64,000 nucleotides of DNA from an uncultured cyanobacterium (GCA_963706595.1 OY970166.1:736001-800000); one strand, 5' to 3'. Shown: positions 1-64,000, numbered from the stretch's first letter. Notes: generated by a model from the sequence alone, not told the origin. Numbers and translations: made by a program.

Positions 1-2
1 TT

Positions 3-212
3 TCCCTAGTATTATTAGCGCTGACTTATGGTTTAGGTTACAACCGCAATGCTTCTCTTGCTGCCATTATTTGCACCATAGCAGGAGCAGTATTGCCAGT
101 TTTCGGATTATTAGTACCATTCAGTGGTCTAACTCTCAGTGTTGCAGGCTTGCTTTCAGTTATTTGGTTAGCAGCGCGTCACTGGTATGGCTGGTATAGT
201 TTGCAGCTATAA
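3..212 (+). CDS. 3' end of a hydrophobic (membrane) protein gene, truncated by the window edge
   Basis: Frame 3 is open from the edge and reads SLVLLALTYGLGYNRNASLAAIICTIAGAVLPVFGLLV...WYSLQL, ending at TAA 210-212. Confidence 0.65.
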   Translation, partial: SLVLLALTYGLGYNRNASLAAIICTIAGAVLPVFGLLVPFSGLTLSVAGLLSVIWLAARHWYGWYSLQL

Positions 213-440
213 GATACAGTAAAATAACATAAATTTTTTTGGCTCTAGTAGTCTGTCAAAAAGTAATTGACGGATTAGACCCGCATTTCTCACAAGTACA
301 GAGTTCGCATTCCCCATAATCTTTACCCAGAATATGTTTCGGGCATTTTTGACAAGTTATTTTTTGATGCAGTCTGAAAAACCGCAATCTAGATTTTACA
401 AGGGTTTGAGAAATATCAATCAATAAATTACATCGAAATT

Positions 441-648
441 CAGAAGGCAGAAGTACGAGGGCAGAGGGCAGAAGGAACCCACTCTTAAAAGAGTGGGATT
501 GAAGCAAGGACGCTGTTTTTCCTCTACGCGCTGTGCATCTCGTAAAACATCTTCTTTTAAACTGGGCTTTAAACCCAGAACTAAAGTTTTTAAGAGGGCA
601 GGAAACAGAAACCTTCAGCTCCCGCTGCCTCCTGCCCTCTGCCTTTCT
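441..648. repeat. Nostoc-type dispersed repeat with heptamer-repeat arms and internal hairpins
   Basis: Left arm has GCAGAAG/GCAGAGG repeats and right arm has CTGCCTC/CTGCCCT. Internal palindromes are CCCACTCTT-AA-AAGAGTGGG and CTGGGCTTTAAACCCAG. Confidence 0.6.
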
Positions 649-747
649 TGGTAAGGTTTATGACTTGATGTTAAGATTACTTTTGTATTTTAAAAAAAAA
701 TAGACTTGTCCGAAAGCTGCAAAGCCAAATGATTCATAATTTATCAG

Positions 748-827
748 GTAACTGTTCACACTCCCCCCACCTTTCAACGATAAATCAGGGGTTACGAGCA
801 TTTTGTAGGGGGGGAGTGAATAACTAC
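748..827. repeat. Small inverted-repeat element (REP/MITE-like)
   Basis: Imperfect IR: GTAACTGTTCACACTCCCCCC ... GGGGGGAGTGAATAACTAC. Confidence 0.55.
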
Positions 828-878
828 TTTATAAGTTATTCTTGAGTAGATTTTAGCAGTGTTTAAAGGATTTAGAGA

Positions 879-1505
879 GTGAAAAAAATTAACTTATTTT
901 TCAAAAAAGAGCTTAATCTTATTCAGTCATATTACGAAATTAGAAAAGAATGTAAATTTCAAATTTTTTTTTCGGGGATTCTTTTAATCAATTTTTTTGT
1001 TTTGCAGTATTCAGTACCAATATCTCTGGTATTACTCGGTAGTCTAACAACGTCAAGAGAGCAACTTGCTTTATTTTTACAAAGAGCTTCTATTTCATCT
1101 AAAGATCCTCAACAAGCAGAATTAGATGAGGCTTTAGCTAAGAAAGAATCTGAAATATTATTGGGAAAAATAATATTTATATTTGGAATAATATCTATAT
1201 TATTAGGAGTAATAAATAATACTGTGCGTCCGGCGGAAAATTATGATACTTGTGCTAAATTTAATAGTAAGTTTTCCCACTTTCATCGAGATTTAGACTT
1301 ACAAATTTTAAATAAAGGAGGCTTAGAAAATAAGTCAATCGATACTCCGGAATTCAAGATTATGTGTTTATTTTTGATTGAAAAAAGTGATGAGCTTACC
1401 CATCTAATAAATGAATATAACGAAGCTAGATCCCTTAGTCCACGACAAGCTAATATTCAGGCTTTAAAAAATCAAGAGAATAAAGATGAATTAGAAAGTA
1501 ATTAG
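879..1505 (+). CDS. Hypothetical AT-rich membrane protein
   Basis: 208-aa ORF with a GTG start and 2-3 hydrophobic segments; no recognisable motif. Confidence 0.6.
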   Translation: MKKINLFFKKELNLIQSYYEIRKECKFQIFFSGILLINFFVLQYSVPISLVLLGSLTTSREQLALFLQRASISSKDPQQAELDEALAKKESEILLGKIIFIFGIISILLGVINNTVRPAENYDTCAKFNSKFSHFHRDLDLQILNKGGLENKSIDTPEFKIMCLFLIEKSDELTHLINEYNEARSLSPRQANIQALKNQENKDELESN

Positions 1506-1564
1506 TCTGCTATGGGTTGCAATGGTTAGCTGATAAAGGTAAACGCTTTGATTATAAGGAAGAC

Positions 1565-1646
1565 CCGGAACGGGTAAATTTGACCATAACCTCACCTTGA
1601 CTCTTCCTAGCTTGGGATGCTTCACCTCTAAACTTTGAGTGACTTC
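1565..1646 (-). pseudogene. Short transposase fragment
   Basis: Minus strand reads EVTQSLEVKHPKLGRVKVRLWSNL, resembling cyanobacterial DDE transposase internal segments (recognised from memory). Confidence 0.4.
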
Positions 1647-1692
1647 GGTTTGAGAATTGTGGTGATAAATTCGGGTTAGAGACGCTTCAACA

Positions 1693-1770
1693 TTACCAGA
1701 AGCACTGGCTGCTGTCCAACAGATTCAGGATCAGGACTATCGCGCCGATGCCCTAAGTGCCTTAGCTCTT
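1693..1770 (+). pseudogene. Orphan helical repeat unit from a repeat-containing NTPase gene
   Basis: Translates LPEALAAVQQIQDQDYRADALSALA, a TPR/HEAT-like unit typical of cyanobacterial NB-ARC/NACHT protein tails. No start codon context. Confidence 0.55.
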
Positions 1771-2230
1771 CCTGTGTCTAAAGATGCCAACAACTCTACT
1801 TTTCCTTACTTCATTGTTAGTCCATCTCCCCGGAAGAAAAAAATCGCTCTCCGTATATGATTGCGTTCTCTAAGGTTTTTATTTTGTCATAAGTAGTAAG
1901 TGCAGCTATATTCGTAGCTTTAATCACTCAATAAAAATTCTTCAACTTATTTCTTTGTACACATATACTGGATAAGATATTACAGCAGGAAGCGTAAAAC
2001 GATAAATTTAGCATCTATCAATAGTAGGAGTTAGCATATAAATATATTTCTTAAAAAAAGATTATTTTTCTGTCCTTTGGAGGTTTTAACAGTCAAAGCA
2101 CCTCTTAGAGAAGTATATACTTAGAATCAAGTTGTTGTAACAGAGTTGACTTGGCGACATAAAACACCATCCAAAATGGTGAAACTCACCTTGTCCATAA
2201 TCACAGCGATTTAATATCCAATACTTACGT

Positions 2231-3121
2231 ATGATGAGAAATTTTCACAAAAAATTTGTAGTAGTTGCGATTATTGCAACTTTCGCAAGTGGCTGTAGGT
2301 CTACAGATGAGTACAAAAAATTCGCTGAAGCAGGAAATAATTTTGCTGAAGCTACTAATTCTCTATTGATGGATGCTGAAAAAATTACAATCGATACAAC
2401 ATCTGAGAGAATACTAAGTGTTAGAAAAACTAGCGGAGAATTTCAGCCTAGTGATGAAGCCGCTAAAAAGTTCGTTGATCGCTACACTGAATTATCAGAA
2501 GGAGACAAAAAACGGCTTGAACTTATCAAAGAGCTTCGTAGGCATAACCAATTTTTGCAAGCTTATTTTAATAAACTTATAGAGCTAACTGGTTCTGACT
2601 CTCCTGAGAGAAGTAAAGCCGCAGTGGAGAGTATAGCTAACAATTTACAAAATAGTGGTAGCAAACTTGTAAGCCGAAGTCCCATCAAAATTGATAGGCT
2701 ACCATCGGTAACTAAGATAGTTCTTGACGCTCGGATTCGTGGCGCACTTAGAGAAGAATTAGAAAAGCGCAAATATACTATCTATCAAGAAATAACTACC
2801 CAGGAAAAAGTGCTGAAACACATCAGCGATTCAGTTGAAACAGACATCCAAAGGCTACGAGGGTTCCAAGAATCTCGTTTGGTGTTAAAACCACTCACTC
2901 AGTCAGCAGAAGTTAATGACGATACATGGATAGCAACAAGATATCAGGTTCTGACACGGGAGGCTGAAGTAGTCACAAAAATCAACGATGCAAGTGATAA
3001 ATTAACAAAATTTAAAGAGTTGTTTATTGCTTCCATAGAGGGAGATTTAACCAGTAAACGTCTTGATAATTTCATCCAAGAAACTAATTCATTTTCAGCA
3101 CTTGTTTCCAGCCAACAATAA
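2231..3121 (+). CDS. Predicted all-helical lipoprotein
   Basis: Basic N-terminus, hydrophobic stretch and lipobox ASG-C22; the remainder is amphipathic/coiled-coil-like. Ends 24 bp before the next gene. Confidence 0.85.
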   Translation: MMRNFHKKFVVVAIIATFASGCRSTDEYKKFAEAGNNFAEATNSLLMDAEKITIDTTSERILSVRKTSGEFQPSDEAAKKFVDRYTELSEGDKKRLELIKELRRHNQFLQAYFNKLIELTGSDSPERSKAAVESIANNLQNSGSKLVSRSPIKIDRLPSVTKIVLDARIRGALREELEKRKYTIYQEITTQEKVLKHISDSVETDIQRLRGFQESRLVLKPLTQSAEVNDDTWIATRYQVLTREAEVVTKINDASDKLTKFKELFIASIEGDLTSKRLDNFIQETNSFSALVSSQQ

Positions 3122-3145
3122 TCGTTATTCAGGAAAAATTTAAGT

Positions 3146-6100
3146 ATGCCTATTAATTCTGAAGCTGAAGCTCAAGCAATTTTGGAGAAATTAAGACAAG
3201 TTGATGCGAAACTTAACTCTCCACAAGTTTTATTCACCATTGATAATGAAAGCGATCAACGTAAAAAAGATGCTTTTAACGAAGCGAGAAATAAAATCGT
3301 TGCTCAAATTCGACAACTAGAAGATCAGAGCCTTTCTTTATTATTAGCAAGTCTACAATCAAATGAAGCTTCGTTCCAACAAGGAATAGATAACTTAAAC
3401 CGCGAAATTGAAACAGCTAATAGTATAGCTAGAATCACAGAGGCAATTGATAGAGTCCTGAGTGTTGTCACTGCGATAGTGATTCCCACGCGAGGAATCA
3501 GAAGCCGGAAAATATACGTTTTACTGGTGGGAATCGATAACTATCCCAATCCCAATCATTGCCTCCAAGGTTGTATAAACGACATTACAGCTATAGAAGA
3601 GTATGTAAACGAACGGTTTGACCCGCAAGAATATGAACTGCATTTACTCAAGCTTCAAGATGAACAAGCAACCCGTGAGGCAATTATTAATGGCTTCCGC
3701 AACCATCTTTGTCAAGCTCAAAAAGATGATGTAGTTTTGTTCTACTACAGTGGTCATGGTTCCCAAGAACTAGCACCCAAGGAATTTTGGCACATAGAAC
3801 CAGACCATTTGGATGAAACTTTAGTCTGCTACGACAGTCGTACCGAGAACGGTTGGGATTTAGCAGATAAGGAGTTGGCGAAACTAATTGCAGAAGTCGC
3901 AGAAAAAGAACCACACATAACCATCATTATGGATTGTTGTCACTCTGGTTCTGGTACTAAAGACCCCACGCAAGCAGCCAAAGAACGTCGTTTTCCCGCC
4001 GACAAGCGAGAACGTCCTTTAGATAGCTTTATTTTTACACTGGAAGATTTAGAGAAACTGACAGATTCCTGTGAACGTGATCCCGAAAAACACCCCACAG
4101 GTTGGAAGATCCCCAAAGGTCGTCATGTGCTGCTAGCGGCTTGTCGAGACTACGAAACAGCCAAGGAATACCCAGGTAAGTTTAGGGGTTATTTCTCATA
4201 TTATTTGTTGGATACACTCACCAAGACAAACGGAAAGCTGACATATCGGGATTTATTTGCCCGCACAAATGCTATTGTCCGCAGTGAAAGTAGAGAACAG
4301 TCTCCGCAATTGGAAGTGAATGATCCCCAAGATGGTGATAAGTTCTTTCTTGATGGTGCCATAGCAGAAGTTGAACCATACTTCATTGTGACCCATGACA
4401 AAACCTCTGGCTGGGTGATTGAAGGTGGTGCTGTCCACGGAGTACAACCACCGAAAAATGGTGAAACTACTTTATTTGCATTGTTTAAATTTGATGCTAA
4501 TAATGACGATTTGCGCGACCCCTCAAAGTCTGTAGGTACAGCCAAAGTCACTCAGATATGGCCAACTAAGAGCAAAATCGAGATCGAAGGAGTAGAAAAC
4601 CTAGCTACTGATAGCACTTTTAAAGCAGTTGTCACCAGTTTACCCCTACCACCTTTAAGTGTTTCCTTTGAAGGAGACGAAGCGGGTATAAATTTAGTGC
4701 GTGAACAGCTAAACAAAGCTGGACTCAATGGTAAACCTTCCGCCTATGTCCGCGAGTCCCAAGAAAAGGGCAATGCAGAGTTGCGCCTGTTATGTCGCAA
4801 TAACCAGTATGTAATAGCCCAACCCACAGATGAACGCCCCCTAGTGGCTCAAATTGATGGTTACACCCCAGACAACGCAGAGAAGGCAATTAAACGCTTA
4901 GAACATATTGCCCGATGGAAAACAATTGCTCAACTTGCAAATACTGCGGCGACTCAGATTAAAGCTGCTGATGTGAAGATGGAACTCATCTTTAAAGACG
5001 AGGATTTATCACAATCACAGCAGATGCGTTTGCAGTACAAGTATAAAGACGGTAAGTGGCAACAACCAGAATTTAAACTCAGACTTACCAATACAACTAA
5101 AAAGCCTCTTTACTGTGCTTTAGTCAACCTTTCAGACAGTTTTTCCATTAGCGCCCCATTTTTTGAATCTGGTAGTATCAGGTTGCAAGCAGGAGAATCA
5201 GCTTATGCTTTAGATGGAGAAGAATTAATACTTGAAGTCCCTAATGAATATTGGCAACAGGGAATTACCGAGTACAAAGACATTATTAAGTTGATTGTCA
5301 GCAATGACGAATTTGATGCCAGATTACTAAATCAAGATAAACTAGATGCTCCTCGACCTGTATCTAGAAATATAGAATCTGCAAATCAAAGTAGTCTTGA
5401 GCGTTTAATGGATCGGACACAAAATCGTGAAATCAGAGCTAAAAGTAGTGCAGTTAGTTTTGACGATTGGTATGCAGAGGAAATCACAATTACCACAGTC
5501 CGTCCCTTGGAATCTACCCCAGTTTCCCCAGAACAAGAACAACAATTAGGAGTAGGGGTGAAATTACAACCCCATCCCACCTTAAAGGCAAATGTTCGCC
5601 TCACAACTACACCACAAGTCAGCCGAGATTTGGGTAATAACATTGTGCCTCCCATTCTGCGGGAAGATCCAGAAGTAACTCAACCTTTCCAATTTACTAC
5701 GAGTCGGGGTACAGACCCAGGATTAAGTGTACTGGAACTGAATGACGTTACAGATTACGAAGTTGTCACCTCAGATGCACCTCTGAAGCTGTTAGTTGAT
5801 GCACCCCTAGCAGATAATGAATATCTACTTCCTATAGGTTATGACGGTGAATTTTTCTTACCTCTAGGGCGTGGTCAAACAACTAAAGACGGTAAAACAG
5901 AAATTATCCTCGAAAGATTACCAGCCCCCGTGAGTGAGGGAGAACGCAGTCTGCAAGGTGCTATTCGCATCTTCTTTCAAAAAGTAATCAGCCAGGGTTT
6001 GGGACGGGAATTTAAGTATCCGATATTAGCAGTGGCGGAAATAACAGAGAACCCGAAAAAGAAAGTCATCTATCATCAGGATGTAGCTTATGTCAGGGAG

Positions 6101-6967
6101 CAGGTAAAAAACGCTAAACGAATTGCTCTCTACATCCACGGTATTATCGGCGATACCGAAAGTTTAGTTTCCACCATCAAACAGCCTGTATTGCAGCCAG
6201 ATGGGCAAAAGATTTCCATCAGCGAACTTTACGACCTCGTTCTTACCTTTGATTATGAAAATTTAAATACTTCTATTGAGCAGAATGCCCAACATTTGAA
6301 ACGACGGCTAACAGATGTAGGTTTAGGAGAAAACCATGATAAAGAACTACACATTATTGCTCACTCAATGGGTGGTTTAGTATCTCGTTGGTTTATTGAA
6401 CAGGAAAGTGGGCATAAATTTGTCCAACACCTAATTATGTTGGGTACACCAAACGCCGGTTCTCCTTGGTCTGTGGTGGAAGATTGGGTAAAACTGACTC
6501 TGGGTATTGCACTCAACAGTCTTGCTACAGTTGCTCCCCCGGCAAAAGTAGTAGGTACGTTGCTTGGTACATTAGAAAAAAATATCCGGGTATCTCTAGC
6601 CCAAATGAACCCAGCTTCGGAATTTCTCAATTCTCTGGCCGCTAGTGATGACCCTGGTATTCCTTACTCAATTATTGCTGGTAATACCTCTATTATTGCC
6701 GCAGCATTAGAGGAACAACCACAGAAAAAGTCCAGTATCTTGAAACGGCTACAACAACGTTTATTTAATAAAGTGGTAGACTTACCGTTCTTCGGGGTGC
6801 CAAATGATATAGCTGTGAAGGTGGATAGTATCAAGAGTGTTCCTACAGGGCGATCGCATCCTCCCCACATTCAAGAAGTACCTTGCGACCACATGAGTTA
6901 TTTCCTAAATGAACCTACTGAAGTTGGGTTACAAGCTTTGATTGCAGCTATTAGAAGGCAGAAATAA
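3146..6967 (+). CDS. Caspase-like (peptidase C14) protein with N-terminal helical domain and C-terminal alpha/beta-hydrolase (lipase-like) domain
   Basis: LLVGIDNY, YSGHGSQ and MDCCHSG give the His-Cys dyad. C-terminal YIHGIIG, AHSMGG nucleophile elbow, LGTPNAGS, NDIAV and CDHMSY give a Ser-Asp-His triad. Confidence 0.9.
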   Translation: MPINSEAEAQAILEKLRQVDAKLNSPQVLFTIDNESDQRKKDAFNEARNKIVAQIRQLEDQSLSLLLASLQSNEASFQQGIDNLNREIETANSIARITEAIDRVLSVVTAIVIPTRGIRSRKIYVLLVGIDNYPNPNHCLQGCINDITAIEEYVNERFDPQEYELHLLKLQDEQATREAIINGFRNHLCQAQKDDVVLFYYSGHGSQELAPKEFWHIEPDHLDETLVCYDSRTENGWDLADKELAKLIAEVAEKEPHITIIMDCCHSGSGTKDPTQAAKERRFPADKRERPLDSFIFTLEDLEKLTDSCERDPEKHPTGWKIPKGRHVLLAACRDYETAKEYPGKFRGYFSYYLLDTLTKTNGKLTYRDLFARTNAIVRSESREQSPQLEVNDPQDGDKFFLDGAIAEVEPYFIVTHDKTSGWVIEGGAVHGVQPPKNGETTLFALFKFDANNDDLRDPSKSVGTAKVTQIWPTKSKIEIEGVENLATDSTFKAVVTSLPLPPLSVSFEGDEAGINLVREQLNKAGLNGKPSAYVRESQEKGNAELRLLCRNNQYVIAQPTDERPLVAQIDGYTPDNAEKAIKRLEHIARWKTIAQLANTAATQIKAADVKMELIFKDEDLSQSQQMRLQYKYKDGKWQQPEFKLRLTNTTKKPLYCALVNLSDSFSISAPFFESGSIRLQAGESAYALDGEELILEVPNEYWQQGITEYKDIIKLIVSNDEFDARLLNQDKLDAPRPVSRNIESANQSSLERLMDRTQNREIRAKSSAVSFDDWYAEEITITTVRPLESTPVSPEQEQQLGVGVKLQPHPTLKANVRLTTTPQVSRDLGNNIVPPILREDPEVTQPFQFTTSRGTDPGLSVLELNDVTDYEVVTSDAPLKLLVDAPLADNEYLLPIGYDGEFFLPLGRGQTTKDGKTEIILERLPAPVSEGERSLQGAIRIFFQKVISQGLGREFKYPILAVAEITENPKKKVIYHQDVAYVREQVKNAKRIALYIHGIIGDTESLVSTIKQPVLQPDGQKISISELYDLVLTFDYENLNTSIEQNAQHLKRRLTDVGLGENHDKELHIIAHSMGGLVSRWFIEQESGHKFVQHLIMLGTPNAGSPWSVVEDWVKLTLGIALNSLATVAPPAKVVGTLLGTLEKNIRVSLAQMNPASEFLNSLAASDDPGIPYSIIAGNTSIIAAALEEQPQKKSSILKRLQQRLFNKVVDLPFFGVPNDIAVKVDSIKSVPTGRSHPPHIQEVPCDHMSYFLNEPTEVGLQALIAAIRRQK

Positions 6968-6978
6968 AAAATACCCAA

Positions 6979-7018
6979 AAGGCAAAAGTAGGCATTCTAA
7001 ATGTCTATCTTTTGCCTT
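6979..7018 (+). terminator. Intergenic stem-loop (terminator or mRNA-processing hairpin)
   Basis: AAGGCAAAAG-TAGGCAT-TCTAA-ATGTCTA-T-CTTTTGCCTT directly after the stop codon; no strong U tract. Confidence 0.45.
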
Positions 7019-7056
7019 ACTCATTTTTCCATTTATTAGGCTGAGGGAATACGTAA

Positions 7057-10000
7057 ATGTCTAAACATGATTTTCATCGTAATTTTGCTATTATTATCGG
7101 TATTAATAATTATCAAAATAGTATTAGAGAGTTAAAAAGCGCAGTTCCAGATGCTCTCAAATTAGCTGAAATTATTCAAAAGCAACATGAAAATCTAAAA
7201 CCGCAATATCAGGGAGAAAATAAGTATGAAGTGCAATTATTATTGAATCAACGTGCTAGTCTTAGCCAGCTAAAACAATTAATTGCAGATTTCAAACAAG
7301 GAGAAATAACGCTTGACAAGAAAAAAGTTACAATTACAGAAAGCGATCGCCTCCTCTTCTATTTTGCTGGACATGGGATTGCTTTAGATGCTCTAGAAAA
7401 TCAAGAAGGGCCTGTAGGTTATCTGATTCCTCAAGATGCTATATCCGGTGATAGTAGTACCTACTTGCCGATGCAGGAATTGCATGATGCTTTGAACGCA
7501 CTTCCTTGTAGGCATATGTTAGCAATTCTTGATTGCTGCTTTGCCGGAGCTTTCCGTTGGGCAAGCGTGAAGCGGGAAGTTGTACGCAAAGTTCAGATAT
7601 ATAAAGAACGCTACGACAGATTTATAAGCGATCGCGCTTGGCAAGTTATTACTTCCGCATCTGACGACCAAAAAGCTTTAGATTCCTTGGTGGGATCGCG
7701 CGGGAGAGTCACAGACGGAAATGAAGTTCATTCTCCCTTTGCCCAAGCTCTGTTTGACGCTTTGCTGGGGAAAGGTGCAGATTCAAATCAAGATGGTATG
7801 GTCACTGCAACTGAGCTTTACTCATATTTGCGCGATCAAGTAGAAATCGCCTCAGAAAATTACTACCAGCGACAAACTCCTAGTTTATGTCCACTCAGGA
7901 AACATGATAAAGGGGAATTTATCTTTTTGTTGCCTGATTTTGACCGAGATAAATTGGAAGATGCGCCACCACTAAACGTAAAAAATAATCCGTATCGAGG
8001 ATTATCTTCCTATGATGAAAAAGACAGTAATTTGTTTTTTGGTAGAGAAGATCAAATTCAAAAGCTTTACCAGAAAGTAGTTGATAACAAACAACAATTA
8101 ACATTAGTCTTGGGTGCTTCGGGAACGGGTAAATCTAGTTTGGTGAAAGCTGGACTTATTCCTAAACTCAGGAAGGATGACAAAACTTGGCGTATCTTGC
8201 CGCCTTTTCGACCAGGGGAGTCTCCTTTGAAGTCATTGAATAACGTACTAGAATCGGTCAAGCAGCCTTTAATCCAAGCAGGAACATCTTCCCATTTATT
8301 CACCCCAGCCGAAGAAAGCTTGGGAAATTGGTTCAAGAATAATCCTCAAGCAAAGCTACTGGTGATTATCGATCAGTTTGAAGAATTGATAACTTTATCT
8401 AAGAGTGAAGAAGCAGAGAAATTTCAGATATTTATTAAAAATATAGTTGCTAAATACCCTAACAACATCCATGTAGTTATTACCTTGCGACTCGATTTTG
8501 AAGCGCAGTTTCAAACCTCGGTACTCAAAGACTTTTGGAATGATGATGCTCGGTTTGTTGTTTCACCAATGAGCCAAAATGAATTCCGGGAAGCAATTGA
8601 GAAACCTGCATCACAAAAAGTTATATATTTCGACCCTCCCAGCTTGGTAGACGAACTAATTAACGAAGTCGTACAAATGCCGGGAGCTTTACCTTTGCTT
8701 TCTTTCACCCTGAGTGAATTGTACTTGAAGTATTTAGGCGATCGCACTAGGGATAACCGGGCTTTAACCAAGAAAGATTATGAAGAGTTGGGAAGGGTGG
8801 TTGGTTCTTTAACCAAGCGTGCCAACCAGGAATATGAGAAGTTAGTTGCAGAAGACAGTGCTTATCAAGATACAGTGCGGCGAGTAATGTTACGGATGAT
8901 TTCATTGCAGGGTGGCGAGTTAGCACGGCGACAAGTTCCTAAATCGGAACTTATATATACTGACGAGAAGGAAACTGAGCGGGTGAACACAGTCATCAAA
9001 AGCTTTTCTGAAGCCCGCTTAATCATAGAAGGTTCCAATCCTCAAAGTGAACCTTATGTGGAGCCTGCTCATGATGCTTTAGTAATGGGATGGGGCAGGA
9101 TTAGGAACTGGCTGAATGAGAGACAAGCAAAGGTTAAGACAGTAAGTCAATGGCATCAACTCAAAACATGGTTTAACGTAAGGTTGCTTGAAGGAGATAG
9201 CAATAAAGTCACTCGCCCTGAAGCAGAACAAGCATTAAAGGTCAATCTCTCTTTACAAAGGGAGGTGACTAATGCTGCTAATAATTGGAGTAGGAAAAGA
9301 GAAAGTGACAGGGATAAACAGGCTGTTGGTTTTCTCTGGGATAGAGATCCCCGCTTACCCCAATTGGAACAAATTCAGCAATCTGATGATAACTGGTTTA
9401 ACAAAACTGAGACTCAGTTTGTTGAGCATAGTATCACTCAGAAACGACGGAACATTCGCAACTTTTGGATCGCAGTCGTTCTTGCATTCGCTGGAGTAAC
9501 CAGTTTTGCCCTTTACTTTTGGTGGCAACTTCAACAGAGCCAACTGCGGGAGAAAATTACTAGATCGGAAAATTTACTAGCGACAGATCCTTTAGCAAGT
9601 TTAGTAATAGCAATAGATGCTATTGGGCGGAATCGCAATACTCCTATTGTTAACGTGAATATATTACCTGAAGTCCGATACAGTTTACTCAGTGCAGTAC
9701 AAACTTCTAGAGAACGTAATCGATTCTCTGACAATGTTCAGGGAAAAGCCATTGCCTTAAGTCCAGATGGTGAAAAAATTGCTAGTGCAGATGGGAATGG
9801 TAATGTTTACTTATGGGATTTGCAAGGCAAACAGCAATGGAAAAGAAATGTAACAACACCTCTTGGGAATATAAAATTTTTAGAGTTTAGTCCTGATGGA
9901 AAGATTTTGATTGCTACAAGTGATCAGTATAACTCTAGTGCTGAAAATAATACACCCAATCCAGTACAATTTTGGGACTTGCAAGGCAACCAAATTCAAC

Positions 10001-11805
10001 CACTTGGCGCTTCTGGTACTGCAATTATTACTGCTACGTTTAGTCCCAATGGTAGGTTGATTGTTGGTGGTGGTAGTGATGGTGCTATTTATTGGCGGGA
10101 CTTACAAGGCGATTCAAGTGTGAAATCTCGGCAAGTCAGTAGTGATAGGAGTGCAATTCATGCTGTTGCCTTCAGTCCTGATGGAAGAACTATTGTGAGT
10201 GCAGATGAAAAAGGTTGTATTTATCTATGGCAATTGCAGGGTAATCAATTAAACAAAGTAGCTTGTGATGATTCTCTAAAAAACATTCGATCTATTGCTT
10301 TGAACAAAAACGGAAACCGGATTCTCATTAATCTTGTTCCAGACTATTCTGAATCTGGCTTCAGTTATGAGAGCTTTGCTATTCTCTGGAATTTAGATAA
10401 TCAGGAGCAGCAATGGAAGCGTTCATTCCTGAAAGTTGCGAATCCGGGTTTTTCATCAAGAGTCTTATTTGCTGCCTTTAGTCCTGACAGCAGCACTATA
10501 GTCACTGGTGGCGAAGATGGCAGCGTCCGTCTTTGGGATAGTGAATGTAAGGAAATCAGTCAGCCTTTATTAGGTCATAGCAGCAACGTCGAATCTGTAG
10601 CTTTTAGCTCTGACGGAAAGAGGATTATCAGTAATAGCTCGGATGGCAGCATTCGTCTGTGGGATGCAGAGCAGAACTTATCGGAACAACGCATTAGTAG
10701 GTATGGAGAAAGTCGTTCTACCATTCTTAGCCCCGATGGCCAGAAAGTAGCTATCGGCGGCGAAATAATTAATGATCAAGGAAAATCTGAATTAAAAGGA
10801 TCAGTTACATTATTGGACATTATTGCAGGTAACCGACAAATTTTTGCAGGCACGAATATGCAAGAGCAAAGTAGTGGTCAAGACCAAAATGGTGAGCCTC
10901 TTGCTGTTAGCTCTAAGGGTTATGTTCTTGTTAAAACCGTTGATAACCTTGATGACGGCAAATCTCGCCTAATTTTGTGGCATCCTGGGGCTACTTCAGA
11001 AAAGCAAACCATCGGCACTCCTGAAACTAACTTTGGACACATTGCTGCTATTAGTCCTGATAGTCAAATGATTGCCAGTACCGTGGATGAGGGCGGCGTA
11101 ACTGATGCCATTGGTCTATGGGACATTCAGGGTAATCCAATTGGACAGCCAATGAAAAATGATGAAAACTTTTCTGTACAATCTATTGCCTTTAGCCCTG
11201 ATGGTCAGCAGATAGTTAGTGGTAGCAGTAACTATGCTTTAAATGGTGCTTCAAGTCAATCTTCTGTATGCTTATTGCATTTAAAAGTAGATGGTTTAGA
11301 GAAAAAACCTTGCCAATTGGTTACTGGTGAGTTAAATAAAGTGGCTTTTAGCCCCGATAGCAAAACTGTTGCTATTGGACAAAGCGATGGCGGGCTATAT
11401 TTGTGGAATTTGCAAACTAATGTAATAGGTAAACGCTTTGGTGGAAATGGACAGCCTGTTTTATCTATTGCCTTTAGCCCCGACAGCAAAATCCTTGCTA
11501 GTGGTAGTAGAGACGGTAGTATGCGTTTGTGGAACTTAAATGGAAATCCAATCGGCAGAGCCTTTCAAAGTTACACAAGTCCAAATAAAGCTGTTTCCTC
11601 CATAGCTTTTAGTCAGGATGGCAAAACCGTGATTGTTGCTTACATAGATGGAAGTGTGAGGTTTTGGCAGGCTGACTTAGAACTTTTACTCCAAGTCGCG
11701 TGCAACAGATTGCGTGACCATTCTATCTTGAAAAATCCAAGTAATGAAGAAGAGAGAGGAGCTAAAAAGACTTGTGAGACATATGTTTGGAATACAAAAA
11801 TTTAA
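7057..11805 (+). CDS. Caspase (C14) - STAND NTPase (nSTAND1-like) - transmembrane helix - WD40 repeat protein
   Basis: FAGHG and LDCCFAG; NPYRGL, Walker A GASGTGKSS, Walker B VIIDQFEE, PGALPLL, EPAHDAL; hydrophobic FWIAVVLAFAGVTSFALYFWW at 9463-9525; many FSPDG...LWD repeats. Confidence 0.92.
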   Translation: MSKHDFHRNFAIIIGINNYQNSIRELKSAVPDALKLAEIIQKQHENLKPQYQGENKYEVQLLLNQRASLSQLKQLIADFKQGEITLDKKKVTITESDRLLFYFAGHGIALDALENQEGPVGYLIPQDAISGDSSTYLPMQELHDALNALPCRHMLAILDCCFAGAFRWASVKREVVRKVQIYKERYDRFISDRAWQVITSASDDQKALDSLVGSRGRVTDGNEVHSPFAQALFDALLGKGADSNQDGMVTATELYSYLRDQVEIASENYYQRQTPSLCPLRKHDKGEFIFLLPDFDRDKLEDAPPLNVKNNPYRGLSSYDEKDSNLFFGREDQIQKLYQKVVDNKQQLTLVLGASGTGKSSLVKAGLIPKLRKDDKTWRILPPFRPGESPLKSLNNVLESVKQPLIQAGTSSHLFTPAEESLGNWFKNNPQAKLLVIIDQFEELITLSKSEEAEKFQIFIKNIVAKYPNNIHVVITLRLDFEAQFQTSVLKDFWNDDARFVVSPMSQNEFREAIEKPASQKVIYFDPPSLVDELINEVVQMPGALPLLSFTLSELYLKYLGDRTRDNRALTKKDYEELGRVVGSLTKRANQEYEKLVAEDSAYQDTVRRVMLRMISLQGGELARRQVPKSELIYTDEKETERVNTVIKSFSEARLIIEGSNPQSEPYVEPAHDALVMGWGRIRNWLNERQAKVKTVSQWHQLKTWFNVRLLEGDSNKVTRPEAEQALKVNLSLQREVTNAANNWSRKRESDRDKQAVGFLWDRDPRLPQLEQIQQSDDNWFNKTETQFVEHSITQKRRNIRNFWIAVVLAFAGVTSFALYFWWQLQQSQLREKITRSENLLATDPLASLVIAIDAIGRNRNTPIVNVNILPEVRYSLLSAVQTSRERNRFSDNVQGKAIALSPDGEKIASADGNGNVYLWDLQGKQQWKRNVTTPLGNIKFLEFSPDGKILIATSDQYNSSAENNTPNPVQFWDLQGNQIQPLGASGTAIITATFSPNGRLIVGGGSDGAIYWRDLQGDSSVKSRQVSSDRSAIHAVAFSPDGRTIVSADEKGCIYLWQLQGNQLNKVACDDSLKNIRSIALNKNGNRILINLVPDYSESGFSYESFAILWNLDNQEQQWKRSFLKVANPGFSSRVLFAAFSPDSSTIVTGGEDGSVRLWDSECKEISQPLLGHSSNVESVAFSSDGKRIISNSSDGSIRLWDAEQNLSEQRISRYGESRSTILSPDGQKVAIGGEIINDQGKSELKGSVTLLDIIAGNRQIFAGTNMQEQSSGQDQNGEPLAVSSKGYVLVKTVDNLDDGKSRLILWHPGATSEKQTIGTPETNFGHIAAISPDSQMIASTVDEGGVTDAIGLWDIQGNPIGQPMKNDENFSVQSIAFSPDGQQIVSGSSNYALNGASSQSSVCLLHLKVDGLEKKPCQLVTGELNKVAFSPDSKTVAIGQSDGGLYLWNLQTNVIGKRFGGNGQPVLSIAFSPDSKILASGSRDGSMRLWNLNGNPIGRAFQSYTSPNKAVSSIAFSQDGKTVIVAYIDGSVRFWQADLELLLQVACNRLRDHSILKNPSNEEERGAKKTCETYVWNTKI

Positions 11806-11947
11806 TAAAATAGGAAAATCAGTATGAAAAAAAATTCTGCTGCTAATTACCGTAAATGCAGACAAATGGTTTTGAAGAGAAGCAAACCCTAGGCTTTGAA
11901 AGTTATGAATTTCTTGCAACTAAAACTCTCTCAATAATGCTTTCTCC

Positions 11948-14900
11948 ATGTCCAAATCAAAGTACGATTTTCACCGCAACTTTGCAATAATTATTGGTAT
12001 TAATAACTACTTAAATGGCATTCCAGAGCTAGAGACACCAGTTGCTGACGCTGAAAAATTCGCCAAAATTCTCCAAGAAAACTATCAATATGAGGTGCAG
12101 ATATTACTAAATGAAAAAGCTACACTATTACAGTTAACTTCTCTATTAGCAGACCTTAAACAAAAAACACTACATTTACCTGAGAAAACATTACAGATAG
12201 AACAAAGTGACCGTTTAATATTTTACTTTGCCGGACATGGAATAGTCCCCGCAGATGGGCTAGAAAACAGGGATAATCTGGCAGGCTATCTTGTCCCCCA
12301 GGATGCCAGAGGAGATATTCTTCTGCAAAAGCAAATAGAAATTAACAAAATTCTCCTGCCCATGCAAGACTTGCATGATGCCCTTGTAGAACTACCTTGC
12401 CGTCATTTACTAGTTATACTAGATTGCTGTTTTGCTGGGGCATTTCGTTCGAGTTTATATCGAGAAATTCTCCCGGCGCGAAAAGTTTATAAACAAAGGT
12501 ACGATCGCTTTATTAGAGATAGAGCATGGCAAGCGATCGCATCTGCGGCTCATGACCAAAAGGCGATCGATTATCTCGGTTGTTTCGGACAGAGGGGAAG
12601 CACAGGAAAACACTCGCCTTTTGCAGAAGCCTTGTTTGATGGTTTAGTGGGTGCTGCCGACACAACGCTACGAGAAGGTGATGGTATTATCACAGCAACA
12701 GAACTTTACTGCTATTTACGCGATCGAGTTGAAGAACTTACCGACGAACTTGATAAACGCCAAACTCCCGGCTTGTTTCCCCTGAAAAAGCATGACAAAG
12801 GCGAGTATATATTCTTACTACCAAATTTTGACCAAAACAAGTTAGAAGATGCACCAGCACTCAACGAAGAAAACAACCCTTATCGGGGTTTAAAAAGCTA
12901 TGAAGAACAGCATTCTCAGTTGTTTTTTGGCAGAGATGAACTAATCAAACAACTATATGAACGTGTTCTTCACCCTAAAAACCCACTAACTGTAGTTTTA
13001 GGCGTTTCCGGTTCTGGCAAGTCTAGTTTAGTCAAAGCGGGGTTAATCCCTTATATAAAGGCTAACCATAACGAAGATTGGTACATTATACCTACATTCC
13101 GTCCTGGTGAATCTCCCTTCGCCGCACTGGCTGAGGTAATAGCAATCAATACTGAGGTTAGTGAAAGTAAAATAGAGGTAATTAAGTCTCTCAGCGAGAC
13201 GCTTATACAAGCACCAAAGCAATTCATTGAAATTGTAGCCAATGGCAGACAAATCCCTGCAAATGCAAAGCTTTTATTGGTGATTGACCAATTTGAAGAA
13301 CTAATTACCATCTGCAAGCAACAAGAGCGAGAGCAGTTCTTAAATTTTCTGGCACAAGTATTAGAGGTTAATGCTCAAAAGTTGCACATAATCATCACCT
13401 TGCGCTCTGACTTTGAACCGCGTTTTTTAGATTCTGCACTCAAACCCTATTGGAGTGGCGATCGCTTTCCAGTACGCGCCATGAGGTCTGATGAATTACG
13501 GCAGGCCATTGAAAGACCAGCTAATGAAAAAATGTTGGATTTCAACCCACCAAATCTAGTTGACCTGCTCATTGACGAAGTAGGGCAAATGCCCGGCTCT
13601 CTATCACTATTATCTTTTACTTTAAGTGAACTTTATACTAAATGTATTGAGCGGGAAAGTAGAACTTTAACTCAGGCAGATTATCAGGAGTTAGGCGGAG
13701 TTGCAGGTTCCTTAACACATCGAGCAACGGAAATATACAACAAACTGGACAAAGCCCAGCAAATCACAATGCAACGGGTGATGTTGCGGATGGTGACAAT
13801 TGAAGGCGGGGAGTCAGCAAGGCGAAGAGTGCCTTTATTTGAGTTGATATATATAAGTAATGCAGAAAATACGCGAGTAGAGGAAATCCGTCAACTGCTG
13901 GATAAATCGCGTTTGATTGTGGGTGGACAGGAACCAGGGGGTGAACCCTATGTAGAACCAGCCCATGATGCCTTGGTACGAGGGTGGAGTAAGTTACAGG
14001 AGTGGAAAAATGAGGAGCAGGAAAACTTGTTACTGCAACAGCGTTTAACTCCTGCGGCTAATGATTGGGACAGAAATAATCGACCTATTGGCTTATTGTT
14101 ACCTGATGGCGATCGCCTCAATCAGTTGGAGAAAATTCAGGCATTACCTGATAACTGGTTGAATCAGCAAGAGGTAGACTTTGTTCAAGCAAGCATTAAT
14201 TATAGAAATATTCAACAAAGGCTCTCTAGAGAACAACAAACAAGAACAGAACTACTACGGAAAGTAAATAGAGTAGAAGATTTACTTACTTCTCAACCGT
14301 TGAACGGTTTAATCTTAGCAATTCAAGCCATAGGGGAAAATTTAGAAAAAATTCCCCATACAATTTTAATGGCTGCTCAGTCTAGTTTACATAAAATGGT
14401 TTCTCGCTCCAGAGAGTGTAATTTTTTTTGTAGTGGAAGCTTTTGTGTAGATTTCAGTCCTGATGGAGAAATGATTGTTAGTGGTGGCGGAGAAGGCGTT
14501 TTCCAACTATGGGATCTAAAAGGAAATTTAATCAGTGAATCTTTATCTCACAATGGCTCTAGCATTAGTACAGTAGTTTTCAGCCCTGATGGTCATAATA
14601 TTGCTAGTGGTGGTGGCAGTGGATTTTACTTATGGGCTATAGACAGTACAAATAAATCCTTTCATCTTGTAACATCAAATTCTGATTTCTCTATTAAATT
14701 TATAACTTTTAGCCCTTCGGGAAACTACATTATTAGTGGTAGTAATGATGAGAAACTGCAAGTTTGGGATAGTCAAGGAAATTTACTTGCTCATCAATTT
14801 TCTGCTGAGAACGGATGGTCAAGAGATAATCGAGAGGCTATTAATGTAGCTTTTGGTTCTTCAGACAACGATTTTGTTAATGCTTGTGGTGAAATCTTAA

Positions 14901-16621
14901 AGCTTTGGGATACTTTTGTTAACCGAAAAAGGAACAGCATCCACATACTTTGTAAAGTAAATTCTGTAGCCTTGAGTCCAGATAATCAAATAATAGCTAT
15001 TGCTTCTAATAATAGTCATATTCGTCTATGGAATATAGAAGAGCAATCTCTGGGCGAACCTTTTAGCGGATACGAATCTTCATATCCAATCCAATCAGTG
15101 AAATTTAGCCCTAATGGAGAATACATTGTTAGCGGGAGTTTTGACCAAACAGTACGTTTATGGGACTTAAACGGAAAGCTAATTAATACGCCTTTTATTG
15201 GTCACGATCAATTTGTCTATTCTGTAGCTTTTAGTCCTGATGGTACAGGTATTGTCAGTGGCGGTTTAGATGGCATCAGAATTTGGGATACTCATGGCTA
15301 CAAAGCTACCCAAGTTATTAAAGATCACCAAGGAGAGGTGAATGTGGCAGTTTTTAGCCCAGACGGAAATTATATATTTAGTGGTGGTGATGACGGTAAT
15401 TTAAGACTTTGGGACATCAAGGGGAATCTTATTGACAAAACCTCCATAAATAGTCAGGATGCTATTACTTGCCTCTCTATAAGTCTTGATGGAAAATATA
15501 TAGTCAGTGGCAGCTATGAAGGTGATTTAAGACTTTGGAGCATTCAAAATCAACGTCTACATCAGCTCTTCATTGTTCATCAAGATGGTATAAATGCTGT
15601 AGCTTTTAGTCTCAGTGACAACTTAATTTCTAGTGGTGGTGAGTCTGGAATTGTAAAACTTTGGAATTTGGAAGGTAATTCTGTTGGTGAACCCTTCATT
15701 GAACATCAGTCACGGATTACTTCTATCGCATTTAGTCCCGATGGAGCAATGCTGGCCAGTGGAAGTTCTGATGGTAGTCTTGGACTATGGAACATTAATG
15801 GTCAATCTATCATTCAACCCTCTAGAGTTGATGGTTGTTGGGTTGATTGTCTAGCCTTTAGTCCAGATGGAAAATACATCATAAGTGGTATCAATAATGA
15901 TCCTCTGAGTGGTCGTGGTTTTGGTGGTGTACTGAAACTTTGGGATTTATAAGGTAACATTATCGGTAATCCCTTCACTGGTCATGAAGACAGTGTTACT
16001 TGCGTAGCTTTTAGTCCTGATGGGACGCTAATAGTTAGTAGCAGTGTTGATGGCACTGTTAGACTTTGGGATCAACAAGGGAATGCTGTTGGTTCTCCCT
16101 TTATTGGTCACAAATTTCGTGTTACATCTGTAGATTTTGATCCAACTGGAAAGCAGGTTGTCAGTAGCGGTGTGGATGGCACAGTGCGTTTGTGGCCAGT
16201 TGATTGGGTATATTGGTTGCAAGTAGGTTGCGATCGCCTCCGCTACCATTCTGTTCTCAAGAATCCTCAAACTGAAGTAGAGAGACAAGCCTGGGAAACT
16301 TGTCAAAATTATGTCTGGGAACCAGAAAAAGGTACTCAAAAGTTATATGAGCAAGCACTACAAAGGATTAAGGACAAAGAAAACTTTCCCGCAGCAGAAG
16401 AAAAAAATTTTTCAGAAGCGATCTCAATCTTGAATCTAGTGATTCAGTTTAATCCAGCTCATGCTGATGCTTACTACCATCGGGGCAAGTGCTATGCTGA
16501 TTTTCAGAATAAGCACATAACAACAGTAGATTTTAACACGGCTGCGACTCTATATCGGCAGCAAGGAAAAACTGAAACTGAGGAGTACCAGGAGGTTATG
16601 AAATTCCTCAATCAGCTTTAA
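11948..16621 (+). pseudogene. Second caspase - STAND NTPase - WD40 - TPR protein, interrupted by one in-frame stop
   Basis: FAGHG, LDCCFAG, GVSGSGKSS and VIDQFEE are present. TAA at 15950-15952 (WDL*GN) is followed in the same frame by two more WD40 repeats and the 16172-16621 ORF with a TPR-like NPAHADAYYHRG motif. Confidence 0.88.
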
Positions 16622-16629
16622 TTCTAAAT

Positions 16630-17083
16630 CCCACATTCCGCACCCTCGACTGTCACACATCAAGAAAAGAGCCTCCAAGTAGTACATGGGAACTAAAGCA
16701 AATTAAAAGTAAAGGGGCTTAATCAGAATTAGTCTTACAAAACCAAACAACTGCCAATTAGCAAAGCTTTCAGGTAAAAACGAGGATTGCAGGCGGAATA
16801 TGAAAATCTAGAAAAAGTTTAGAAAAATTAATTGTTAACCAAAATAGAAATGAGAAAATTACTACAGAATTCATGGAGAATCCTGTAGTGATGTTGAATC
16901 TAAAAGAAATCCAAATCCAAAATATAGAAAAGTTTAGGCATAGTAGCAGGAATGGTAGATGCCATTGGATTGGTAGAAATAATTAATGATTTAATAGGTG
17001 AAGAAAAAGGAGAAAAGGTCAGCCCTGGTCATGCTGTTAAAGCCATGATTTTAAATGGCTTAGGATTTGTATCTCAACCATTA
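16630..17083 (+). mobile_element. IS1634-family left end and truncated transposase start
   Basis: Near-identical to 55996-56449; begins with TIR CCCACATTCCGCACCCTCGACTGTCACA and is cut by an IS630 end. Confidence 0.85.
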
Positions 17084-17344
17084 CAGCGTTTCCGGCTGTT
17101 ATGAGGTACAGTAGCAGCAATTAGCAAACCAGTTTCTTAAATGTTGAGGATTTATTAAGTCAAGTGCAACTGAAATTATTCGATCTACCATTTCTGTTGT
17201 AGTTGGTGAAAACATCCGTAAGAAAGATTTAAGTTGTTACCACCATAACTCAATGGGGTTGAAATCTGGTGAGTATGGTGATAAACATATAACTGAAGCC
17301 CCGACAGATTCAATCATTGGCACAATTGAATCTAGTTTATGTGC
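17082..17344 (-). mobile_element. IS630-family 3' remnant with terminal repeat
   Basis: End TACAGCGTTTCC...GAGGTACA; minus strand reads LSPYSPDFNPIELWW*QLKSFLR with an internal stop. Confidence 0.8.
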
Positions 17345-17357
17345 GGATAAGTTATCC

Positions 17358-17710
17358 TAAACCCCACCAGAGTCGCTACTGGTTAACCCCCCCCTGTAGA
17401 TGAAGAGTTTGACGCAAAAGTGGATGATATTACTGGTTTATATATCACTGGGATTGAACGTCATCAAAGCGGAGAGCGGACAATATCGATTGATGAAATG
17501 ACCGGGATTCAAGCTACTGAGCGTCTAGAAAAAGACTTACCAATCAGACCAGGTAAAGTTGAAAGAAGAGAGTTTGAGTATATCCGTCATGGTACGCAAA
17601 GTTTAATCGCTAGTTTTGATATCGCAACTGGTCAAATTATTGAACCAAGTTGCGGAGATTCCAGAACCGAAGAGGATTTCGTTCAACATATTCGTCGAGT
17701 TATTGAAAGG
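17358..17710 (+). mobile_element. Internal fragment of a second IS630-family transposase
   Basis: KPHQSRYWL followed by SIDEMTGIQATER and EFEYIRHGTQSLIA. Confidence 0.8.
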
Positions 17711-17914
17711 GTCTTTCCTGGGGTCGGGGATTGTTCACGATGCACTGCCCCAACTGCCGCATCGTCGTGACTTAAATTTGCTGGTAGTAGGCATTGCAAC
17801 AATGTTAGGATGTCGAACATGGGCTGTGTGTGGCTTTCGAGTTGTTGTTTTGGAAGACTATAACTCTACTACATCAACCCTCTTTTTATACTCTTTTTTT
17901 GGCTACAGTATTGT
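17711..17914 (-). mobile_element. IS4-family-like left end plus degraded transposase start
   Basis: Minus strand begins (A)CAATACTGTAGCCAA at 17914 and reaches ATG 17820 encoding MFDILTLLQCLLP. The first 62 bp recur inverted at 39853-39914. Confidence 0.6.
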
Positions 17915-18794
17915 ACATAGTTATAAATTTCCCCGCCGACTTACTTACTCTTTTCTTGAATGTTGAAAGAGGGTTAATTAGAGCTAAATTTAGGATTTGC
18001 TTTAAAGCTAGCCACATAAAAACTGGGATAGTTGTACTGTATCGACTAAATAGTCTCAATGGTTCCTGAATTAGACGATATAACCACTCGACCCCTAAAT
18101 GACGTATCCAATAGGGCGCTCTTTTGTGACTTTCTGCAAAGACAGGAAATGCTCCCCCTAAACCAATCATCACAGCCTGAATTTTGTCTTTGTGTTGGTT
18201 CATCCAGTACTCTTGTTTTGGACATCCTAGAGCAACTAAAACTATTCCAGCACCACTATCATGAATTTTTTTTATAATAGCTTCATCCTCTGCCCATGTG
18301 AGTGGACGGAATGGTAAAGGCTCCATTCCAGCAATTTTCAAATTCGGAAAATCACACTCTAAGTTCTTTCTCATCTTCGCTAGAATTACTTCATCAGAAC
18401 CCAAAAAGAAAAGATGAATGTCTCTGAGTGGAGCTAATTTACACAAAGATAACAGAATATCCATACCAGCAACGCGGTTTTGAGTACCTGCACCCATTAG
18501 TTTCAACATCCAAACCAGCGGCATCCCGTCAGGAGTAACAATATCTGCACTTTTTAAAACAGCAGAAAACTCTGGATGCCAATAAGCTTCTACGAGCATA
18601 TGAGTATTAGCTACGCAAATAACTTTGCTAACTTTATTCATCGCCCATTCTAATATGAAATTTATTTGTACTTCAAAGTGTAAAGCAGTAACAGAAGAGC
18701 CAATTATATTTAGTTTTGCAGCTATTCTTGAAGCTTCAAATTCCGAAGTTAGCTTTAAAGATTGAAGTTGAATTTGGTTATTTGTAGTTAGCAT
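17886..18794 (-). CDS. WecB/TagA/CpsF-family glycosyltransferase
   Basis: TPDGMP, RVAGMD, LGCPKQE, GLGGAF and EWLYRLIQEP.RL motifs. Confidence 0.93.
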   Translation of the reverse strand: MLTTNNQIQLQSLKLTSEFEASRIAAKLNIIGSSVTALHFEVQINFILEWAMNKVSKVICVANTHMLVEAYWHPEFSAVLKSADIVTPDGMPLVWMLKLMGAGTQNRVAGMDILLSLCKLAPLRDIHLFFLGSDEVILAKMRKNLECDFPNLKIAGMEPLPFRPLTWAEDEAIIKKIHDSGAGIVLVALGCPKQEYWMNQHKDKIQAVMIGLGGAFPVFAESHKRAPYWIRHLGVEWLYRLIQEPLRLFSRYSTTIPVFMWLALKQILNLALINPLSTFKKRVSKSAGKFITMYNTVAKKRV

Positions 18795-18939
18795 CTTTTT
18801 TGTATATTGTTGATTATTGTGTTAGAAAAAGTTTTAAAATACTGTTTTAAGAACAACAAATAGGTTCACTCTCTCGTGAGAAGATAAATAAGCTATCTGT
18901 TATTTGATCAGACTGGAAACCGAAACCTAAGATTTTTCC

Positions 18940-21132
18940 TTATATGTTGACAGCGACCACACCCAAAATAGGAGTAGAAGAAAAATTCAATTGCTCTAAT
19001 GCTTTGGCTAAAATAGAACAGTTTGTTTTACCTACTCCTATAGCCAAAATACTTGCATCTGTGTGCCTAGTTAGGAGACTAGTATCTGCAAAACCTAATA
19101 GATGTGATGTGTCATATATAATTAAATCGAAAGTTTGCTTAAAGTGTTCTGTCAAGCTTTGCATCTGAGGATCTGAAAGCAAAATTGTGGGATTTGTAGT
19201 AATTTGACCAGTAGTTAAGATATACAAGTTATGTTCTCCAGATAATTCTCCTGTATCCTTTGAAGTTGTTTTTCGTGAATTATAATTTTGTTCTCTGATG
19301 CAGCTATTGGGTTTTTGTATAACATTTTCAAAATTTAGCCCTTTAACAATGAGGTTACTTAAACCTTGTGTGTTGGGTAAATGCAACATTTTATGCATAG
19401 TGGGATTACGTAGGTTTCCATCTACTAATAGTACACGTTTGCCCATCACTGCGGCTGTCTGAGCTATGTAAAAAGCAATTGTCGATTTTCCATCTCCAGG
19501 AGCGGCTGAAATGACTGATAGAGAGCGGATAGCATTATCACTATTAAGAAGGCAAATATTTGTATAAACAGAACGGAAGGATTCCCAAAAATTTGAGATG
19601 TCATGTTTTTGAGAAGGCTTACCATCCTTTCCAAATTTAATATGAGGAATGTTCCCCAATATTGGTATTTTAATTTTATTTTTAACTTCTTCAAGGTTAT
19701 AAAATACGTTGTTTAGCTTGTCTATAAGCAAAGCAAATCCCATGCTTAATAATAACCCTAAAATTGAGCCTAAAATTAAATTACGTCTAATACTCGGTGT
19801 AATATTTTTAGGTTTACTAGGAGGAGTAAGTATTTGCCAAGGTACCTGCTTTTGAGCTGAATCTATTCGTAATTTTTCGCGTTCGGTTAAAAAGTGATTT
19901 AGGTTTTCAACAGTAATTTTTAATTGCCGCTCTAAATCGTCTTTCTGACGTATGAGAGCCGGAAACTGTTTTACCTGCTGCCGCAAATAAATTTCAGCTT
20001 GACCAAGAGCTTGAATTTGGGTTTTTAATACCTGAATTTGCTTATTTGCATCAATAAATTTTTGGATTTCTCGCAGGCGAGCAGAATTTGGGGCAGCTGA
20101 ATCTAAGGAATTTATAGTTGTGTTTGACAATGTTATTCCCAAAATTCGTAATTTTTCTTTGCGTTCTAAATCCAGTAAATTTTGTTTTTGAATAAGCAGG
20201 GTTTGAATATTGGGGCTATTTTCTGTATATTGAGCTGAATTTACCGCGAGTTTAGCTTCTACATCTTGGAGTTGGCTCAATAGTTTTTGGTAACCAGGAG
20301 ATTCACTCAAATCTGAAATAGCCTCTGCTTGAGAAACTTCCAGTCTCAACTGTTTTTGCAAAATAGTGTAAAGTGTTTCAGTTCTAGCCAATTGAATTTC
20401 GTTATCTAGCCGTTTCTGCACAATTTGATCAAGTTGATTAGCAAGCTGCTGGCTTTGAATTTCAGCATTAATAATGCCATGTATTTGACGAAAACTTTGT
20501 AGTTGTGACTGGAGGGTTTCAACTCTCTTTATCAGTTGTGGCAGTTGCTCTTCAACAAATTTAATTGCTAATTTAGTGTCTGTTTGGCGTTCCTCTAAAC
20601 TATAATTTAAGTAGGATTCGGATGCTGTATTTAATACAAATAAAACTTTTTCCGGGTTGGTATCTTGGTAACTAACTTCTAAGATTTGAGTATTTGGTAG
20701 GAGTTTTATATCTAGCTGAAGTGCGCTGCTGTCTGGATAATTCTTCTGAACTTCTTGAGTAATGGGAAGCAGCAGCTTAGGACTTTGTAAAATCTTTAAT
20801 TTAGTTTCATCAATTTTGTTAGAATCATCGCTTCTGTATCTGTCGTCTCGCGCTACTTTATCTTCAGCAGTTACCAGCTCAGTTAAAAGTTCAAATTTAG
20901 CAACATAAGTTGAAGTACTATTTCGAGCCAACCCTATACCGACAAAAGCAACAGTAGTTGTTCCAATTACAATTACAAGTATTCTGCGACGAATAATGGT
21001 CAATAATCCGCCTAAATTTAATCCTCCCTCATTACCATCTTCAGGCTGAACTGTGTAGATGGGAGGCATAGATTGATGCTGTTGTTCATTTATTTCAGAT
21101 AAATTCTTTTGAAAATAGAGTTTGTTTATCAT
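18940..21132 (-). CDS. Polysaccharide co-polymerase / Wzc-like tyrosine kinase (GumC-type)
   Basis: Two TM segments flank a coiled-coil region; Walker A PGDGKST, VLLVDGNLRNP and IIYDT. Confidence 0.9.
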   Translation of the reverse strand: MINKLYFQKNLSEINEQQHQSMPPIYTVQPEDGNEGGLNLGGLLTIIRRRILVIVIGTTTVAFVGIGLARNSTSTYVAKFELLTELVTAEDKVARDDRYRSDDSNKIDETKLKILQSPKLLLPITQEVQKNYPDSSALQLDIKLLPNTQILEVSYQDTNPEKVLFVLNTASESYLNYSLEERQTDTKLAIKFVEEQLPQLIKRVETLQSQLQSFRQIHGIINAEIQSQQLANQLDQIVQKRLDNEIQLARTETLYTILQKQLRLEVSQAEAISDLSESPGYQKLLSQLQDVEAKLAVNSAQYTENSPNIQTLLIQKQNLLDLERKEKLRILGITLSNTTINSLDSAAPNSARLREIQKFIDANKQIQVLKTQIQALGQAEIYLRQQVKQFPALIRQKDDLERQLKITVENLNHFLTEREKLRIDSAQKQVPWQILTPPSKPKNITPSIRRNLILGSILGLLLSMGFALLIDKLNNVFYNLEEVKNKIKIPILGNIPHIKFGKDGKPSQKHDISNFWESFRSVYTNICLLNSDNAIRSLSVISAAPGDGKSTIAFYIAQTAAVMGKRVLLVDGNLRNPTMHKMLHLPNTQGLSNLIVKGLNFENVIQKPNSCIREQNYNSRKTTSKDTGELSGEHNLYILTTGQITTNPTILLSDPQMQSLTEHFKQTFDLIIYDTSHLLGFADTSLLTRHTDASILAIGVGKTNCSILAKALEQLNFSSTPILGVVAVNI

Positions 21133-21461
21133 TTCAAACCTTGTATATTTTGTAATGTGAGCGCAAAATCACACTCAATCCTGATAATTGGTGTACTTGT
21201 ACTCATAAAAAAATAAACATATTCACCCTAATTAGAGAGATAAAAGCTAGCGAGTTTAAACTAATCATCGCTACCCGTTATGAGAAACTTGCTGCCAATT
21301 AGACGGCTTTGATCGCGTTAGCGAAGCTTACCGAAGGTATCGCCTGTATTTTGTTGTGGTTGTAGTTTGAGAACACGCCCTAGTCTACAGTCAGAGATTA
21401 AACTATAAAATTCATCTAATACCAAATTAAAAGGTCAATTTTTTCGTTGTTGATTAGACTA

Positions 21462-21857
21462 GGTTGTGATAAACAGTAATTTAGATGGGGTTGCATAGAA
21501 AGTATATCTATCATTAGATAGAGATAATATATTTTTCTAATCACTACATAGCCTTTTAAGAAGTACTAAGTAAATTAATAAACAACGATAAGTAAGTGGG
21601 GGAAATAAAGTTAACTAGTAGGGGTCGTCATTGGTGATTGGTAAGGATTTCCGGCGTGTTTACCTTTCGTAATATAGTTGGGTTTTTTCCTGCTTACCTA
21701 CTTAGATGCCGATTTTTCCTTTGGTTATTAACCTCGGTTGTAATAAACAGTAATTTAGATACAGTTGCATATAAAATATATCTACCATTAGATAGAGATA
21801 TATATTTTTCTAATCGCTGTATAGTTTTTGAAGAAGTATTGAGCAAACTAACAAACA
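21462..21857. repeat. Two ~120-bp imperfect direct repeats (about 21462-21584 and 21736-21857) separated by a MITE-like insert
   Basis: GGTTGT(G/A)ATAAACAGTAATTTAGAT...CATTAGATAGAGATA...TTTTTCTAATC occurs twice. The spacer has TAAGTAAGTGGG...CTTACCTACTTA inverted ends. Confidence 0.8.
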
Positions 21858-22421
21858 CGGCTACAGGCATTTCATAACTTTTAAATCAACTGATACGTTT
21901 TTAATAAGAATTTCCCCTGCTATATCTTAAATTCGTATCTGATTTTGCAAAGTATAGGTTGCTGTAAATTGTAGTAGCTTGCTTTTCACTTTCAGCAATG
22001 TTTTAGAAGTAAGCTCAGTCATACATGAGACAAAATAAGGCCGCTTCTTGGGTTGTTTCTCTGGTATGGGTTTAAAATCGAATGCTGATAGGAAAGCTCA
22101 AAAGTTCTGAACCCAATCATGGCAAGAATAACAACTCAGGAGGGAGTTTTGTTATTGGATTTCATAAAGGGATCGATAGAGCTAAAGGACCAGAGTAAAC
22201 ATATTTAAATTGGGATAAACGCAATTTTATGAGGTGTTAAAACCTGGGACTTATATAGCCTATTTCAGGATGGGATCACAGTTAAGAAGCCAGATTTTAT
22301 TGAGAATATAGAGGTGTAATTGATAAATAAACCCTGATCTCACTTTTTCACTTTGCTCCCTCTAACTTCGTCTTTATGACAACCGAGGTTAAGAACTAAA
22401 ATAAATTTGGGGAAATTCACT

Positions 22422-22523
22422 AATTATTGGGGAAACAAATACTTCTATAAGTTAATTTCATAAATATCAATATTTTTGTTGGTATCTAACAGCCGAATTC
22501 AAATATCAGTTTCCCCAATAATT
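22422..22523. promoter_or_regulatory. Perfect 15-bp inverted repeat upstream of the glycosyltransferase operon
   Basis: AATTATTGGGGAAAC (22422-22436) and GTTTCCCCAATAATT (22509-22523), plus an extra AATTTGGGGAAA at about 22404. Confidence 0.55.
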
Positions 22524-22560
22524 TTCTCTAATTAAATCTTAAATTTAAGAGGACACTAAG

Positions 22561-23640
22561 ATGAAAGATACAGCAACAGTTAGCATAATTATTAATAATT
22601 ACAACTATGAAATCTTTCTGCAAGAATGCATCGATAGTGCGCTTAACCAAACCTATCCTTTCGTAGAGGTTATTGTTGTAGATGATGGCTCAACTGATCA
22701 CTCACGTGACATTATCTCTAGTTATGGAAGCAAGATTGTGTCTGTCCTAAAAAGTAATGGTGGACAGACTTCTTCTCTAAATGAAGGTTTTAAAGTTTGC
22801 AAAGGTGAAATTATATGTTTTCTTGATTCTGATGATTTATTTCATCATGACAAAGTTGAAAAAATAGTTAATCTCTTTGTTCAAAATAATCTAATAGATT
22901 TGCCTGTCGCTTTACATAATAGGTTTGAATATATTGATGAAAAAGGTCTTTTAATCGAGACTGATATGGTTAGCGATATACTAGATTTACAAAACCTAGA
23001 ATGGCGGTTACTATCTAAAATAATCAAAGGCTGTTTTTGCTTTTTCAATGAAGAGTTAACAAAACTTTCTACGCCCGATCCGGTATATAAATTTGCTGCT
23101 AAATACCGTTATATACCTTATATTGGAATGCCCACAAGTTCTATTTCAATTTCTCGTGCTATGGCTGAAAGAGTTTTTCCTTTACCCATAGACAAGAATA
23201 GGTTTATGAATCATCAGGCAGATAATTTCATTACCAAAGCTGCATCTATCATAGGCTTAGTTTATTCAACAAACTTAACTTTTACACAGTATCGGTTTCA
23301 CGGAGACAGCTGGTCTAACAATATGAAAAAAGTAACGCAAGAGAAAGAAGAGTGGATAAATAAGCTACAAGATGATTTTCTCAACTTAAAATTAAAATCC
23401 ATAGGTAAAAAGCCTGTTTTCTCTTTTTTACAATCCTTACAGGCAAGTGGTTTCTATAGGTGTCATTTTGGCTACAAGTCTGGTGATCACTTATTAAGAC
23501 TCGCATTTGATTTAATAAAATGGAACTTGGATTTTACAACTTTAACTTTTTTTGTTGTAACGGTAAGTCGAGGTTTTTATTATAAACTCAGGATGTTTTA
23601 TCATAATTTTTGGTCTAATAAATATCAACCCAAATCTTAG
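22561..23640 (+). CDS. Glycosyltransferase family 2
   Basis: IIINNYNY, VVDDGSTD and FLDSDD. Confidence 0.92.
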   Translation: MKDTATVSIIINNYNYEIFLQECIDSALNQTYPFVEVIVVDDGSTDHSRDIISSYGSKIVSVLKSNGGQTSSLNEGFKVCKGEIICFLDSDDLFHHDKVEKIVNLFVQNNLIDLPVALHNRFEYIDEKGLLIETDMVSDILDLQNLEWRLLSKIIKGCFCFFNEELTKLSTPDPVYKFAAKYRYIPYIGMPTSSISISRAMAERVFPLPIDKNRFMNHQADNFITKAASIIGLVYSTNLTFTQYRFHGDSWSNNMKKVTQEKEEWINKLQDDFLNLKLKSIGKKPVFSFLQSLQASGFYRCHFGYKSGDHLLRLAFDLIKWNLDFTTLTFFVVTVSRGFYYKLRMFYHNFWSNKYQPKS

Positions 23641-23718
23641 AAATGTAGTTAAAGGTTTATTTTTTAATCAAATTTGATGAAAATTAATTGATGACTTGCA
23701 ACTTGTATTGGAACTTAA

Positions 23719-24852
23719 TTGTTTTTTATTAAGAAATCAAATGCTACTATGTTACACTTAAGTGATTGGTTTTTAAGAATTTGCTCTCCTGCGGATAATC
23801 AATTAAATAAATTGCCCCCAATTTATTTTTATATCCCTTCAGGTAAAATACCCAGTGAAAACTTACCGCAAAATGCACATTCCTACTGGCAGTGGCAGTG
23901 TGCTGAAAATTCAATATCTCCCATGCAAGGTGGTGGTTGCATTTGGACATTACAAACCTATCTTTATCTCAATGACTATGGCTTTTCTTGCAAGCTAGTA
24001 GAAACTATGCCTGATGAAGGTATTGTTTTATCTCACCGTGACTTTCTTAATAATTTTATAAAGCCAGGTCCGAGGTTACTGCTGGTTTGTCTTCGGGCAG
24101 ATGTAGACAGGCATCCCTACGCACAACTCCATGTGGTTCAAAATCCTTATCAAGCAATACCTAGCCGTTTTATGACGCTGTGGGAAAGCCATTTTATTCC
24201 GCATTGGCCACAACCTTCAATTATCCCTCGCAATCCAAAACGGGGCAACACCTTTGAGAATGTGACTTTCGTGGGTAATGAAATTAACTTAGTGCCTGAA
24301 TTTAGCGATTGCTCTTGGTACAACCATCTTAAAAGTTTAGGCTTAAAATTCCAGAAAAAGTTAAACCATGATGAATGGCATGATTACAGTGACGTTGATG
24401 TAATTTTAGCCATACGAAGCTTTGGTTGCGAAAACGATTGGCGCGGAAAACCTGCCTCAAAACTTTATAACGCATGGCACGCAGGTGTACCAACAATTCT
24501 AGGTTATGAATCGGCATTTCGCAGAGAACAAAAAAGCAAATTAGATTACCTAGAGGCGACTTCACTTAAGGAGGTTATTTCATCTCTCAAACGGCTTCAA
24601 GATAATCAGGAACTGCGCCATGCAATCATTGAAAATGGTTGGCTGCGTGCTAAAGAAACACAGCCAGATTATATGGTGCAAAATTGGCAATATTTTCTGA
24701 CAAGGGTTGCAGCACCAGCTTACCAAAAGTGGTGTTCGATGCCTCGTTGGAAACAGCAGTTTTTCTTTGATGCGCGAAGATCATTTATGGAATTTCGTCC
24801 AGCTTATTACAATTTGAAGACGAAATTATCTAACTTGGCAAAAAAAACTTAA
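23719..24852 (+). CDS. Putative GT-B glycosyltransferase (true start possibly 23749)
   Basis: KPASKLYNAWHAGVP motif and position in the operon. Confidence 0.7.
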   Translation: MFFIKKSNATMLHLSDWFLRICSPADNQLNKLPPIYFYIPSGKIPSENLPQNAHSYWQWQCAENSISPMQGGGCIWTLQTYLYLNDYGFSCKLVETMPDEGIVLSHRDFLNNFIKPGPRLLLVCLRADVDRHPYAQLHVVQNPYQAIPSRFMTLWESHFIPHWPQPSIIPRNPKRGNTFENVTFVGNEINLVPEFSDCSWYNHLKSLGLKFQKKLNHDEWHDYSDVDVILAIRSFGCENDWRGKPASKLYNAWHAGVPTILGYESAFRREQKSKLDYLEATSLKEVISSLKRLQDNQELRHAIIENGWLRAKETQPDYMVQNWQYFLTRVAAPAYQKWCSMPRWKQQFFFDARRSFMEFRPAYYNLKTKLSNLAKKT

Positions 24853-24970
24853 TAATAGCCTTGGTTTATGTTTTGTTTGTGGAGGTAAAAAAATTAAGAT
24901 AAGCACAAAAAATTAGATGCAATTTATTACTACATTTTCATAAATCCAATTCATCTGAGATTAAGCACTG

Positions 24971-26764
24971 ATGACTCACTTTCTACCTAAACTTTTATAT
25001 ATTACAAAAGGAAATCACAAGTCGCTTATAGCGATGCTTTTTCTATTCATTCTTATATCTGGCTTAGAAGTTTTTGGAACCGGAATGATTTCTCCATTCA
25101 TTGCGGTCGCTATCAACCCTGATGCAATCAAAAATATTTCCTGGTTAGATTTAATTTATAGCCAGATGAATTTTAACTCAGAACAGCAATTTTTTATTGT
25201 TTTAGGCTTGCTGGTTATTATTGCCTTTTACCTAAAATCTTTTTTGGCTTTTCATGCTCAGAAAGCAGTATTTAAATTTAGCTTTGGCTTAAAAAGAGAA
25301 CTATCTTGTAAGCTCCTAAAAGCATATATTAAAGCTCCTTACAGCTATCATTTACAAATTAATTCAGCAACACTTGTTCAAAATCTTATTAACACAACAG
25401 ATGATGTATCTATTGGTATATTCTCTACGTTTTTGACGTTTATTTCTAATACTGTAATTCTCCTGGCATTAATGCTCCTTTTGATTAATACCAATGCGAT
25501 CGCCTTAATTCTCATTGCAATCTTGCTACTTATTTCCTTTGGGTTGTTGCATCCAATGAAAGATCGTTTAGCTCGTTGGAAAAAAAAGCAATTTCATGCT
25601 TATGGCGAGATGATTCGCATTACAAATCATGGACTAGGTAGCTTGAAAGAAACCCGTGTAATCGGTTGCGAATCCTATTTTGAACATCAGATGGAAGAGC
25701 AGTCAGCAATTTACGCGAAAACTACCACTTTAGCTTCAGCCTATAGTAATCTTCCCCGCTTTGTGCTTGAACCGTTAATGATGAGCTTCTTGATTAGCTT
25801 TACATTTTTATTTATTAGCTTAAATCGAGATGAGACGCAAAGTCTTACTGGGGTTTTAGGAATTTTTGCACTCGCCTCAGTTCGTCTGTTACCGACGGTT
25901 GGAAATTTAATTTCTGGCATTAATGTGATTAGAAGTAACAGTTATTCTCTTGACAGACTATTTTTTGATCTAAAGGAGTTGGAAAAAGAAAACCTGATAA
26001 CTGAAGTTGATTTTACTATTCATTCTCACAGCTTATTGCCCAACAAAAATCAGCAAACATTTCAGTTTTTGGAACAAGTTGTTTTAGATAATCTCACTTT
26101 TCAATATCCAAACACTGCAAAAAATGTACTAGAAGAAATTTCCTTATCTATTCGCAAGGGAGAGTCTATTGGACTAATTGGTAAATCTGGTTCTGGTAAA
26201 ACTACCTTGGTTGATGTTATTCTCGGTCTTTTTAACCCTCAAGTTGGAGATATCAAGGTTGATGGGGTTTCAGTTTATAGCAATTTACGCGCCTGGCAGA
26301 ATATGCTTGGCTATGTTCCCCAGTCTATATTTTTGATTGATGATACCCTGGAACGGAATATTGCATTTGGGGTTCCCGATCACTTAATTGACCAGAATAG
26401 ATTAAAGAAAGCGATTGAGATGGCTCAACTCAGCGAAGTGGTAGAGCAGCTTCCAGAAGGTGTGAACACTATTGTTGGCGAACAGGGAGTTCTTTTATCG
26501 GGAGGACAACGCCAAAGAGTTGGAATTGCGCGAGTGCTTTATCACGAAAGAGAAATACTGATTTTTGACGAAGCAACTGCCGCTCTAGATACTGAAACAG
26601 AACATCTAATTACTGAAGCGACAAAAGCTTTAGCTGGTAGTAAGACAATCATTATTATTGCTCATCGCCTTTCGACAATTGAGCATTGCGATTGTATTTA
26701 CCAACTTGAACAGGGTCGAATTCTCAAATCAGGTAGTTACCAAGAAGTGATTGCAGGAAGATAA
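24971..26764 (+). CDS. ABC exporter, fused permease + ATPase (HepA/MsbA-like)
   Basis: N-terminal TM domain, GKSGSGKTT, LSGGQRQR, IFDEATAALD and IAHRL. Confidence 0.93.
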   Translation: MTHFLPKLLYITKGNHKSLIAMLFLFILISGLEVFGTGMISPFIAVAINPDAIKNISWLDLIYSQMNFNSEQQFFIVLGLLVIIAFYLKSFLAFHAQKAVFKFSFGLKRELSCKLLKAYIKAPYSYHLQINSATLVQNLINTTDDVSIGIFSTFLTFISNTVILLALMLLLINTNAIALILIAILLLISFGLLHPMKDRLARWKKKQFHAYGEMIRITNHGLGSLKETRVIGCESYFEHQMEEQSAIYAKTTTLASAYSNLPRFVLEPLMMSFLISFTFLFISLNRDETQSLTGVLGIFALASVRLLPTVGNLISGINVIRSNSYSLDRLFFDLKELEKENLITEVDFTIHSHSLLPNKNQQTFQFLEQVVLDNLTFQYPNTAKNVLEEISLSIRKGESIGLIGKSGSGKTTLVDVILGLFNPQVGDIKVDGVSVYSNLRAWQNMLGYVPQSIFLIDDTLERNIAFGVPDHLIDQNRLKKAIEMAQLSEVVEQLPEGVNTIVGEQGVLLSGGQRQRVGIARVLYHEREILIFDEATAALDTETEHLITEATKALAGSKTIIIIAHRLSTIEHCDCIYQLEQGRILKSGSYQEVIAGR

Positions 26765-26857
26765 TCGCAGCAATAACGCTCAAAATCGTGTTGATCAAAA
26801 ATTTCAATCATAGCTTTTTTGTCTAGGTAGGATTGGGTTAATAAAAGGAAATCATTT

Positions 26858-28015
26858 ATGAAACTAGCTTACGTTACCACTTTCGATGCAAAAAGTTTAG
26901 CTATTCGGAATAATTGGTCTGGAATTGGCTACTATATTGCCCAGTCTCTTAAAAATCAATGCATGACTGTAGAATACATGGGTCCTTTAAAAGATCCTGT
27001 TAATCTACAAGTTATTCGTAAGCTTAAAAGTCGCTACTATAAGCTATTTCATCAAAAAAATTATCAGAAAGATGCTGACCCTTTGATTCTGAAAAATTAT
27101 GCCAGCCAGGTAGCGAAAAAACTGAATAGTATAAAATCAGATATTGTTTTCAGTGCCACAGTTAATTCAATTGCCTACCTTGAATGTATGCAACCAATTG
27201 TATTTTGGGCAGATGGAACTTTTGCAAATATCCAAAATTTCTACCCTCTGTATAGTAATTTGCCAAAAGAAGTTATTAAAGACTGGCATCGGATGGAAGA
27301 GCTTGCTATACATAAATCTGATCTTGCTATTTATTCATCTGATTGGGCAGCTAAATCCGCAATTCACGATTATGGAGCTGATCCTGCTAAGGTCAAGGTG
27401 GTTCCCTTTGGTGCCAATATCGCAAGTGAACTTACATTTGAGATGGTTAAGAAGGCAATAGAATCTAGGCCTACTGATTGCTGCAAGTTGTTGTTCCTGA
27501 GTGTGGATTGGGTCAGAAAGGGGGGGGATGTTGCTTATCAGATAGCTCAAAAGTTGAATCAGTCTGGACTAAAAACTGAGTTAACCATCGTTGGTTGTCA
27601 ACCAGTTGTGAATGCACCTTTACCAAAGTTTGTTAAATCTTTTGGTTTCATTAACAAATCTACTATCGAAGGCGAAAAGCAGATTCAAGACTTAATTTCG
27701 GAATCTCACTTTCTGATCCTGCCAACACTAGCAGATTGTACGCCAATTGTTCTAGCTGAAGCAAATTCTTTAGGCGTTCCCTGCTTATCAACTACAGTTG
27801 GTGGTGTTCCAAGCATAATCCATAATGATATGAATGGTCGGTTATTTGATAAAGATGCCAATTTTGATGAATATTGTGATTACATCACAGATATATTTGC
27901 TGATTACTCAAAATACAAAGACTTGGCCTTATCTGCTTTCAATGAATATGAATCACGGCTCAATTGGAAAATTGCAGGTCAGACAATAAAGGAACTACTT
28001 ATGACGATCATATAA
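26858..28015 (+). CDS. Glycosyltransferase family 4
   Basis: RKGG, LPTLADCTPIVLAEANSLGVP and VGGV. Confidence 0.9.
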   Translation: MKLAYVTTFDAKSLAIRNNWSGIGYYIAQSLKNQCMTVEYMGPLKDPVNLQVIRKLKSRYYKLFHQKNYQKDADPLILKNYASQVAKKLNSIKSDIVFSATVNSIAYLECMQPIVFWADGTFANIQNFYPLYSNLPKEVIKDWHRMEELAIHKSDLAIYSSDWAAKSAIHDYGADPAKVKVVPFGANIASELTFEMVKKAIESRPTDCCKLLFLSVDWVRKGGDVAYQIAQKLNQSGLKTELTIVGCQPVVNAPLPKFVKSFGFINKSTIEGEKQIQDLISESHFLILPTLADCTPIVLAEANSLGVPCLSTTVGGVPSIIHNDMNGRLFDKDANFDEYCDYITDIFADYSKYKDLALSAFNEYESRLNWKIAGQTIKELLMTII

Positions 28016-28071
28016 GTTAAACCCCTATTCAAACTTAATTCAATCAGTTTTTATTAAATGAAAAAGAGAAG

Positions 28072-29197
28072 ATGTTAATAACTTTTCATAAAAAGGTTTT
28101 CTTTTACACAACTTCGCAAGAAGGTTCACTAGAAGGTGCTTATTTTCAGGATTTGATTGTCAATTTAGCAGAAGGCTTTCGACATCTCGGAGTAGAGTAC
28201 TATGCAAGTAATAACTACTGGAAATTATCTCCAGAAGATGACCAATATCTTCTTCAATTTGATCCTCATGTTACACATCAAGATTGTGATATCGTAGTTT
28301 TAGAACGGCAATGGTTTGAGGAAAATGGCTCATTACCTGAAGATTTATTTAATTCTTCTCGTAAATATATTACTGTATACTTAGATTGTTCAGATGGATT
28401 AAAAACATTTTCATGGTTGCCTGAATTTAGACAGTTCGATTTTATCTTTAAAACTCACTACAACAGAAATATCAGATGCCCTAATAATATACATCCCTGG
28501 GCATTTGGCTTATCCAGTAGAATTCTTAAGGAACTTAGGACTGATATCCCTTCTGCACAAAGGAAGAGAAATCTACTTGTTAATTTTAGACATCAAAAGT
28601 TTAGCCATTCTCTGAGACGATTCGTTGAAAAAAGTTTTATTCCTCAAATTCAAGACTTTTTACAAATTGATGACTCTAAAGATGATTTAACGATTCCTCC
28701 TGATAATCCATACCACTTACTTCGATGGACTCAAACTGGTAGACGACATTATCCTAATTATTACAAAAGACTAACAGAATCAGTTGCTTGTGCTTGCTTC
28801 GGAGGCTATTTTCTGGCTTCAGATTTCACTGACTATAATCCTGGAATAAGTTATTATTCGGCTAAACTTATTAGTGAATTTGGTTTAAAAACAAATAGAA
28901 TTTCCCAGTGGGATAGTTGGCGATTTTGGGAATCTTTAGCAGACTGGTTGTGTTACTTTTCATGTGGATTTTGAAAAGTATGGTTTTGAGCTTCCAGTCC
29001 AACCGAAAAATTGGGAGCATTACATCGGTATCGATCTAGATAATATTCCAGCATCGATTGATAGGATAGCTGAAAATCCTGAAATTTTTGAAAAAATTGC
29101 ACTTCAGGGTAGAGCATGGGCTATTGAAAACTATTCTCCAAAAGCTGTAGCCTTACGTTTTATGGAAAAAATTTTAAAGGCAGAGATAACATTATGA
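28072..29197 (+). pseudogene. Glycosyltransferase split by a +1 frameshift
   Basis: Removing one base near 28943 joins RFWESLA-AGCVTFHVDFEKYG, fusing ORFs 28072-28974 and 28964-29197. Confidence 0.75.
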
Positions 29198-30237
29198 ATG
29201 AGAGTGTACTTGTTAGCATTATTATTAACAACTATAACTATGATCGGTTTCTAGTAGATGCGATCAACAGTGCCTTAGAGCAAACCTACCCTCATATTGA
29301 AGTAATTGTTGTTGATGATGGTTCAACTGACAATTCTCGTGATATTATTTCTGGGTATGGCGATCGCATCATCCCCATTCTGCAACCTAATGGCAAACAA
29401 GCTGCGGCTTTTAATAGCGGTTTTGCAAAAAGTAAGGGTGACATAATTATATTTCTAGACTCTGACGACTACCTATTTCCCCAGGCAGTTGAACAGATTT
29501 TAGGTGTGTGGAAGCCGACTCTAGCAAAAGTGCATTATCACTTGCAGGTTGTGGGTACTAATAGAAATCCTCTAGGCTATTCCTTCCCTCAAGGAACAAA
29601 ATCTCTTTCTACTGGAAAAGTCTGGAAAACTTTACTGGAGTCGGGAGGCTATGCACGAGTTCCCACCAGCGGCAACGCCATCAACCGTAATGCTCTTGTG
29701 CCACTGTTTCCGATTCCTGATAAATACAAACTTACTGCTGATGATTATCTGTCAGTTCTTGTGCCTTTTTATGGAGAAGTGGAGGCTGTTGAAGAACCAC
29801 TTGGGGCTTACCGAATTCATGACAGCAATCAATGGGCAATGGTGACAGTGACTGGCGATCGCTTCCATCGCTTCATTCAACATGATTTGGTAGTCTATAA
29901 ACTATTGCTAAATAAAGCCAAAGAACTTGGTTACGAATTGTATCAAGACTTTGAATTACGTTCTTTGGGAAGGTTTCAAGTTCGCCTTGCATCTCTGCGT
30001 TTAACCCGCGAAAAGCATCCAATTCCAGAAGATCGAGTCGTGTGTTTGGTTAATTCTGGCATCCAGTCTATCTGGAAATACTCAAGTTTTAGCTGGCAGA
30101 AACGTTTAATCTACACAATCTGGTTTTTTTGGATTGGGTTGCTGCCACTACCTTTAGCTAAACCTGCTATTACCTGGTTCTTCACCCCTCATTTTCGACC
30201 TAAGCTGCTGCAAAGAATTCATGCCTTCGTAAGCTAA
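29194..30237 (+). CDS. Glycosyltransferase family 2
   Basis: IIINNYNY, VVDDGSTD and FLDSDD. Confidence 0.92.
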   Translation: MNESVLVSIIINNYNYDRFLVDAINSALEQTYPHIEVIVVDDGSTDNSRDIISGYGDRIIPILQPNGKQAAAFNSGFAKSKGDIIIFLDSDDYLFPQAVEQILGVWKPTLAKVHYHLQVVGTNRNPLGYSFPQGTKSLSTGKVWKTLLESGGYARVPTSGNAINRNALVPLFPIPDKYKLTADDYLSVLVPFYGEVEAVEEPLGAYRIHDSNQWAMVTVTGDRFHRFIQHDLVVYKLLLNKAKELGYELYQDFELRSLGRFQVRLASLRLTREKHPIPEDRVVCLVNSGIQSIWKYSSFSWQKRLIYTIWFFWIGLLPLPLAKPAITWFFTPHFRPKLLQRIHAFVS

Positions 30238-30246
30238 GAGGTAGCT

Positions 30247-31155
30247 ATGACTCATTCACCATTTCAAAGACTTCTAAATCGTTCAGATTTTCAGCAAAAT
30301 CCATTAAAGGCCTTAATAAAGCGGCTTTGGTGGAGAGTGCGCTGGCAACTGACTGATCAACCCTACATAATTCCCTTTGCCGAAACTCTGAAAATTGTAA
30401 TTCCTAAAACTGGTTCTGGGGCTGCGATTTATTACCAGGAATTTTCAGAACCACAAACGGCTGATTTTTTCCTTCGGTTTCTTCGACCTGGCATGGTAAT
30501 TTTCGACATAGGTTCTCATATAGGTGAATACACCCTATTAGCAGCAAAAGTAGTTGGATCATCTGGTCAGATACATACCTTTGAACCTCAATCCCATTTG
30601 TTTCCAATTCTCAGTAAAAGTGTAGAGATGAATGGCTTTACTCAAGTTATTCTAAATTGTACTGCTGTCAGTGATCATGTTGGTGAAATTGAGTTTCAGG
30701 TTCTCAACGAACCCTCATTGTCATCAATTCGGAAACAGCTATTATCCGATCAATCAGCGAAAATTGTTTCTGTTGCCTGTACCTCTTTAGATGCTTACTG
30801 GCTAAATCAACAGCGTAAAATTGATCTGATTAAAGTAGATGTTGAAGGTGCTGAAAAATTTGTCTTTCAGGGAGGTATAAGGCTAATAAATTTACCTCCG
30901 CAGGAAGCACCAGTCTGGATTTTTGAGTACGCTCCAAACAGCTACGCGGACTTTGGTTATCAACCGGATGAAATTTTGCAATTACTCCAACAGCATGACT
31001 ACGAGGTTTATCAGTATTGTGGTGCAGGACAACTACATAGATTCAATCCAAATTCTAAGTTGCCAGATATTGTTAATTTAGTTGCCACTAAAGATCAGCC
31101 CTATCTACTTTCATTGTTAAAAAATACTAGCCAAAGTTTGCTGCCTGTTATATAA
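30247..31155 (+). CDS. FkbM-family methyltransferase
   Basis: FDIGSHIG, FEP and IKVDVEGAE. Confidence 0.92.
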   Translation: MTHSPFQRLLNRSDFQQNPLKALIKRLWWRVRWQLTDQPYIIPFAETLKIVIPKTGSGAAIYYQEFSEPQTADFFLRFLRPGMVIFDIGSHIGEYTLLAAKVVGSSGQIHTFEPQSHLFPILSKSVEMNGFTQVILNCTAVSDHVGEIEFQVLNEPSLSSIRKQLLSDQSAKIVSVACTSLDAYWLNQQRKIDLIKVDVEGAEKFVFQGGIRLINLPPQEAPVWIFEYAPNSYADFGYQPDEILQLLQQHDYEVYQYCGAGQLHRFNPNSKLPDIVNLVATKDQPYLLSLLKNTSQSLLPVI

Positions 31156-31229
31156 CCTGATGGCAAATCCAAAGAGATTTAGCACTGTAATTTTTAATTA
31201 CTATTCTCAACCAGAGGAGAAAAGAAATT

Positions 31230-32423
31230 GTGACAATCTCTTCCTTGCGCGTCTTATTTGTCAGTCACACCTATATTGTTGGTGTCAACCAGGGTAAGTT
31301 GAATGCGATAGCACAGATCAACAACATTGAAGTTGGTCTTTTGGCTCCAAGTAACTGGAAGGCTTTGGAATGGAATCGTCTCATTCCACTGGAAACACCC
31401 TACTCACATATCCGAACCTATTCTGCTCCCGTATTATTTAGCGGGCGTGGAGGCGCACATATCTATGCTCCTTGGACACTGTGGCAGGTACTCAATGATT
31501 TTCGTCCTGATATTGTCCAGGTGGAGGAAGAAGTCTTTTCCCTATGTGCATTTGAGTTGGCCATCTGGAGCCGAATGACAGGTAAACCCCTGACTATTTT
31601 TGGTTGGGAAAATATTGACCGCCGCCTGTCCTTCCTCCGTCGCTGGACTTGTCAGTTTGTCCTCAATACTGCCAGTCTTGTGCTTCCAGGGAATCAGGAT
31701 GGGGCAGAAATTATGCGCCGTTGGGGTTACATGGGTTTGTTGGAAGTAATGCCGCAAATGGGCGTTGATCCTCAATTGTTCGCACCCCGTCCACAAAAAG
31801 CAGGCGATAGCGTTCGCGTAAGCGTGTCCCCTTGGGACTCAGCGCTGCTGCAAGCAGTTCGCCCGTTTCAAATTGGGTTTCTGGGACGGTTAATCCACAG
31901 TAAGGGAATTGATCTGATTTTTGCAGCTGCTCACCAGTTGCGCGAACAGGGCTTCAACTTCCGCATCTTCATTTGCGGCTCTGGTTCAAGAGAAGCAGAA
32001 CTCAGACAGATATCCCAGGAGCAAGGAGTAGCAGATTGGGTGATCTGGCGAGGAGCAGTTCCTCATCACCAAGTCCCCGCAGAACTCAGGCAATTTGATG
32101 TATTGGTATTACCTTCTCGCTCAACCCCAACTTGGAAGGAACAGTTTGGTCATGTGCTGATAGAAGCTATGTCTATGGGAACTCCTGTAATAGGCTCAAA
32201 TTCAGGTGAGATTCCCAATGTAATTGGTCGTTCTGATTTGATATTCCCAGAAGAAGATCACAGTGCCTTAGCTGATATCCTGGCAAGACTAATCAACGAC
32301 GCTGAATCGAGACAAGAAACTGCACTCTATGGTATGGCGCGAGTACACCAACTTTACACCCATGAAAAAATTTCCCATAGATTAATCTCTTTATGGCACA
32401 CGATTCTCCTCCAATCTTCTTAA
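31230..32423 (+). CDS. Glycosyltransferase family 4, with a 17-codon in-frame repeat insertion
   Basis: GRLIHSKG and WKEQFGHVLIEAM; insertion 31808-31858 splits a HIP1 site. Confidence 0.9.
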   Translation: MTISSLRVLFVSHTYIVGVNQGKLNAIAQINNIEVGLLAPSNWKALEWNRLIPLETPYSHIRTYSAPVLFSGRGGAHIYAPWTLWQVLNDFRPDIVQVEEEVFSLCAFELAIWSRMTGKPLTIFGWENIDRRLSFLRRWTCQFVLNTASLVLPGNQDGAEIMRRWGYMGLLEVMPQMGVDPQLFAPRPQKAGDSVRVSVSPWDSALLQAVRPFQIGFLGRLIHSKGIDLIFAAAHQLREQGFNFRIFICGSGSREAELRQISQEQGVADWVIWRGAVPHHQVPAELRQFDVLVLPSRSTPTWKEQFGHVLIEAMSMGTPVIGSNSGEIPNVIGRSDLIFPEEDHSALADILARLINDAESRQETALYGMARVHQLYTHEKISHRLISLWHTILLQSS

Positions 32424-32493
32424 TAAGGTAATGAAGAATTAATAGGAATTCATAAGTTTCAGAGAAATCTTAGTTTATAAAATTAGAAAATAT

Positions 32494-33294
32494 ATGCTTT
32501 GCGAACAAAAATGCAACAGTCAAGATGTGGCCGCCGTCATCACCGCAATGACTGATCGTGAACAACCCTTTCTGCGCGATACTGTGGAAGCGGTAATTTC
32601 AGATTTTAGTATTGCTCAAGTCATTCTTTGCATTGAAGAGAAGAATAATTGGTTAGAGACAACACTGGGTTCTTTAATCGCAGATCCACGATTAGAAATT
32701 GCTCGGATGCCACTAGCCCCTCCAGGAGCAGTTCGCAATCAAGCTTTAAAGTATGTACAAATGAAATGGGTAGCATACTGTGACGGTGACGATGTTTGGT
32801 GTCAGGAAAAAACACTGATTCAACGTACGTATGCAAATAACTTAGGATGCGATTTCGTCGGTGCTGACCACTACCTGACAAACGAAAAAGGCAGCATACG
32901 GGCATTTGCTATGGCACGCTATCTTCCCATGCCCTCATCGTGGATGGTACGAACTGAAACTATGAAACAGCATCCATTCAACGAATCGCTTGATCAAGGG
33001 TCAGATGGTGAGTGGTGGGTTCGTACCACTGGTATCGTTCACAAAGTAAGATGCCCAGAAATGCTTTTACGTTATCGTATTCGCTCAAATAGTGTCAGTG
33101 CAAATACCCCATCCATGAGAGGAAAGGCAAAAATTGTCACTTTAGCAAACATACCTGGACTTGGGGCAATAATTTTCTTTGTCACTTGGTTTATTTGGCT
33201 ATTCACTCGGAAGAAGACATACATCTGGTATAGAGGCTGGGGTCAGCAACCTTACAACAACACCGATCAGGAAATGAGAAATCAATGCGGGTAA
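32494..33294 (+). CDS. Glycosyltransferase family 2 (GT-A)
   Basis: GAVRN and YCDGDD (DxD) motifs. Confidence 0.85.
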   Translation: MLCEQKCNSQDVAAVITAMTDREQPFLRDTVEAVISDFSIAQVILCIEEKNNWLETTLGSLIADPRLEIARMPLAPPGAVRNQALKYVQMKWVAYCDGDDVWCQEKTLIQRTYANNLGCDFVGADHYLTNEKGSIRAFAMARYLPMPSSWMVRTETMKQHPFNESLDQGSDGEWWVRTTGIVHKVRCPEMLLRYRIRSNSVSANTPSMRGKAKIVTLANIPGLGAIIFFVTWFIWLFTRKKTYIWYRGWGQQPYNNTDQEMRNQCG

Positions 33295-34400
33295 TGATTG
33301 TGCGACGAGTACCAGAATCTACGTTTAGTCTAGAAGTCTATGCTGACAATCTAGTGGCAGGATTAAGGAAGGTGCGACCAAATTGGGAAATTGCCGAAAT
33401 TGCTCCTATTCCCTGGAATAGCTCGGATAAACTCTATCTATCAGGCTTGGGTATTAAAAAATACTATGAAACTTTTTGGAGGCATCCTCGCGCTGTGTCT
33501 CGATTAGAGGCAGATATTTTTCATGTGCTTGACCAAAGCGATGCTCATATCGTTTATGGATTATATAGAGCTAATAAGCCCGTAGTTGTCACATGTCATG
33601 ACTTGGTGCAGTTCATCTATCCAGAAATTCTGCAAGATCAGTCACGGATTCCGGCATTGAGTATGGCTATGTGGAAATACTCAGTAGGTGGTATGGAAAA
33701 AGCAAATCATGTAATTGCTGTTTCTAGCAATACGGCTGAAGATGTCACCCGTATTTTAGAGATTAAGCCAGGGCAAACCACTGTTGTCCCCAATGGGATA
33801 AATTCAGAATTTCGAGTGCTACCTACTTCAGAGGTGGCCGAGATTCGTAAGCAATATACGCTATCTCCTGACACTTTTTGCTTGCTGAATGTGGGTAGCA
33901 CCCACCAACGCAAAAACCTTTTGGCAGTCCTGCAAGTATTAAAAAATTTAAAAGGTCAGGGATTTCCAATATGTCTATGGCGAATAGGAGATAAATTTAC
34001 GCGGGAGCAGAAAGCTTTTATTCAAGCGCACGATCTGGAATCATATATCTTCGATTTCGGTAATCCTGACAAAGCTCGTCTAGTGCAAATTTACAATGCT
34101 GCTGACGTACTTTTAGCTCCCTCTTTATATGAAGGATTCGGATTGACAATTGTGGAAGCAATGGCGTGTGGCACTCCTGTAATTACTTCTAATGTTTCAT
34201 CTTTGCCAGAAGTGGTAGGAGATGCGGGGATACTGATCGATCCCAATTCTTGGCAAGCGATCGCGGATGCAGTTATTGAGCTTTATAAAAACCCCACTCT
34301 TTATAACAACTTAATTGAGAAAGGACTTGCCAGAGTCCAGTTTTTTTCCTGGGAAAATACAGCAGAACAGGTGGCAACTATTTATGAAAAACTTTTGTAA
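33285..34400 (+). CDS. Glycosyltransferase family 4
   Basis: TCHDL, RKN and [20 protein letters not shown]. Confidence 0.93.
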
Positions 34401-34507
34401 CCTCTAGGAATTATAAATAATTTCTGTTCTCTATCCCATTCAGATTTTTGTCTTGTATCAAACTGAAAAACGCTATATACATTCTCCAATCATGCAATAG
34501 GTAAATT

Positions 34508-35899
34508 ATGTATTTGCATAAACCTACAAGGAAGAAACCGAATAAGAAGGGATGGATTGATAGCACAACCTTAATTATCTTTGCCTTTTCTGGAGTTTTT
34601 TACTCCCGAATCTTTTGTTCAATTACTCGTGCGCCCTCCATCCTTAACCTTGCTCACTTCGCAATTGTCCCATTTGTTTTGGGGGTTGTATTATTGACAA
34701 CTCGATCCAAAGATCGCAAACAGATTGCAATTGCATATTCTTTTTTGTTGGGACTTTTCATTTTTCTAGTAACCGTGTTGGCTAGTGCATTATGGAATAA
34801 CACAGGCTTGATTAATGCAATTGTCTCTTTCATAATGCTGGGGGAACCCTTCATATTCCTGCTAGCCATAGTCTGTATTCCTATGTCTTCTGAATCTATT
34901 ACACGAATTAAAAAATGGCTGTTCTGGTCTGCTTTGATTAATTTTGTCCTCGCTGCTTTCCAGAAACCTTTAATTGATGCAGGCAAACTTTATGCTAACG
35001 GCTTCGATGGAACCGATGGATGCGGCGGAGTCTTTTTCGTATCAGGAGCTGGCAATTATTTATCAGCTTCGGTATCAGTTGCCTTTGCTCTATACTTTTT
35101 CACTAATGAAAAGACTTTTCCCCTATGGAGTAGAATTTTGGCACTTATCGCCGCTTTCTGGCACGTTCTATTTTCTGATTCCAAACAACTTCTGCTGGCG
35201 TATCTGATTGCTTGGGGTCTTCTAATCATAGTCAATTCAAAGGATATTGGTAAAACTATCAAATTTTTGAGTGCGATCGCTATCTTCGGATACGGATTTT
35301 ATTGGTGTGCATATAACCTGGAAGCGTTTATCGCATTTACAGCCTGGGCGCGACCGGAACTTTACGGACCAGATGGTGCAGCTTGGTATACCAAATTTTA
35401 CTCCGTGCGTGCGATCGCATCTTATTATGAATCCTCTCTCAATTGGTTGTTTGGTCTCGGTCCAGGACATACTGTCAGCCGCTTAGGAGCGTGGTTTCTG
35501 AAAGATTATTGGTCTATCCTCGGACCACTAGGCGCTACCACCACTTCCATTGGTCAAGAAGCAATGGACTTTGTGAATAGTTTTTGGCTTGCTTATAGTT
35601 CGAGTCTCTTCAGCCCTATTTTTGGCTGGGCTGGAATCTGGGGAGATTTAGGACTTGTGGGTTTAGGAGCATACTTATTTCTATGCTATTTAACCTGGCA
35701 AAACTTTGGTCTAGATGATTCCTTGAAAATCACCATGCTAACTGTTCTCGTCCTCGGTTTCATATTTACTCAAATGGAAGAACCGGGCTTCATGCTTTTC
35801 ATCGTCTTTATGCTAGGGATACCTTGGCAAGAACGACGACTGAAGAAACAGATACAAGAAGCTACTAGAACAGCACACCGACAATTGGGAAGAGTCTAA
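34508..35899 (+). CDS. Polytopic membrane protein, probable Wzy/O-antigen ligase-like polymerase
   Basis: About 10-12 hydrophobic segments, LFGLGPG and GDLGLVGL motifs, polysaccharide cluster context. Confidence 0.7.
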   Translation: MYLHKPTRKKPNKKGWIDSTTLIIFAFSGVFYSRIFCSITRAPSILNLAHFAIVPFVLGVVLLTTRSKDRKQIAIAYSFLLGLFIFLVTVLASALWNNTGLINAIVSFIMLGEPFIFLLAIVCIPMSSESITRIKKWLFWSALINFVLAAFQKPLIDAGKLYANGFDGTDGCGGVFFVSGAGNYLSASVSVAFALYFFTNEKTFPLWSRILALIAAFWHVLFSDSKQLLLAYLIAWGLLIIVNSKDIGKTIKFLSAIAIFGYGFYWCAYNLEAFIAFTAWARPELYGPDGAAWYTKFYSVRAIASYYESSLNWLFGLGPGHTVSRLGAWFLKDYWSILGPLGATTTSIGQEAMDFVNSFWLAYSSSLFSPIFGWAGIWGDLGLVGLGAYLFLCYLTWQNFGLDDSLKITMLTVLVLGFIFTQMEEPGFMLFIVFMLGIPWQERRLKKQIQEATRTAHRQLGRV

Positions 35900-36201
35900 A
35901 AGCGATCGCAAAAACTCAATATTCCACAAGATAACTTTAACAACTGAGCTAATGTCCAAAACTACGGTACTAATCTCAACAACGGACTAAACGGCACCGC
36001 AAGCATATTGTTTACTTAACTCCAATACCTACTTACTACAAATATAGCGATCCGACATAAGATGCGAACATTTCTCTTTTTTCTCTTCCTCTGTGATCTC
36101 CGTGTCTGGAGTGGTATGGCTAACGCCACGCTCCGCGTTAGCGGAGCGCTTTAGCGATACGTTACAAAAAATCCCGTTCAAAACTCAAATAGGAGTCCTA
36201 T

Positions 36202-37464
36202 ATGAAAATTTTAATGTCTGCTTACTCCTGCGAACCAGGTATGGGTTCTGAACCTGGTGTGGGTTGGAATATTGCCAGAGAAGCCGCTAAATACCATGAA
36301 GTCTGGGTACTTACCCGACCCGATGAGAGTCAAGATATCATCAAGACAGAACTGGCACGCAACCCCATCCCAAATCTTCACTTCGTTTATTTTACCCTTC
36401 CCTTTTGGGCGGATAGCAGACGATGGGGACAGTCTGGGGGAATGCAACTTCACTATTACCTCTGGCAAATTCAGGCATACTTTGTCGCCCGTAGCTTGCA
36501 TCAAAAAATTGACTTTGACTTGATGCACCATGTCACTTTTGTCAAGTATTCCAATCCTTGCTTCCTGTCACTGCTACCAATTCCCCTAGTTTGGGGTCCA
36601 GTAGGCGGTGGAGAATCTGCACCAGCAAGCTTTTGGCAAGATTTTAGCGTCAAGGGCAAAATTTACGAAATAGCCCGTAGCGGCGCTCGCTGGTTGGGAG
36701 AGCAAGACCCATTTGTACGTATTACTGCTCAAAGAAGTGCTGTAGTCCGAGCCACAACTAAAGATACAGCTCAGTGCCTCTATAAGATGGGCGCGAATCA
36801 TGTGCAGATTTTGCCTGAATCCGGGTTATCAGCAGAAGATATAGAGGAGCTAGAACAATATGAACTACCTAATGAGCCAATAGTGAGATTTATCAGCATG
36901 GGTAGACTTTTGCACTGGAAAGGCTTTCACTTAGGATTGCGTGCCTTCGCTCAAGCGAATCTACCTAATACAGATTACTGGGTAGTAGGAGATGGACCTG
37001 AATTGCAACAACTTCAAACTTTGACATCGGATTTAGGAATTGCTGAGAAAGTTAAATTTTGGGGCAAGTTACCTCGTGAGAAAGCTTTAAATTTATTGAG
37101 GAATTGCCATGTCCTAGTTCATCCCAGTTTACATGATTCTGGAGGGTGGGTGTGCATGGAAGCTATGGCAGCAGGTCGTCCCATCATCTGTCTAGATTTA
37201 GGAGGACCTGCTATTCAAGTTACAGACGAAACTGGCTTTAAAATTACCGCTCATGAACCATATCAAGCTGTACGTGACCTAGCGGCCGCAATGATTCATT
37301 TAGTTAAAAACCCAGAACTGAAAATCAGTATGGGTCAAGCCGGTCGGAAATTAGTAAATGAAAACTACAGTTGGCAAATAGTAGGAGAGCGTCTCAACAA
37401 ACTGTATCTAGAGATTGCTAGTAGGAAAGTCTCGGAGACTGACGTTATATCTCAAATTTTGTGA
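36202..37464 (+). CDS. Glycosyltransferase family 4
   Basis: GRLLHWKG and HPSLHDSGGWVCMEAMAAGRP. Confidence 0.92.
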   Translation: MKILMSAYSCEPGMGSEPGVGWNIAREAAKYHEVWVLTRPDESQDIIKTELARNPIPNLHFVYFTLPFWADSRRWGQSGGMQLHYYLWQIQAYFVARSLHQKIDFDLMHHVTFVKYSNPCFLSLLPIPLVWGPVGGGESAPASFWQDFSVKGKIYEIARSGARWLGEQDPFVRITAQRSAVVRATTKDTAQCLYKMGANHVQILPESGLSAEDIEELEQYELPNEPIVRFISMGRLLHWKGFHLGLRAFAQANLPNTDYWVVGDGPELQQLQTLTSDLGIAEKVKFWGKLPREKALNLLRNCHVLVHPSLHDSGGWVCMEAMAAGRPIICLDLGGPAIQVTDETGFKITAHEPYQAVRDLAAAMIHLVKNPELKISMGQAGRKLVNENYSWQIVGERLNKLYLEIASRKVSETDVISQIL

Positions 37465-37530
37465 ACCTGCTTTCAACTCATTAGTTTTTGCACGTTTCAT
37501 CATCTGTAACACATAAGAACAGTAACCAAT

Positions 37531-38676
37531 ATGCATATACTAATTGCTGCTTTACACAGACCTGCAAAACCTACTGGTGTTTGCCGACACGCTGCAAATC
37601 TTGCTCAATGTCTGGCTGATACTCAAGAGGTAAGCAAAGTGACCTTAATTGTCGGAGCATGGCAGACGCATTACTTTGAACAATTTTTTTATTCAAAAAA
37701 AATTCAGTTAATTAGTGTAGATATTAAAAATAGTTCGTTAGCAAGAAATATCTGGTTTTTATTTGGCTTACCAAAATTGGTAAAGCGTCTTAGTCCTGAT
37801 ATAGTTCATATGTCTTTTCCTTTTCCTTTCCTACGATCGCTTTTTTCATCTCCTGTTGTTTCTACAATCCATGATTTGTATCCCTATGAAAAACCAGAGG
37901 TTTTTGGATATCCAAATGTGATCTTTAATCGTTTGTTTTTAAAACAATGTATAGAAAATAGTGACGGTCTTACCTGTGTTTCTCAATCTACACTAAGTAG
38001 CCTGAATTCATACTTTCCAAATCTTAAATCATGCAAAGAAATTACAGCTATTTATAATTATGTCGATTTTAGTCATATTGCTCCTCAGCTACCAGTTGGT
38101 TTAAATATTGGCGACAATGATTCTTTTTTGTTATGTGTCGCCCAACACCGTAAAAACAAAAACATAGATTTGTTGCTTCACACATTTTCTTCTCTCAAGA
38201 AAAATGGGTGTTTGCCAGATGCCACTAAGCTAATTATTGTGGGTAATACAGGACCAGAAACAGAGCTTTTATTCAATCTAATTCATAATCTTTTTCTTCA
38301 GGATCAAGTCCTGCTAATTCATACCATCCAGGACAATGAATTATGTTGGTTATATCAAAAATGTGAACTTTTTATTGCTGCTTCATCTCAGGAAGGATTT
38401 TGTTTACCATTAGCAGAGGCTATATATTTTTCATGTCAGGTAGTTTGTTCTGATATTCCGATATTTAGAGAAATTGCTGGTTCTAGCTGTTGTTATTTTG
38501 ATCTTCAATATGATGCTGTCAAAAATCTCTCAGAATCCATTGTTTTTGCTTTAGAACAACCCCTGAATAAAACTACTGATGATTTTCGTTTTTCAAAATT
38601 AGAAGTAGCACATCAATATCTAAAATTTTACTCTACATTCACCTGTATCAGTCAGTCAAGCGCAGAAATATTATAA
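37531..38676 (+). CDS. Glycosyltransferase family 4
   Basis: TIHDL, KNKN, EGFCLPLAEA and SDIPIFREI. Confidence 0.9.
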   Translation: MHILIAALHRPAKPTGVCRHAANLAQCLADTQEVSKVTLIVGAWQTHYFEQFFYSKKIQLISVDIKNSSLARNIWFLFGLPKLVKRLSPDIVHMSFPFPFLRSLFSSPVVSTIHDLYPYEKPEVFGYPNVIFNRLFLKQCIENSDGLTCVSQSTLSSLNSYFPNLKSCKEITAIYNYVDFSHIAPQLPVGLNIGDNDSFLLCVAQHRKNKNIDLLLHTFSSLKKNGCLPDATKLIIVGNTGPETELLFNLIHNLFLQDQVLLIHTIQDNELCWLYQKCELFIAASSQEGFCLPLAEAIYFSCQVVCSDIPIFREIAGSSCCYFDLQYDAVKNLSESIVFALEQPLNKTTDDFRFSKLEVAHQYLKFYSTFTCISQSSAEIL

Positions 38677-38750
38677 CTGATGCAAAGTAGCTTTCAGAAG
38701 CCAGAAGTTTGAAATCAAAGTAGCCTTGTATCAAATTACGGTATTGACTC

Positions 38751-39881
38751 ATGGATAAAATTGTGAATAAGCAAAGGTTTTTAGGTGTTGATTTATGCCG
38801 GGGAATTGCAGCTTTTGCAGTTATTCTTGTGCATTCAGGTGATGAAACTTGGGGTATTCCTGTAAGTGACGGAGCATTACAGTTTAGATTATTATTTTAT
38901 TTCGCTGTCCCATTCTTTCTGGCGACATCTTTCTTCTTTATTACCCGCAATCTTAGTGGAAATGTTAATTTAGATTTTTTAATAGTAAAACTTAAACGTA
39001 TCTTTATACCCTACAGTTTTTGGAGCATATTTTATCTATTTCTTGGAACATTTTTTTTCTCTTTTACTAATCAATATGATAGGCTAAATCAGTTGTTTCA
39101 AGATCCACTCTCAATTGTTTTTTTCGGTGGTGCATCGTATCATCTCTATTTCTTACCCCTTTTATTTTCAGGAAGTTTATTTTTTTTATTACTAAATAAT
39201 TTAGTAAAATACAGAACTAAAATTAAAATGATAATGGCTTTATTTGTTATTAGTATTATTATTAATGAGGTAATGGCATTATCGGGAAATTTATTCCAGT
39301 TAAATCCTAATCTGGCATTTTCTAGCTTATTAAACTTGCTCGATGCTAATGTAATATACTATCCATTAGTTAGATTTTTACTTGTTCAGCTTGCATGGAT
39401 TTTGAATTGTCTCCCTTACTTTTGTCTGGCTATAATTTTGAACCATCTGCTCTTAAGAACCAAACCATCTGTATTCAAAAATAGGGGTATATTTCTCTTG
39501 TTTTTATCTATATTTATTTCGGTTAATTTTTTGAGGGAAACACTGATTTTTACTGAATTAACCAATATCGTTATTGCTTTCTCTTTGTTGCTTGCCGGTA
39601 TCTGTTTGTCAAGTCATTTAAAAGAAAGTAAAATCATTAAAAATTTAGGTAATTGTTCATTTGGAATTTACTTAATTCATCCTATTGTCAAAAAAACAAC
39701 TGGAATTATTTTGGCTTTTGCTGTTCCTCAAGTGACCTCTCAAATCACCGTTGTTTCTATGCTATGCCTTTCTATACCAAGTTTTTTAGCAAGTTGGTTA
39801 GTTGTATCGCTGTTGATGAAAAACAAACAGCTTGCTAAGTATATCTTTGGTAACAATACTGTAGCCAAGAAAAGAATATAA
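38751..39881 (+). CDS. Acyltransferase family 3 (membrane O-acyltransferase)
   Basis: DLCRGIAAFAVILVH, AVPFF, HLYFLP and SFGIYLIHP. Confidence 0.9.
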   Translation: MDKIVNKQRFLGVDLCRGIAAFAVILVHSGDETWGIPVSDGALQFRLLFYFAVPFFLATSFFFITRNLSGNVNLDFLIVKLKRIFIPYSFWSIFYLFLGTFFFSFTNQYDRLNQLFQDPLSIVFFGGASYHLYFLPLLFSGSLFFLLLNNLVKYRTKIKMIMALFVISIIINEVMALSGNLFQLNPNLAFSSLLNLLDANVIYYPLVRFLLVQLAWILNCLPYFCLAIILNHLLLRTKPSVFKNRGIFLLFLSIFISVNFLRETLIFTELTNIVIAFSLLLAGICLSSHLKESKIIKNLGNCSFGIYLIHPIVKKTTGIILAFAVPQVTSQITVVSMLCLSIPSFLASWLVVSLLMKNKQLAKYIFGNNTVAKKRI

Positions 39882-39914
39882 AAAGAGGGCTGATGTAGTA
39901 GATTTATAGTCTTC
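39853..39914 (+). repeat. 62-bp inverted partner of 17853-17914 (probable IS4-like end)
   Basis: 58 of 62 positions match the reverse complement of 17853-17914 (manual alignment). Confidence 0.9.
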
Positions 39915-40124
39915 TGTTCTTCATTAAAAGTTGGTTTTCTTCCCCTGGCTGTTTGATTATATAATCCTAATAATCTTTGCTCTTCCCAATTATTCATCCA
40001 GTTATATATGGTTCTCCTACTGAATTGAAAGAAATCAATCAGTTCAGAAAATTTTACTCCTTCATAGCTTAACAAAATACAATGCGCTCTTTGTCTAACT
40101 TGATAATGTCTACTTTGCTTGTAA
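39915..40124 (-). mobile_element. IS630-family HTH (orfA) fragment
   Basis: RQRAHCILLS...SRRTIYNW...GRKP, truncated on both sides. Confidence 0.75.
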
Positions 40125-40421
40125 CCCACATTCCGCACCTTCAACTGTCACAAGCGGTAATTACTGAAAGAAAAATGTAAATAAAGAATAAAATCAGACA
40201 TTTGTAGGGAGAAAAGATTTTGACCAGTCATTAATCTGACAAAATAGCATCAGAATGTATTGTCAATAAGGAGCAATAAAAATGAGAACTAAATTTATGA
40301 TGATTTGATAGATAAATATCTATGCTAAATCTCTAAATTCGCAATTTTACTAATATATACAAGCGACAAACCTAGATTTTAAACATATTAATTGACAACT
40401 AACTGTTACATCAATTAGCCC
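40125..40421 (-). mobile_element. IS1634-family right end
   Basis: Near-identical to the reverse complement of 57292-57588; TIR CCCACATTCCGCACCTTCAACTGTCACA. Confidence 0.85.
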
Positions 40422-40450
40422 GGTAATCAAAACTCAAATAACTAAGCCCC

Positions 40451-40625
40451 CACAGCATACCCCAGTCATTATTAGAAAACACCAATCAAACCTTTCTCAC
40501 TCCCCATATTGGGTCTGCCGTTGATGAATCTACGGCGGAACATTGCCCTAGAAGCCGCCCAAAATATTCTGCAAGCCCTGCAAGGTCAAAAGCCACAGGG
40601 AGCAGTTAATTGTCTTAAGGACTAG
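40451..40625 (+). pseudogene. ptxD: 3' remnant of a phosphite dehydrogenase-like gene
   Basis: Reads IPQSLLENTNQTFLTPHIGSAVDE, then after a frameshift LRRNIALEAAQNILQALQGQKPQGAVN. This is a D-2-hydroxyacid dehydrogenase C-terminus of PtxD type, next to phnCDE. Confidence 0.7.
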
Positions 40626-40715
40626 TACCGCCGTAAAGTAAAAAATCAAAAAGCTGATTATAGCGGTTTTTCATTGATTTTGAATAGTCTATATATTTAC
40701 GCCGACTTGTACTAG
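40622..40715. mobile_element. CTAG-flanked MITE; related copies at 46827-46916 and 53503-53560
   Basis: CTAGTAC...ATTTACGCCGACTTGTACTAG is shared among the copies (degenerate in the third). Confidence 0.7.
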
Positions 40716-40879
40716 TCTGCCAAATCTTCAATAAACTTTATGTCTCTATATATGCCGATGGGGAATTAAGCAATTCTTCAAGGATTGTAAAACCAGTGGT
40801 TATAATCTAGAAGATACTAAAGTAAATAAGACTCGATTTTTAGCTTTAGATAAGGGGATGGGGAATTCCGCAAAAGAGG

Positions 40880-40920
40880 TTAAACATGAATTTATCCTTT
40901 GCTTAATTATTTCTTAACCA
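40880..40920 (+). promoter_or_regulatory. Pho-box-like (SphR/PhoB) tandem repeats upstream of phnC
   Basis: TTAAACAT, TTTATCCT, CTTAATTA and CTTAACCA at 11-bp spacing, matching the cyanobacterial PyTTAAPyPyW pattern. Confidence 0.65.
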
Positions 40921-40970
40921 AATAATGCTAATTTTATAAATTGAGCAGGTGTTAAAGAACAACAAGTACA

Positions 40971-41756
40971 GTGACTATAAAAATTAGTAATCTTTCCAAG
41001 AGTTTTAAAGGTAAGACAGCACTAAAACACATATCATGCAAAATTAATGAAGGAGAAATGGTTACCCTTATAGGTGCATCTGGCTCAGGCAAATCTACAC
41101 TTTTGCGGCACATAAATGGTTTACAGATTGGAGATGCCGGCACGGTTCATATTTTTGACACCGTTTTACAAAGCAAAGGAAAACCATCTTCTAAAATTAG
41201 GTTTCTACGAAGCTACATAGGCTGTATATTTCAACAGTTTAATTTAGTCAATCGGCTGACAGTTCTCGAAAACGTTCTTATTGGTAACTTAGCAAGATTG
41301 TCTATTTTACGCTCAACATTACACTTATTTACTAAAGAAGAAAAACTTCGCGCTCTTGCTGTACTAGAACGAGTAGGCATTATTGAACACGCTTATAAAC
41401 GGGCATCTCTGCTTTCTGGAGGACAACAGCAAAGAGTGGCGATCGCTCGCTGTTTAGTGCAAGGAGCGAAAATTATCCTGGCTGATGAACCCATTGCTTC
41501 CCTAGATCCTGAGTCGGCGCGTAAAGTCATGGAGTTACTTGTGCAGCTAAATCGCCAAAGCGGAATCACCGTAGTAACTTCCTTACATCAGATTCAAGTG
41601 TTGCGTAGTTACTTTAATCGGGCAATCGCTCTCAGAGATGGAGAAATAATATTTGATGGTGCAACTTTAGAACTAGATGACAACAAACTCAATCAAATTT
41701 ACGGTACAGCAGTAGAAGAACTGGTGATGCGAGGACATGGCGAACTACTTCTATAA
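40971..41756 (+). CDS. phnC: Phosphonate ABC transporter ATP-binding protein
   Basis: GASGSGKST, FQQFNLVNRLTVLENVL, LSGGQQQRVAIAR and ADEPIASLDP. Confidence 0.95.
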   Translation: MTIKISNLSKSFKGKTALKHISCKINEGEMVTLIGASGSGKSTLLRHINGLQIGDAGTVHIFDTVLQSKGKPSSKIRFLRSYIGCIFQQFNLVNRLTVLENVLIGNLARLSILRSTLHLFTKEEKLRALAVLERVGIIEHAYKRASLLSGGQQQRVAIARCLVQGAKIILADEPIASLDPESARKVMELLVQLNRQSGITVVTSLHQIQVLRSYFNRAIALRDGEIIFDGATLELDDNKLNQIYGTAVEELVMRGHGELLL

Positions 41757-41929
41757 TTCCCATGAAAATATGATAAAACTTATTAAAAGCTGTTTCAAAA
41801 ATGGTGGCTATACTTTGTCAAATCGATGAACTATTAACTGTCAATGCTCAATAGATACTACCCAGTATTGGCAATAATAAATCAGATTTCCCATGTTTTT
41901 ATTTCTATCCTATAACTGACACTTAACTA

Positions 41930-42943
41930 ATGAACAGAAGATTATTTATTCAGCAAGCTTCTTTGTTTACTATGACTTTGGCAACTGCCAAGTTACTTTC
42001 AGCCTGTACTTCTAATACTGATAATAGTGCCGCAACTAGTGCCGCAACTATTAAAGAAATTAACTTTGGTGTTCTGTCTACAGAGTCTCAATCCAATCAA
42101 AGACCTCTATGGGAACCCTTTGCTGCTGCTATGTCTGGGGAAGTTGGGATTCCCATTAAACCCTTCTACGTTACACAGTATGCAGCAGTGATAGAAGCCA
42201 TGCGTTTTGGTAAAGTTCAAGCTGCTTGGTTAGGCGGTAAATCTTATATTCAAGCGTCAAAAGTCGCTGATGCAGAAGCTTTTGCTCAGGTTGTGAGTGC
42301 AGATGGTAGTAAAGGCTACTATTCGCATTTAATTACTAATAAAGATAATCCCATTCTTGCGTCAGCTAAAGCAGCAGGTGCGGATAAATACATCATTAAC
42401 AATGCAGGTAAGCTGACTTTTGCTTTTAATGATCCTAATTCTACTTCTGGGTTTTTAGTTCCCAGTTACTATATTTTTACAAAAAATAATGTTGACCCTA
42501 AGAAGGCTTTTAAACGGTTAATCTTTGCTGGTAATCATGAAGCCTCAGCTTTGGCTGTAGCTAATAACCAGATAGATGTCGCTACTATCAGTAATGAAGC
42601 ATTAAGTCGTTTAGAAAGAACCAACCCTACAGCCAGACAAAAAATTGCAATTATTTGGCAATCACCACTAATTCCCAGTGATCCAATTGTTTATCGTCGG
42701 GATTTACCAGCAGATATTAAAGAGAAATTACGCAACTTTTTCTATAATTATCAAGATGCTGAAGTGTTAGCACCATTTGAAATTTCTAGGTTTGTACAGG
42801 CTGACGATAAAACTTGGCACACAATTCGAGAATTAGATATTGCTAAAAATATCCAAGAAATTCAAGCTCAAACAAATCTGAATGAATCAGAAAAACAGCA
42901 AAAGATAACAGAACTCAATCAGCAACTCCAAGAAATTCAATAA
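41930..42943 (+). CDS. phnD: Phosphonate ABC transporter substrate-binding lipoprotein
   Basis: Lipobox LSAC, DPNSTSGFLVP and AGNHE. Confidence 0.95.
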   Translation: MNRRLFIQQASLFTMTLATAKLLSACTSNTDNSAATSAATIKEINFGVLSTESQSNQRPLWEPFAAAMSGEVGIPIKPFYVTQYAAVIEAMRFGKVQAAWLGGKSYIQASKVADAEAFAQVVSADGSKGYYSHLITNKDNPILASAKAAGADKYIINNAGKLTFAFNDPNSTSGFLVPSYYIFTKNNVDPKKAFKRLIFAGNHEASALAVANNQIDVATISNEALSRLERTNPTARQKIAIIWQSPLIPSDPIVYRRDLPADIKEKLRNFFYNYQDAEVLAPFEISRFVQADDKTWHTIRELDIAKNIQEIQAQTNLNESEKQQKITELNQQLQEIQ

Positions 42944-42966
42944 AATTAGATGGGAATTAGAACAAA

Positions 42967-43791
42967 GTGCCGTCACGAAATAAGATAATTACTAATGCAT
43001 CTCCTACCGTAATAGCAATGTTGGAAAAAGAGGCAAAACTTCTGAACACCAAAAGAGTTTTGTTTCTTTTAGTAGTTGGTGCTGCATTGATTTTTTCTTC
43101 TCGTCAAAGTGAGTTAAATTTCCCTGTACTGCTACAACAAGGAGAGAATATGGTGGAATATGTAAATGCATATTTTCCGCCAGATTTTAGCGATTGGGAT
43201 TATTATTTCTCAGAAACTGTCATTACTATCTCTATGGGAGTTTGGGGAACTTTAATGGCGGCGATTACAGCTGTTCCTCTATCTATCCTAGCATCTAATA
43301 ATATGTGTCCAATCTGGGTTGTACAACCGACACGTCGCGTCTTAGATGCTATGCGTGCGATTAATGAAATCGTCTTTGCACTAATATTTGTAGTAGCTGT
43401 AGGTTTAGGGCCTTTTGCTGGTGTATTAGCCTTATTTGTGAATACTACCGGCGTTTTAGGTAAACTGTTTTCAGAAGCTGTAGAATCAATTGAGCCAGGC
43501 CCTGTAGAAGGAATTAGAGCCACTGGTGCAAGTCACATTCAAGAAGTTATTTATGGAGTGATTCCTCAAGTAATGCCTTTATGGACTTCTTTTACTCTCT
43601 ATAGATTTGAGTCTAATGTCCGTTCTGCTTCTGTCTTGGGAATTGTCGGTGCTGGTGGTATTGGTGTTTCATTATACCAAAGTTTTGGTTCTTTTCAATA
43701 CCAAAAAGTCTGTGCAATTTTGATTATTTTGGTCATTGCTACAGGTCTGATTGATTTACTTTCTGCCAAGGTGAGAAGGTGGCTCATCTAG
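42967..43791 (+). CDS. phnE: Phosphonate ABC transporter permease
   Basis: GLGPFAG, KLFSEAVE and YRFESNVRSASVLGIVGAGGIG. Confidence 0.95.
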   Translation: MPSRNKIITNASPTVIAMLEKEAKLLNTKRVLFLLVVGAALIFSSRQSELNFPVLLQQGENMVEYVNAYFPPDFSDWDYYFSETVITISMGVWGTLMAAITAVPLSILASNNMCPIWVVQPTRRVLDAMRAINEIVFALIFVVAVGLGPFAGVLALFVNTTGVLGKLFSEAVESIEPGPVEGIRATGASHIQEVIYGVIPQVMPLWTSFTLYRFESNVRSASVLGIVGAGGIGVSLYQSFGSFQYQKVCAILIILVIATGLIDLLSAKVRRWLI

Positions 43792-43823
43792 ATATTACCT
43801 ATTCCTTGTCCCAGGGGTTTTCT

Positions 43824-44552
43824 TCAGTCATTTTCAAAAAATAACTCCATGCGATCGCCCCGCAGTCGAGTTACACCATACTCAATGATATTACCTGTGT
43901 CATCAACGTTCACAGACTCCGCTAACAAGATGGGTTGATTGAGGGGTAATTGTAGCCATTTTGCATCTTGAGGCTGGACTAGACGAGCAGAAACACAGGT
44001 ACTGCGGCGTATGTGGTCACATCCATATACCTGTTGTAAAAACTGAGATATTGATTGCTGTTCTTGCAAAATCTTGATGTTTTCCGGCTCTAAGAAATCT
44101 GGGAAGCGTTTCAGGGGAAAATATCCAGTACCCACGCTAATGGGTTCTTCATCTGCTAAACCTAAACGTTCAATTAACGCTACTGGCTGACCATAAGGAA
44201 TCTCTAATCCTTTAGCGATCGCATTGTCAGCAGGTACATCTAAGACGCGTAATAGTTGAAACCTAGCTTGCCAACCTTGAGCTTTTAACGTTTGATTGTA
44301 ACGCACTCGCTTACCAATAGCGTAGCGAATGGTTTTCCCCGCGACAAAAGTTCCCCTTCCCCGGTCAATTCGTAACAATCCCTCGTTTTTTAGTAAGGCG
44401 ATCGCCTGTCTGAGGGTATGACGATTGACAGCAAATTGTTCTGCTAACTTGGTTTCTGTTGGTAGTTGTTCCCCAATCTGATAAACCCCTTGATGAATAT
44501 TTTGTCGCAGTTGGTCGGCAATCTGGATATAAATCGGCATTATTTCTTTCAT
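43824..44552 (-). CDS. phnF: GntR/HutC-family phosphonate regulator
   Basis: N-terminal wHTH LPTE..LA..FAVNRHTLRQA plus a UTRA-like C-terminus. Confidence 0.93.
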   Translation of the reverse strand: MKEIMPIYIQIADQLRQNIHQGVYQIGEQLPTETKLAEQFAVNRHTLRQAIALLKNEGLLRIDRGRGTFVAGKTIRYAIGKRVRYNQTLKAQGWQARFQLLRVLDVPADNAIAKGLEIPYGQPVALIERLGLADEEPISVGTGYFPLKRFPDFLEPENIKILQEQQSISQFLQQVYGCDHIRRSTCVSARLVQPQDAKWLQLPLNQPILLAESVNVDDTGNIIEYGVTRLRGDRMELFFEND

Positions 44553-44598
44553 GTATCAATATTTAGATTGTCAAGTTGTCAGAATTACGCTAATCTAC

Positions 44599-44637
44599 TT
44601 TTATCTAGATGTCTAGACAAGTTAAGAATAGTTTAAA
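44599..44637. promoter_or_regulatory. Candidate PhnF operator plus Pho-box-like repeats (copy 1)
   Basis: TTTTATCTAGATGTCTAGACAAGTTAAGAATAGTTTAAA lies between divergent phnF and phnH and recurs at 47026-47065. Confidence 0.7.
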
Positions 44638-44659
44638 ACAAAATACCACAAAGCTGATA

Positions 44660-44844
44660 CAGGACTTACGCAAAATTATGAAAAAACGTATAGCCTTCGG
44701 CATAGCTTCCGCTTAACGCGTAGCGCATACCGCATATCGCTTTAGCGATACGCTTACCGCGTTAGCGTCTCCCCTTCTCCCAAAGGGAGAGGCTAGCGCC
44801 AAGGGAGAAGTCAAGAGGTTTCAGAGAGTTTTTGCCTAAGTCCT
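44660..44844. mobile_element. MITE with nested small repeats in the phnF-phnH intergenic region
   Basis: Inverted ends AGGACTTACGCAAAA ... TTTTGCCTAAGTCCT around a GC-rich hairpin core. Confidence 0.7.
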
Positions 44845-44930
44845 ATTATAAAATCGATTTCTTCACAGATGATTGCTCACTAACCCGTGTCTGAAGGCGA
44901 TGGGTTTGCACACATTCTACAGCGATTTTT

Positions 44931-45527
44931 ATGTCAAATATAGTTACTCATTTACCTGGCTTTCAAGACTCAATTCATGATAGCCAACAGACATTTCGGG
45001 CGCTGCTTGATGCTAATGCTCGACCAGGGATACCTAAGAATATAACTGTCCAGATGAGCGTACCTTTGGGTTTAACGCCTGCTTGTGGGGCTGCTTGTTT
45101 GACATTGCTAGATTTGGATGTTGTGGTATGGTTACAGCCAAGTTTTGCTACTCCAGTTAGAGAGTGGTTGTTGTTCCAGACTGGCTGTCGCTTAACTCAG
45201 TATCCAGATAAAGCTGACTTTGCCTTAATTCAAGATTTGGCAGCCTTGCCAGAATTATCTATTTTTAACATGGGGACAGGAGAAAAACCCGAAGCTTCAA
45301 CAACCTTGTTGGTACAGATAGAAAATTTTGAAATGGGACAACCTGTGATGTTGACAGGTCCAGGAATTTTAGAGCAACAAGCGATTACTCCCCTAGTTCC
45401 CCGCCATTTTTGGGATTTCTGCATGGAGAATCATCAAGCCTATCCACAAGGGGTAGATGTATTTTTATTTACGGAAAATTCAGTAATGGGTCTACCACGC
45501 ACAGCCAAAAGTGAGTTAAATCAGTGA
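44931..45527 (+). CDS. phnH: C-P lyase subunit PhnH
   Basis: SQQTFRALLDA.ARPG, LTLLD, LTGPGI and YPQGVD. Confidence 0.93.
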   Translation: MSNIVTHLPGFQDSIHDSQQTFRALLDANARPGIPKNITVQMSVPLGLTPACGAACLTLLDLDVVVWLQPSFATPVREWLLFQTGCRLTQYPDKADFALIQDLAALPELSIFNMGTGEKPEASTTLLVQIENFEMGQPVMLTGPGILEQQAITPLVPRHFWDFCMENHQAYPQGVDVFLFTENSVMGLPRTAKSELNQ

Positions 45528-46723
45528 AAACAAACCAAACTATTCTAGATTCATCAACACGAAGTAACACAAAAATTGCTATCCAAGGAGTAAATGTACT
45601 AGCTCCCAATGGGTGGTTAAAAGATGCCACGGTTCTCATTGAAAATGGGCAATTTACTAGCATTGATCAGGCAATTACTCCTGATGGATTTCATCTGGTA
45701 AATGCTCAAGGACTCCAGATGTTACCAGGGATTATTGACTTACACGGTGATGCTTTTGAAAGAATGATTTGTCCCCGCCCCGGAGTCAACTTTCCTCTAC
45801 CAATAGCGATCGCAGATAATGACCGCAACCTCTTAGCATCAGGGATCACAACTTTTTATTGCTCCATCACCGACTCCTACGAACCAGGTTTACGTAGCCG
45901 AGAATCTGCTCGTAAGTTAATTGACTTCATCTTAGGGACAGGAAAACAAGTTTTAAATTGCAACCATCGCATTCATATCAGACATGAAGAAGCGAATATC
46001 GCCGGACATCAAGAGTTGTGTGATTGGCTAGGATCTGGGTGCGTGCAGATTTTGTCGATCAACGACCACTTACCACCTCCAGGAAATCAAAAAAGATTTA
46101 GCCGATATCTCAACAGTGTGAAGCAAAGATCATCTATGTCCATAGAAGAAATCGAACAATTAATCACACAAGTAACAGAACGGCGACATGAAGGATACGC
46201 TCAACTAGAACAACTGGTGGATTTAGCCCACACCTACGGTATTTCTCTCGCTTCCCACGATGATGACACCCCAGAAAAGGTAGCACTCAGTAAACAACGC
46301 CAAGTAGCGATCGCCGAATTTCCTGCTAATGTATCCTTGGCTGCGAAATCTCGTGAATATGGTGCATCTGTTCTCATGGGTGCGCCTAATTTAGTGCGTG
46401 GTGGCTCTCACCTGGGTTTGATGAGTGTAGCTGAAGCAGTTAAACATAATGTTCTTGATTGTCTTTGTTCGGATTACCATTATCCTTCCTTATTTTATGC
46501 GCCCTTCAAGTTAAAAGAATTAGGGTTAATGTCCTTTGAACAAGCATGGTCATTAGTTTCCAGCCGACCAGCAGCATCTGTCAAAATTAGCGATCGCAAA
46601 GGTAAAATTGCTCCAGGTTTAGATGCTGATTTTCTGTTAGTAGCTCCTGACCATCCTTTACCATCTGCGATCGCATCTGTTTATGTAGTAGGAAAAGAAG
46701 TTGCTCGATATCATATCAGATAA
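45524..46723 (+). CDS. phnM: PhnM-like amidohydrolase (first paralog)
   Basis: LPGIIDLHGDAFE, ASHDD, AEFP, MGAPNLVRGGSH and SDY. Confidence 0.88.
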   Translation: MKTNQTILDSSTRSNTKIAIQGVNVLAPNGWLKDATVLIENGQFTSIDQAITPDGFHLVNAQGLQMLPGIIDLHGDAFERMICPRPGVNFPLPIAIADNDRNLLASGITTFYCSITDSYEPGLRSRESARKLIDFILGTGKQVLNCNHRIHIRHEEANIAGHQELCDWLGSGCVQILSINDHLPPPGNQKRFSRYLNSVKQRSSMSIEEIEQLITQVTERRHEGYAQLEQLVDLAHTYGISLASHDDDTPEKVALSKQRQVAIAEFPANVSLAAKSREYGASVLMGAPNLVRGGSHLGLMSVAEAVKHNVLDCLCSDYHYPSLFYAPFKLKELGLMSFEQAWSLVSSRPAASVKISDRKGKIAPGLDADFLLVAPDHPLPSAIASVYVVGKEVARYHIR

Positions 46724-46725
46724 TT

Positions 46726-46826
46726 ATGCAACCAACCATTGACCATTTTTTGAATTGTTTTGACGCATTATTGATCTGTTCACTCAAAAGGGTTCTCAAT
46801 TGTATGGTGCGGAAGCCGTTAGCTAG
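46726..46826 (+). pseudogene. 5' remnant of an HD-domain phosphonate oxygenase-like (PhnZ-type) gene
   Basis: ATG 2 bp after the phnM stop gives MQPTID, then out of frame IIDLFTQKGSQLYGAEAVS*, cut by a MITE. It resembles the Y.GE.VSQLEH N-terminal motif. Confidence 0.55.
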
Positions 46827-47025
46827 CTAGTACCGTACGGCGGAAGTCAAAAATCTTATCCTCTAGGCTTTTTATTGATTTTGAATGGTCTGTTTATTTA
46901 CGCCGACTTGTACTAGAACAAGCTTTGCAATTATTCAATTGATTGCATTTGTGTGAAAATCTTGATGTTTTTTGGCTCAAAAAAATGATGTCTATTGTCA
47001 ATTAACTGAAATTGAGTTAATGTAT

Positions 47026-47065
47026 TTTTATCTAGATGTCTAGATGAATTTAAGATTAGTTTAAA
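47026..47065. promoter_or_regulatory. Candidate PhnF operator plus Pho-box-like repeats (copy 2)
   Basis: TTTTATCTAGATGTCTAGATGAATTTAAGATTAGTTTAAA upstream of phnG. Confidence 0.7.
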
Positions 47066-47123
47066 GTAACTTCAGTTGGTAAACACAATTGGGAAAAGAA
47101 TAATTGCTACACTCTGGAGGAAA

Positions 47124-47585
47124 ATGGCTACCATAAGGCAAAGACAAGCTTGGATGGCAACATTAGCTAAAGCCGAACCAAAACCATTAGAAGTATTAAT
47201 CAGCAAATTAGATACATTACCCGGCTATAGTTTTTTACGTTCTCCAGAGACTGGTTTAGTGATGGTTCAAGGACGTGCTGGGGGTACGGGAAAACCATTT
47301 AACCTGGGAGACATGACGATAACTCGCTGTGTAGTACAGCTAGAAAGCTTAGGAACAGAGGAATCCATAACTGGATTTGGTTATGTTGGCGGGCGATCGC
47401 ACCGACACGCTGAATTAGCAGCTTTTTGTGATGCCTTACTGCAAAGTCCCAAATGGCATGATCAGATTCAAGCTGAAGTAATTCAACCACTCCAAGCAGA
47501 AAGCCAGCAACAGCAAGAACTTAAACAACGCCAAACTGCTGCCACTCAGGTTAACTTTTTTACAATGATGAGGGGACAAGGGTAA
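47124..47585 (+). CDS. phnG: C-P lyase subunit PhnG
   Basis: GGAGG RBS before ATG 47124; RQAWMATLA, PETGLVMVQGRAGGTG.PFNLG and TAATQVNFFTM. Confidence 0.93.
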   Translation: MATIRQRQAWMATLAKAEPKPLEVLISKLDTLPGYSFLRSPETGLVMVQGRAGGTGKPFNLGDMTITRCVVQLESLGTEESITGFGYVGGRSHRHAELAAFCDALLQSPKWHDQIQAEVIQPLQAESQQQQELKQRQTAATQVNFFTMMRGQG

Positions 47586-47641
47586 ATTGTCAAAAGTCTA
47601 AACTCCAATTAATTAACCAAGTTAAAAAAAGAGTAAAAATC

Positions 47642-48778
47642 ATGCCATACGTTGCAGTCAAAGGTGGTGAACAAGCAATCCAAAATGCCGAGACATTACT
47701 GCAAAGCAAACGCCGGGGTAAACCGAATATTCCCGAACTGACTCTAGACCAGATTGAACAACAGTTGACCCTAGCAGTAGAGAGGGTGATGTGCGAAGGC
47801 AATTTATATGACCGAGGATTAGCAGCTTTAGCTATCAAACAATCCTGGGGAGATTTAGTAGAAGCAATTTTTTTAATTCGAGCCTATCGAACAACACTGC
47901 CATGCTTATACTACAGCCAGCCCTTAGACACCAGCAAAATACAGATTCAACGGCGAATTTCCTCCATCTTTAAAGATGTTCCAGGAGGGCAAAATTTAGG
48001 GCCGACCTTTGACTACATCCACCGCTTGCTAGATTTCAAACTGATGGCAGAAAGCGAAGTTTCCCCTGCACCAGAAGCAGAGGCGACCAATGAACCTGTT
48101 CCCTATGTGATTGACACATTAGATCAAGAAGGATTGGTGCAGGCGGAAGTAGGAGAAATAGAAGGAGAAGAACCATTTGACTTAACTCGCCAACCCCTGA
48201 CCTTTCCCGCCGAAAGGGATGCGAGACTTCAGAATTTAGCGCGTGCAGATGAGGGCTTTTTGCTATCGCTGGCATACTCTACTCAACGAGGCTACGGCAG
48301 AAATCATCCATTTGCGGGGGAAATTCGCATGGGAGAAGTAGAAGTAGTAATTTGTCCTGAAGAATTGGGATTTGAAATCGCGATCGCGGATATAACAATC
48401 ACTGAAGTGCAGATGGTGAATCAGTTTCAAGGTAGTAAAGAATTACCCGCCCAATTCACTCGCGGTTATGGGCTAACCTTTGGCTACAATGAGCGCAAAG
48501 CTATGTCAATGGCCTTAGTAGATAGGGCAATGCGAGCTGAAGAATTGGGTGAAACGGTAGATAGTCCGGCTCAAAATATTGAATTTGTACTTTCTCACTC
48601 TGACAACGTAGAAGCACAGGGATTTGTCCAACACTTGAAATTGCCTCACTACATTGACTTTCAGGCAGAGTTAAATTTAGTACGCAAAATGCGACAGAAT
48701 CAACAGCCAGAGAAAAATCATGATGTGCCTCACGCAGAGACGCAGAGACGCAGAGAGGAAGTGAGAAAAGCCAAATGA
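47642..48778 (+). CDS. phnI: C-P lyase subunit PhnI
   Basis: YVAVKGGE.AI, QRRISSIFKDVPGGQ and GFVQHLKLPHY. Confidence 0.96.
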   Translation: MPYVAVKGGEQAIQNAETLLQSKRRGKPNIPELTLDQIEQQLTLAVERVMCEGNLYDRGLAALAIKQSWGDLVEAIFLIRAYRTTLPCLYYSQPLDTSKIQIQRRISSIFKDVPGGQNLGPTFDYIHRLLDFKLMAESEVSPAPEAEATNEPVPYVIDTLDQEGLVQAEVGEIEGEEPFDLTRQPLTFPAERDARLQNLARADEGFLLSLAYSTQRGYGRNHPFAGEIRMGEVEVVICPEELGFEIAIADITITEVQMVNQFQGSKELPAQFTRGYGLTFGYNERKAMSMALVDRAMRAEELGETVDSPAQNIEFVLSHSDNVEAQGFVQHLKLPHYIDFQAELNLVRKMRQNQQPEKNHDVPHAETQRRREEVRKAK

Positions 48779-49185
48779 TTACAGGAATTAACCATATAAC
48801 TTTATCAGTTGCCGATATAGAAGAATCTTTTAATTTCTACACCCAAGTTTTAGGTTGTCAAGCGATCGCTAAATGGCAACAAGGAGCTTATTTAATAGCA
48901 GGTAATCTATGGCTGTGCCTATCCTGGGATTCCCACACCCGCACCAGTCCGGCAACCGAATACACACATATTGCTTTTACTATTTCTGAACATGATTTTC
49001 CAGAATATAGCGATCGCTTGCTCAAACTTGGCATCCAACAATGGAAACAAAACACCAGTGAAGGAGATTCTATATATATTCTCGACCCAGACCACCACAA
49101 ATTAGAACTACACGTAGGGAACCTATCAACCAGAATCGCCGCCACGAAACAATCCCCCTACGAAAACATGGAATTTTTTGTCTAA
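48775..49185 (+). CDS. FosA-like VOC/glyoxalase protein (fosfomycin-resistance thiol transferase family)
   Basis: GINHITLSV, YTHIAF and SEGDSIYILDPD.HKLELHVG.L..R with His/His/Glu metal ligands; overlaps the phnI stop. Confidence 0.85.
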   Translation: MITGINHITLSVADIEESFNFYTQVLGCQAIAKWQQGAYLIAGNLWLCLSWDSHTRTSPATEYTHIAFTISEHDFPEYSDRLLKLGIQQWKQNTSEGDSIYILDPDHHKLELHVGNLSTRIAATKQSPYENMEFFV

Positions 49186-49215
49186 AAATCTCTGCGTGAC
49201 TCTGCGTTTAAAAAA

Positions 49216-50076
49216 ATGCCCCAATCACAAACCCAAACCCAAACCGGCTTCAACTTTGCTTACCTCGACGAACAAACCAAACGCTCAATTCGTCGCGCCT
49301 TACTCAAAGCCATTGCTATCCCAGGACATCAAATTCCCTTTTCTTCCAGAGAAATGCCCATGTCATACGGCTGGGGAACTGGAGGAATGCAAGTCACAGC
49401 AGCTGTAATTGGTCAAACTGATGTTCTTAAAGTCATCGACCAAGGTGCAGACGACACCACCAACGCCGTGAATATTCGCCGCTTTTTCAAAAAAGTGTGC
49501 GGGATAGAAACAACAGAACAAACAGAAAAAGCCACCCTGATCCAGACCCGCCACCGCATACCTGAAACACCACTGAGGGAAGGACAAATTTTAGTTTACC
49601 AAGTGCCAATTCCCGAACCTTTACGCTGGCTCGAACCCTCATCTGTAGAAACGGGCAAAATGCACGCCCTAGAAGAGTACGGGCCAATGTACGTCAAGCT
49701 GTATGAAGATATTACCAAGCACGGACACATTGCCACATCCTACGATTACCCCGTAATGGTGCATGACCGTTATTTAATGAGTCCTAGTCCCATACCACGT
49801 TTCGATAATCCCAAAATGCAGATGAATCCAGCACTCCAATTATTTGGTGCTGGAAGAGAAAAGCGCATCTATGCCGTACCACCTTATACCAAAGTTAAAA
49901 GCCTCGACTTTGAAGACCACCCCTTTACTGTCGAACGATGGCATCAAGCCTGTGAGTTATGTGGTTCTACTGAGAGCTACCTAGACGAAGTATTAATTAA
50001 CGACAAAGGAGGCAGGCTGTGGATTTGTTCAGATACAGACTATTGCCGCCAGCAACAGCAGCAAAGAATGTCTTAA
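49216..50076 (+). CDS. phnJ: Radical-SAM C-P lyase PhnJ
   Basis: YGWGTGG, LIQTRHRIPE and the CxxC...CSDTDYC cysteine cluster. Confidence 0.97.
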   Translation: MPQSQTQTQTGFNFAYLDEQTKRSIRRALLKAIAIPGHQIPFSSREMPMSYGWGTGGMQVTAAVIGQTDVLKVIDQGADDTTNAVNIRRFFKKVCGIETTEQTEKATLIQTRHRIPETPLREGQILVYQVPIPEPLRWLEPSSVETGKMHALEEYGPMYVKLYEDITKHGHIATSYDYPVMVHDRYLMSPSPIPRFDNPKMQMNPALQLFGAGREKRIYAVPPYTKVKSLDFEDHPFTVERWHQACELCGSTESYLDEVLINDKGGRLWICSDTDYCRQQQQQRMS

Positions 50077-50095
50077 TTACGAATTACGAATTAAC

Positions 50096-50866
50096 ATGAA
50101 GCCTATTTTACAGATACAAGAACTAAGTAAATCTTACAATCAAATCCAGGCTTGTGATCGCATCTCTTTTGATTTGTATCCTGGACAAGTTCTCGGTATT
50201 GTCGGTGAATCAGGGTCGGGTAAGTCTACTTTGCTCAAAGCGATCGCCAATAATATTACTATCGATAAAGGTAACGTTATTTACAAAAGTCGCCAAGAAA
50301 AATATTTAGAGATCACCCAACTTCCAGAACATCAACGCCGTTGGTTGATGCGAACCGAGTGGGGTTTTGTCCAACAAAATCCTCGTGACGGCTTACGAAT
50401 GCAAGTAAGTGCAGGAGCAAACATTGGTGAACGATTACTAGATATTGGAGTCCGACACTATGGCAAAATTCGGGATGAAGCGGCGCACTGGTTACAACAA
50501 GTAGAAATTGATCCAAAGCGAATGGATGACTTGCCAACAACTTTCTCTGGAGGGATGCAGCAAAGGCTACAGCTTGCCCGTGTGTTGGTAACGCAACCAC
50601 AGTTGATATTAATGGATGAACCCACAGGTGGACTAGACGTATCAGTCCAAGCCCGCTTATTAGACTTATTGCGATCGCTAGTCAGAAACTTTAACTTAAG
50701 TGTAATTTTAGTCACCCATGACATCGGCGTTGTCCGACTCCTAGCCCATCGCTTACTAGTAATGCAACAAGGACAAGTCGTGGAATCAGGACTAACCGAC
50801 CAAGTACTAGACAATCCACAACATCCCTACACCCAACTCCTAGTCAGCGCCGCCCTCACACCATAA
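50096..50866 (+). CDS. phnK: PhnK ATP-binding protein
   Basis: GESGSGKST, RTEWGFVQQNPRDGL and FSGGMQQR. Confidence 0.96.
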   Translation: MKPILQIQELSKSYNQIQACDRISFDLYPGQVLGIVGESGSGKSTLLKAIANNITIDKGNVIYKSRQEKYLEITQLPEHQRRWLMRTEWGFVQQNPRDGLRMQVSAGANIGERLLDIGVRHYGKIRDEAAHWLQQVEIDPKRMDDLPTTFSGGMQQRLQLARVLVTQPQLILMDEPTGGLDVSVQARLLDLLRSLVRNFNLSVILVTHDIGVVRLLAHRLLVMQQGQVVESGLTDQVLDNPQHPYTQLLVSAALTP

Positions 50867-50926
50867 TTCCTCCTTCTTTCCTTCTTTCCTCCTTTGCGCC
50901 TTTGCGCCTTTGCGTGAGATAAAAAA

Positions 50927-51652
50927 ATGCTAACCCTCAACCACCATCACCCACCAATTAACATCCATCCTCACACCCTCCTACACATTGAAAACCTACA
51001 TAAAAGCTTCATCCTCCATCAACAAGGAGGAGTACGCTTACCAGTCCTCAAAAAAATTTCCCTCACCTTAAATCCTGGAGAATGCGTAGCCCTATCAGGT
51101 GCATCTGGTTCCGGTAAATCTACATTTATGCGCTGTATATACGGCAACTATCGTGCTGATAGCGGCTCAGTGTGGGTCAAACATGAAGGACATTGGCTCG
51201 ACTTATGTCAACTTCTGCCCCATGAACTTTTAGCCGTGAGGCAAAAAACCATTGGATATGTCAGCCAGTTTTTACGAGTAATTCCCAGAGTACCAGCCCT
51301 AGAAGTTGCCGCAGAACTGTTGTTGGACTTAGGCGAAGATCCAAAAGTTGCTTTGGTCAAAGTTCAAGACTTATTTCATCGACTGCAACTACCAGAACGC
51401 TTGTGGCATCTTTCCCCCACAACCTTTTCTGGCGGCGAAAAACAACGAGTAAATTTAGCTCGCGCCCTTGTAGTTAACTTCCCAATTTTGCTACTAGATG
51501 AACCCACCTCAGCCCTAGATGCAACCAATCGCCAAGTAGTGATGGAAATTCTAGAAGAACGTAAAAGTATGGGCTGTGCCTTAATTGGCATTTTTCATGA
51601 TCAAGAAGTGCGATCGCGACTGTGTAACCGGGAGTTAACCTGCAATGAATGA
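50927..51652 (+). CDS. phnL: PhnL ATP-binding protein
   Basis: KSFILHQQGG, GYVSQFLRVIPR, FSGGEKQR and GIFHD. Confidence 0.96.
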   Translation: MLTLNHHHPPINIHPHTLLHIENLHKSFILHQQGGVRLPVLKKISLTLNPGECVALSGASGSGKSTFMRCIYGNYRADSGSVWVKHEGHWLDLCQLLPHELLAVRQKTIGYVSQFLRVIPRVPALEVAAELLLDLGEDPKVALVKVQDLFHRLQLPERLWHLSPTTFSGGEKQRVNLARALVVNFPILLLDEPTSALDATNRQVVMEILEERKSMGCALIGIFHDQEVRSRLCNRELTCNE

Positions 51653-52781
51653 GCAAATATATACCAACTATCGTCTCCAACTTCCAGATCAAGAAATCCT
51701 CGGTACTCTTTTAGTTCGAGATGGAATTATTGTCGATATTCAACCAGGGGTAGTTAATAGTGGACAGAATGGCCAAGGAGACTATCTCCTACCAGGATTG
51801 ATTGAACTCCATACAGACAATTTAGAACGCTGTATGTCTCCCCGTCCAGGAATTCGGTGGCCTTTAGAAGCAGCAGCCGTTTATCATGACCGAGACTTAG
51901 CCAGTGCTGGAGTCACAACAGTATGTGATGCGATCGCTATTGGCGATATAGCTGCCAGTTCCCCCCGTTTAACTAACTTTGCTCCCATGATTGATGTCAT
52001 CTGTCAGGGACAAGCAACAGGACGCTTTTCTGTCGAACATCGAATACACCTGCGCTGTGAACTAGCTTATGAAGAGGTTTATCAAATTACCGAAAATTAT
52101 GCCAATAATTCCCTCTTGTCAATGATTTCCCTGATGGATCATACCCCTGGACAAAGACAGTTTATCAATCTAGATAAGTTCAAAGAATATTACATGGGCA
52201 AACATGGAGTGACAGCCACAGAAATTGAAAACCTCATCATAACTCGGCAACAAAAACAACAAATGTATGGACAAAAAAACCGGAAAGCTTTAGTAGAATT
52301 GGCTCAAGCTCAAGGTATTTCTTTAGCTAGTCATGATGATGCTACCGTTGATCATGTGCAGGAAGCTGTACAAAATGGAGTAGTGTTAGCGGAATTTCCC
52401 ACCACCATAGAAGCAGCAAAATCCGCCCATAGTTCAGGTTTACAAGTTTTGATGGGTGCGCCTAATTTAGTCTTGGGTGGTTCCCACTCTGGAAATGTTT
52501 CGGCACTGGAATTAGTTTTGTTAGATTTAGTAGATGTGATTTCCTCTGATTATGTTCCGCAAAGTTTGTTGCAATCTATTTTTATCATTGCCCACAAAAC
52601 TGGGAAACCTATTTATGAAGCCATGAGATTATTTACCAGTAATCCAGCCAAATCTATTGATTTATTTCATAATCGTGGCAGTCTAGAAATTGGTAAACGG
52701 GCTGATTTTATCACTGTTCATGATGATGGCATTGTACCGTGTTTAATTTCCACTATCTGTCGAGGTCGTCGTGTTAGCTGA
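51645..52781 (+). CDS. phnM: Alpha-D-ribose 1-methylphosphonate 5-triphosphate diphosphatase
   Basis: LPGLIELHTDNLE, MDHTPGQRQF, ASHDD, GGSHSGNV and SSDY. Confidence 0.96.
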   Translation: MNEQIYTNYRLQLPDQEILGTLLVRDGIIVDIQPGVVNSGQNGQGDYLLPGLIELHTDNLERCMSPRPGIRWPLEAAAVYHDRDLASAGVTTVCDAIAIGDIAASSPRLTNFAPMIDVICQGQATGRFSVEHRIHLRCELAYEEVYQITENYANNSLLSMISLMDHTPGQRQFINLDKFKEYYMGKHGVTATEIENLIITRQQKQQMYGQKNRKALVELAQAQGISLASHDDATVDHVQEAVQNGVVLAEFPTTIEAAKSAHSSGLQVLMGAPNLVLGGSHSGNVSALELVLLDLVDVISSDYVPQSLLQSIFIIAHKTGKPIYEAMRLFTSNPAKSIDLFHNRGSLEIGKRADFITVHDDGIVPCLISTICRGRRVS

Positions 52782-52822
52782 TGCCGAGTTCTAGTAATTG
52801 TATTTAAATTGTGAGGTAAAAC

Positions 52823-53434
52823 ATGGATTCAATTACAGTGTTACCAAATACCACGATTGAAAATCGAGGATTAGTATCTGAAAAATTTCTCAATCACGGA
52901 ATTAGTAACTTTCACCAAGCTTGCAACTGGGTAAAAAACCTCCCCTATGGATTTAACTCCAATACCGAAAACTCTTTAATTATTTTTGCCGAAAATTGTG
53001 GAACTTGCACGACAAAACACGGCATAATAGCTAGATTAGCTGAAGAGTTAGGATTAGACATATATAAAACTCTAGGTTTTTATCGACTGAATGACGAAAT
53101 CATCACTGGTGTTAACAAAATCATTCAGCCCTATGGTCTAGATTTTATTCCTCAAGTACACTGCTTTTTAGCATATCAAAATTTCAGAGTAGATTTAACA
53201 GCAGGAAATTGCAACGGTAAAAATAAACCAATAGAGAAATATGATTTTTTTGTAAAAATAAATCCAGATTTAACAATCGAGCAAAGCGAGAAATATTATA
53301 TAGAACACTTAGAAAAATATTATTTAATTGAGCCAAAACTTCAAGAAATTGGTTTTTTTCAAATATTACGAATTCTAGAAGAATGTGATCGACAATTAAA
53401 ATATCAATGCTCATTAATGTTTGAGAGTGCTTAA
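52823..53434 (+). CDS. Hypothetical protein, possible transglutaminase-like Cys-His-Asp fold
   Basis: VKNLPYG, GTCTTKH, PQVHCFL and RVDLT; GAGG RBS upstream. Confidence 0.65.
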   Translation: MDSITVLPNTTIENRGLVSEKFLNHGISNFHQACNWVKNLPYGFNSNTENSLIIFAENCGTCTTKHGIIARLAEELGLDIYKTLGFYRLNDEIITGVNKIIQPYGLDFIPQVHCFLAYQNFRVDLTAGNCNGKNKPIEKYDFFVKINPDLTIEQSEKYYIEHLEKYYLIEPKLQEIGFFQILRILEECDRQLKYQCSLMFESA

Positions 53435-53570
53435 TTCCTCTGAAACGCTATACTTTCGCGTAAAGTTTTTTTCAGGAGAAGGATACAAATTATATTAGAC
53501 TACTAGTGCCGCAGGGCGGAAGTCAAAAATAAAAAATTTATTTACGTCGTACTGTACTAATTAGTTAAAA

Positions 53571-54194
53571 ATGAAAGTTGGTGTTGCCCTAATTCCTAGC
53601 CCTGATACTATCGAATTAATTATAGAATTACAACAAAAAATCATAACTATCTGCCCGCTTTATCCAAATTGGGGCAAGACATTTAATCTTCCTCATCTTA
53701 CACTTTTACAAGGAAGATTTGATAATTCTATTAACTGGCTAAACTTAATTCTCAATTTGCAAGATTACTGGCAAAAGCAACAATATTTGCAAAAACATCA
53801 ATTAATTAAATTAGAATATCAATCACCAGGATGGTATTTTTTAATACCTCACCAGCAACTTATATTTTTGGAATTACATAATTTTGTATTTTCAGCTTTA
53901 AAAAACAATCTCATCGTTAGTGAAGAAGATTTAAAGAAAGATATTTCATTATATGATAATTTAGAAAACAATAATTATATCAAGTACGGCTATCGATATA
54001 TTGGCAATGCCTTTTATCCCCATATTACTTTAGGACAAACTATAGATAAATCTAGAGATCCTAACCAAGATGATTGGATACATCTAGTAGAGTCATTTAC
54101 AACCAAACATATCATCAAACTTGAAAGAATAACTATTTATCAAGTTGGTGAACACGGAAGTCATGCTCAAATTTTATACTCTGTAAATATTTAG
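53571..54194 (+). CDS. 2H phosphoesterase-family protein
   Basis: Two HxT motifs: PHLTL and PHITL. Confidence 0.82.
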   Translation: MKVGVALIPSPDTIELIIELQQKIITICPLYPNWGKTFNLPHLTLLQGRFDNSINWLNLILNLQDYWQKQQYLQKHQLIKLEYQSPGWYFLIPHQQLIFLELHNFVFSALKNNLIVSEEDLKKDISLYDNLENNNYIKYGYRYIGNAFYPHITLGQTIDKSRDPNQDDWIHLVESFTTKHIIKLERITIYQVGEHGSHAQILYSVNI

Positions 54195-54216
54195 ATACAA
54201 GATTATTTTAATAATC

Positions 54217-54582
54217 TATAGGAATCCGATTTGATTATTGAAAAAATCTAAGTATATGTAGGGTGTGTTATGGCTTTAGCCTAACGCACCGTCTTCCAGG
54301 TCTTGGTGCGTTACACTTCGTGATAACACACACTACTGGACTGACAAGCTTAAAATAGTGCATTAGATAAAAGCAGAAAACATTGATTTATCTCAATTTT
54401 GTCAAAAATCTATTGCAACATTTTAGCCTTGTCACCCCACTACTAGCGTGGCAAGCTTAAAATAGTGCATTAGGAAAAAGCCGAAAACATTGATTTATCT
54501 GAATTTTCTCAAAAATCTATTGCAACATTTTAGCCTTGCCACGCTACTACGTGTATTTCATAAATCAAATATGAATCCTATA
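54217..54582. mobile_element. Nested MITE/REP composite with an internal tandem ~105-bp duplication
   Basis: Outer IR TATAGGAATCCGATTTGA...TCAAATATGAATCCTATA; REP-like GTAGGGTGTGTTA...TAACACACACTAC; two copies of CAAGCTTAAAATAGTGCATTAG...TTTTAGCCTTG. Confidence 0.75.
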
Positions 54583-55111
54583 CAAATATTTTGCATATCA
54601 AGTTTAATGAGAATCTCAGTATTTTAGAGGTACTGGGATTTTGGGCTTTTTAAGTTTCAGGATATATGTCAATTTAGTTATTACTTAAAACAAAATTTTT
54701 AAACTTCCGTTAATCATTCATTAATGAACATTTTACCAAGTTCTAGTATTGTGTAAGTGAGATTAAAATTAAATACTCGTAAATGTTACTAAACTTGTTT
54801 AGTAGTACGTTTAGAAAAAAATATCTGAGCAGCTAATAACAAACTAGAAGACATAAACTACAAGTATCGAATGTTCAAAAAACTTATCCAGGTAGATGTA
54901 TGTGAAATCAGAATAATATTTACTACTTGCATTTGCCTTAAAACTTGAGCATAGGAGTATTGGGCTTTATTTATAGATGCCAAAACTCCAAAAATCAAGT
55001 ATCTAAAAACAAATAGATTTTGTAATCTTCAACAGTTCAGTATTCGTTGGTTAAGCTTTGAAAAAACCTCTGGAACTGATGTCACTTAAATATATTAAGG
55101 AGCCAAAATTA

Positions 55112-55183
55112 ATGGTTGTATCTCGTCGTACACCACTGCTTTTAGGTCTAGCAGTTGTGCTAATAGGAGCTATAAGTTCATGC
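55112..55183 (+). pseudogene. Lipoprotein signal-peptide remnant cut by ISAs1
   Basis: AAGGAG RBS, then MVVSRRTPLLLGLAVVLIGAISSC ending exactly at the IS end. Confidence 0.55.
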
Positions 55184-55995
55184 AGGGTTAGCGCATCTCA
55201 AACCCTATTGACAGTCGGATTCTAGGAGAGGATTGAATTTGGGAGAGATGCGGCCAAAACAGAAAGCATATACTGATCATTCATAGCGGCTCGCCGTGAC
55301 TTTTGGCGAATACTGCGGCGGAAAGATGATTCTCGCTCTAAAGCATTAAGAGCAATGCGACGTAGCAAAGAAAAATTCTGTGGACTGTGCAGAGAACGAA
55401 TTCGACATTCATCCTCATTGAAAGTGACATCTAATGTCCAATGAACAGAATTTTCAATCCCCCAATGCTGTCGAATTGCACTACCAATTTTTTGGGCATC
55501 ACTGGTAAGACTAGTAATGTAAAATTGCACCTCCTGGGTAGTTTTATTCCAATGCTGAATCGAACGCACTACCATCACAACTGTTGTGAGTCCTGTCCAC
55601 AAATCTTGTTCATAAAGAGCAGGAAGTTGTGACACTGGTACGGTGTAAATCTGACGCTTCTCGATGCGGTGATGTCCTTTTTCGATCCGTTGATTCCTAC
55701 TCACATCAACATCTTTAAATCCATTGGATTGGGCTGTTTCAAACCAAGCTTTAACTTGCTGGTGCAGTGTAGGATGATTATCTTTCAGGCTCAGAATATA
55801 ATCCGCATCAGCCGCAATAATTTTCTGGGCAATCGATTTTTGAGTCCCCATCGCATCAATAGTAATGATGCAGCCAGAGATGTCTAGCATTTCTAACAGT
55901 GCTGGAATTGCGGTGATTTCATTAGATTTATCACTGACTTTTGTTTGTCCCAAGACCAAACGGTGTTCACTTGACCATGCACTGACTGTGTGTAA
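55183..55995 (-). mobile_element. ISAs1-family element, 3' part (transposase remnant 55222-55995)
   Basis: KSNEITAIP, ITIDAMGTQ and HWGIENSVHWTLDVTFNED; end CAGGGTTAGCGCATC at 55183; 5' half absent. Confidence 0.9.
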
Positions 55996-57588
55996 CCCAC
56001 ATTCCGCACCCTCGACTGTCACACATCAAGAAAAGAGCCTCCAAGTAGTACATGGGAACTAAAGCAAATTAAAAGTAAAGGGGCTTAATCAGAATTAGTC
56101 TTACAAAACCAAACAACTGCCAATTAGCAAAGCTTTCAGGTAAAAACGAGGATTGCAGGCGGAATATGAAAATCTAGAAAAAGTTTAGAAAAATTAATTG
56201 TTAACCAAAATAGAAATGAGAAAATTACTACAGAATTCATGGAGAATCCTGTAGTGATGTTGAATCTAAAAGAAATCCAAATCCAAAATATAGAAAAGTT
56301 TAGGCATAGTAGCAGGAATGGTAGATGCCATTGGATTGGTAGAAATAATTAATGATTTAATAGGTGAAGAAAAAGGAGAAAAGGTCAGCCCTGGTCATGC
56401 TGTCAAAGCCATGATTTTAAATGGCTTAGGATTTGTATCTCAACCATTATATATGTTTCCCAAATTTTTTGAAACAATACCTTGTGAACATTTGATAGGA
56501 GCAGGAGTAAAACCAGAGTACCTAAACGATGATAAATTGGGTAGAGTCATGGATAAACTCTTCATTAAAGGACTAGATACAATATTTTTGAAATCAGCAT
56601 CTGGAAATCAAGTAGATTCATCATGCTTTGGACAGATAGCGGTTGATTATCAAAAACAAATAGAAGTTGATAGCCTAATAGTTGCAGACTGCGCTTTATA
56701 TACAGAATCAAATATCAAATTAATGTCTGACTTAAAGTGGCTCTCTAGAGTACCTTTAAGTATAAAAATAGCACAATCATTGGTATCGACTTTAGCAGAT
56801 TCGGAATTTGTCGAAAGTGAATTATCAGGATATTCATTTAAAGAAAATCAAATAACTTACGGAAACATAGAGCAAAGATGGTTGGTCGTGCAGAGCCAAG
56901 TGAGAAAAGAATCAGACCTGCGTAAGCTGTCACAAAAAATTATCAAGGCTGAAGAAAAAGCTGTTAAGGAATTGAAAAAGTTATCACAAGATAAATTTGC
57001 TTGTGAGGCTGATGCTATCAAGGCGTTATCAAAAATATCAAAACAATTTAAATATCACCAAATTGAGGAGAGTAACGTCAGTGAAATCACATCAAATAAA
57101 CAAGACAACCAACCAGAGAAATTCTACCAAATCTTCGGGACGGTATCCAGGAATGAAAATCAAATTAACAAGGAAGTACAGAGTGCAGGTAGATTTGTAA
57201 TTGCCACGAATATTTTAGAGTCTACTATACTCAGTAACGACTCAATGTTAAAAGAATATAAAGCACAGCAATCATGTGAACGGGGATTTGGGGGCTAATT
57301 GATGTAACAGTTAGTTGTCAATTAATATGTTTAAAATCTAGGTTTGTCGCTTGTATATATTAGTAAAATTGCGAATTTAGAGGTTTAGCATAGATATTTA
57401 TCTATCAAATTATCATAAATTTAGTTCTCATTTTTATTGCTCCTTATTGACAATACATTCTGATGCTATTTTGTCAGATTAATGACTGGTCAAAATCTTT
57501 TCTCCCTACAAATGTCTGATTTTATTTTTTATTTACATTTTTCTTTCAGTAATTACCGATTGTGACAGTTGAAGGTGCGGAATGTGGG
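55996..57588 (+). mobile_element. IS1634-family element with internally deleted transposase (56318-57298)
   Basis: 28-bp TIRs with 2 mismatches; KAMILNGLG, LNDDKLGRVMD, GRFVIATN and YKAQQSCERGF. The ORF is short for the family and ends abruptly after ERGF. Confidence 0.88.
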
Positions 57589-57652
57589 TTACACACTATT
57601 TAATGCAATTATTGGAGTTGGATATTAAAAATATGAGGCGATCGCCACATAA

Positions 57653-57804
57653 CCCGAATTTGTGAATACAATTCTCAAACCCTTGTAAAATCTAGATTCC
57701 GGTTCTTCAGACTGCATCGAACAATAACCTGTCAAAAATCCCCAAAATATCTCCTGGGTAAAGATTCTGGGTAATTCCAACTCTGTAGTTGTAAGAAATG
57801 CGGG
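57653..57804. mobile_element. ~150-bp MITE related to the element at 280-1675
   Basis: Ends CCCGAATTT...AAATGCGGG with ATAA on both sides; its reverse complement aligns with 280-412 plus 1647-1675. Confidence 0.7.
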
Positions 57805-57912
57805 ATAACACATAAATAAATCGCTTATGGTTCGCCTACGATTTCAACTGTTCAACAAGAAATATCTCAAATATTCTGTCGCCCAGCCACAAGTTCAAAA
57901 ATTGCCGAGGCT

Positions 57913-58428
57913 TTATCTCACTATAGGTTCAGCCTTTTCAACTGAATTATCATTCACGCCCAAAGTCAATTCCAAAGGTGTTCGAGACGGGTATGCTTTC
58001 ACCACCTGTCGGTAAACTTCATAGTTGGTGGGTAGTGTTCTTTGTTGCTCACCCTCTTTATAGGTCAGTTGATAATTGACATCTTTCAATAATTCAGGTT
58101 TACCTACCTCTTCTTGAGGTTTTTTGCGTTGTTCTACTTCATCGACACTTGGTTTTTGTGGCACAGTTGGCCACCACAGACCCAAGTCATCTGGCCCAAC
58201 AACTGCTGCTGATGGTTTTAATCCATTTTGATTTAACACTGAAGCATTTGCAAAAGTTTCAATCCGTGGCTGTGGTGCATTCGTTAAGTTATTGGCATAT
58301 TTTACTTGCCAGGTATAACTGGTAAGCGCTGTAGCTTCATACTCTTCAGTAGTAACGATGCTACAACTGGTAAGTGTGAGCGCTGTTAGTGCAGTTATTA
58401 AAGATGGTAAAAATGTCAGCTTTTGCAT
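57913..58428 (-). CDS. Hypothetical lipoprotein
   Basis: Lipobox LTSC; 171-aa ORF. Confidence 0.8.
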   Translation of the reverse strand: MQKLTFLPSLITALTALTLTSCSIVTTEEYEATALTSYTWQVKYANNLTNAPQPRIETFANASVLNQNGLKPSAAVVGPDDLGLWWPTVPQKPSVDEVEQRKKPQEEVGKPELLKDVNYQLTYKEGEQQRTLPTNYEVYRQVVKAYPSRTPLELTLGVNDNSVEKAEPIVR

Positions 58429-58471
58429 TATTCCTAAATTGTTGATATTTTTTCAAAAATTATTAAGCTAG

Positions 58472-58578
58472 GCGATCTGCTTTGCAGCAGCGCTGAGTGC
58501 AAAGCAAACGCTCCGAGGTAAGCGCAGCTATGCCCGTCAGGGCTTTACGCTATCGCGCAGCGCACCGAAAGGAATCGC
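58472..58578. repeat. Nested HIP1-associated small dispersed repeats
   Basis: GCGATCTGCTTTGCAGCAGCGCT...CGCTATCGC...GAATCGC; same unit as at 62327 and 62379. Confidence 0.65.
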
Positions 58579-58764
58579 AATCAGGGCATTAAACTTTAAT
58601 TTGGATTATTGAAGTGAAGGCTGGTGCTGAAATTTTTTTCCTCGTAAACTAAAGCAGCATTCTCTAAAACATTGGCAGCACACAAATACAATGTGGCTGA
58701 TGGGCTTGTCAATTACCAAAGAAAATACACCCTATCAGGTTGATTTGGCAACCAATTAAATTAT

Positions 58765-59130
58765 TTACCATTCAGTTACGGCAATAACTTTATCAACTTC
58801 TGCTAATTTCTGCTGTAACAGAGAGCGCATTTCTTGGAGTTGTTTACTACTGGCTCTGGTGAGTAAATCTTCAGAAATTCCATTAACTTTTTGAAGTATG
58901 GTTTTTATTTCCTTTAACTCTTGTTTCTGTGACTTCAAATACTTGGTCTTAATTTTTCTAATGAGTTCACGAGTTTCTGCTACTGTGAGATTTTTCTTTA
59001 AGACTTCATCAGTGGCCGCCATCCGTTCAGAGGCTGCTTGATTTTCTGATATGTCTAGTGTCTTAGCAGAGAGAGTTGCCAACGCTAAAGCATGAGCGCC
59101 TTTTAGTCCCTGTTCTCGAATTGCCTGTTT
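58765..59130 (-). pseudogene. C-terminal fragment of a ParB-like partition protein
   Basis: KQAIREQGLKGAHALAL...NLTVAETRELI resembles the post-HTH region of ParB/Spo0J; cut by IS630, and the 5' part is not found on the other side. Confidence 0.6.
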
Positions 59131-60184
59131 TACAGCAATTTTCAGGTAAATAGACCACAGTGGTTGAACCAACCGAAGGCATCATCTTCGGTAATATAAT
59201 TTACAGCTTCATCCATTGCTTGGTCTAGTGATTCCGGGGTACGTGCCTCACAGGACCGAAGAAATTGCTTCAGTTTTGACCAACAAAGTTCGATAGGTGA
59301 TAAATCAGGAGAATAAGGGGGTAAAAACTTGACTTTGGCACCGACGGACTCGATAGCAACTCTGACACGTTCGCCATGATGAACCTTAAGATTATCCATG
59401 ACTACAATTGCCCCTTTCCACAACTGAGGCAGTAAGACCTGGGTAATATAAGTGAGAAATACTTCAGTATTTGTACTCCCTGGTACAGTCATCGATGCAA
59501 TCAGCCCATCGAGGTTCAAAGCACCAATCAAAGAAACATTTCCACCCTTATTTCCAGGAATACTACCAACGGCACGTTCACCATTTACGGCTCTGGCAAA
59601 CAAGCGTGACATTGATAAATTTATTCGGTGCTTCATCGACGAACACTAAATTTTTAACATCAATCTGATCTAACCAACGTCGATAGTCATGTCTTAACTC
59701 TTGCACTCTTGGAGTATCTTGCTCACTGGCATAAAGACTTTTTTTTTACACCGTAAGCCTAATTTTTCGATGGCGCGATGCATTGTCGGAATACTCACCC
59801 TAATTCCTGTTTTTTCTTGATAGCGATGGGCAAAGCCCCGCCGTAGGCGATCGCATAATTCTCTAAGCAACAAATCATTTTTCTCCTCCACCAAAGATTG
59901 GATGATGCTCAATTGCTCGTTTTGAATTGTTGGTTGTTGGTATCCTCCACGTGGTTTGGCCTCAATTTGTCCGTTTTGACGATAATGACGCAACAGATTT
60001 CGCACAAAAGACAAGCTGACCTTAAACCTTTGAGCCAACTGACGTTGAGAGCCTTCCTTTCCTTCCCAAGCTACAATCACACGACGACGCAAATCACCTG
60101 AGTACGATACTGGCATCGAATCTAACAATCACTACTTTCATACCTTACCGCACTTTGTGGTTCAATTACCTGAAAATTGCTGTA
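59131..60184 (-). mobile_element. IS630-family element (orfA 59694-60128, orfB to 59142), degenerate
   Basis: TIRs TACAGCAATTTTCAGGTAA / TTACCTGAAAATTGCTGTA; A-run slippery site near 59740; VMDN and LPPYSPDLSPIE; extra frameshift near 59630. Confidence 0.9.
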
Positions 60185-60538
60185 AATTGCTGTACAGTCT
60201 TGTGGTTATGCCTGCACTGAAAGCAGAGGGTGAGTAGCAGAGGAATTTAGCTGTTGCTGCAAGGCTTTGAAGTATCCATCTCTGTTTTGAATGTACGATG
60301 CTTTGATGTCGGATTTTAAAATACTACATCTGTGATGATCAAGAAAACTACTATGATGATTAGAACACAATTTATAGCAAATTGCTGTAAAGCTCTAAGG
60401 TCATAACTGTGGTTAGAGCGCTTGTGGTTTCGCTCGTAGAAATATTTATTCACATCTTGCACCCGTCGCAATAACCCGCCGGAGGTTGAAAACGAGCTTG
60501 TTTATGATGATTAATCACTCTGATTATTTCCAAATTTC

Positions 60539-61813
60539 ATGATGATAAATAACTGGTTTGATGCAGCTAGGCTAGGAATGTTTATTCATTGGGGACACAG
60601 TTCCCAACAAGGATGTGAGTTATCTTGGCCGTTAGTGGGGGGTGTCTTCAGTCTTCCTTTTTGCCAAGATATTCCAGTTGAAAAATATCACCGCACATCT
60701 GATACTTTTAATCCCCAGGAATACAAACCTCAAGAATGGGCAAATTTAGCAAAAAGTTTAGGGATGCAATATGCCGTATTAACAGCCAAGCATCATGATG
60801 GGTTTGCGCTCTTCCACACCCAGGAATCAGAATTTTCCATTGCATCTGCACCCTATAAAAAAGATATTGTCCGTGAATTTATTGATGCCATGCGCTCTGA
60901 GGGATTGCGTATAGGGCTTTATTTTTCCCTTAGTGACTGGCATCATCCTGACTATCCGGCTTTTACAGAAGCGGATAAACCTTATCGTTTTGACCAACTC
61001 CCTCAACCCACACCGGAACAATGGGAGCGATATATTCAGTTTTTGTTTAATCAGATCAGAGAATTATTGACTAACTATGGTCAGATTGACATTATTTGGT
61101 TTGATGGTAGTTGGGAAAGGACTCCAGAGCAATGGCAAACTGAAGAATTAGCGAAATTGATTCGTGATTTACAACCTAATATTCTGATTAACGATCGCCT
61201 GCCAAATTATGGAGACTTTGCAACTCCTGAGCAATTTATCCCTCCCCAACCTCCTAAGCATCTTTGGGAAACCTGTCTAACTATTAACGAGAGTTGGGGA
61301 TATAACCCTGATGATTGCCAGTTCAAATCCTCTCGTCAATTAATCCATACGTTGTGTGAAGTAGCAGCAAAAGGCGGTAAACTTTTACTGAATATCAGTC
61401 CAATGGGCAATGGCAAAATCCCACATGAGCAGTTGGAGTGTCTGCAAGATATCGCTGAATGGATGTCTAAGAATTCTGAAAGTATCCTCGATACAATCCC
61501 AGGATTAGAACCCTGGCAATTTTATGGCCCTTCAACTCGTAAAGGCGTTCGCGCTTCGCGTGCCGAAGGCGATCGCATTTATCTACACCTGTTAATGAAA
61601 CCTTATGAAAGCATATCGATTAGAGGTGTACCAATTAAACAAATAAAATCGGTGTATCTTCTTGCTGATAGTACACCACTAGATTTTACCAGTCGCTGTG
61701 CAATTATGGATTCTATTCTCAATCCCAATCCTTTGGGAGAATTAACAATTGATGTCCCGGAATCAGTAATTGATCCCTTTGTGACAGTGATTTGTATTGA
61801 TATTGAATCTTGA
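60539..61813 (+). CDS. Alpha-L-fucosidase (GH29)
   Basis: LGMFIHWG, TAKHHDGF, DWHHPDY, IWFDG, INDR and WETC.T..SWGY. Confidence 0.92.
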   Translation: MMINNWFDAARLGMFIHWGHSSQQGCELSWPLVGGVFSLPFCQDIPVEKYHRTSDTFNPQEYKPQEWANLAKSLGMQYAVLTAKHHDGFALFHTQESEFSIASAPYKKDIVREFIDAMRSEGLRIGLYFSLSDWHHPDYPAFTEADKPYRFDQLPQPTPEQWERYIQFLFNQIRELLTNYGQIDIIWFDGSWERTPEQWQTEELAKLIRDLQPNILINDRLPNYGDFATPEQFIPPQPPKHLWETCLTINESWGYNPDDCQFKSSRQLIHTLCEVAAKGGKLLLNISPMGNGKIPHEQLECLQDIAEWMSKNSESILDTIPGLEPWQFYGPSTRKGVRASRAEGDRIYLHLLMKPYESISIRGVPIKQIKSVYLLADSTPLDFTSRCAIMDSILNPNPLGELTIDVPESVIDPFVTVICIDIES

Positions 61814-61948
61814 GCCAAAAATATTTGTGTTGCTGATTGATAATACAATACAGTTCAGTTAAGCATTTCTTCCTTATACTTGAGGATAAAATGTGATGAG
61901 GCGCTGCTTACTTTGTTACTTGCACTCTACCGATAAGAAAAACACAAC

Positions 61949-62605
61949 ATGATCTCAGGGGAAATTAAAAGTCAAATCGATAAAATCTGGGATGCTTTCT
62001 GGTCGGGTGGTATCTCTAATCCCCTGGAAGTGATTGAGCAAATTACTTACCTGCTGTTTCTGCGTCGCCTCGACGATTTACATACTCTGGAAGAAAACAA
62101 AGCCAACCGACTCAAGCGCCCGATGGAACGGCGGATTTTTCCAGAGGGTGAAGATATTAAAAAGCGTGCTTATGATGACTTGCGGTGGTCGAGGTTTAAG
62201 CACTTGGCAGCACCGGAAATGTTTGCGGTAGTTAAGCTCTTCTAAGGCACATAAGGAACTGCGGCGTTTGTTGGTGGAGGAGCAGAAGTTAGGTGCTGTC
62301 CCGACGGCGGAGGTGTTGAGTCGTTGGCGATCTGCTTTGCAGCAGCGCTTCGCTATCGCGCAATAGTACAGAACAAGAGCGATCTGCTTTGCAGCAGCGC
62401 TTCGCTATCGCGCACGGCTCAGAGTTTTTGCGTACCCAAGGTTGATATTGCTTCTCAGGGGTATGACTTGAGCCTGAATCGTTACAAGGAAGTGGTGCAT
62501 GAAGAGGTGGAACATCGCGCACCTCAAGACATTCTGGCTGATTTGGCCAAGCTAGAAACCGAGATTCAGCAGGGGATGAAGGATTTGGAGGCATTGTTAA
62601 AATAG
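61949..62605 (+). pseudogene. hsdM: Type I restriction-modification methyltransferase with large internal deletions
   Basis: Only three pieces remain: N-terminal IDKIWDAFWSGGISNPLEVIEQITYL, middle SSKAHKELRRLLVEEQKL and C-terminal QSFCVPK...YDLSLNRY. Catalytic motifs are missing. Confidence 0.85.
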
Positions 62606-62621
62606 TTAATACAAGCTAACT

Positions 62622-63206
62622 ATGGGAGAAAAAGCAATGACAGTTGCAGCCGCTAAAAAGATGTCTTTTGAAGAATTCCTTAATTATGACGATGGGACGG
62701 ATACTTTATATGAATTAGAAAATGGAGAATTAATTCCGATGCCTTCGGAAAGTGATATTAATCAAAGGATAGCGATGTTTTTGGTTGCTTGTTTCTTGCG
62801 ATTAGGAATTCCATCTTATCAGCTGCGGATGAAGGCAGAGGTAGCTGTTCATAGCCGACAGGTAGGGGTACGTGTGCCTGATGTGGTGGTTTATTCTGAG
62901 GAGTTAGCCAAAGTAATGCAAGAGGCTACGCGATCGCTGATTTTGATGGATATGCCGCCGCCTTTGTTGGTGGTTGAGGTGGTGAGTCCGAATCAGGAAA
63001 ATCGGGATTATCGTTATAAGCGTTCTGAGTATGCAGCGCGGGGAATTGCTGAGTATTGGATTGTTGATCCGATGGGGCAGAAGGTGACGATGTTGGAGTG
63101 GGTGGAGGGTTTTTATGATGAGCGAGTTTATACAGGGAGTGAGGTAATTTGTTCGCCGTTGTTTGCTGATTTGAAGTTAACTGTGGCTGAGGTTTTACAG
63201 GGATGA
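62622..63206 (+). CDS. Uma2-family (DUF820) endonuclease-like protein
   Basis: YELENGEL, RVPD, LVVEVVSP and YAARGIAEYWIVDP. Confidence 0.92.
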   Translation: MGEKAMTVAAAKKMSFEEFLNYDDGTDTLYELENGELIPMPSESDINQRIAMFLVACFLRLGIPSYQLRMKAEVAVHSRQVGVRVPDVVVYSEELAKVMQEATRSLILMDMPPPLLVVEVVSPNQENRDYRYKRSEYAARGIAEYWIVDPMGQKVTMLEWVEGFYDERVYTGSEVICSPLFADLKLTVAEVLQG

Positions 63207-63209
63207 AAT

Positions 63210-63506
63210 ATGATGAAAACTATTAATGAAATTCGACAAGTTTTATCACTACAAAAGCAATCGCTCTGTGAAATTTATCAAATTACAGAAATTGGCATCT
63301 TTGGTTCTTATGCTAGGGGTGAGGAAACAGAAGCAAGTGATATAGATATTTTGGTTGATTATCAAACAGCACCGACTTTTATTATGTTGGTGGAACTTAG
63401 GGATTATTTAAGTCAGCTTTTTGGCTTGAAGGTAGATATTGTTACTAAAAATGGGTTAAAGCCTCGAATGCGCGATCGCGTATTGTCTGAGGCTATCTAT
63501 ATATGA
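63210..63506 (+). CDS. Minimal nucleotidyltransferase (MNT/MntA-type antitoxin)
   Basis: GIFGSYARG...SDIDILVD and KVDIV. Confidence 0.9.
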   Translation: MMKTINEIRQVLSLQKQSLCEIYQITEIGIFGSYARGEETEASDIDILVDYQTAPTFIMLVELRDYLSQLFGLKVDIVTKNGLKPRMRDRVLSEAIYI

Positions 63507-63513
63507 AACGAAG

Positions 63514-63826
63514 GTATCCCCTCAATATTTCGGGGTTAAGAGTTATTGGGGCATCAATGAATAACCAAAGGAATGAAGAGAAGACTGCTCACGAATAATA
63601 GTTGCCAAAGAGGGAATATTCCCAAGATGAGAAATACGGTCACGCACATACTCAAAAAAGCTAATTCCTAACTTACGAGTAGTAGCAACAAGGGACATAA
63701 AAGTATCCCAAGCCTGAGTACCTTCTAGAGTTTGAGTAGCATAACTAATATTACGTCGCTGCACCATCGTCCTGGCAGCTAACTCCGCTGGATTATTATG
63801 CAAAGGTAACTCAGGATGCTCTAAAA
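63514..63826 (-). mobile_element. IS66-family 3' remnant
   Basis: End GTATCCCCTCAA; minus strand LPLHNNPAELAAR...SLVATTRKLGIS. Confidence 0.8.
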
Positions 63827-64000
63827 CCCACATTCCGCACCTTCAACTGTCACAAGCGGTAATTACTGAAAGAAAAATGTAAATAAAGAATAAAATCAGA
63901 CATTTGTAGGGAGAAAAGATTTTGACCAGTCATTAATCTGACAAAATAGCATCAGAATGTATTGTCAATAAGGAGGAATAAAAATGAGAACTAAATTTAT
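63827..64000 (-). mobile_element. IS1634-family right end, running off the window
   Basis: Near-identical to the sequence from 40125 onward. Confidence 0.85.

Follow-up and report, generated by a model that had tools for sequence, protein, structure and literature searches.

A helical lipoprotein and its predicted small partner joined to a Nostocales caspase-lipase system: hints of an envelope step in the programmed death of bacteria

The closest tested analogue of the locus described here is formed by LcCaspase and LcHydrolase. According to the accessible part of the preprint that describes them, the caspase cuts the hydrolase at two Arg-Gly sites and the resulting fragments kill E. coli (Evans et al. 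2025 preprint, PMC12642450). Activation of one caspase-like protease by another has also been reported (Steens et al., 10.1101/2023.06.23.546230). The present locus bears on whether the caspase homologues of filamentous cyanobacteria carry out genuine programmed death and what they would cleave: it supplies candidate substrates together with candidate sites (Arg116 and Arg854), and its variants (intact, unfused, single-ORF and module-loss) constitute natural controls.

ORF calling on the window, i.e., the whole stretch of 64,000 nt from OY970166.1 of an uncultured cyanobacterium, delineated four plus-strand ORFs between positions 2231 and 16621 (Table 1). Their coordinates bore out the co-orientation and the gaps of 24, 89 and 142 bp (genes 1-2, 2-3 and 3-4, respectively) noted in an earlier, sequence-only reading of this DNA. 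Its gene content also held: three intact His-Cys caspase dyads (Peptidase_C14 matches plus dyad residues in genes 2, 3 and 4), two genes with STAND NTPase and WD40 domains (nSTAND1 and WD40 by Pfam in genes 3 and 4), a complete Ser-Asp-His hydrolase in gene 2 and a helical lipoprotein as gene 1. Beyond that reading, residues 1-116 of gene 2 were found to be a separate family that usually has its own gene, and gene 3 to contain a transmembrane helix (~802-825), which gene 4 lacks. The locus joins two modules, which in most genomes are found separately: module A, comprising the lipoprotein (LIPO, gene 1) and a helical protein of ~115 aa (HEL), and module B, comprising the caspase-hydrolase and the caspase-nSTAND1-WD40 sensors. 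Promoter and terminator scans gave results at or near the shuffled-sequence level. Insertion-sequence fragments were present on the flanks of the locus. An RNA-library contig from a relative covers genes 1-2, a type of record that cannot by itself show transcription.

Table 1. Positions of the genes, domains and candidate sites in the window.
Feature	Coordinates	Strand	Basis or remark
Gene 1, LIPO, 296 aa, all-helical lipoprotein	2231..3121	+	Sec-type signal, lipobox Cys22, structure model
Gene 2, HEL-caspase-hydrolase, 1273 aa	3146-6967	+	
HEL domain, gene 2 residues 1-116	3146..3493	+	HMM match; structure model
Arg116-Gly117 junction of HEL and caspase, candidate release site	3491..3496	+	Arg conserved in fusions; putative cleavage
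Gene 2 Peptidase C14 domain, His204/Cys265	3518..4321	+	PF00656, E 1.3e-22
Gene 2 middle and pre-hydrolase regions	4346..6100	+	No Pfam; Arg827, Arg854(-Gly), Arg934 as candidate processing sites
Gene 2 alpha/beta-hydrolase, DUF7379, lipase-like, Ser1074-Asp1221-His1249	6128..6967	+	PF24096, E 1.7e-16
Gene 3, 1582 aa, caspase-nSTAND1-transmembrane helix-WD40	7057..11805	+	Pfam; hydrophobic segment
Gene 4, caspase-nSTAND1-WD40-TPR-like tail, no transmembrane helix	11948..16621	+	TAA at 15950-15952

LIPO carries the signal peptide and lipobox Cys by which bacterial lipoproteins are recognised, and is predicted to be lipidated. In the family alignment this Cys was aligned in 134 of 136 members, the preceding residue being Gly (102), Ala (15) or Ser (15), and a Tat-like motif occurred in none of the 134 members with the aligned Cys. 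The family is unnamed and widespread (631 clusters at 50% identity): no Pfam or NCBIfam family matched LIPO at its curated cut-off, the best PADLOC match reached only E 0.0098, and a plasmid search with three LIPO queries gave no match. This analysis thereby exposes a large lipoprotein family that has a near-constant small partner and no assigned function. Foldseek searches with the LIPO and HEL models returned nothing at E 0.001, and the best fold matches (for LIPO a designed protein with Z 11.4, rmsd 5.0 and 209 aligned residues; for HEL Z 8.2, rmsd 3.7 and 68 aligned) lay within the helical-bundle background, with no specific match to the folds of ClyA-family alpha-pore toxins, ESCRT-III-like or WXG100 proteins. 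Queries of the ESM Atlas with LIPO and HEL met only hypothetical clusters, most commonly from Myxococcota, Pseudomonadota or Bacteroidota, a weak result since the recognition value of the LIPO query was below the tool's mark.

The structure model and sequence describe HEL as a helical hairpin with an amphipathic last helix and without a signal peptide or N-terminal membrane anchor; mean KD values of up to 1.37 mark its C-terminal helix as hydrophobic. An HMM built from nine stand-alone HELs matched residues 9-112 of gene 2 with E 8.5e-12 (Z=1e6). In most genomes HEL is a stand-alone gene that follows LIPO, and it accompanies LIPO in 86 of 88 genome loci and in 13 of 13 metagenome loci, LIPO without HEL being rare (2/88) and HEL being duplicated in five loci. 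The pair is patchily distributed (91 of 389 family genomes) and stands alone, with no cargo on HEL, in 71 of the 86 HEL-bearing loci; in two metagenome loci (L124 and L125) HEL is joined to another domain of ~150 aa. No named family in the libraries searched matched the 12 HEL members, and no EACC1 family matched either these or LIPO. One HEL relative bears PF28175, a newer family outside the Pfam version searched, which may already cover HEL. Descriptions of the LIPO-HEL pair or of DUF7379 were not found in the literature searched; supplements to papers of the Aravind group may list these neighbourhoods.

Gene pairing was joined by complex prediction in backing the earlier proposal of a helical partner for the lipoprotein. 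The predicted LIPO-HEL complex scored 0.85, compared to 0.00 for the best of three controls; the mark for this score is reached by 116 of 157 solved pairs and 2 of 215 mismatched pairs, counts that hold only roughly here because the predictions were run on our own alignments. Runs agreed in ≥97% of contacts and partner pLDDT was ≥86. As far as the model goes, LIPO very probably binds HEL. The predicted interface on LIPO showed no excess conservation (0.43 vs. 0.39 for the rest of LIPO, p 0.30), and conserved residues located away from it (Tyr38, Ser58, Trp233 and Arg237) suggest a further job for LIPO. Since it is the amphipathic last helix of HEL that contacts LIPO in the model, neutralisation of HEL fits as well as attack.

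With regard to the enzymes of gene 2, His204 and Cys265 of the caspase were each kept in 60/60 homologues, the PADLOC 'caspase' model matched residues 122-729 (E 1.7e-43), and PDB sequence matches were to caspase-family proteins only. The DUF7379/PGAP1-like hydrolase match spans residues 995-1163; Asp1221 and His1249 were each present in 60/60 homologues and the nucleophile, Ser1074, was read from the HSMGG motif. The caspase had a dN/dS of 0.125 and the hydrolase one of 0.19. No Pfam family matched the middle and pre-hydrolase regions at E 0.05; here, Arg854 was invariant (60/60, followed by Gly in 51), and Arg827 and Arg934 were found in 57/60 and 56/60 homologues, respectively. At the border between HEL and the caspase, the junction Arg was present in 23/23 fused proteins, followed by Gly (19), Glu (3) or Arg (1), and stand-alone HELs finish at about this column. 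Thr109, Ala110 and Arg121 were likewise conserved in 16/16 fusions, so a single ancestral fusion may account for the conservation of Arg116. The HEL part of the fused proteins changes rapidly (dN/dS 0.59) while remaining under purifying selection (below 1). Other N-terminal cargo on longer caspase-hydrolases was considered and rejected, as all 20 long ones examined begin at the caspase.

Peptidase_C14 (PF00656) matched genes 2, 3 and 4 with 81, 58 and 65 bits, respectively (cut-off 21.4). Genes 3 and 4 retain intact FAGHG, LDCCF and Walker A/B motifs, and PF20703 (nSTAND1) matched them with E 4e-95 and 9e-108, along with WD40. Judged by this order of N-terminal effector, NTPase and repeats, both fit an nSTAND1 NLR-like receptor, gene 4 being cut by the TAA. 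The hydrophobic segment of gene 3 starts at residue 802 after a basic stretch, and of 22 further caspase-STAND proteins 16 have a similar segment; the WD40 sensor domain of gene 3 is thus predicted to be periplasmic. Compared to four syntenic orthologues, the N-terminal half of gene 3 is 76-83% and the WD40 half 22-25% identical, the WD40 halves having been swapped among orthologues while caspase-STAND halves were retained. Gene 4, whose TPR matches were below cut-off, is broken in this genome: its ORF (11948-15952) encodes 1334 aa and is ended by a premature TAA at codon 1335, after which the frame is open to 16621. An intact orthologue of 1558 aa (in L111) is 93-94% identical on both halves. 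Synonymous and non-synonymous codon differences numbered 99 and 84, respectively, upstream of the stop, and 14 and 12 downstream of it. Contigs from related strains extend across the TAA site; in a search for reads of the strain itself the best share was 0.36.

The sequence-only reading had treated the four genes as one system, and this stood in part. The genes do recur together, with a caspase-STAND gene within the stretch of 14 of 17 fused loci, but there is no fixed quartet, since the modules are mostly apart and sensor genes vary from none to three. LIPO, whole or as a fragment, has been retained upstream in each of the 17 fused loci, and the fused proteins form a single clade (14 rows, support 100; trees by FastTree on reduced sequence sets). 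In a second, separate LIPO clade, unfused caspase-hydrolase, caspase-STAND, LIPO and HEL genes follow one another in this order and co-oriented in the 4/4 loci fetched for this comparison; a link between the two modules is seen twice, in the fused clade and in a separate unfused lineage. The caspase-hydrolase was found in 166 of 389 family genomes. A caspase-STAND gene lies near 31 of 42 HEL-less caspase-hydrolase loci, sensor and caspase-hydrolase form one ORF in two genomes (2973 or 3057 aa), and LIPO or HEL was detected near none of these 42 loci within the stretch available. Conversely, a caspase or hydrolase match accompanied only 8 of the 71 stand-alone LIPO-HEL loci within the stretch available, and none of the 13 metagenome loci on their short contigs. 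Four unfused proteins nest within the fused clade, the fusion having been lost more than once, which indicates that module A is dispensable for module B; in one genome (G820) LIPO and HEL are both gone and similarity resumes two bases past the Arg116 codon. An obligate system of both modules is thus disfavoured, as most copies of each stand alone and close relatives lost module A.

Gene content, conservation of catalytic residues, LIPO-HEL pairing, repeated association and the predicted complex are what the analysis shows. Beyond them we propose that the four genes form a composite Nostocales locus for cell death, gated by sensors and probably directed against invaders, which would act in three steps, a model whose chances as a whole we place slightly short of even. 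In step 1, a WD40 sensor (periplasmic for gene 3, cytoplasmic for gene 4) would bind a signal and nSTAND1 would oligomerise, switching on its own caspase, as STAND biology suggests. In step 2, the STAND caspases and the gene 2 caspase would cut the gene 2 product after conserved Arg residues, thereby activating the lipase-like hydrolase and releasing a HEL roughly as long as the stand-alone protein. That the STAND caspases act on the caspase-hydrolase is probable, and the chances that HEL is cut off at Arg116 are evenly balanced; a strict Arg rule is countered by the Runella gasdermin caspase, which cuts after Leu (10.1101/2021.06.07.447441), and by a putative Asp site for EACC1 in the accessible part of PMC12642450. 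In step 3, signal-less HEL, which the membrane would separate from LIPO before activation, would meet the exported LIPO because the hydrolase breaches the inner membrane. The heterodimer, whose binding is predicted, would then contribute to lysis through an accessory action at the envelope, although damage to the envelope by this dimer is the more doubtful part. The fast evolution of HEL in fusions and the broken state of gene 4 were counted against the model.

It is also conceivable, if rather speculative, that LIPO and HEL make up a two-part envelope effector, present across phyla and not described before, with its halves in different compartments, which Nostocales caspase systems recruited at least twice, once by a cleavable fusion. 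Sensor-triggered proteolysis and inner-membrane damage would then permit assembly, within a multicellular filament, of a heterodimer that disrupts the envelope or protects neighbours. If LIPO-HEL does act at the envelope, a trans-membrane step is added to bacterial protease-effector systems.

Leaving the caspase cascade unchanged, HEL might instead be a membrane-active toxin and LIPO an immunity lipoprotein that shields filament neighbours from the HEL of a dying cell. We consider this unlikely, even if a signal-less small protein with a cognate lipoprotein in a confident predicted complex, the hydrophobic HEL helix lying against LIPO, the fast evolution of HEL and the patchiness of the pair are all in line with it, and periplasm-acting effector-immunity pairs of type VI secretion share this layout of small protein and lipoprotein. 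Immunity genes are often orphans or tandem copies, whereas here orphan LIPO is rare and the duplicated partner is HEL; in addition, the conserved LIPO residues off the interface suggest a further job and a delivery route is not evident. A less probable reading gives module A an envelope role unrelated to death, the fusion being a tolerated chance event at a site prone to insertions and only module B serving death or defence. The modules mostly occurring without each other, the repeated loss of the fusion and the insertion-sequence fragments beside the locus suit such an accident, but not the retention of LIPO or its fragment upstream of every fused gene, the second LIPO clade co-oriented behind the same caspase genes, or the purifying selection on fused HEL (dN/dS <1).

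HEL could also be an uncut address tag that docks its fused cargo, here the caspase-hydrolase, on an envelope lipoprotein, much as in the effector-associated-domain principle outlined in the accessible part of PMC8195603. Its attachment to a different domain in L124 and L125 agrees with this; the lack of cargo on HEL in 71/86 loci, the unfused state of the second caspase-linked lineage and the inner membrane that would lie between cargo and lipoprotein make it improbable. Most improbable would be that the caspases serve signalling or development (stress, differentiation) without killing, the hydrolase making a lipid signal. While PADLOC matches nothing beyond its generic caspase model and no defence role for cyanobacterial orthocaspases was found in the accessible parts of the literature examined, a patchy distribution, exchanged sensors and pseudogenes are hallmarks that conflict systems typically show, and LcCaspase-LcHydrolase kills.

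Effector-immunity lipoprotein pairs, two-part spanins and two-part pore toxins of the ClyA family place a small helical protein with a lipoprotein or larger helical partner at the envelope; LIPO-HEL has no sequence or significant fold match to them, and HEL lacks a signal peptide or N-terminal anchor. Bacterial gasdermins resemble the three-step model in that a caspase fused to WD40 or NACHT trims a C-terminal extension off a membrane-acting protein (Johnson et al., 10.1101/2021.06.07.447441). HEL and LIPO differ in being helical, and free HEL occurs naturally without an inhibitory tail; Pfam, PADLOC and NCBIfam gave no gasdermin match, either in the four genes or in the ORF that precedes them. 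Avs/STAND-protease systems with cleavable effectors (MBL, Pepco, EACC1), as presented in the accessible part of PMC12642450, likewise combine a STAND NTPase that carries a protease at its N-terminus and a repeat sensor with an effector gene next to it. HEL is all-helical, unlike their beta-strand pore formers, and a further difference is the transmembrane helix of gene 3. NF047832 of the EACC1-caspase module (caspase_w_EACC1) scored 37.7, 64 and 57.8 bits (cut-off 140), with no EACC1 partner. The sequence-only reading had recognised no named system, and to the extent of PADLOC 2.0.0 (E 0.01; a 2023 library, with later types outside it) this stands: nothing named matched beyond the generic caspase model, and no Avs model did.

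In SAVED-CHAT/PCaspase, as would be the case here, a sensor-fused caspase-like protease activates a second C14 caspase with an abortive outcome (10.1101/2023.06.23.546230). There, cA3 triggers a CHAT initiator via SAVED, whereas here the initiator would be C14-nSTAND1-WD40 (neither SAVED nor CHAT was among the best 25 Pfam matches per protein of the four genes), and the second caspase bears a hydrolase and HEL, with sigma factor, inhibitor and kinase genes absent among the four. Cyanobacterial orthocaspases/metacaspases with NACHT-WD40 have the architecture of genes 3 and 4, and multi-caspase operons have been noted (PMC3501461, PMC8283722); the accessible parts of these papers describe no caspase-DUF7379 protein, lipoprotein or HEL. 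LcCaspase-LcHydrolase, in the accessible part of PMC12642450, likewise sets a C14-type caspase beside an alpha/beta-hydrolase with a catalytic triad, has associated proteases fused to beta-transducin (WD40) repeats and uses Arg-Gly activation sites, which are predicted here; that part mentions no lipoprotein or helical partner. LcHydrolase is a stand-alone protein of ~33 kDa cut at Arg73 and Arg117, 44 residues apart, whereas the present hydrolase sits at the C-terminal end of the gene 2 product (1273 aa), which also contains a caspase. Likened by description, Arg827, Arg854 and Arg934 are 27 and 80 residues apart, only Arg854 precedes Gly, and these best sites are upstream of the Pfam hydrolase domain. 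By analogy, module B would work like the published caspase/hydrolase death modules, and the joining of a lipoprotein and HEL to such a caspase-lipase system is a hint that programmed death in bacteria may include a step at the cell envelope.

ORF mapping of the window confirmed the four co-oriented ORFs of the sequence-only reading, separated by gaps of 24, 89 and 142 bp, and the in-frame TAA it had noted in gene 4 was likewise borne out. Gene 2 carries Peptidase_C14 (residues 125–392) and DUF7379 (995–1163) domains, and its His204, Cys265, Asp1221 and His1249 are each present in 60 of 60 homologues; C14, nSTAND1 and WD40 are present in both gene 3 and gene 4. The PADLOC check called for by the same reading returned a generic caspase model and otherwise repeat or weak matches only. 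No NCBIfam match at its cut-off was obtained for the locus, except for one marginal 24-bit short-domain match in the gene 4 repeats, and a literature search for DUF7379 found 0 papers. Relatives with names belong to the Nostocales.

Coordinates of the locus, its surroundings and related features in other loci
Sequence	Position	Feature
Window	879–1505	208-aa ORF upstream of the locus with hydrophobic segments; without Pfam, PADLOC or NCBIfam match
Window	2231–3121 (+)	Gene 1, lipoprotein (LIPO)
Window	3146–6967 (+)	Gene 2, HEL (residues 1–116) and caspase-hydrolase
Window	7057–11805 (+)	Gene 3, caspase-STAND sensor
Window	11948–16621 (+)	Gene 4, caspase-STAND sensor
Window	16630–17913	Insertion-sequence fragments directly 3' of gene 4
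Window	16630–17083	100% identical copy elsewhere in the window's genome
Window	17420–17770	DDE_3 piece
Window	17886–21132 (−)	WecG-family glycosyltransferase; start of a polysaccharide cluster unrelated to the caspase locus; one ORF here we take to be chain-length/tyrosine-kinase-like
Window's genome, L134	G000:C1:2297314–2300829	Second caspase-hydrolase, ~46% identical; without HEL, LIPO or caspase-STAND neighbour
L111	5013–6758	DUF1400 alpha/beta-hydrolase gene between caspase-hydrolase and first sensor; similar ORFs in L001, L005 and L091; one that looks similar inside the unfused locus L181
L120 (GC-rich contig)	7003–8067	Membrane-protein-like ORF directly 3' of LIPO and HEL; without Pfam match
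L124, L125 (metagenome)	921–1721; 1347–2147	HEL fused to a ~150-aa domain with two cysteines; without Pfam match
L133 (genome G820)	13090–19900; 203–3988	Co-oriented large ORFs (717, 1100 and 1261 aa) on both sides of the caspase genes
L171, L172	2924 onward (L171)	Caspase-hydrolase and caspase-STAND as a single ORF (2973 or 3057 aa)

The profile search with gene 1 yielded 631 clusters at 50% identity. LIPO occurs in 91 of the 389 family genomes and, by profile search, in 0 of 10 other genomes of the window's genus. Our map covers 95 loci, namely the window, two further loci, 12 regions and 80 regions picked from 106 LIPO matches, each LIPO locus taken with ~5 kb of upstream and 15 kb of downstream sequence. 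In 86 of the 88 whose LIPO ORF reaches 250 aa or more, a homologue of HEL, the ~115-aa helical family at the start of gene 2, lay within the stretch, nearly always as the next gene; it was stand-alone in 71 and fused to the caspase-hydrolase in 15. This homology is not circular, because an HMM built from nine stand-alone HELs matched the HEL domain of gene 2 (E 8.5e-12). LIPO was also followed by HEL in 13 of 13 metagenome loci (GC 0.33 to 0.70), recovered by scanning with a narrow, eight-member alignment of distant LIPO proteins; the set includes two near-duplicates, and part of it looks cyanobacterial. The HEL fusion in L124 and L125 is a second, independent one. Five loci (L057, L058, L059, L066 and L116) have one LIPO gene followed by two divergent HEL genes. 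One HEL relative carries the newer Pfam number PF28175; no named counterpart of the pair was found in family libraries, fold searches or the literature.

Both LIPO and HEL were modelled as all-helical, and fold searches with these models gave no specific match. The predicted LIPO–HEL complex scored 0.85 (median of three runs), compared with 0.00 for the best of three controls. Among solved pairs 116 of 157 attained this mark, against 2 of 215 mismatched ones; as we used our own alignments, these counts apply only roughly. Contacts agreed by at least 97% between runs, with a partner pLDDT of at least 86. The prediction supports LIPO–HEL binding, short of proof. The predicted interface was conserved above the rest of the protein in HEL (0.47 vs. 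0.36, p 0.0003) and not in LIPO (0.43 vs. 0.39, p 0.30). Since 134 of 136 LIPO members have the lipobox Cys, with no Tat-like motif in those 134, and HEL sequences have no signal peptide, the inner membrane should initially separate the two proteins.

Caspase-hydrolases without HEL matched in 166 of the 389 family genomes. Among 42 such loci, a non-random set picked as close relatives or for long open frames, 31 had a caspase-STAND gene and none had LIPO or HEL within the fetched stretch; the single-ORF loci L171 and L172 are two of the 42. In a midpoint-rooted LIPO tree (80 proteins, FastTree), the 14 fused rows formed one clade with support of 100, while in a midpoint-rooted caspase-hydrolase tree (60 proteins) 16 fused and four unfused proteins made up a clade of 20, nested among unfused relatives; this topology fits one fusion followed by several losses. 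In G820, of the same genus (91% DNA identity), similarity starts two bases past the Arg116 codon, and LIPO and HEL are missing.

As for neighbourhood conservation, the check proposed by the sequence-only reading, linkage does recur: a caspase-STAND gene lay within the stretch in 14 of 17 fused loci, and a different, unfused LIPO clade showed the co-oriented order caspase-hydrolase, caspase-STAND, LIPO, HEL in all four loci fetched, which were chosen because match tables placed LIPO and caspase-hydrolase close together (some have extra ORFs between); L069 shows the arrangement with no sensor between. By hand comparison of tables with 150 of 235 caspase-hydrolase matches, at least nine genomes have an unfused LIPO no more than 16 kb from a caspase-hydrolase. 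However, only 8 of 71 stand-alone LIPO–HEL loci had a caspase or hydrolase match in the initial stretch (~5 kb upstream, 15 kb downstream), which makes the association a recurrent but optional one.

The sensors behave in the manner of receptors: gene 3 was 76–83% identical to four syntenic orthologues in its caspase-STAND half vs. 22–25% in its WD40 half. A hydrophobic helix, with a basic stretch ahead of it, starts at residue 802 of gene 3 and has counterparts in 16 of 22 other caspase-STAND proteins. It is absent from gene 4, and thus one sensor would face the periplasm and the other the cytoplasm. According to passages of PMC10907252, STAND targets exist in both compartments. Because gene 4 is 93–94% identical to an intact 1558-aa orthologue in either half, with similar substitution patterns on both sides of the TAA, this stop is probably recent or a sequencing error.

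Each of the 23 fused proteins examined has Arg116; the next residue is Gly in 19 of them, and the two preceding ones vary. Its position corresponds approximately to the C-terminal end of stand-alone HELs, which mostly finish on a hydrophobic residue. Within the caspase-hydrolase, Arg281 and Arg854 were present in 60 of 60 proteins, Arg827 in 57 and Arg934 in 56. A preference for Arg has been argued in silico (PMC8283722), while passages of 10.1101/2021.06.07.447441 describe a cut after Leu in Runella. The value of Arg116 as a putative cleavage signal is weakened by the single origin of the fusions and by other junction residues, which were equally invariant among 16 aligned genes. A further caveat is the dN/dS of HEL in fusions, 0.59, where the caspase has 0.125; both values are medians over pairs that are not independent.

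Effector–immunity pairs and spanins are parallels for LIPO and HEL, and filaments have a shared periplasm. In the reading we favour, sensor-activated STAND caspases would cut the caspase-hydrolase at arginines; damage to the inner membrane by the hydrolase would follow, after which freed HEL would bind the lipoprotein, in an accessory role at the envelope. This whole chain is the likeliest single account, at a little short of an even chance; its main rival, in which LIPO neutralises HEL, we hold to be improbable.

Neither the LIPO–HEL pair nor the HEL–caspase fusion is described in the portions of main text searched (including PMC12642450, 10.1101/2023.06.23.546230, 10.1101/2021.06.07.447441, PMC8283722 and PMC10907252), nor in passages of PMC3501461, PMC8866957, PMC7159879 and PMC8195603, and this pair is the portion of the locus that deserves pursuit. 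Module B, the caspase-hydrolase with its sensors, works like known protease–effector modules, yet does not match them by their defining traits. A protease-to-caspase cascade has been demonstrated (10.1101/2023.06.23.546230), and the closest working analogue, in PMC12642450, is a bacterial caspase that cuts an alpha/beta-hydrolase at two Arg-Gly sites into lethal fragments, although that hydrolase is small and stand-alone.
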